Below, in pieces: positions 1 through 64,000 of a stretch of DNA of 64,000 nt. The stretch is taken from assembly GCA_964016885.1 (NCBI GenBank), contig OZ024741.1, forward strand, positions 51,274,001 to 51,338,000, written 5' to 3'. The notes under the pieces are model-generated. The model saw nothing but the letters and a program-made list of their open reading frames with translations, searched no databases and was not told where the DNA came from. Made by a program: the position numbers and the translations under genes. Numbering within the stretch: position 1 is the stretch's first letter; every line of letters starts with the position of its first letter. The DNA is from Eledone cirrhosa. Taxonomy: Eukaryota.

Positions 1-89
1 ATTAAAATCAACTGACAACTAAAGAGGTACTCTTAATCATTAATTATCTGATTTGAAGTACCACTTTAGTTGTCAATTGATTTTTTAAA

Positions 90-690
90 AATTCCCACCC
101 ACCTTTCAACATACTGGTTGGAAGGCAGCATTTCCCTCTTCACTCTGAATTTTCTTTTCAGGTGAAACTTAAAAAGTTAATCAGGGCTTCACTGAAGAAG
201 AAAGTGTTTATCTTCAATCCTTTCAAGCGCGTCCACCACAAGACCTCTTTCTCCATCACCACCAGGCAGATAAAAACAGCCTGCCCTTCCCCTCTAATGG
301 TCACAGTTGATAGTCGGATCCATTCCACACGTGACAGCAGGTGTTCGACGTAAACCCACAAGTCAGCAATACTCGAACACTGGACGAGTGCGTGCAGGAC
401 GGTTTCGTCGCCCTGCGCGCATCTCAGACAGGCCCGGCTGATGGCACTTCAATGCCTATGAAGTTTATCTCGAACTAGTAAAGCTCCTTGGTAGCACCGC
501 AGGCCAGGGATTTCTGAAAGTTATACATGAGCCCTGGACTGAAAGAGTGACTAGCTGATTTTCGTCAACCCCAGAGTCTCTTCAACAACGTCGTCGTTTT
601 TACCCACCACTAAACCTCCATAAAAAGCCAAGCCAAGGTGGAGTTTCAACCGATCGTACTTCCTGATTGGCTGAGGGCTGTGAGTACTTG
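90..690 (-). mobile_element. Decayed 3' end of a Tx1/L1-type LINE ORF2 (zf-RVT zinc knuckle)
   Basis: Minus-strand translation CYQGALLVRDKLHRH*SAISRACLRCAQGDETVLHALVQCSSIADLWVYVEHLLSR...KEVLWWTRLKGL contains the CxxC..ET..H...C motif of L1/Tx1 ORF2 C-termini; stop and frameshift present. Confidence 0.75.
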
Positions 691-1395
691 AAGACATTCC
701 AATTTCTAAGGTACTTTTGGTCAAGTGGGCAAAATTTTGTGTTTGGGTAGTCACATAGTGCCTACGTACCACCGTGGGTCTCGGATGTTACCCTAGATGT
801 ATTCATTTTTTAAGTATTTATATTAGCGATGTTTCTAGCCAGGTTAGGTGCGGTGGAGTAGGAATTCCTAACAGTATTTCAATTGGGGTGGTGTAATATT
901 TGTGCTGTGTGGAGAAATACTTCTTAAAAAAGGTGAAAACCTTTTCAGTTATTGGTATGGACACTTTAAATGGTAGTTATACCAACTTATTTGTCTACGC
1001 CTATTTCGGTTAGGAGGGTCTGGGTGTGCTTTCTATGTAGGTAACTTGTTTGCCTTAAATCCACGACAGACTAGGGCTTCATTATAGTAGGGAGAGAACT
1101 CACTAAATATGTTCTCGTTGGTCAAGAAAACCGAGATCCAGTGAGATATATTCCTAACGAAGATTTTGTTATATTGGTCAGGTGGTTGGTGTGTATGTTG
1201 ATGTATTTTAGGGACCCATTTGGTTTGTGCTAAGGGTAGTTAAGGGAGGTTGCTAAATCTAAGGTGACATCCAGGAAATGTGCTCTAGAATGTTGTAACA
1301 TACAGCCCAAAGAAACTATGGATAATGATACCGACAAATATTATCTGATTTTCCTGATGATTTCATATGAACGAGACAGATCTAGTCCTGTAGAA

Positions 1396-1484
<89 letters not shown>

Positions 1485-1494
1485 AACCAGTAAG

Positions 1495-1587
1495 ACCCGA
1501 CAGCTGAGCTCAAGCCGTTTCGACGGCTAATTCTGGACTAAATGAACATTTATCCTGGTATTTAAATAGCCGATCTTCTCAAGGGGT
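1495..1587 (-). ncRNA. Type I hammerhead ribozyme, U3:A8 variant (PLE copy 1; one G missing in stem I)
   Basis: ACCCC-UUGAGAA-GA(U)CGGCUA..UAGCCGUC-GAAA-CGGC UUGAGCUCA GCU-GUC-GGGU. Confidence 0.75.
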
Positions 1588-2685
1588 AATTCCATATATG
1601 GTCAAAGTGATTGTCAAAAATCAGTAGTAATTCTGTGGTTGCAAATTAGTAGGGGAGATGGTGGCTAAACCTGCCAGTAGGAGAAAGAGGGGAGGGGGTG
1701 GAGTAGACCCAATCAAGCGTTGGTAGTGCCAGCTACAGCTGGGCATGAGGTCAAAGAAGATACAGGGGAGGGGGAGGGGGAGGAAGTCGGAACGGTAGGT
1801 AGAACAATGGGGGGTAAAAATAGGAAAGAAAAAATACTGAGAGTGAAGAAAAGCAAATAAGTGTAAAGAAAAAATTAAATTCTACGACCTAGGTGTCAGG
1901 CTATTGTTAGGCGAGAATAAAATAAAAAAAGAAAGAAAGAAGTAAATAAATAAATAAATAAATAAATAAGGAAATAAGTAAAAGAACTAGGTGGGACGAA
2001 TTAGGCAAGGACCCTTTTAAGAGGTATAAGTACGTAAATGATACGGTGACTGGTCAACAAAAGGGGCCAAAATACTAAAGAGACTACCACGAAATAAACA
2101 ATAAAGGTTTCCATCCCGGGCCAGCAACGACCCAGTGCAGCAAAGTGAACTTGTACGACATAATAATTCTGAGTCCCGGGAAAAATATATACTAATGCTA
2201 ACTCTAAAAGATCTAAAACAAGCTACATGAAAGTTCGTACGAAATAAAGGTAGAATACGGAGAAATAAGTTCAGAATCCACCCCGCCCAGAAGAAAAGCG
2301 AAGCAAGAAATACTGAAACGAAAAAATAAGGCATAAGTGCCACTAAGAAATATAGAGGGCACAGAGAATAGTGGGAGCGGTCGGAAAAGGGGGGCAAGTA
2401 TCCGGGGTCTAAGCCAACTGCTATAAAGGGCGGAGTCCGCCAAATCTATCAAAGACTAGGGGAGGGGGGAGTGGGGGTACTAAGGCTACATGGGGCCAAA
2501 GGGCAGCCTCGGGTGGGCGAGAAAAGACGCCGACAAAGGAGAAGAGCTGGGGTAGAAGGACAAAGGAGAGAGGGGGGAAGGAAATAAAGGATGCGATAAA
2601 AGAATACAAAGAAGATCTTACGTCTTCCTTGGCAAGCAGGGGTTACCCATTGCAAAATCGGCAACTGGGGTGTTATAGCCCTAGT

Positions 2686-4839
2686 CTACCCCCCCGGGTC
2701 ATTATGGGGTTTGAGGGCGAGGTAAGTCCTACGCAATCCATGTTTACATGCAGTAACCAGTTCATCTTTCTTGTTTAGGAGTTGGTCCGTCGAAAACAGC
2801 ATTTGTAAAGTTTCCTCCGAGCATAAATTGCACGGACGGCGTCCTCCCGTGTAAGAATTGGCTCTGGACAGTAATCTCCAAGTGAGATCATAGGTGATGT
2901 TGTTGTCCTTGAGGTCCCATATGTGGCCCGAAAGTGTAGTGGCGTGACGCCGGGCCGGGTTTCGGAAGGTATGTTTATGTTGGTATAGCCGGGTCTTGAA
3001 GTCACATGCGGTAAGTCCTATATAGGCTTTGTTGGAGGTATCCGTCCTCACGTTGCACTGGTAGATCACATTACGGTCTCTGCATCTATTGTCGAGTGGG
3101 CAAATAGATCTATCCGGGCAGTTACACCTCCTGGTCGGTTCTCCACTGCTATTTAGGTTATTTCTGCCATCGGGGTTGAGTTTTTTGTTGTTAGAGGAGA
3201 CGATGTTTTGTGCGAAGTTTGGTGTAGTGCTGTAAGAGAGTTTGATGGTATTTTTGTTAATTATGTTGTGGTAGCGGTGTTGTAATGGGAAGTGTTTTTC
3301 AATGAGCCTAAAGAATAGTTTCCCGATGGGAGTAGTCACCTCTGCGTTGTGGGGAGGATTGAACCATGTTACATTGCGTGAGCGGCGGTGTCTCCTGCTG
3401 GTTCCGCTAATGGGATCTGGACAGTAGGATATTTCCTCCCGGAAACCACTCCGCTTGAGGGCCTGGTTGTAATAAGGCGCATGTTCATCGAATATCCGCT
3501 CATTAGCTGACAAACGGGATATGCGGAGGGAGATGTTTTTGACCAGGTTGTTTGTGATGTTCCTAGGATGGTTTGATCGGCGGTGGATGTAGTGCAGATT
3601 GTCATTAGGTTTCCTGTATGGGTAGTACAGGTCGTTTTCGAGGTCGAGGGTTACGTCCAGGAAGTTTACTCGGGTCAGGGACGTTTGTAGGGTTATTTTA
3701 AATCCCCAGTCGCGGAAGAATCTGATTAATTGTTTCCGGACCCGATCTGTACTACTGGGGTTGTACCCTTTAAGGGTAAGGAGCCCATCATCACGGTACA
3801 ATCCACCACCGAATGCAGGAAACATATCAGTGAGTTTGGCTATTAGGAATAATCCTATAAGATCAGTGACCTCCGCCGAATCCGTGGCGCCCATGCTGAC
3901 GTCGAAGGGTGAGTCGGGAGCTCTTTTTATCCATTTAGAGTCGTCAAAGAGTAAGACTGTCTTCCTGGCGTGGAGGATGATTTTTCTTTCCTGGTCGGTG
4001 ATGGGCACGAGTGTTTCGGCGAAGTCCAAGGCGGCAGTAAGTAGCGGTAAGGTGATTGAAGCATAGTAGCTCTCTATGTCGAACTGTATGAATTTAGTTT
4101 CTCGTTTATCCTCCATATTGCTGAACCAGGAGATTACTTCCTGGGTGTTGATCCATAGGCTAAGTCGGGTGTGTTGCTTGACTTTTGGTATCACGCGGTC
4201 TAGGATTTTTTTGCTGATTCTCCCTATGTCGGACTTCGTTGGGTTAATAAGCCTGATGGAGGGTTTACGGTCAAAATCGGATTTATGGTCCTTCAGTGTG
4301 AAGTATGGTGTCCGTGGGTCTAGAGGTTCCGTGCGGTCGGCGACCCCGAGGCTGGAGGTGATTTGTTGTCCATCTCGATTTATGTCCTCGATGCAAGAGT
4401 GGTTGGCCTTTTTATAGGTGGAGTTTAGGCTGCTCCTGATCAGTGTGTGGTATCTGTCAGGGTTGACAAAGTATAGGTTCCCAGTTTTATCCGAATGCAC
4501 CATGATGTCATTTGTGTTATCATACTCTGTTAAGTTGCTACGGAGTTTTTGTAGGAATCGGTTGTGTCTGGGTTTAAATTTAATGTTCTTGACCAGTTGG
4601 AAGAGGTCATTCTCGAAGGGTGCGAGCAAGGGGTTCAGGGGCGGAGATTTGTAGGTAATAAATCCGAATCTCTCCTTGGTGCCGAAGTCGTGGTTGTCGC
4701 AATATCTGTCATAGAAAAAAGTTCTCCATCTAAGTCTTTTCGCAAATAGATCAATTTTTTGCGTGAGCATCCGAAGGTAAAGTTTTTTCGGTGGGATTGG
4801 GATGTTCTTGGTAGAGAAGTCAATGTTGTGTTTTCGCAT
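2686..4839 (-). CDS. PLE polyprotein copy 1: reverse transcriptase + CxCx5C linker + C-terminal GIY-YIG endonuclease (717 aa from ATG)
   Basis: Motifs FDIESYYASI (RT A), VSMGATDSAEV (B'), YRDDG (C), NFLDV, CNCPDRSIC linker, VIYQC...KAYIGLT..FKTRLYQH (GIY-YIG), CNLC. ATG at 4839; the upstream TTG extension runs into the ribozyme/tail region. Confidence 0.93.
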   Translation of the reverse strand: MRKHNIDFSTKNIPIPPKKLYLRMLTQKIDLFAKRLRWRTFFYDRYCDNHDFGTKERFGFITYKSPPLNPLLAPFENDLFQLVKNIKFKPRHNRFLQKLRSNLTEYDNTNDIMVHSDKTGNLYFVNPDRYHTLIRSSLNSTYKKANHSCIEDINRDGQQITSSLGVADRTEPLDPRTPYFTLKDHKSDFDRKPSIRLINPTKSDIGRISKKILDRVIPKVKQHTRLSLWINTQEVISWFSNMEDKRETKFIQFDIESYYASITLPLLTAALDFAETLVPITDQERKIILHARKTVLLFDDSKWIKRAPDSPFDVSMGATDSAEVTDLIGLFLIAKLTDMFPAFGGGLYRDDGLLTLKGYNPSSTDRVRKQLIRFFRDWGFKITLQTSLTRVNFLDVTLDLENDLYYPYRKPNDNLHYIHRRSNHPRNITNNLVKNISLRISRLSANERIFDEHAPYYNQALKRSGFREEISYCPDPISGTSRRHRRSRNVTWFNPPHNAEVTTPIGKLFFRLIEKHFPLQHRYHNIINKNTIKLSYSTTPNFAQNIVSSNNKKLNPDGRNNLNSSGEPTRRCNCPDRSICPLDNRCRDRNVIYQCNVRTDTSNKAYIGLTACDFKTRLYQHKHTFRNPARRHATTLSGHIWDLKDNNITYDLTWRLLSRANSYTGGRRPCNLCSEETLQMLFSTDQLLNKKDELVTACKHGLRRTYLALKPHNDPGG

Positions 4840-5024
4840 GGTGCGGGTGAAATGAATTGAGCTTAGCGGAAAAGTCTGGATACGGCGTGGTAGGGTCGGA
4901 AAGTGCTCTACTACGGGAGTAGGAGCTAGATAACGAAGGAAATGTGGTAAGGAACCAGGTGGACCATAACGCACCAAAGTACTCAATACTTGAGGTAGTA
5001 GAGTGGGTAATAGGAACCAGTAAG

Positions 5025-5118
5025 ACCCCGACAGCTGAGCTCAAGCCGTTTCGACGGCTAATTCTGGACTAAATGAACATTTATCCTGGTATTTAAATAG
5101 CCGATCTTCTCAAGGGGT
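5025..5118 (-). ncRNA. Type I hammerhead ribozyme, U3:A8 variant (PLE copy 2)
   Basis: Stem I ACCCC/GGGGU, core UUGAGAA, stem II GA.CGGCUA/UAGCCG.UC with an internal hairpin, GAAA, stem III ACGGC/GCUGU with palindromic loop UGAGCUCA; predicted cut after GUC, between 5030 and 5029. Confidence 0.85.
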
Positions 5119-6213
5119 AATTCCATATATGGTCAAAGTGATTGTCAAAAATCAGTAGTAATTCTGTGGTTGCAAATTAGTAGGGGAGATGGTGGCTAAA
5201 CCTGCCAGTAGGAGAAAGAGGGGAGGGGGTGGAGTAGACCCAATCAAGCGTTGGTAGTGCCAGCTACAGCTGGGCATGAGGTCAAAGAAGATACAGGGGA
5301 GGGGGAGGGGGAGGAAGTCGGAACGGTAGGTAGAACAATGGGGGGTAAAAATAGGAAAGAAAAAATACTGAGAGTGAAGAAAAGCAAATAAGTGTAAAGA
5401 AAAAATTAAATTCTACGACCTAGGTGTCAGGCTATTGTTAGGCGAGAATAAAATAAAAAAAGAAAGAAAGAAGTAAATAAATAAATAAATAAATAAATAA
5501 GGAAATAAGTAAAAGAACTAGGTGGGACGAATTAGGCAAGGACCCTTTTAAGAGGTATAAGTACGTAAATGATACGGTGACTGGTCAACAAAAGGGGCCA
5601 AAATACTAAAGAGACTACCACGAAATAAACAATAAAGGTTTCCATCCCCGGCCAGCAACGACTCAGTGCAGCAAAGTGAACTTGTACGACATAATAATTC
5701 TGAGTCCCGGGAAAAATATATACTAATGCTAACTCTAAAAGATCTAAAACAAGCTACATGAAAGTTCGTACGAAATAAAGGTAGAATACGGAGAAATAAG
5801 TTCAGAATCCACCCCGCCCAGAAGAAAAGCGAAGCAAGAAATACTGAAACGAAAAAATAAGGCATAAGTGCCACTAAGAAATATAGAGGGCACAGAGAAT
5901 AGTGGGAGCGGTCGGAAAAGGGGGGCAAGTATCCGGGGTCTAAGCCAACTGCTATAAAGGGCGGAGTCCGCCAAATCTATCAAAGACTAGGGGAGGGGGG
6001 AGTGGGGGTACTAAGGCTACATGGGGCCAAAGGGCAGCCTCGGGTGGGCGAGAAAAGACGCCGACAAAGGAGAAGAGCTGGGGTAGAAGGACAAAGGAGA
6101 GAGGGGGGAAGGAAATAAAGGATGCGATAAAAGAATACAAAGATCTTACGTCTTCCTTGGCAAGCAGGGGTTACCCATTGCAAAATCGGCAACTGGGGTG
6201 TTATAGCCCTAGT

Positions 6214-8367
6214 CTACCCCCCCGGGTCATTATGGGGTTTGAGGGCGAGGTAAGTCCTACGCAATCCATGTTTACATGCAGTAACCAGTTCATCTTTCTT
6301 GTTTAGGAGTTGGTCCGTCGAAAACAGCATTTGTAAAGTTTCCTCCGAGCATAAATTGCACGGACGGCGTCCTCCCGTGTAAGAATTGGCTCTGGACAGT
6401 AATCTCCAAGTGAGATCATAGGTGATGTTGTTGTCCTTGAGGTCCCATATGTGGCCCGAAAGTGTAGTGGCGTGACGCCGGGCCGGGTTTCGGAAGGTAT
6501 GTCTATGTTGGTATAGCCGGGTCTTGAAGTCACATGCGGTAAGTCCTATATAGGCTTTGTTGGAGGTATCCGTCCTCACGTTGCACTGGTAGATCACATT
6601 ACGGTCTCTGCATCTATTGTCGAGTGGGCAAATAGATCTATCCGGGCAGTTACACCTCCTGGTCGGTTCTCCACTGCTATTTAGGTTATTTCTGCCATCG
6701 GGGTTGAGTTTTTTGTTGTTAGAGGAGACGATGTTTTGTGCGAAGTTTGGTGTAGTGCTGTAAGAGAGTTTGATGGTATTTTTGTTAATTATGTTGTGGT
6801 AGCGGTGTTGTAATGGGAAGTGTTTTTCAATGAGCCTAAAGAATAGTTTCCCGATGGGAGTAGTCACCTCTGCGTTGTGGGGAGGATTGAACCATGTTAC
6901 ATTGCGTGAGCGGCGGTGTCTCCTGCTGGTTCCGCTAATGGGATCTGGACAGTAGGATATTTCCTCCCGGAAACCACTCCGCTTGAGGGCCTGGTTGTAA
7001 TAAGGCGCATGTTCATCGAATATCCGCTCATTAGCTGACAAACGGGATATGCGGAGGGAGATGTTTTTGACCAGGTTGTTTGTGATGTTCCTAGGATGGT
7101 TTGATCGGCGGTGGATGTAGTGCAGATTGTCATTAGGTTTCCTGTATGGGTAGTACAGGTCGTTTTCGAGGTCGAGGGTTACGTCCAGGAAGTTTACTCG
7201 GGTCAGGGACGTTTGTAGGGTTATTTTAAATCCCCAGTCGCGGAAGAATCTGATTAATTGTTTCCGGACCCGATCTGTACTACTGGGGTTGTACCCTTTA
7301 AGGGTAAGGAGCCCATCATCACGGTACAATCCACCACCGAATGCAGGAAACATATCAGTGAGTTTGGCTATTAGGAATAATCCTATAAGATCAGTGACCT
7401 CCGCCGAATCCGTGGCGCCCATGCTGACGTCGAAGGGTGAGTCGGGAGCTCTTTTTATCCATTTAGAGTCGTCAAAGAGTAAGACTGTCTTCCTGGCGTG
7501 GAGGATGATTTTTCTTTCCTGGTCGGTGATGGGCACGAGTGTTTCGGCGAAGTCCAAGGCGGCAGTAAGTAGCGGTAAGGTGATTGAAGCATAGTAGCTC
7601 TCTATGTCGAACTGTATGAATTTAGTTTCTCGTTTATCCTCCATATTGCTGAACCAGGAGATTACTTCCTGGGTGTTGATCCATAGGCTAAGTCGGGTGT
7701 GTTGCTTGACTTTTGGTATCACGCGGTCTAGGATTTTTTTGCTGATTCTCCCTATGTCGGACTTCGTTGGGTTAATAAGCCTGATGGAGGGTTTACGGTC
7801 AAAATCGGATTTATGGTCCTTCAGTGTGAAGTATGGTGTCCGTGGGTCTAGAGGTTCCGTGCGGTCGGCGACCCCGAGGCTGGAGGTGATTTGTTGTCCA
7901 TCTCGATTTATGTCCTCGATGCAAGAGTGGTTGGCCTTTTTATAGGTGGAGTTTAGGCTGCTCCTGATCAGTGTGTGGTATCTGTCAGGGTTGACAAAGT
8001 ATAGGTTCCCAGTTTTATCCGAATGCACCATGATGTCATTTGTGTTATCATACTCTGTTAAGTTGCTACGGAGTTTTTGTAGGAATCGGTTGTGTCTGGG
8101 TTTAAATTTAATGTTCTTGACCAGTTGGAAGAGGTCATTCTCGAAGGGTGCGAGCAAGGGGTTCAGGGGCGGAGATTTGTAGGTAATAAATCCGAATCTC
8201 TCCTTGGTGCCGAAGTCGTGGTTGTCGCAATATCTGTCATAGAAAAAAGTTCTCCATCTAAGTCTTTTCGCAAATAGATCAATTTTTTGCGTGAGCATCC
8301 GAAGGTAAAGTTTTTTCGGTGGGATTGGGATGTTCTTGGTAGAGAAGTCAATGTTGTGTTTTCGCAT
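6214..8367 (-). CDS. PLE polyprotein copy 2 (RT + GIY-YIG), 717 aa
   Basis: Same as copy 1 except HKH>HRH; ORF intact. Confidence 0.93.
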   Translation of the reverse strand: MRKHNIDFSTKNIPIPPKKLYLRMLTQKIDLFAKRLRWRTFFYDRYCDNHDFGTKERFGFITYKSPPLNPLLAPFENDLFQLVKNIKFKPRHNRFLQKLRSNLTEYDNTNDIMVHSDKTGNLYFVNPDRYHTLIRSSLNSTYKKANHSCIEDINRDGQQITSSLGVADRTEPLDPRTPYFTLKDHKSDFDRKPSIRLINPTKSDIGRISKKILDRVIPKVKQHTRLSLWINTQEVISWFSNMEDKRETKFIQFDIESYYASITLPLLTAALDFAETLVPITDQERKIILHARKTVLLFDDSKWIKRAPDSPFDVSMGATDSAEVTDLIGLFLIAKLTDMFPAFGGGLYRDDGLLTLKGYNPSSTDRVRKQLIRFFRDWGFKITLQTSLTRVNFLDVTLDLENDLYYPYRKPNDNLHYIHRRSNHPRNITNNLVKNISLRISRLSANERIFDEHAPYYNQALKRSGFREEISYCPDPISGTSRRHRRSRNVTWFNPPHNAEVTTPIGKLFFRLIEKHFPLQHRYHNIINKNTIKLSYSTTPNFAQNIVSSNNKKLNPDGRNNLNSSGEPTRRCNCPDRSICPLDNRCRDRNVIYQCNVRTDTSNKAYIGLTACDFKTRLYQHRHTFRNPARRHATTLSGHIWDLKDNNITYDLTWRLLSRANSYTGGRRPCNLCSEETLQMLFSTDQLLNKKDELVTACKHGLRRTYLALKPHNDPGG

Positions 8368-8552
8368 GGTGCGGGTGAAATGAATTGAGCTTAGCGGAAA
8401 AGTCTGGATACGGCGTGGTAGGGTCGGAAAGTGCTCTACTACGGGAGTAGGAGCTAGATAACGAAGGAAATGTGGTAAGGAACCAGGTGGACCATAACGC
8501 ACCAAAGTACTCAATACTTGAGGTAGTAGAGTGGGTAATAGGAACCAGTAAG

Positions 8553-8646
8553 ACCCCGACAGCTGAGCTCAAGCCGTTTCGACGGCTAATTCTGGACTAA
8601 ATGAACATTTATCCTGGTATTTAAATAGCCGATCTTCTCAAGGGGT
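8553..8646 (-). ncRNA. Type I hammerhead ribozyme, U3:A8 variant (PLE copy 3)
   Basis: Same sequence as 5025-5118. Confidence 0.85.
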
Positions 8647-9741
8647 AATTCCATATATGGTCAAAGTGATTGTCAAAAATCAGTAGTAATTCTGTGGTTG
8701 CAAATTAGTAGGGGAGATGGTGGCTAAACCTGCCAGTAGGAGAAAGAGGGGAGGGGGTGGAGTAGACCCAATCAAGCGTTGGTAGTGCCAGCTACAGCTG
8801 GGCATGAGGTCAAAGAAGATACAGGGGAGGGGGAGGGGGAGGAAGTCGGAACGGTAGGTAGAACAATGGGGGGTAAAAATAGGAAAGAAAAAATACTGAG
8901 AGTGAAGAAAAGCAAATAAGTGTAAAGAAAAAATTAAATTCTACGACCTAGGTGTCAGGCTATTGTTAGGCGAGAATAAAATAAAAAAAGAAAGAAAGAA
9001 GTAAATAAATAAATAAATAAATAAATAAGGAAATAAGTAAAAGAACTAGGTGGGACGAATTAGGCAAGGACCCTTTTAAGAGGTATAAGTACGTAAATGA
9101 TACGGTGACTGGTCAACAAAAGGGGCCAAAATACTAAAGAGACTACCACGAAATAAACAATAAAGGTTTCCATCCCCGGCCAGCAACGACTCAGTGCAGC
9201 AAAGTGAACTTGTACGACATAATAATTCTGAGTCCCGGGAAAAATATATACTAATGCTAACTCTAAAAGATCTAAAACAAGCTACATGAAAGTTCGTACG
9301 AAATAAAGGTAGAATACGGAGAAATAAGTTCAGAATCCACCCCGCCCAGAAGAAAAGCGAAGCAAGAAATACTGAAACGAAAAAATAAGGCATAAGTGCC
9401 ACTAAGAAATATAGAGGGCACAGAGAATAGTGGGAGCGGTCGGAAAAGGGGGGCAAGTATCCGGGGTCTAAGCCAACTGCTATAAAGGGCGGAGTCCGCC
9501 AAATCTATCAAAGACTAGGGGAGGGGGGAGTGGGGGTACTAAGGCTACATGGGGCCAAAGGGCAGCCTCGGGTGGGCGAGAAAAGACGCCGACAAAGGAG
9601 AAGAGCTGGGGTAGAAGGACAAAGGAGAGAGGGGGGAAGGAAATAAAGGATGCGATAAAAGAATACAAAGATCTTACGTCTTCCTTGGCAAGCAGGGGTT
9701 ACCCATTGCAAAATCGGCAACTGGGGTGTTATAGCCCTAGT

Positions 9742-11895
9742 CTACCCCCCCGGGTCATTATGGGGTTTGAGGGCGAGGTAAGTCCTACGCAATCCATGTT
9801 TACATGCAGTAACCAGTTCATCTTTCTTGTTTAGGAGTTGGTCCGTCGAAAACAGCATTTGTAAAGTTTCCTCCGAGCATAAATTGCACGGACGGCGTCC
9901 TCCCGTGTAAGAATTGGCTCTGGACAGTAATCTCCAAGTGAGATCATAGGTGATGTTGTTGTCCTTGAGGTCCCATATGTGGCCCGAAAGTGTAGTGGCG
10001 TGACGCCGGGCCGGGTTTCGGAAGGTATGTCTATGTTGGTATAGCCGGGTCTTGAAGTCACATGCGGTAAGTCCTATATAGGCTTTGTTGGAGGTATCCG
10101 TCCTCACGTTGCACTGGTAGATCACATTACGGTCTCTGCATCTATTGTCGAGTGGGCAAATAGATCTATCCGGGCAGTTACACCTCCTGGTCGGTTCTCC
10201 ACTGCTATTTAGGTTATTTCTGCCATCGGGGTTGAGTTTTTTGTTGTTAGAGGAGACGATGTTTTGTGCGAAGTTTGGTGTAGTGCTGTAAGAGAGTTTG
10301 ATGGTATTTTTGTTAATTATGTTGTGGTAGCGGTGTTGTAATGGGAAGTGTTTTTCAATGAGCCTAAAGAATAGTTTCCCGATGGGAGTAGTCACCTCTG
10401 CGTTGTGGGGAGGATTGAACCATGTTACATTGCGTGAGCGGCGGTGTCTCCTGCTGGTTCCGCTAATGGGATCTGGACAGTAGGATATTTCCTCCCGGAA
10501 ACCACTCCGCTTGAGGGCCTGGTTGTAATAAGGCGCATGTTCATCGAATATCCGCTCATTAGCTGACAAACGGGATATGCGGAGGGAGATGTTTTTGACC
10601 AGGTTGTTTGTGATGTTCCTAGGATGGTTTGATCGGCGGTGGATGTAGTGCAGATTGTCATTAGGTTTCCTGTATGGGTAGTACAGGTCGTTTTCGAGGT
10701 CGAGGGTTACGTCCAGGAAGTTTACTCGGGTCAGGGACGTTTGTAGGGTTATTTTAAATCCCCAGTCGCGGAAGAATCTGATTAATTGTTTCCGGACCCG
10801 ATCTGTACTACTGGGGTTGTACCCTTTAAGGGTAAGGAGCCCATCATCACGGTACAATCCACCACCGAATGCAGGAAACATATCAGTGAGTTTGGCTATT
10901 AGGAATAATCCTATAAGATCAGTGACCTCCGCCGAATCCGTGGCGCCCATGCTGACGTCGAAGGGTGAGTCGGGAGCTCTTTTTATCCATTTAGAGTCGT
11001 CAAAGAGTAAGACTGTCTTCCTGGCGTGGAGGATGATTTTTCTTTCCTGGTCGGTGATGGGCACGAGTGTTTCGGCGAAGTCCAAGGCGGCAGTAAGTAG
11101 CGGTAAGGTGATTGAAGCATAGTAGCTCTCTATGTCGAACTGTATGAATTTAGTTTCTCGTTTATCCTCCATATTGCTGAACCAGGAGATTACTTCCTGG
11201 GTGTTGATCCATAGGCTAAGTCGGGTGTGTTGCTTGACTTTTGGTATCACGCGGTCTAGGATTTTTTTGCTGATTCTCCCTATGTCGGACTTCGTTGGGT
11301 TAATAAGCCTGATGGAGGGTTTACGGTCAAAATCGGATTTATGGTCCTTCAGTGTGAAGTATGGTGTCCGTGGGTCTAGAGGTTCCGTGCGGTCGGCGAC
11401 CCCGAGGCTGGAGGTGATTTGTTGTCCATCTCGATTTATGTCCTCGATGCAAGAGTGGTTGGCCTTTTTATAGGTGGAGTTTAGGCTGCTCCTGATCAGT
11501 GTGTGGTATCTGTCAGGGTTGACAAAGTATAGGTTCCCAGTTTTATCCGAATGCACCATGATGTCATTTGTGTTATCATACTCTGTTAAGTTGCTACGGA
11601 GTTTTTGTAGGAATCGGTTGTGTCTGGGTTTAAATTTAATGTTCTTGACCAGTTGGAAGAGGTCATTCTCGAAGGGTGCGAGCAAGGGGTTCAGGGGCGG
11701 AGATTTGTAGGTAATAAATCCGAATCTCTCCTTGGTGCCGAAGTCGTGGTTGTCGCAATATCTGTCATAGAAAAAAGTTCTCCATCTAAGTCTTTTCGCA
11801 AATAGATCAATTTTTTGCGTGAGCATCCGAAGGTAAAGTTTTTTCGGTGGGATTGGGATGTTCTTGGTAGAGAAGTCAATGTTGTGTTTTCGCAT
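9742..11895 (-). CDS. PLE polyprotein copy 3 (RT + GIY-YIG), 717 aa
   Basis: Translation matches copy 2; ORF intact; the unit is truncated ~35 nt upstream of the ATG by the inversion. Confidence 0.93.
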   Translation of the reverse strand: MRKHNIDFSTKNIPIPPKKLYLRMLTQKIDLFAKRLRWRTFFYDRYCDNHDFGTKERFGFITYKSPPLNPLLAPFENDLFQLVKNIKFKPRHNRFLQKLRSNLTEYDNTNDIMVHSDKTGNLYFVNPDRYHTLIRSSLNSTYKKANHSCIEDINRDGQQITSSLGVADRTEPLDPRTPYFTLKDHKSDFDRKPSIRLINPTKSDIGRISKKILDRVIPKVKQHTRLSLWINTQEVISWFSNMEDKRETKFIQFDIESYYASITLPLLTAALDFAETLVPITDQERKIILHARKTVLLFDDSKWIKRAPDSPFDVSMGATDSAEVTDLIGLFLIAKLTDMFPAFGGGLYRDDGLLTLKGYNPSSTDRVRKQLIRFFRDWGFKITLQTSLTRVNFLDVTLDLENDLYYPYRKPNDNLHYIHRRSNHPRNITNNLVKNISLRISRLSANERIFDEHAPYYNQALKRSGFREEISYCPDPISGTSRRHRRSRNVTWFNPPHNAEVTTPIGKLFFRLIEKHFPLQHRYHNIINKNTIKLSYSTTPNFAQNIVSSNNKKLNPDGRNNLNSSGEPTRRCNCPDRSICPLDNRCRDRNVIYQCNVRTDTSNKAYIGLTACDFKTRLYQHRHTFRNPARRHATTLSGHIWDLKDNNITYDLTWRLLSRANSYTGGRRPCNLCSEETLQMLFSTDQLLNKKDELVTACKHGLRRTYLALKPHNDPGG

Positions 11896-12051
11896 GGTGC
11901 GGGTGAAATGAATTGAGCTTAGCGGAAAAGTCGAAACGGCTTGAGCTCAGCTGTCGGGGTCTTACTGGTTCCTATTACCCACTCTACTACCTCAAGTATT
12001 GAGTACTTTGGTGCGTTATGGTCCACCTGGTTCCTTACCACATTTCCTTCG

Positions 12052-12110
<59 letters not shown>

Positions 12111-12504
12111 CCTACATAGAAAGCACACCCAGACCCTCCTAACCGAAATAGGCGTAGACAAATAAGTTGGTATAACTACCATTTCAAGTGCCCATACCAA
12201 TAACTGCACCACCTAAGAGAACATTAGTCTACGACTTCTTTTATACCATAAACGTGGTTCTGTCTTTGCGTGTAATTCTTTTTCACCGCTCCAAATAATG
12301 AAGTATTATATTCGTTTTTTCCCCGTTCTTTGCCAGGGAACGTTTCCACGAACCAAAGTATCGTCTTCCTGTCTTCCTCCGGTTGCAACGTTTTTTGAAA
12401 TATTCACTTCTGTGTTCACAGATTGACTTTGTTAGTTTCAGAAGATCTCGTTAAGGGTGAAAGCAGCGATTCTTTGCTTAAACTTTAATCTGTTATTTTA
12501 ATAA

Positions 12505-12539
<35 letters not shown>

Positions 12540-12556
12540 AAACAACCGAAGTTGGA

Positions 12557-12698
12557 TTCGGGGTCCAGTTATGGCCACCACTGTATAATGGAGGAGTCAC
12601 TTTTAAACTGACCCTTCATTCAGGCACGTGTCTGAATGAAGGGCCAGGTTAAAAGTGCCTCTTCCATTATACAGTGATGGCCACAACTGGACCCCGAA
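12557..12698. repeat. ~140-bp imperfect palindrome, probable PLE terminal fold-back
   Basis: TTCGGGGTCCAGTT...TTCAGGCACGTGTCTGAA...AACTGGACCCCGAA; followed by GAAAC-CATTG-GTA and ATTGAGCACT; next to (TA)n. Confidence 0.75.
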
Positions 12699-13576
12699 AC
12701 CATTGGTAGCGCATACATGTTAAGTGTATAAAACTTTGTTTATACTATATAAGCTCTCTCCCAACAGATTGAGCACTGTTTTCCTTGATCTTTCATCTAC
12801 GGATTTCTACCAACTTATATGTGTGTGTGTGTGTAAGTACCTGTGTGTGTCTGTGTGTCTCTGTATGTGTGTGTGCATGTGACATGAACATATATTAGGA
12901 AACATGGACACATGCCTTCATCACCACGATGTTTGTGTATTAAAAATAGGATGGTTTACTCCAGTGCAACAGGGATTCCAAACACAAGAGGAGACAGCCT
13001 GCGGTAAAATAAAATAGAGAGAGTTTATTCGACTAAGTTCACACTAAACAATATAACGTACAAACCCAGGCTGCTCCGACGTAAAACCAACTGTAATAAC
13101 AAGGTAGAGTGTACAAGTTAGCCAGGAGTTAATGGAGAGGGGAAAAAATATTTTCGGACATTGATCCTTGAAAAGACAGCAAAAAAGCGAAGTGAATAAT
13201 GTATTGTCTGCAACCTTCTGAGAATAAGTGACATTGGGGTGACGTGGAGTTAAGAATAAAGGAGGAGAAAGGAATAGATTGAAGGAGTAAGGGAAAAAGA
13301 AGAAATGAGAAAGTAAGAGATAAAGAAAGAGAGGAATAGAAATAGAGAAGAGATCGCAGGTAATGTTAATACTATATAAATATCCATATATATATATATA
13401 TCACGGCAGGTATGGGTTGGTCACGGTTTGGGATGAAATGTGTTAACTTTTCGCACCATTGAGTGCTTTGCGACCGCCTCAAAAAATTCGATTAGTATCT
13501 ATCTGCTATACTGTGGCTACAACTTCGATACCCAATATTATACACACACACACATATATATATACGTATATATATA

Positions 13577-13613
<37 letters not shown>

Positions 13614-13827
13614 GTGTTTATATATATATATATATCCGTATGTGATTGTGATTGACGGTTGAGAGAAAAGAGTACTCAATACCGAAGTAGAGTTTTAATA
13701 TTCAGTTTCACCTATCACAGGGTCATCTGATGACCCTGTGATAAAGAGGCGAAACTCCAGATTAACAACACTCACTATTTAGCCTGAATAAATGTGTATA
13801 TATATATATATATGTGTGTGTAGAGAG

Positions 13828-13907
<80 letters not shown>

Positions 13908-14309
13908 TTCCAGCGTTAACCTGTTGCACACTTTACAAAGACTTTTCAATTTTTTTTCTGAATTCAATCACAACTTTGTTGTTTATTAATAACTCTGTTT
14001 TTGGTGAAAGACTCCTGTAAATTTTCCTGTCCATTCTTTGATGTGACATTGTCAAATGAGGAGCCAGTCGCAATCCAAACAGCACAAAATTATAAACATT
14101 AACTTAAAAAGTATAACATAGAAGAGTATAATACATAACATAGAATTACATTGGTTAAATAAAACTTATTGAAATTTCATCTCAACTGTGTAATTTTTTT
14201 CCTCTTTCGTGGAAAAAATATTGGTCCATCGTGCTCATTCCCGATTTTCTTCTCTTCTCTTTCATCCATGATTGAGATTCCTACAATTTTGTGATATATA
14301 TATGTATAC

Positions 14310-14368
<59 letters not shown>

Positions 14369-14872
14369 GCGGGTTCAACCGGGGATAACCACAGTAAGTA
14401 AGGTACTCAATACATAGCAGAGTATAAATATTGAATATAGAAATGGCTTCTACGGGACCAGAACTGTTTCATTCAAAGGAAACAGTTCTGGTCCTGTATT
14501 GTATATCTGCGCCATCTTTATTTAATCTGTTTATTTATTTATTTATTTTTGTCTTCTCTCTCGCATGCGTTTGCGTGTGTGTATAGTGTTTGGTGTGTGT
14601 TCGCGTTTGGGTGACTGTGTTTTGGTTATTGTATTCTATCTTAGTTTACTAGTGTGTGTGTATATGTGTTTGTTGTTATTGTGCTTGTGTATATATTTAT
14701 TTATTTATCTATATTTCTCTTAGATCAGTATTGTTTGTTTTGGGTGTTGTTGTTATTCCATTCATTTTTTCTGTTTAGCTTTGGCTTTCTAATTTGCCTA
14801 TCTGCTGGGTCATTTCTATGTTTAAATATTATTTTAATTTCTATGTTGTCTATGTTACCGTGATGTTGTTTT

Positions 14873-15725
14873 CTAGCGTGTTCGTATAGTCCTTTTAGTT
14901 CCCCCCCCCCCCCAGTGTTGGTCTATCCTTTCACCTATGCTACGAGCTGTCTCGCCTATGTTTATTATTGTCATGTTTCTGCAAGTACCCTCTGTACATC
15001 TTATGTTATAGACTACGTTTCTAGTCTTTGGTTGTAGCCAGAGAACTGCATGCAGTTGATGAAGTGTTGGATGTGTCTTTCCGTTTCTGTTGGGTCGCAC
15101 ATGCGGGACACGTTCTTCATCACTCGTACCAAGTCTGCGATCAGAATATTAAACTTAGCACTACTGGACATTGCTGAGTTTTTGAGTATCAGGTATTTGG
15201 AGGCCATGGGTTTAGCGTAGTGTGAGTGGAGAATTTGGGCCCTCTCGTCTATTGTGTTAATCCAGAGTTCCGTGTCTAATACAGGTAGTCTACTGTTAGG
15301 GTGTTTGGAAGGGTAGTCGATAGTTACAGTTATACTCTGGTGTATGGAATTAGCTATCTGCTGGATGCTTTCCATTGTGCTACATTCTAAATCATACTTG
15401 TTAGTACTCTCTTGTGAGGGTGTCCTTATTACTATATTAATGTCGTCTACGTAACGAGAGTAGATGATGAGGTCTATGGAGCTCTCATCAAGGAGATCTT
15501 TGAGTCTCCTTAGCCACCATACCATTAAAAGGTTGGCAACGTCACCAGCTATGCTGACGTCAATGGCTGCTCCCTCATTTTGGGTGTAGATCTTCTCGTT
15601 GAATTTGAATATGTGGCCCTTTGGGGTAGTTTTAATACTAGCCCCTATTGCATATGCGACCATTTTTCTTACCTGATCATTGTCTTTGGGGGTTCGTATG
15701 GCTTTTATCCACCCAATCCACACAA
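14873..15725 (-). pseudogene. Internally deleted PLE fragment (RT palm/thumb plus GIY-YIG remnant), Nematis-like
   Basis: YTQNEGAAID..VANLLMVWW...RYVDD...DYPSKHPNSRLPVLDTELW...HYAKPMAS, then in another frame VVYNIRCTEGTC..NIGETARSIGER. Clade call is from motif recall only. Confidence 0.8.
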
Positions 15726-15934
15726 TCCACATATATATATACGCCCTAATTTTGACAACCGAACATTTGAAAAAAAAATAATAAACAATCTTCGGCCTCC
15801 AGGGCGCATGGTAGAATTTTGAGACTTGTTTTAGCAAAAGAGTAGCGTCTTCGACGCCTGGAAATACGGTGTGTACATATATATATATAGTGAAGAAACA
15901 TAAGTCAATTGCATGAACTCATAATCCTTTATTT

Positions 15935-15990
15935 ACTGCTATATATATTTCGATGATAGTCATTGAATGGCTATGACCTCATCAGGCAGT
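15935..15990 (-). ncRNA. Minimal type I hammerhead ribozyme
   Basis: ACUGC-CUGAUGA-GGUCAUAG..CUAUCAUC-GAAA-U AUAU AUA-GCAGU; perfect 5-bp stem I, AUA triplet. Confidence 0.8.
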
Positions 15991-16681
15991 TAGTCAGTTC
16001 TTAGATATGCCAGCTCTGTGTTTATAGTGTTGATGGTGTCAGAGCCTTGGGACATATGAGCTTGTTAGAAATAATTTAATGCTGTCAGCAGGAATAGTCT
16101 TAATTCTCATTGGTCAGTTTGTAGATGCTAGTAGGGTTGGTATTTGACCTCAAAGAGGCAGGTGGTGTTGTAAAGTTCAAACCGTCAGGCAAGATGACAA
16201 TAGTTCCATATGACTGATTTTCACAAAAAGCATTCCTGGTCAGATATATATTCAATTGAGGTTAATAGTATGAAATAGATACTACAGGTCATTCTTAAAT
16301 TGGGGAATTTATGTGGAGTGGTGCTACTCAAAATTATGGTTAGAGTAGAATACTAGAAAATTTACAAATAAAAAGACTTATGTAGGTTGGCTTGCACGTA
16401 CACTCACACCCACCTCCACAGACACACACACACATCCACACATACAAATTGAGGAATTAATGTGGGGTGGTAATACTTAAAATAATGGTTAGAGTCAAAT
16501 ACTTAGTTTATATATATATATGTACTTGAGAGTGATGTATTTATCTCTCCAGAGTGGTTTCCGTTTAGCAAGTGCTGTGGCTGTTAGTGCATTCCTTGCA
16601 AGGACCTCTGGCTTTGATCTCCCTTCACTGATGATGGCACCAAGGTACTGGAACTACATCACGGTCTCCCGCTCTTGATCA

Positions 16682-17089
16682 TTGACGTTGGTCATGTCCA
16701 TTTTTAAACACGCATGCGAGTCATGGATCCTAACTACTGAACTGCAAAGAAAGATCCAAGCAGTGGAGAGGAAAAGAATGACCCAGCATGAGAGCCACTT
16801 TGCAGTTCTGTTGACCACGATGAAGAGGGGGGAGCTGAGCTGGTATGGACATATAACAAGATCAGACAGACTCGCAAAGATGATTCTCCAGGGAACAGTG
16901 CGGGGGGAGAGAAAGCGAGGAAGCCAGAGGAGGCGGTGGATAGATAACATAGCTGAGTGGGCAGGAAAGAACTTTGCCACAACCCAAGTAGTCGTCCATG
17001 ACCATCAGAGATGGAACCAGTTGGTACAATGTTCAACAGTGCACTGTCCCAACGACCCCAAAAAGGGTTAGGTGACCATGATGATGATG

Positions 17090-17090
<1 letters not shown>
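16682..17090 (+). mobile_element. 3' end of an RTE-clade LINE with (GAT)n tail
   Basis: ACESWILT..LQRKIQA...LSWYGHITR..RLAKMILQGTVRGERKRGSQRRRWIDNI.EW, followed by ATGATGATGATG. Confidence 0.85.
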
Positions 17091-17163
<73 letters not shown>

Positions 17164-17181
17164 GTTTATATATATATATAT

Positions 17182-17240
<59 letters not shown>

Positions 17241-18395
17241 CATACATAGATACATACATGATATGTGAGTCCTGGGTCCAATCTTTCGTTGCTTAATTAT
17301 TTTTTATTTTTCGTTTTCTTCTTATTCTTTTTTTTTTTTGTTTCCTTATTGCCAATTTTATTATACAATTTTTATGACATTTTCCATCTGAATAACTTTG
17401 AAAATATTTACTTTTTCGAGTCCGGGATTATATATATATATTGTTTTGTCCTTTTACTGGTTTCAGCGCGTTCAATAGTTTTTAATCGATTATATTTATC
17501 TTGATATTTATATCAGTCTGATACTCTGTTCTATCGATCTCTATATACCAGGCGGCTAAGTTTTACCATGTCCATCAATCTACCTCCTTTGACAGAGCTA
17601 ATGATAAAATAAAATATTCATGACTGATATCTATAAATTTCAAAAGTATGATTGTGTCGTTTTTGTAGCTATCAATCTTTGATCTCTGCTTTAAGATGGG
17701 AACTAGTACAATATATTTATGGTTTCCATATAATTTGCACTGGTGATACTCTCGTTGCTTTGTGTTTTTCGTGCGACTTGTGAAAGTAAATATGACCTTA
17801 TTTTACCCAGTTGATCTTTCAGCTACTATCATTGATTGTGGCATTCTAATTACTCCCAGCATTCTCTAAACCCCTAACACTCAAATGAACAAAAGCAGAC
17901 GACATGACGATCCATAAACTTTAGCTGACAGCTATGCTGAGAATAAAATGATAATGACAATAAAAAGAGCAGATTATCAGACGTGATAAAAAAAAATTGA
18001 GACTGCTTACGACATGGAGACAATAAGTTTATTTTTAATGTTTTAATCAAATAAAGCAAAGTTGTCTTTAAATGAGATGGGAAGTTGGATAATTAGAATT
18101 ATAATTGAAGTATAATGGCGACTGAATTGTGGTTTTTTTGACAAAGTGGCTTGTATGATAAACAGTTTATGGTAAAGATTATAAAAAAAATTAGATGCAT
18201 TAAATTGTTTTAATAGGACAGATAGACACGCCGATGGCGTGTCTATCTAAGTATTCTGTAATTACTTATATATATATATATTATTTTACTCTTTTGCTGA
18301 TTTCAGTCATTAGAATCCGACCAGGCTGGAGCACCGACTTGATTTTTTTCAAGTCTGATACGAGCTGCAACAAACATATATGGACATAAACATTA

Positions 18396-18431
<36 letters not shown>

Positions 18432-18539
18432 TTATATATATATATATATATTGCTAGTCTGCGGTACTGAGACCGAGAAGACTCCAAATCAAACAAGTAT
18501 TCGATACATAGATGCAGAGTGAGTATATTAGTGAAAGTA

Positions 18540-18800
18540 AAAGATTGACCGCGAGCTCGGTGGTTTCGGCTAGTTACCTTTTCTGTAACTAGATCCTCCA
18601 CTTTCACTAAAATATAAGCTGTATCGGCCATTGCCTTTCCCTTGGACAACATCTTTAGCGTGGAAAGAGGAGACTTGTATGCATGGGTGACTGCTGGTCT
18701 TTCATAAATAACCTTGCCCGGACTAGTGCCTCAGAGAGGAACTTTCTAGGTGCAAATCCCGTGGTCAATCGTGACCGGCGGGGTCTTTAGCCTTTACTGT
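18540..18800 (+). mobile_element. Probable short interspersed repeat
   Basis: Complex non-coding sequence (AACCTTGCCCGGACT..GTGCCTC..AACTTTCTAGGTGCAA.TCCC) recalled as an abundant cephalopod repeat; only one copy in this window. Confidence 0.35.
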
Positions 18801-19506
18801 ATATACGAAAAGTATATCGATATACAATAATCATAAAATGTATTTCAGGGATTTACAATAAACATTCCTCACTAAACTTTTAAATAAAACAAAATATTTT
18901 TTTATGATATCTATGTCTTGAAATCTAGAGAATATGATCTGGACAAAAATGAAGAAAAAACGAAAGATTTTGCAAATGCAATTTCTTCAATTACTCCTTT
19001 TTTTAACGCTAGCTGTAAACCTTAACTGTAAACCCTAATCCTAATGACTAAATTCTATTCCTAACCAGCGTTGACTCATCTATGGCAGGGCTTTCCAAAC
19101 TTTTTCAAACGTGGAACCTCTTTTGGTTCTGAAACTTTGGGGAAACCCCAAAGTCTAATACTGTTATATGGTCGTAATATAAATATACTCCTCTACTTTT
19201 TTTCATGGAACCCCAGACACTCCTTCCATAGGATTCCTTGGGTTCTACAGAACCCACTTTGGGAACAACTGTTCTATGGAATTAAGGAAGCTTATGTTTC
19301 AGGGGTCCTAATCCCATAAAGATTCCAGAAGCAACTTATTGTCATGTTGCTGCTCAATAGACGCTGGCTGCAAAGGAGTTCCAATAACAGTTGAAAATTC
19401 ATATAGGCATCGTAGACACATTCTACATACGGGCACAATAGTGTCTTATTTGGCTAGCTTTTATATTCACTAGGTGAGAGCGACATCTCCCTCTTTCTGT
19501 CACAAA

Positions 19507-19585
<79 letters not shown>

Positions 19586-19819
19586 AACAAATGACGTTCT
19601 TTTTCTCTCTCTATTTATCTACATCTCTTTCGCTTGGTGCTCTCCCTCTCTCTATATATATGAGGGTGACGTCGTAACTTTCTGTCTATCTACCTCTTTC
19701 TGTCACCTTGAAAACACACAACGTTCCTTTTTCTCTCTCTAGCTATGTATATATATATATATATCTCACTTGGCGTTGCCACTCTTTATATAAAGTGAGA
19801 GTGACAGATAGACAGATAG

Positions 19820-20110
19820 AATGTTTTGCAGTATTCGTTTCGGCTTTCTGCTCTCTCAGTTCAAATCCCGTCAAGGTCAACTTTCCCTTTCATTCTTTCG
19901 AGGTCGATAAAAAAAGTACCAGTTCAGTACTGGGATTGATTCTTCCTCTGTATCTCTTTCCTTTCACTTTCTATCCTTCTCTGGAAGAAATCTCCTTTAT
20001 TCAGACTTGGAGAGAAGAGATGGGCTCCGCCGTGTTTAGAGATGTCCTAGAAAGGCGTGTATGTCAATACGGTGCCTCTACGACTCCGACGGGAGTTATG
20101 GGACCATACG
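19820..20110 (+). mobile_element. tRNA-derived SINE, long-tailed subfamily
   Basis: B-box GTTCAAATCC followed by GGTCAACTTT.CCTTTCAT.CTTTCGAGGTCGATAAAA..AAGTACCAGT; the 3' part matches reverse copies at 58140-58680 and 60350-60655. Confidence 0.75.
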
Positions 20111-20366
20111 TACATACGTTATATTCATGTGATTTCACTATACAAGTATGAATATATTGTGGATTCTTAGACAATTTAGTGACTGTTAAATAACTTCACA
20201 CACTTCTGTTAATGATATGTATCAAATAAGACGAAACTAATGTAAATAAAATTTCTTCTTTTTGTTCATTCAATCTCGTATTTACTGTATAGTGGTTACA
20301 TTGTTTATTTAAAATTGTATTTACTCTACATATACTACATTGGTTTTATAATGTGTATTTAATCCG

Positions 20367-20585
20367 GGCAGTAGATTGCCAGTATCGTTAGATCGTCGGA
20401 CAACATGCTTTATGGCATAGTGTTGCGTCCGTTTACGATCTGAGGTCAAATCCTGCTGGGGTTAGCTTTGCCTTTCATCCTTACAAGGTCGATAAAATAA
20501 AGTACCAGTAATGCACCGGAGTCGATTTAATCGACTTTCCCCTCCTCCAAAATTGTTGGCCTTGTAACTAAAGTAGAAACCATCA
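20367..20585 (+). mobile_element. tRNA-derived SINE (OR/OK-like cephalopod family)
   Basis: GGCAGTAGATTG A-box-like start, degenerate B-box, CTTTGCCTTTCATCCT..GGTCGATAAAATAAAGTACCAGT core; many copies in the window. Confidence 0.75.
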
Positions 20586-20797
20586 TATGTATTTTATTTT
20601 ATTTATATTTTGTGTTTTATTAAATTTCAAAAGGATGTTTGGGATGTAGACTTTCTGTATGGGTTGAAGTTCCCTTTTGTCTTTCATGAATAAAAGCTTC
20701 ACATTTTTCTACAATTCTTTTAGAATTGTGTCGGCAATTTATCGTTTCAATTATTTGTTATTGTTGCTGTTGTTTTTATTGTTGTGTTTATTGGCAG

Positions 20798-20938
20798 GCT
20801 ACGGCAGTCAGTCATCTGTGACGGCAGCAGTGGCACACACTAGTAAAGACAACCAGACGTCACCCGGCACCACCAGTAGTGAATACCAGAGGGAACAAAG
20901 TTCGGTGGCGTTGAATCACTATTCAGATATACCATACG
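20798..20938 (+). CDS. Probable upstream coding exon of the Aristaless/ARX-like gene
   Basis: T-rich tract + TTGGCAG acceptor; open frame GYGSQSSVTAAVAHTSKDNQTSPGTTSSEYQREQSSVALNHYSDIPY; strong donor G|GTAAGT; phase 1 joins in frame to the 35931 exon. Confidence 0.7.
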
Positions 20939-20955
20939 GTAAGTCACATAATCAG

Positions 20956-21011
<56 letters not shown>

Positions 21012-21016
<5 letters not shown>

Positions 21017-21372
21017 AAAAAGATGAAATCGAAAATGCAACTGGAGTATTTTTTTTTTTTTTAAATATATATATTTATTTGGTTCCTTTACCGGTTTCGC
21101 AGTTCTTCTGCTTTTCAAAAGTAGAGTTGAGATGGAGGGTCTGTGGTTTTTCTCACACGTGAGAAAAACCACAGACCCTCCATCTCAACTCTAGTTTTGA
21201 AAAGCAGAAGAACTGCGAAACCGGTAAAGGAACCAAATAAATATATATATATTTTTTTTTAAATAAGACTCCAGTTGCATTTTCGATTTCATCTTTTTTT
21301 CTTTATACTTTCACTCGTGTAGAACACCTCGGTTATTTTTCATTTTGTAAAAAAAACCTCACTTTCTAATAA
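21012..21372. mobile_element. Non-coding fold-back element (~145-bp arms + ~70-bp unique tail) with U3:A8 HHR motif in each arm, in (TA)n
   Basis: Axis near 21157; UUGAAAA-GCAG AAGAA CUGC-GAAA-CCG-GUA at 21197-21226 (+) and ~21087-21120 (-). An internally deleted copy lies at 33115-33290. Confidence 0.8.
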
Positions 21373-21510
21373 TATATATATATATACGAGTATATATATA
21401 ATCGATACATCGATCTCCATCGATCAATCGACCCTCTGAAACGATCGTCAAACAATGAACTAACTCTCTACCTACACCTGACTTCTGTTTATATATCTAT
21501 ATATATATAT

Positions 21511-21554
<44 letters not shown>

Positions 21555-21622
21555 CTCCTCTCTCTATCTGTCTATCTCTCTATCTATCTGTCTATATCTC
21601 TCTCTCTCTCTCTCTACCTCTA

Positions 21623-21674
<52 letters not shown>

Positions 21675-21676
<2 letters not shown>

Positions 21677-51061: not shown

Positions 51062-51925
51062 CTTAAAACTAAAAGACAAGATGAAGACGATGATCAGAAT
51101 GTGGTGTTAATGGTAGTAGCGGTGGCGGGGGGGGGGGGGGGGGCGTGATGGCTGTGGTGAAAGATGAAGAAGCAGAAGAAGAAGAAGAAGAAGAAGAAGC
51201 AGAAGAAGCAGAAGAAGCAGAAGAAGAAGAAGAAGAAGAAGAAGAAGAGGGCGGGAAGAAGGAGGAGTTAAAAGCAGAGGGGGAAGAAAGAAGGCGCCTT
51301 ATTATATATTGATAATGTAATCTACCCTACGTTAAGGCTCTGTGGTTTCAGATATGACTGGTAAGGTTTCGTTCTACGTGGAGAGCAAGGACTGAAGCTC
51401 TTATTTAATTGGATTGACAATAATAACTAAAGAGCAGCAGCAGGAGAGGAGATAGAGAGAGGGACACTTGGAGATAAGAAACGATTTACTCGTGGACAAA
51501 TATTACATATTGTTGTTGTTGTTGTTGTTGTTGTTCTTCTTCTTCTTCTTCTTCTTCTTCTTCTTCTTCTTCTTCTTCTTCTTCTTCTTCTTCTTCTTCT
51601 TCTTCTTCTTCTTCTTCTTCTTCTTCTTTCGTTCTTTCTTTCTTTTTCTAACATTATCACCATCATCATCATCAACAGCTACAGCAGCATCTTCACCAAT
51701 AATCACCTTAATCGCCACCATCATCATTAGCGTCGCCACTATCATTACCATCGTTATCATCATCATCATCATCACCACCGCAACCACGAAAACTACCATC
51801 ACCCCTACCACCACCATCATCATCATCATCAGAAACACCAGCATCACCACAACAATAACCACCATCACACCCTACCATCATCGTCATGATCATCATCATC
51901 ACCAACATCAACCTCAGCCCCATTA
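49255..51925. repeat. Trinucleotide low-complexity tracts: (GGT)n, (CAA)n, (CTA)n, (GAA)n, (CTT)n, (CAT)n
   Basis: Seen directly. Confidence 0.9.
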
Positions 51926-52070
51926 TAGCCGTTTCCGTCTGTACAGGTGCATACACATATGTATATAAATATATAGATATGTGTTTGTATATATGTGTGT
52001 ACGTGTATGCATAATATATATATACATATATATATAAATATATATATATATAGTTAAAAGAATAGAGGTG

Positions 52071-52103
<33 letters not shown>

Positions 52104-52113
52104 CTATGGCAGA

Positions 52114-52178
<65 letters not shown>

Positions 52179-52181
<3 letters not shown>

Positions 52182-54545
52182 AAATGAAAATCCGAAGGCA
52201 AGGTAAAATTCCAATCATTTAATCACGACACATGTTTCAATAAAAGATAGATCGATTGTGAAGCCATGATCGATTATCACTGATCTCATCAGGTGAAAAT
52301 GAATTGTCTTCAAATTCTTGATATGAGGGAGAAAAAATAACGATGTTCTCTCACAGAATTCATTCCCTCATATGAAGACACACCAGTCAGAGACACGGCG
52401 ACTGCTATTAGCTTCAGTTGAGGTCATAAAAGTTTTCAGATTTCTATCGCTGCAAAAGACGGTGGACATCAATCAAATCTGTAGGGATACAGTCAGTCAC
52501 AATTAATGTGAGTGGGTACACACGCATTCCACACCCACATACACCGGCTCGAGGTCAAAGAAAAATATATACATATATATATATACATCAACACAGTATT
52601 AAACCTGTAGAGTTAGTGTGGGTGGGTTCACACACACTTTCACACACACCGAAGCGATGATGTCCGAGAAAAAACAAATATAAGAAAACAAATATAATAA
52701 AACAAATATAAGAATGTACCAACACAGCACTCACCGAAAGTTAGTTCACAAAGCAACAGAAGCTATATTGGTCAAATCTCAATTTGACGATGTAAATTGG
52801 AAATATTGGGTTAACCAACGCCCCACATATACACACACACACACACACATCCACGCGCGCGCGCGCGCAATTAAGTTCAGTCCAGTGTTCTGCTATACGT
52901 GTATAGATCGAATTGTAACATCCATATCTTCAAGTGTATGTTATGGTATATACACATCCGAATCGTCCAAAAAAGGGTATGTCCGGGTATATACACATCC
53001 ATGTGAAGAGCAGGCAATCAGCTCATGTCGAACTCAGTGTGTACCGCTGTCCCATTGAGAATCCGAGTCACCAAATCCGTGCGTGCAAGCAACTGCAATG
53101 TAGGCCGGCAAAGGGCTCCGTGTAGGGTTGGGTATTGGGTAAATGCGTCCGCAAGTGCGATTTCCCGTCATATGGGCCAATGAGCTTTTAAGATAGTTGT
53201 TTGAGTGGTGGAGATGTGTTATCCAACACAGAAGGTGAAGTAAGAAAACACAGGGCAGTAAAATCCAAAGGATGTGTGTAGGCCCATTAATGGTGTGTCA
53301 GTATTATTGTTCAATCCGTAACAGTGAGTCCTCCATGGTTAGATGATCACGGATCAAAACCTGGTGTAGTGTTCAGTCGTTAGGAACGTGACAGTCGTAA
53401 TTGTGGGAGCTCAATGTCTAAAGGAATTGGGTACTGTGTGTAGAGCTATGTATAGAGAGCGTAATCGGTCTTAACTAAGTGTGTAATCAATCTAACTATT
53501 TACTAGCTAGGTATTCAGCTGTGAGAACTCCGTGGAAACAGGCCGAGTATCGTTTGTAAGTGCGCAAACTATCTTAGCCGTCTAACTACCTAAGTGTGTG
53601 ACTGTCCGTTTATTGAGAGAACTCTATGGCTAAAGTAGAGAGGGAGGAGTTAGTGATAGGTTACCTTCCAAATATCCTACGGAAGGTTTTCGAGGTTCTA
53701 TGTTGGCAGTTGCTGAAAAAATCTGCTCTCATATTAATTAATAGGGGGCCGCCTCTAATAATATTAAAAGTTTCAGCTATACATAAATTGCAGACGCCAG
53801 TGCTGCCGTTATAAGGTTGGGCTGAGCAAACTATGGACCAGGATAAGGAGTGCTCTATATTCTGATGTTTAAGCTTCCAGACTAATTCCGAAAGTGTTTT
53901 CTTATATTTGTTTTTTCTCGGACATCGCTTCGGTGTGTGTGAAAGTGTGTGTGTACCCACCCACACTAACTCTACAGGTTTAATACTGTGTTGATGTGTG
54001 TATATATATATATATGTATATATTTTTCTTTGACCTCGAGCCGGTGTATGTGGGTGTGGAATGTGTGTGTGTACCCACTCACTTTAACTGTGACTGACTG
54101 TATCCCTACAGATTTGATTGATGTCCAACGTCTTTTGCAGCGATAGAAATCTGAAAACTTTTATGACCTCAACTGAAGCTAATAGCAGTCGCCGTGTTTC
54201 TGACTGGTGTGTCTCCATATGAGGGAATGAATTCTGTGAGAGAACATCGTTATTTTTTCTCCCTCATATCAAAATTTTGAAGACAATTCATTTTCACCTG
54301 ATGAGATCAGTGATAATCGATCATGGCTTCACAATCGATCTATCTCTTATTGAAACATGTGTCGTGATTAAATGATTGGAATTTTACCTTGCCTTCGGAT
54401 TTTCATTTTGATACTTATACTCCGTTTTACATCATCTAGCTGTTCCCTTGAATGGAATTGGAGATATACAAAAGCGTGGAGAACTTAATATTGCTAACAT
54501 AAAGTTATTGGACCATTTTACACAACCAATAATGCACCTTACTAT
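52179..54545 (-). mobile_element. 5'-truncated second Hydra-like PLE with ~510-bp inverted pLTRs
   Basis: 52179-52690 is the reverse complement of 53895-54411; 53661-53900 encodes TLSELVWKLK..SWSIV..AQPYNG..CNLCIAE, homologous to the trimer's GIY-YIG C-terminus. Confidence 0.85.
54294..54367 (+). ncRNA. Type I hammerhead ribozyme (mirror copy 52223-52296 on -)
   Basis: UCAC-CUGAUGA-..GAUA.AUCGAU..AUCGAU.UAUC..-GAAA-C AUGU-GUC-GUGA. Confidence 0.72.
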
Positions 54546-55463
54546 ATAACAACTATACATATATATATACTCAGCTATAGCATTGAGGTTTCTATCTCTA
54601 GGTTAATTTTCAACCGACTGGCTGAAGGCATGCTTGGGCACCGCCTTTGTAAAGACGCTTACTGCGCCTAGGTTTCCTAAGTAAGAAGTTGGGTCACATG
54701 GTGGACAAAAAATATGCATAAAAACATAACGCATGTAGAATGAAAATGTTTACGTCAAGTGAAAGAATAGAAAAGGATTTGATGTTTTGGGTTAAATCCT
54801 TTATCGAAATACAGTAAGAGAAGAAAAGGATATGAAAAAAGTGATGAAGCAAGAGAATGAAATAAGGAATCAAGCAAGTTGAAAATATCAAAATAAAAAT
54901 TGCACAATATGAAGAATATAAAGTTAATTTATATATAAATACCTTGTTAATCCATTATTACTATAAGTTTGTAAAATCGTGAACATCTCTTGTCGGACAC
55001 AGAATATAATCCTAACACCTGTATCTCTTTTCTTTTCTTCACGAATATTCTATCTGTCAGTCAGGTTACGCCTATATATATATATGTATGTGTGTGTGTG
55101 TGTGTGTGAGTGAGTGTGTGTGTGTGTGCATGTATGTATGTATGCATGTATGTATGTATGCATGCATGCATGTATGCATGCATGTATGTATGTATGTATA
55201 CATATTTGTATGTATGTATGCATGCATGTACGTATGTATGTATGTATGTATGTATGTATGTATGTATGTATGTATGCATGCATGTACGTATGTATGTATG
55301 TATGTATGTATGTATGTATGTATGTATACATATTTGTATGTATGTATGCATGCATGTATCTATGTATGCATGTATGTATGTATGTATGTATGTATGTATG
55401 TATGTATGTATGTATGTATGTTTGTATCAAAAGCTCGTCAGACCTTTGCTGGTGCGACGCAGA

Positions 55464-55548
55464 GGTCTGGCGAGCTTTTGATTCCAGAGTCAGGCCAGAT
55501 CGATACAGATCGAACCTTGAGCTGATCAATAGCGAAACGCGCGTCACC
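55464..55548 (+). ncRNA. Type I hammerhead motif with A6>G change, overlapping a hairpin at 55426-55482
   Basis: GGU-CUGGCGA-GCU.UUGA..UCAA.AGC-GAAA-C GCGC-GUC-ACC; the inverted arm retains CTGACGA. Confidence 0.65.
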
Positions 55549-55694
55549 AATCAATAAACGTAATGAAAGCTTAACAAATCGTCCTTGTATCATTATATTA
55601 CACTCTGGCTAGCTCTACACCTCGCCACTGACGTGAACCTAAACCTCGAGTGATCACCTGGCTGAACCTACAGTAACTTCACGTTACACTAAGT

Positions 55695-55812
<118 letters not shown>

Positions 55813-55852
55813 TATATATATACAGTATATATACTGTATATATATATATATA

Positions 55853-55944
<92 letters not shown>

Positions 55945-55984
55945 TATATATATACAGTATATATACTGTATATATATATATATA

Positions 55985-56064
<80 letters not shown>

Positions 56065-56117
56065 TATATATATACAGTATATATATACAGTATATATACT
56101 GTATATATATATATATA

Positions 56118-56178
<61 letters not shown>

Positions 56179-56193
56179 ATATATATATATATA

Positions 56194-56267
<74 letters not shown>

Positions 56268-56283
56268 TGTATATATATATATA

Positions 56284-56312
56284 CTAGCAGAATGACCCAG
56301 CGTTGCTCGGGC
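56284..56312 (-). mobile_element. Helitron 3' terminus
   Basis: Reverse strand GCCCGAGCAACGCTGGGTCATTCTGCTAG-T, matching the end of the 23608-24283 element. Confidence 0.65.
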
Positions 56313-56568
56313 TTCTAAACATAGATCGGCATGTTTATCCCTCTTTACAGTACAGAGAAGTACGCAATACCTCGGCCTGGGGATGGTGTCTACATTTTGA
56401 ACATGACACTCTGGTAGCTCTGGTTGTCGTACCATCAAGTGGCTTTCCCTATCTTCCAACACGATTTCATATCAAAAACCTCGCAAAACAAATTCATCGC
56501 CGTATATATATATAGAGAGAGAGAGAGAGACGTGTGAGACATATATTTATATTTATACACATATATAC

Positions 56569-56601
<33 letters not shown>

Positions 56602-56627
56602 CATAGTACGTTATTCCGGGTTGAATC

Positions 56628-56680
56628 GAGATTCCTGATGATTTCTAAAGAATGAAACAGTTCTATTCCTGTAGAATCTC
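56628..56680 (+). ncRNA. Canonical-core type I hammerhead ribozyme
   Basis: GAGAUUC-CUGAUGA-U UUC UAAA GAA U-GAAA-CAG UUCUAUUC CU-GUA-GAAUCUC; perfect 7-bp stem I, 4-bp stem III. Confidence 0.85.
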
Positions 56681-56695
56681 ATCTATATTAAAACT

Positions 56696-56747
<52 letters not shown>

Positions 56748-57259
56748 CATCATATATATACATATATGTATACATATATACATACATACATCATATATAT
56801 ACATATATGTATATATATATACATACATACATCATATATATACATATATACGTGTGTTTATACACATAAATATGTAAATATATACAGATTATTTTCATTA
56901 TCCGTTATCTCAACAGATTATATATTTATAAAAATAATATCGAACTGTTTTTTTATCATTTTTTTATCAAATTTTCAAACAATTTATTATGACAAAATAA
57001 CTTAAATATTCAATAGCATACCTTTTTTAATATATATGCGACTATGTTTATACACACATACACACACATGCACACACACATACACGTATATATACACACA
57101 CACACATACACATTCATACATACATACATACATACATACATACATACATACATACATACATACATACATACATACATACATACATACATACATACGTACA
57201 TACATACATACGTACGTACATATTAGCTGTAATATAACTGGCTAATATATTTGTAATAT

Positions 57260-57885
57260 AGACGGTGGATTGGCAAAATCGGCAGAACGTCGGGCAAGCT
57301 TTATGGCATAGAGATACGGCTCTTTACGTTCTGAGTTCAAATCCCACCGAGGTTAGCTTTGCCTGAGAACTATTCTCATGGTACTCGTTGCTGTGCAATA
57401 CTCAGCCATTTACACGTTAATTTAGCGGGTAGGATGTTTAGTTGATCGAACAATAAAATCTCGTCGTTGAACCCGACGGAGGATACATTATTTATGCACT
57501 ACTTAACATACCCTAGCATTTCCGTGTCAAACATCCTCCTGGTCCCTTTTTAAACTCCCTTTTCTCTATTAGTTGTTCCCAAATATATTTTGTCGTGGAA
57601 TAATTATATACTTTTTCTCCAAATCGTGAAACTCATAATTATGTTATGGATAATCATCACCACCCTTAATATTATTTTGATAAAAAGAGGGCGGTGGATT
57701 GGCAGAATCGGTAGAGCTTTATGATATTTAGTTACGACTCATTCATTTCTAGGTTCAGATCGCGTCGAGTAAAACTTTACTTTTCCGAGGTCGCTAAAAT
57801 AAAGTACCAGTAACGCACTGTGGTTGATTTAATCTACTTTCCCTTTCCCCCAAAATTGTTGGCCTTGTACCTAAATCAGAATCCA
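57260..57885 (+). mobile_element. Two tRNA-derived SINE copies (57260-57365, 57688-57885)
   Basis: GCGGTGGATTGGCA starts, GAGTTCAAATCCC B-box, AAATAAAGTACCAGT core. Confidence 0.72.
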
Positions 57886-58064
57886 TTTTTATATTATAGA
57901 CTTATACAAGTACGAGTACGAGGTTATACAGTCAGACCATAGATCAGGAATCGAACTTTGTATCTACCGTATGACCGACGATTGCATAACAGATTAGATT
58001 AATGGATCTCTGAAAATCTCAAGCCATCATATTGATTTGATTCTGAAGATGAGGCCGTCAATGG

Positions 58065-58685
58065 CTTGGAATGTTAATGGACTTAGGAACGCTGTTGTTC
58101 CAAACTAACCATAATGTGTATGTACAGTCCCATAACACCTGAGGATGTTGTAGGAGCGCCATATTGACATACGACGTCTCAAAACCTGGCAGAGCCTATC
58201 TCCTCTCCAGGACTGTGTACAGCAAGTTTCTTCTGGAGAATTATGGACAGAGAGAATGGCAGTGAAAAAGAGATATAGAGGAAGAATCGACCCCAGTACT
58301 TGACTGGTACTTTTTATGATTTGGAATGTTAATGGACCTAGGAAAGTTATTGTTCCAAATTAAGTATATGTATATAATAACTCCCTCGCGGGGGTGTCGT
58401 AGAGGCGCCATATTGATATACGACCTCCCTAGGACATTTTAAAACCTGGTGGAGTCCATCTTCTCTCCAGAACTGTGTACAGCAGATTTCTTCCGGAGAA
58501 TGATGGAGAGAATGAGAGAATGGCAGTGAGAAAGAGATATAGAGGAAGAATCTACCTCAGTACTTGATTGGTACTTTTTTTTATTAACTTCGAAAGGATG
58601 AAAGGCAAAGTTGACCTCAACAGAGAGAGCTGAAAGCTGGAACGAATACCGCAAGGCATTCTATCTGACGTTCTAACGACTCTTC
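58065..58685 (-). mobile_element. Long-tailed SINE, tandemly duplicated
   Basis: TTGGAATGTTAATGGAC at ~58066 and 58321; matches 19920-20110 in reverse. Confidence 0.68.
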
Positions 58686-58838
58686 AAATTCCCCGCTCTC
58701 TCTCTCTCTCTCTCTCCCTTTCTCTCTCTCTCTCTCTTTCACTCTCTCTCTCTCTCATCCACTCATTCTTTCTTTTTCCCTCTCTTTCTCTTTCCCTCTC
58801 TCCCTCTCTCTCCGTTTCCCTCTTTTTCTGCCAGCATG

Positions 58839-58958
<120 letters not shown>

Positions 58959-59019
58959 CTACACAGATCAATGTATGTATCAATAATTTATTTTTCTACA
59001 TATATCTATCTTTTCGCAG

Positions 59020-59313
59020 CCTTGCATTCCGCCAACGCCAAAAGCGGAGTTAGCGGCACAATGGGCAGTCCAGGAGCCACGAGCGTAGGAGCAGCTCTAT
59101 CAGGGCTCAGTCTTCCTAACATTCCACCATTACCCAACATGGCGTTGCCAAGCATGTATTTCCATAGCAACATGGCTGCTGCAGCTGGTATGGAATGGCC
59201 AGGACCGCCTATAGGAAGTTCCCTAGGTCCGCCGCAGACCTCCATGGCTTCATATATGACCACACCAGGAGCTACTTCCAAATGTGACAACAGACTACTG
59301 CATACGTCATCAG
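59020..59313 (+). CDS. Arx: Post-homeodomain coding exon of the Aristaless/ARX-like gene
   Basis: TTTTCGCAG acceptor; phase 1 in frame with the 47166 donor; ALHSANAKSGVSGTMGSPG...MAAAAGMEWPGPP...LLHTSS; CAG|GTAAGC donor. The final exon (expected OAR motif) was not seen in the window. Confidence 0.82.
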
Positions 59314-59717
59314 GTAAGCTATTTTGCTAATTGCTCCCCTTCTGTTGTGATCTGAGGCTGTGTTGTTCAGGCCCATGCATGCTGGACATAAGCGCAGACC
59401 AGATATGAAATATAGGCTCCTAATGTTACTCATATGTCAAGACCAGAAGACCAGAAGTAAAATATCTTGACCTATACACCACCTTAAACATAAGGTGGTA
59501 ATTGGCTCAGGCCGAATGTAAAATGTAGCTAACCCTATAAACTATTAATAGACCTCAAACCCATATGAAATGTAACAAAAGCTAGTAAGAGCTCCAAGAC
59601 AGATATGAAATGTAAATCCTAAAATCTGGTAAAAGATATACAAAGCGGCTGGTTTAGAAAGCATTGTAGAAATTTGAATCTTGAAAAGTGTGCGCCCTAA
59701 CGTAAATCATAAAAATA

Positions 59718-60947
59718 ATTGTTTCTACTTAAGGCACAAGGCCAGCAATTACCCAGTGCGTTACTGGTACATTATTTTATCGACCCCGTAAGGATGAAAG
59801 GCAAAGTTAACCTCGGCGGGATTTGAACTCAGACTGTAAAGGGACGTAACTATGCTAGAGAGCATGGTGTCTGACTCTCTACCGATTCTGCCAATCTACC
59901 ACCTCTACTATAGACACAAGGACAGTAATTTAAAGGGAATAGGTAATTCGATCAAATCGACCCCAGTGCATCACAGGTATTATATTTTATCGGCCCCGTA
60001 AGGATGAAGGGCAAAACTCACCTCAACGAGATTTGAACTCGAAGGGTCGTCATTATATGATCCTCCTCATCCTCCTTTTTCTTCTGCTTCTTCGCCCACT
60101 TATTGCTGAGAGGGTCGTGGGGGCAGAATCCTCAAACACTCCTTCCAGCGGTTCCTGTCAGAACAACCATTTCCAACTGATCCAGCTGGAACCCCAAGCG
60201 AAAGCAGCCAAGCCCATAGATGTTATCCAACCATCATGTTCGGGGTCTACCTCCGGGTGAACACGGCTAATCAGGACATTACAAATTCAATATAATAATT
60301 AAAATAGTCGCACTTTCACACATACATGCACATATTATATTTTTCCGTAACTCTTGAGGGAATGGTAAGGCGCCGTATTTACATACGGCGTTTCTAGGGA
60401 ATTTTTAAACCTGGAGAAGCCTGTCTCCTCTCCAAGTCAGAATACAGCAGATTTCTCCGAGAGAATGAGAGAGTAGAGTGAGAGAATGGAAGGATTGAAA
60501 GAGATATAGAGGAAGAATCAGCCCCAGTACTAGTCTGGTACTTTATAATTGACCTTAAATAGATGAAAGGCAAAGTTAACTTCTGCAGGATTTGAACTCA
60601 GAGAGCAGAGAGCCAAAACGAATACCGTTTCTAAAAACTCTGCCAATTCACCACCTACATACTCATATTACTGGTACTACGTCGGCTACGACGATGAGTA
60701 TTCCAGTTGGTACGATCAACGTAACATCCAGCTAGTGAAATTAACGTACCCTTAACATAGTTCTCAGAGAGATTCAGTGTGACACACAATGTGACAAGAC
60801 TGGCCCTTCGAATTACAGGTACAACTCCAGCTGGGTGAAGTGGAGCAACATGAAATAAAGTGTCTTGCTCAAGGACAACGCGCCGCTGAGAAACGAATTC
60901 ACGACCTTGTGAACTGAAAACCCAAACCACAAAGCCACGTGCCTTCA
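59718..60947 (-). mobile_element. Cluster of SINE copies and an RTE 3' fragment
   Basis: Repeated TTTATCGACCCCGTAAGGATGAAAGGCAAAG..ATTTGAACTC at ~59780, ~59990 and ~60550; second SINE family at ~60660-60947. Confidence 0.75.
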
Positions 60948-61307
60948 CATGCTCATATAAATACATCATAACCTGTTTGATGTTGTCTAAATTGTAATGG
61001 AAGATTTTGATTCTGAGTTGCAAACTGGTTCTTTCTATATTTGGTGAGAAATTTTAAAAGTATAACCAGCAGAGAACCATACTTATATACATTTGTGCGA
61101 CAACACAAGTATATATGCATCCTTATGTACACAAAAGTACACATGCATGTGTACATACGTATATACATACTTGCATACATACATACCTATATACATACAT
61201 ATATACATACATGACTATTTCCGTACATACGTATGCGGTCGAGTCCCTATATCATTTATACATACATGATATAGATATATATATGTATATGTATATGTAT
61301 ATGTATG

Positions 61308-61383
<76 letters not shown>

Positions 61384-61454
61384 TATGTATGTATATGTAT
61401 ATGAATATGTATATATATATGTATATACTTACATACATAAATATATATATGTAA

Positions 61455-61564
<110 letters not shown>

Positions 61565-61869
61565 ACCTATAAGAATTATATTATACCTTAGAGGTAAAAT
61601 AATGAAAGTGCTTTCTAAAAAGTTGAAGTGCGAAGATCTACAACGTGAAACGTTGAGTTTATCATACACATCAAAGGTAGCAGTTCATTTCGTCTTTTTT
61701 GCAAATTTTGTAGACTACAAATGGAACGTTGGAAAATAGATATTTTTGATTTGGGTTTTTGAAAATCTTTGATTTTATCTATTTACTTTTCTGAAATAAA
61801 TTGAAATGTATTTTTCGTTTGTTTCAACACAGCTTAATATATACACACATACTCTCGCTCGCTCGCTCT

Positions 61870-61940
<71 letters not shown>

Positions 61941-61955
61941 ACTCTCTCCCTCTCT

Positions 61956-61994
<39 letters not shown>

Positions 61995-61998
61995 GAGA

Positions 61999-62042
<44 letters not shown>

Positions 62043-62308
62043 AGAAAGTATGACCCCGATGGCAGAGCTCAAGCCGTTTCGACGGCTATTTCTGGACTAA
62101 ACTAATTTTGAGATAGAGTGCTCGGGATTTTTTTAAATTCACGAGCACTCTATCTCAAAATTATTTTTGAAAAGCATAAGAAATGCGCAACAGGTAAAAA
62201 CTTAGAACTAAAACTGAATACTAACTAATATTTATTACTAATTTATACTTATTCCTAATTAAACTATTTTTCACTGGGAAAAATTTGTCAGCATTTTCTT
62301 TTCAATTT

Positions 62309-62435
<127 letters not shown>

Positions 62436-62570
62436 CATGCGGACACGTACATATACATGAATATATCCACATATATCCTTGAGTTAGTGGTACCAACCTC
62501 AACCCATGTTGCTCTATGAATAACTGGGACAGGGCTAACCGAATGGATTAAATTGATTCAGTATCAGAGC

Positions 62571-63340
62571 TATATAATACATTATGAAGAGAGAAGAAAC
62601 ATTAGATATAATTAGTAATAAGATATATCATACCTAAACTGCTTCTATAGTCCCCGACTACGTAGTTTCGTGGCATATTATGCAAAAACACTACATCATA
62701 GAGATATAGAGTTTTTGTGAGGTCTGCTGACTTGTCAAGAGGTTACTTCATTAAGGGTTTCAAAACACGTCCGTAAGATGCGAGATAGAATCCCGAAAGG
62801 CGGAGGGAGAGTCAATCATGTGATACAGCGGTCAAGAAACATAGCTCAGCCTCTTATAACCCTGAAAAAATACCACGGAGTGTATCTGTGTGTTTCTCTA
62901 TATATTGTTTATAACTCCCTTTGGTCGAGTAACCTTTGAAGTGTAGTGACTGCTGGAAAACTACCATTACTCATACTTCTTGCCTCCTTAACCACTTCTT
63001 CTACGGCCTTGATATAAATACCCCCTCTGCCTCCGTGGTATTTTTTCAGGGTTATAAGAGGCTTAGCTCTGTTTCTTGACCGCTGTATCACGTGATTGAC
63101 TCCCCCTCCGCCTTTCGGGATTCTATCTCGCATCTTACGGACGTGTTTTGAAACCTTTAATGAGGTATCCTCTTGATAAGTCGGCAGACCTCACAAAAAC
63201 TCTATATCTCTGTGGTGTAGTGTTTTTGCATAATATGCCACGAAACTACGTAGTCGGGGACTATAGAAGCAGTTTAGGTATGATATATCTTATTACTAAT
63301 TATATCTAATGTTTCTTCTCTCTTCATAATGTATTATATA
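62571..63340. mobile_element. Fold-back PLE derivative, ~310-bp inverted arms each with a U3:A8 HHR
   Basis: 62571-62880 is the reverse complement of 63031-63340; HHRs at 62651-62742 (-, UUGACAA) and 63168-63260 (+, UUGAUAA); same family as 37600-37938. Confidence 0.85.
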
Positions 63341-63612
63341 TATATATATATATTTCTCTATCTATCTATCTCTCTCTCTCACTCTCTCTCTCTCGCTTTC
63401 TCTCCTTCACACGCACATATACAAACGTACGCACGCGCGCGCGCGCACTCACAGACACACACACACCACACACACACACATATATATATATTATAAAGAG
63501 TCGGGACCTGACGACTGAGCTCTTGTATCAACAGCTAGTTCCAGAGTGTCATATTATATATATGTGTGTATGTGTGTATGTGTCTGTGTGTGTGTTATAT
63601 AGAAATATATAT

Positions 63613-63679
<67 letters not shown>

Positions 63680-63802
63680 ACATACACATATGCATGCATA
63701 AAAGGATAGAAAGGAAGAGATATAAATAAAAGTGGGCTGTATATAAGTATACATACAATAGTATGTATATAGTTTACTTACATCTAGTTCTATCTTTCCT
63801 GA

Positions 63803-63853
<51 letters not shown>

Positions 63854-64000
63854 TAGTCCTTCATCAGTGATCTTCCAACCATCATTGGTATTTCATCGCT
63901 TTAAAGACCATATACCTCCGGTTGGTGCGAGCAACGGCTAAAGAAAGTCGTTGGGACACGTAAATAAGGGGAACGAGCGAGAATGTAAACAAACAAGATG

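Follow-up and report, generated by a model that had tools for sequence, protein, structure and literature searches.

How an array of three retrotransposon copies arose within a simple (TA)n repeat, and what it reveals about the copying of the element, is the question raised by this locus of Eledone cirrhosa. The window, that is, the whole stretch of 64,000 nt that was analysed, had been described in an earlier note as holding an intact head-to-tail trimer of 3.53-kb units set in (TA)n, and the trimer had been attributed to rolling reverse transcription. The features of the array are given below, with signed positions relative to the ribozyme cut.

12053..12106, no strand, (TA)n target repeat on the outer side of the inverted arm
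11930..12054, plus strand, inverted arm of 125 nt, cut-relative -26..+99
11930..11932, no strand, head-to-head arm junction with GAC microhomology
8558..11932, minus strand, unit A, 5'-truncated, unit positions 154-3528
9742..11895, minus strand, ORF A, 717 aa, RT-CxCx5C-GIY-YIG
8541..8654, minus strand, hammerhead A/B, type I, with U3-A8 core and palindromic stem III loop, cut 8558/8557
8596..8627, minus strand, predicted core promoter inside loop II of hammerhead A/B, of putative function
8459..8540, minus strand, internal "tail" copy, bounded by the family start sites +18 (8540) and +99 (8459)
5030..8557, minus strand, unit B, complete from cut site to cut site, 3528 nt, by sequence comparison
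6214..8367, minus strand, ORF B, 717 aa, by ORF and structure model
5013..5126, minus strand, hammerhead B/C, cut 5030/5029
1499..5029, minus strand, unit C, complete, 3531 nt, by unit comparison
2686..4839, minus strand, ORF C, 717 aa, with a single R>K difference
1483..1595, minus strand, terminal hammerhead, stem I short by one G, cut site 1499/1498
1401..1482, no strand, (TA)n then (GA)n target repeat on the outer side of the long arm

The repeats at 12053-12106 and 1429-1482 bracket the array and bear out the (TA)n setting. Three uninterrupted 717-aa ORFs on the minus strand, with a period of 3528/3531 nt, confirm the head-to-tail trimer, although it is not intact, the first unit being 5'-truncated: unit A starts at unit position 154 (11932), 37 nt 5' of the ATG, and has neither an upstream ribozyme nor the predicted start motif. 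The units are not equivalent, as unit A is identical to unit B over 3375 nt and unit C differs by three substitutions and a 3-nt indel (at 2975, 2613-2615, 2132 and 2118). Unit B is the sole unit lying between two wild-type ribozymes. The element ends not at the cut but 18 nt past it, at the +18 start site, and the inverted arm ends at the family's +99 start site and holds only the 3' half of the ribozyme; the two arms are discordant, one long and one short.

The ORF carries RWR (residue 37), a conservative change from the RWK of the Hydra clade, DKT (117), YRDD, and CNCPDRSIC (572), which constitutes a CxCx5C linker. A GIY-YIG endonuclease lies C-terminally in the same ORF (IYQ...YIG at 592-608), recognized by motif, as the profile search gave no match to it; a Pfam profile scan of the ORF matched no family. 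The sole CxxC, CNLC at 670, is followed by EE, N, and CKH at 698, with no CCHH. For the structure model of ORF B (pLDDT 93), the best two Foldseek matches are TERT (3du5 and 9swn; E ~3e-8, TM 0.33), with other RTs close behind. The protein search returned 2050 matches, of which the 120 listed, at 38-54% identity, are essentially unnamed, and therefore it provides no clade label. The first 400 residues of Hydra-1_Obim, compared by eye with supplement rows about 400 residues long, are alike in motif order and wording. The partial tandem, the inverted 5' copy, and the tail at one end only, all of them PLE traits, are present, and a preference for insertion into (TA)n was seen with end-search patterns that required TA and thus counted TA targets only. 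Judging by its motifs and by TERT as the top structural match of the model, the element is a Hydra-clade Penelope-like retrotransposon, as had been supposed, and a further member of a known animal PLE kind. The Hydra clade of C-terminal EN+ PLEs (e.g., Hydra-1_Obim; Craig et al. 2021, PMC8557442) shares with our element the single RT-GIY-YIG ORF, RW(R/K), DKT and CxCx5C, CxxC and CxH around conserved E and N, the (TA)n target, a hammerhead (here with a variant core), and the partial tandem with an inverted 5' copy. In contrast, the unit is longer here (3.53 kb, with a 3' UTR of 1.2 kb) than the <3 kb typical of the clade in that source, and the tail, at 81 nt, exceeds the 30-40 nt stated for PLEs.

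A type I hammerhead fold with a GUC cut was found at 8558/8557 and 5030/5029. The call is based on motif and folding, since an Rfam scan of window positions 1-20000, up to E=1, contained no hammerhead and only microsatellite look-alikes. The core is a U3-A8 variant of the canonical CUGANGA, with C3 opposite A8 in 6 of 16 aligned copies; loop II has 37 nt, and stem III has 5 bp and a palindromic loop, a combination unlike the listed Hydra ribozymes. A U3-A8 variant has been described for the Cercyon elements of Schistosoma, and pairs of ribozymes on opposite strands, 100-700 bp apart, have likewise been reported (PMC4209133; PMC7229834; bioRxiv 10.64898/2026.07.22.740005). In the last ribozyme of the array, GUC-GGGG is reduced to GUC-GGG, and the lowest-energy fold is no longer a hammerhead. 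The claim of one ribozyme per unit therefore stands in number, with three U3-A8 hammerheads, but none lies upstream of the first unit and the last is one G short. Loop II also contains promoter-like motifs, namely TATTTAAA at -70, an initiator-like TTAGT with its A at -41 (8598), and a second initiator-like motif, TCATTT, with its A at -45 (8602). These motifs recur near 5070 and 1539, and T(T/C)AGT is kept at -41 in 15 of 16 aligned copies.

As an array, the trimer is unremarkable; what is of value is the record of ends left by the family. Genome-wide, patterns requiring TA found 21,604 exact +99 ends and 7,184 exact +18 ends, paired head-to-head, so that the family comprises at least 21,604 ends, and it is present in the four sequencing runs compared with 8600-12050. 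Eighteen full units, from 17 scored candidates, are 97.8-99.7% identical and the 717-aa ORF is kept in 27 of 44 full units examined; by these sequence comparisons the family is young, in agreement with the "very young" of the earlier note. Most of the insertions sampled lie in the first parts of contigs C1 and C2. At junctions near the cut, the +18 arm is paired with the longer-tailed arm in 42 of 45 cases. Of the 62 clean pairs, 13 have a +18 arm whose upstream reach exceeds that of the +99 arm by >6 nt; hence, neither of the two arms was copied from its partner by fold-back. Consecutively sampled +18 arms halt mostly at -46..-34 (43/61, with the mode at -41), and no stop falls between -47 and -74 among all 83. 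Unambiguous near-cut stops lie exactly at +1 in 31 of 46 cases, often with 1-3 added A/T, and junctions of this type number 255 genome-wide. Such halting at +1 provides indirect support for the cleavage that had been postulated at the GUC. Palindromic mini-insertions of 120-190 bp are common in the family, as are mis-jumps from about -40 back to +150..+320, yielding 257-bp and 299-bp mini-tandems devoid of the ribozyme 5' half. Altogether, the insertion ends record copying from both target sides, probably from an RNA cut by its own ribozyme. The -41 stops could instead mark a protein or structure block rather than an RNA end; splicing at -39, whether at a 3' splice site or in trans, was rejected as their cause, the junctions being without extra exon or leader sequence. 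Several partial copies begin at unit positions 2525-2548, a candidate second start site, but a C-rich run adjoins these positions and many partials reach further.

Arms longer than one lap behave differently. When classified by hand, none of 24 long arms stops at -46..-34 on its second lap, compared with the 43/61 of the first lap (Fisher p=4e-10). Among 58 insertions found by a marker ~400 nt upstream of the cut, a hand count gave 26 with two long arms, whereas ~7% would be expected under independence. Across the 24 single-unit insertions compared, the full unit, the upstream partial, and the inverted arm have 40 variant sites in common, and one site is confined to the full unit and the inverted arm; 17 of the 40 belong to copies at ≥99% and 23 come from older copies, which may represent subfamily differences. 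Unit junction contexts are exact in 82 of 88 cases, and one insertion (L091) carries seven changes private to its upstream partial. From these DNA footprints, we lean slightly toward the long arms having been copied from a circular unit RNA. The unit-length RNA able to circularize, as the earlier note had envisaged, thus gains support at the level of the family, but the idea is not new: a circular intermediate for PLEs was proposed by Cervera and de la Pena in 2014 (PMC4209133). Our literature searches found no direct evidence for a circular-RNA route in an autonomous element.

The third unit appears to have a different origin. Units A and B share three changes absent from C and from other aligned copies, and a genome-wide search found their two-substitution haplotype twice, in A and B only; the 3-nt deletion allele is less diagnostic, because it recurs at four further places, including an older subfamily copy. 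Three independent passes would not have left A and B identical, with three changes that C lacks, and the trimer therefore offers no evidence of a template copied in three rolling passes; in this respect, the rolling reverse transcription previously put forward as its source is not supported. Of the 306 marker sites, the first 100 include six arrays. Two of the five other than ours alternate as ABAB, one has the window's pattern, and one the mirror pattern, so that, by sequence, four of the five show duplication patterns. In the array at C1:377.7 Mb, each unit has independent private changes, and some primary insertions may exceed two laps. Such changes are not the sole differences between units here, given A=B and the derived changes shared by A and B. 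The pattern is explained, at the sequence level, by a near-complete dimer followed by a later local duplication, or by an assembly duplication, with local duplication as the likely origin of the third unit.

We therefore propose, with a probability of roughly 0.55, that the locus records one insertion into (TA)n, with two head-to-head arms separately reverse-transcribed from the two cut target ends, the long arm representing about two rounds of copying on a circular unit RNA, and the third unit being a later local duplication. A promoter within ribozyme loop II would start the RNA at -41/-45, and the hammerhead would then cleave it at GUC, as the DNA footprints suggest. The two cDNAs begin at different positions, +18 and +99, where the cut target ends would prime. 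On an RNA with its 5' end at -41 or +1, both cDNAs would run off and join, giving the palindromic 120-190-bp mini-insertions. Were the cut ends of the unit RNA ligated, the template would have no 5' end, and because of this arms could exceed one lap and rebuild the pseudo-LTR. At this locus, the +18 arm would have run 1.96 laps and the +99 arm halted at -26; an unequal crossover with its breakpoint in unit positions 154-2054 would have converted the dimer into the trimer. Counting against this reading are the C3-A8 cores and the missing Rfam match, the discordant arms of the window, the private changes of L091, and the fact that PAc could do without ribozyme cutting in vitro.

Two alternatives dispense with the circle. 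That long arms derive from read-through transcripts, linear and uncut, of multi-unit arrays such as this one, which would act as master copies while the ribozyme only trims or disables transcripts, we consider unlikely. Arrays do exist, and unprocessed multi-copy RNA is used in vitro by PAc, a Poseidon element from Anolis carolinensis (Frangieh et al. 2024, PMC11167929); three sites, one in insertion L017 and two in the C1:377.7 Mb array, also fit a linear multi-unit template better, since the last unit and the inverted arm share alleles absent from the upstream copies. However, in each of the six arrays one or more of the upstream units are not identical to the last, so that daughters should often show last-unit-only variants, which number 1 against the 40 found in all segments. 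The A/B haplotype of the window's array has no daughter, and donor junctions are not inherited, as only two of 32 upstream-partial start points coincide (at 2548, in different subfamilies). Quite unlikely, too, is a retrovirus-like strand transfer without a covalent circle: having run off at -41, the cDNA would anneal anew to an identical stretch of 41 nt, located where the ribozyme has cut the 3' end of that RNA, whose ends the two ribozyme halves may hold together. These halves can indeed pair in a computed two-strand fold (-29 kcal/mol), and transfer accounts for the exact junctions, the homogeneous laps, and the common mis-jumps behind the mini-tandems; yet the second transfer would almost always have to succeed (0/24 stops) where the first mostly fails (43/61), and both arms would have to transfer together.

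The remaining alternatives concern the third unit and the joining of the arms. An assembly duplication of a real dimer, which we hold to be improbable, agrees with the complete identity of A and B and with the fact that none of the listed sequencing records spans the array; against it, unit-specific variants in ABAB order in other arrays indicate that real expansions occur in this genome, and the A/B variants are private and hence were not brought in from elsewhere in the genome. One continuous rolling reverse transcription of all three units is more doubtful still: 340C, 2291G, and 3100T are common to the three units and not found in other aligned copies, and one other array resembles a primary 2.4-unit insertion, but A=B with derived changes absent from C speaks against it, and template switching to another RNA would require the A/B haplotype in a donor, whereas the assembly contains no such donor. 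Self-priming or fold-back on one molecule, proposed in PMC3846280, would explain palindromic junctions and variants common to both arms, but we find it barely credible as the origin of the head-to-head arms, as the +99 arm holds sequence missing from the +18 arm and the inverted arm in the window is not adjacent to the end of the long arm (unit coordinates -26 vs 154). For the 13 pairs whose +18 arm holds upstream sequence missing from the +99 arm, fold-back is largely excluded by sequence.

The proposed reading, separate arms on a circular unit RNA, finds partial counterparts in other systems. PAc (PMC11167929) shares an AT-rich target and, as seen in vitro, the two internal RT start sites bounding the tail and extension on both target strands, in agreement with the two-ended copying proposed here. 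PAc belongs, however, to a different clade; its ribozyme overlaps the start codon, whereas the ATG lies here at +191, and no RNA-seq reads ended at the cut there, whereas genomic arms pile up at that point here. Ribozyme cutting was not needed by PAc in vitro. Penelope of Drosophila virilis shares the pseudo-LTR promoter and the partial tandem with inverted-repeat flanks (Schostak et al. 2008, PMC2377424), but the start site in our element is a predicted one, within ribozyme loop II. Cutting, ligation, and copying of more than one unit are common to the 2014 circle proposal and to non-LTR retrozymes (PMC4209133; PMC7229834; bioRxiv 10.64898/2026.07.22.740005); in these sources, circles are shown for small non-coding retrozymes only and are a hypothesis for autonomous PLEs, whereas the unit here is a 3.5-kb coding element.

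The rebuilding of the pseudo-LTR, the head-to-head inversions, and the role of the hammerhead are questions posed in PMC2377424, PMC8557442, and PMC11167929. Thousands of near-identical insertions now allow predictions to the base: a 3.53-kb circle, priming at two sites, and 5' ends of RNA at -41/-45 and +1. We tentatively suggest, at somewhat less than even odds, that the family preserves every stage of the Penelope cycle, as a fossil record on the scale of the genome. In this view, the hammerhead would serve both as promoter site and as cleavage switch, and both target ends would prime at +18/+99 on one RNA; linear RNAs would give thousands of palindromic dead-end mini-insertions, and only the ribozyme-circularized 3.5-kb coding RNA would give full copies and the pseudo-LTR. 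If true, this would be an autonomous animal retrotransposon obliged to pass through a viroid-like circle.

The observation of three units is real, and as a trimer the locus is ordinary. Flanked by (TA)n at 12053-12106 and at 1429-1482, the element occupies the minus strand, and an ORF scan of the window found three uninterrupted 717-aa ORFs, both as the earlier note had described. Numbered from the predicted ribozyme cut, with +1 at window 8557, its parts are these:

Parts of the trimer (window coordinates unless stated)
12054-11930: inverted arm, the first 125 nt of the element, a copy of -26..+99 joined via GAC
Unit positions 154-3528 only, minus strand: unit A
8557-5030, minus strand: unit B, 3528 nt
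5029-1499, minus strand: unit C, 3531 nt, then +1..+18, then TA

Of the three 3.53-kb units claimed, B and C are thus complete, but A begins at unit position 154. The element is one two-armed insertion, with head-to-head halves named after their outer ends at +18 and +99, whose +18 arm is very long.

In the unit alignment A and B are identical across 3375 nt, and C differs from them by three substitutions and one 3-nt indel. Since 340C, 2291G and 3100T are present in all three, the units belong to one lineage; three other variants are confined to A and B, and C alone has one substitution and lacks a G. A whole-genome exact search gave two occurrences of the two-substitution A/B haplotype. All discriminating sites lie within unit positions 2055-2909, and therefore a crossover in 154-2054 yields exactly the pattern in which A equals B and C is different. 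We propose that a 1.96-unit dimer would have become a trimer by unequal crossover with its breakpoint in that interval. The identity of A and B, together with the absence from C of the three variants they share, argues against the earlier suggestion that rolling reverse transcription explains the multimer. An assembly duplication may also lie behind the extra unit; no sequencing record spanning the trimer was found among the runs compared over window 8600-12050. The first 100 of the 306 marker matches include five other arrays, all of which were inspected; they comprise two with ABAB alternation, one with the pattern of the window, one with its mirror and one of primary appearance. The inter-unit differences, about 0.15%, give no firm age because reverse transcription errors may be among them.

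The expectation of one hammerhead per unit holds at the unit junctions, which by motif and folding form a type I hammerhead with a stem I of ACCCC/GGGGU whose distal helix reaches +17, a UUGAGAA core, a long-looped stem II, GAAA, a stem III whose loop is palindromic, and GUC. It is weaker for the terminal GGG copy, which is one G short and whose lowest-energy structure is not a hammerhead. An Rfam scan of window 1-20000, up to E=1, returned no hammerhead match. The U3-A8 core is known from Schistosoma PLEs (PMC4209133); here, A8 faces U3 in 10/16 and C3 in 6/16 copies aligned across subfamilies, and the latter speak against a strictly conserved core. The protein carries RWR, DKT, YRDD, CxCx5C, IYQ-YIG, CNLC and CKH, in agreement with the Hydra clade as defined in PMC8557442. 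The Hydra-like assignment of the earlier note is borne out: placed by its motifs, the element joins the Hydra clade as a new member with textbook architecture. A structure model of the 717-aa protein, built from 116 sequences, reached pLDDT 93, and its top two PDB matches are telomerase RTs, ahead of other RTs by a small margin.

The remainder of the window contains further elements and an exon:

Other features of the window
38595-40349, minus strand: second, unrelated Penelope-like ORF, 584 aa, RVT_1 and weak GIY-YIG Pfam matches, Cx5CxxC linker; by motif we take it to be Neptune-like
15013-15732, minus strand: RT fragment with YVDD, 239 aa
53682-53909, minus strand: Hydra-like endonuclease remnant, 32% identity
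~35920-36090, plus strand: paired-like homeobox exon inside (TA)n, presumably aristaless/Arx-like

The trimer may sit in or near the gene of this exon. The two flanks share a 100-bp inverted repeat (946-1045 and 12107-12206, 98% identical), and the left one holds a decayed relative of the 717-aa ORF (693-1289, 30% identity); the trimer seems to lie in a microsatellite where the two arms of an older related element meet head to head. A same-family head-to-head mini, with +18 and +99 arms, is found at 30857-31038, and further pieces at 47836-47871 and 62038-62101. Over window 8600-12050, contig depth leans towards the 3' UTR much more strongly in sequencing run X5 than in X1 or X4.

Exact searches of the 3.0-Gb genome (G000) found 7,184 +18 ends, 21,604 +99 ends, 2,092 ribozyme 5' halves, 575 occurrences of a marker near -400 and, beyond +99, 306 read-throughs. 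The 3:1 excess of +99 ends is probably owing to subfamily variation at +18. Scoring 17 of 4161 candidates gave 18 full units with identities of 97.8-99.7%; of 44 full units inspected, 27 encode the 717-aa ORF and 34 one of 717-721 aa.

Most inspected insertions are head-to-head minis, short palindromes about 190 bp long whose +18 and +99 arms point outwards into TA. Arms were compared in a sample of 80 stretches (20 picked for an adjacent +99 end, 60 in list order). In 13/62 clean pairs the +18 arm outreaches its +99 partner on the upstream side by more than 6 nt; neither arm was therefore copied from the other, which weakens the self-priming explanation of such junctions in PMC3846280. The paired arms fit PAc, for which PMC11167929 gives two start sites and extension on both strands. 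At C13:21.72 Mb, two full head-to-head units (L001 and L003) differ at the family polymorphism 445 C/T, which suggests that their arms came from two different RNA molecules. Elsewhere, about 65 copies of a 55-bp ORF piece (unit positions 1714-1771) lie at the arm-to-arm junction of a tetramer (L032-L033, C1:91489170-91492740).

The stops of 61 in-order arms fall at -46..-34 in 43 cases, at -3..+2 in 5, past -46 in 8 and elsewhere in 5, with the mode at -41; of all 83 arms, none ends in the interval from -47 to -74. The A at -41 is part of T(T/C)AGT, retained in 15/16 copies, which we assume to be an initiator motif. From these stops we infer a start site within loop II, and with RNA begun there the 5' ribozyme would be incomplete; alternatively, a protein or structure block, instead of an RNA start, could halt the arms there. 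A pseudo-LTR with a TATA and initiator pair is noted in PMC3846280. The second cluster is at the cut, where 255 junctions have both arms ending nearby. In 45 of the 50 junctions listed, 31/46 unambiguous near-cut stops coincide exactly with +1. In 12 junctions both arms end there and carry added bases, for the most part A/T; a further 8, blunt ones, are ambiguous. Stops at +1 are what run-off at a 5' end made by the ribozyme would be expected to leave. Eight insertions (L072, L087, L090, L094, L106, L108, L048, L049) have arms that halt near -40, restart at +150..+320 (once +918) and halt again near -40 or at +1. Mini-tandems at L044:1285-3522 and L045:967-1673, of 299 bp and 257 bp and covering about -42..+220 of the unit, are retrozyme-like repeats without the ribozyme 5' half.

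We favor, at a probability of about 0.55, the reading that long arms were copied from circular unit RNA, on the evidence of where they stop and which variants they share. Among 40 read-through sites sorted by hand, 24 are long arms and the other 16 short jump-backs or unclear; on the second lap not one of the 24 halts at -46..-34 (p=4e-10), with 21 running past and the other 3 ending at +27, +13 and +1. Both arms are long in 26/58 insertions, against about 7% expected (hand count, first 100 of 575 matches). In 24 single-unit insertions, 18 with the inverted arm aligned and all with indels masked, 40 variant sites are common to full unit, partial and inverted arm, one to full unit and inverted arm only and one to full unit and partial only, with 35 private; no more than 17 of these 40 sites belong to copies at ≥99%. 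A further two sites of linear type, found in the C1:377.7 Mb array, and seven partial-only changes in the insertion L091 run counter to the circle. Linear read-through of an array is unlikely as the source of the long arms, and strand transfer slightly less likely again.

A circle route for PLEs is proposed in PMC4209133, and circles are demonstrated for small retrozymes in PMC7229834 and bioRxiv 10.64898/2026.07.22.740005. A search of the open-access literature, for PMC11167929 and PMC4209133 of the article text, found no report of insertion ends clustering where the ribozyme of a PLE cuts, nor of a loop II start site. The basis of tandem formation is termed unexplained in PMC2377424. With predictions at the level of single bases, the present family puts a question of long standing within reach of direct tests.
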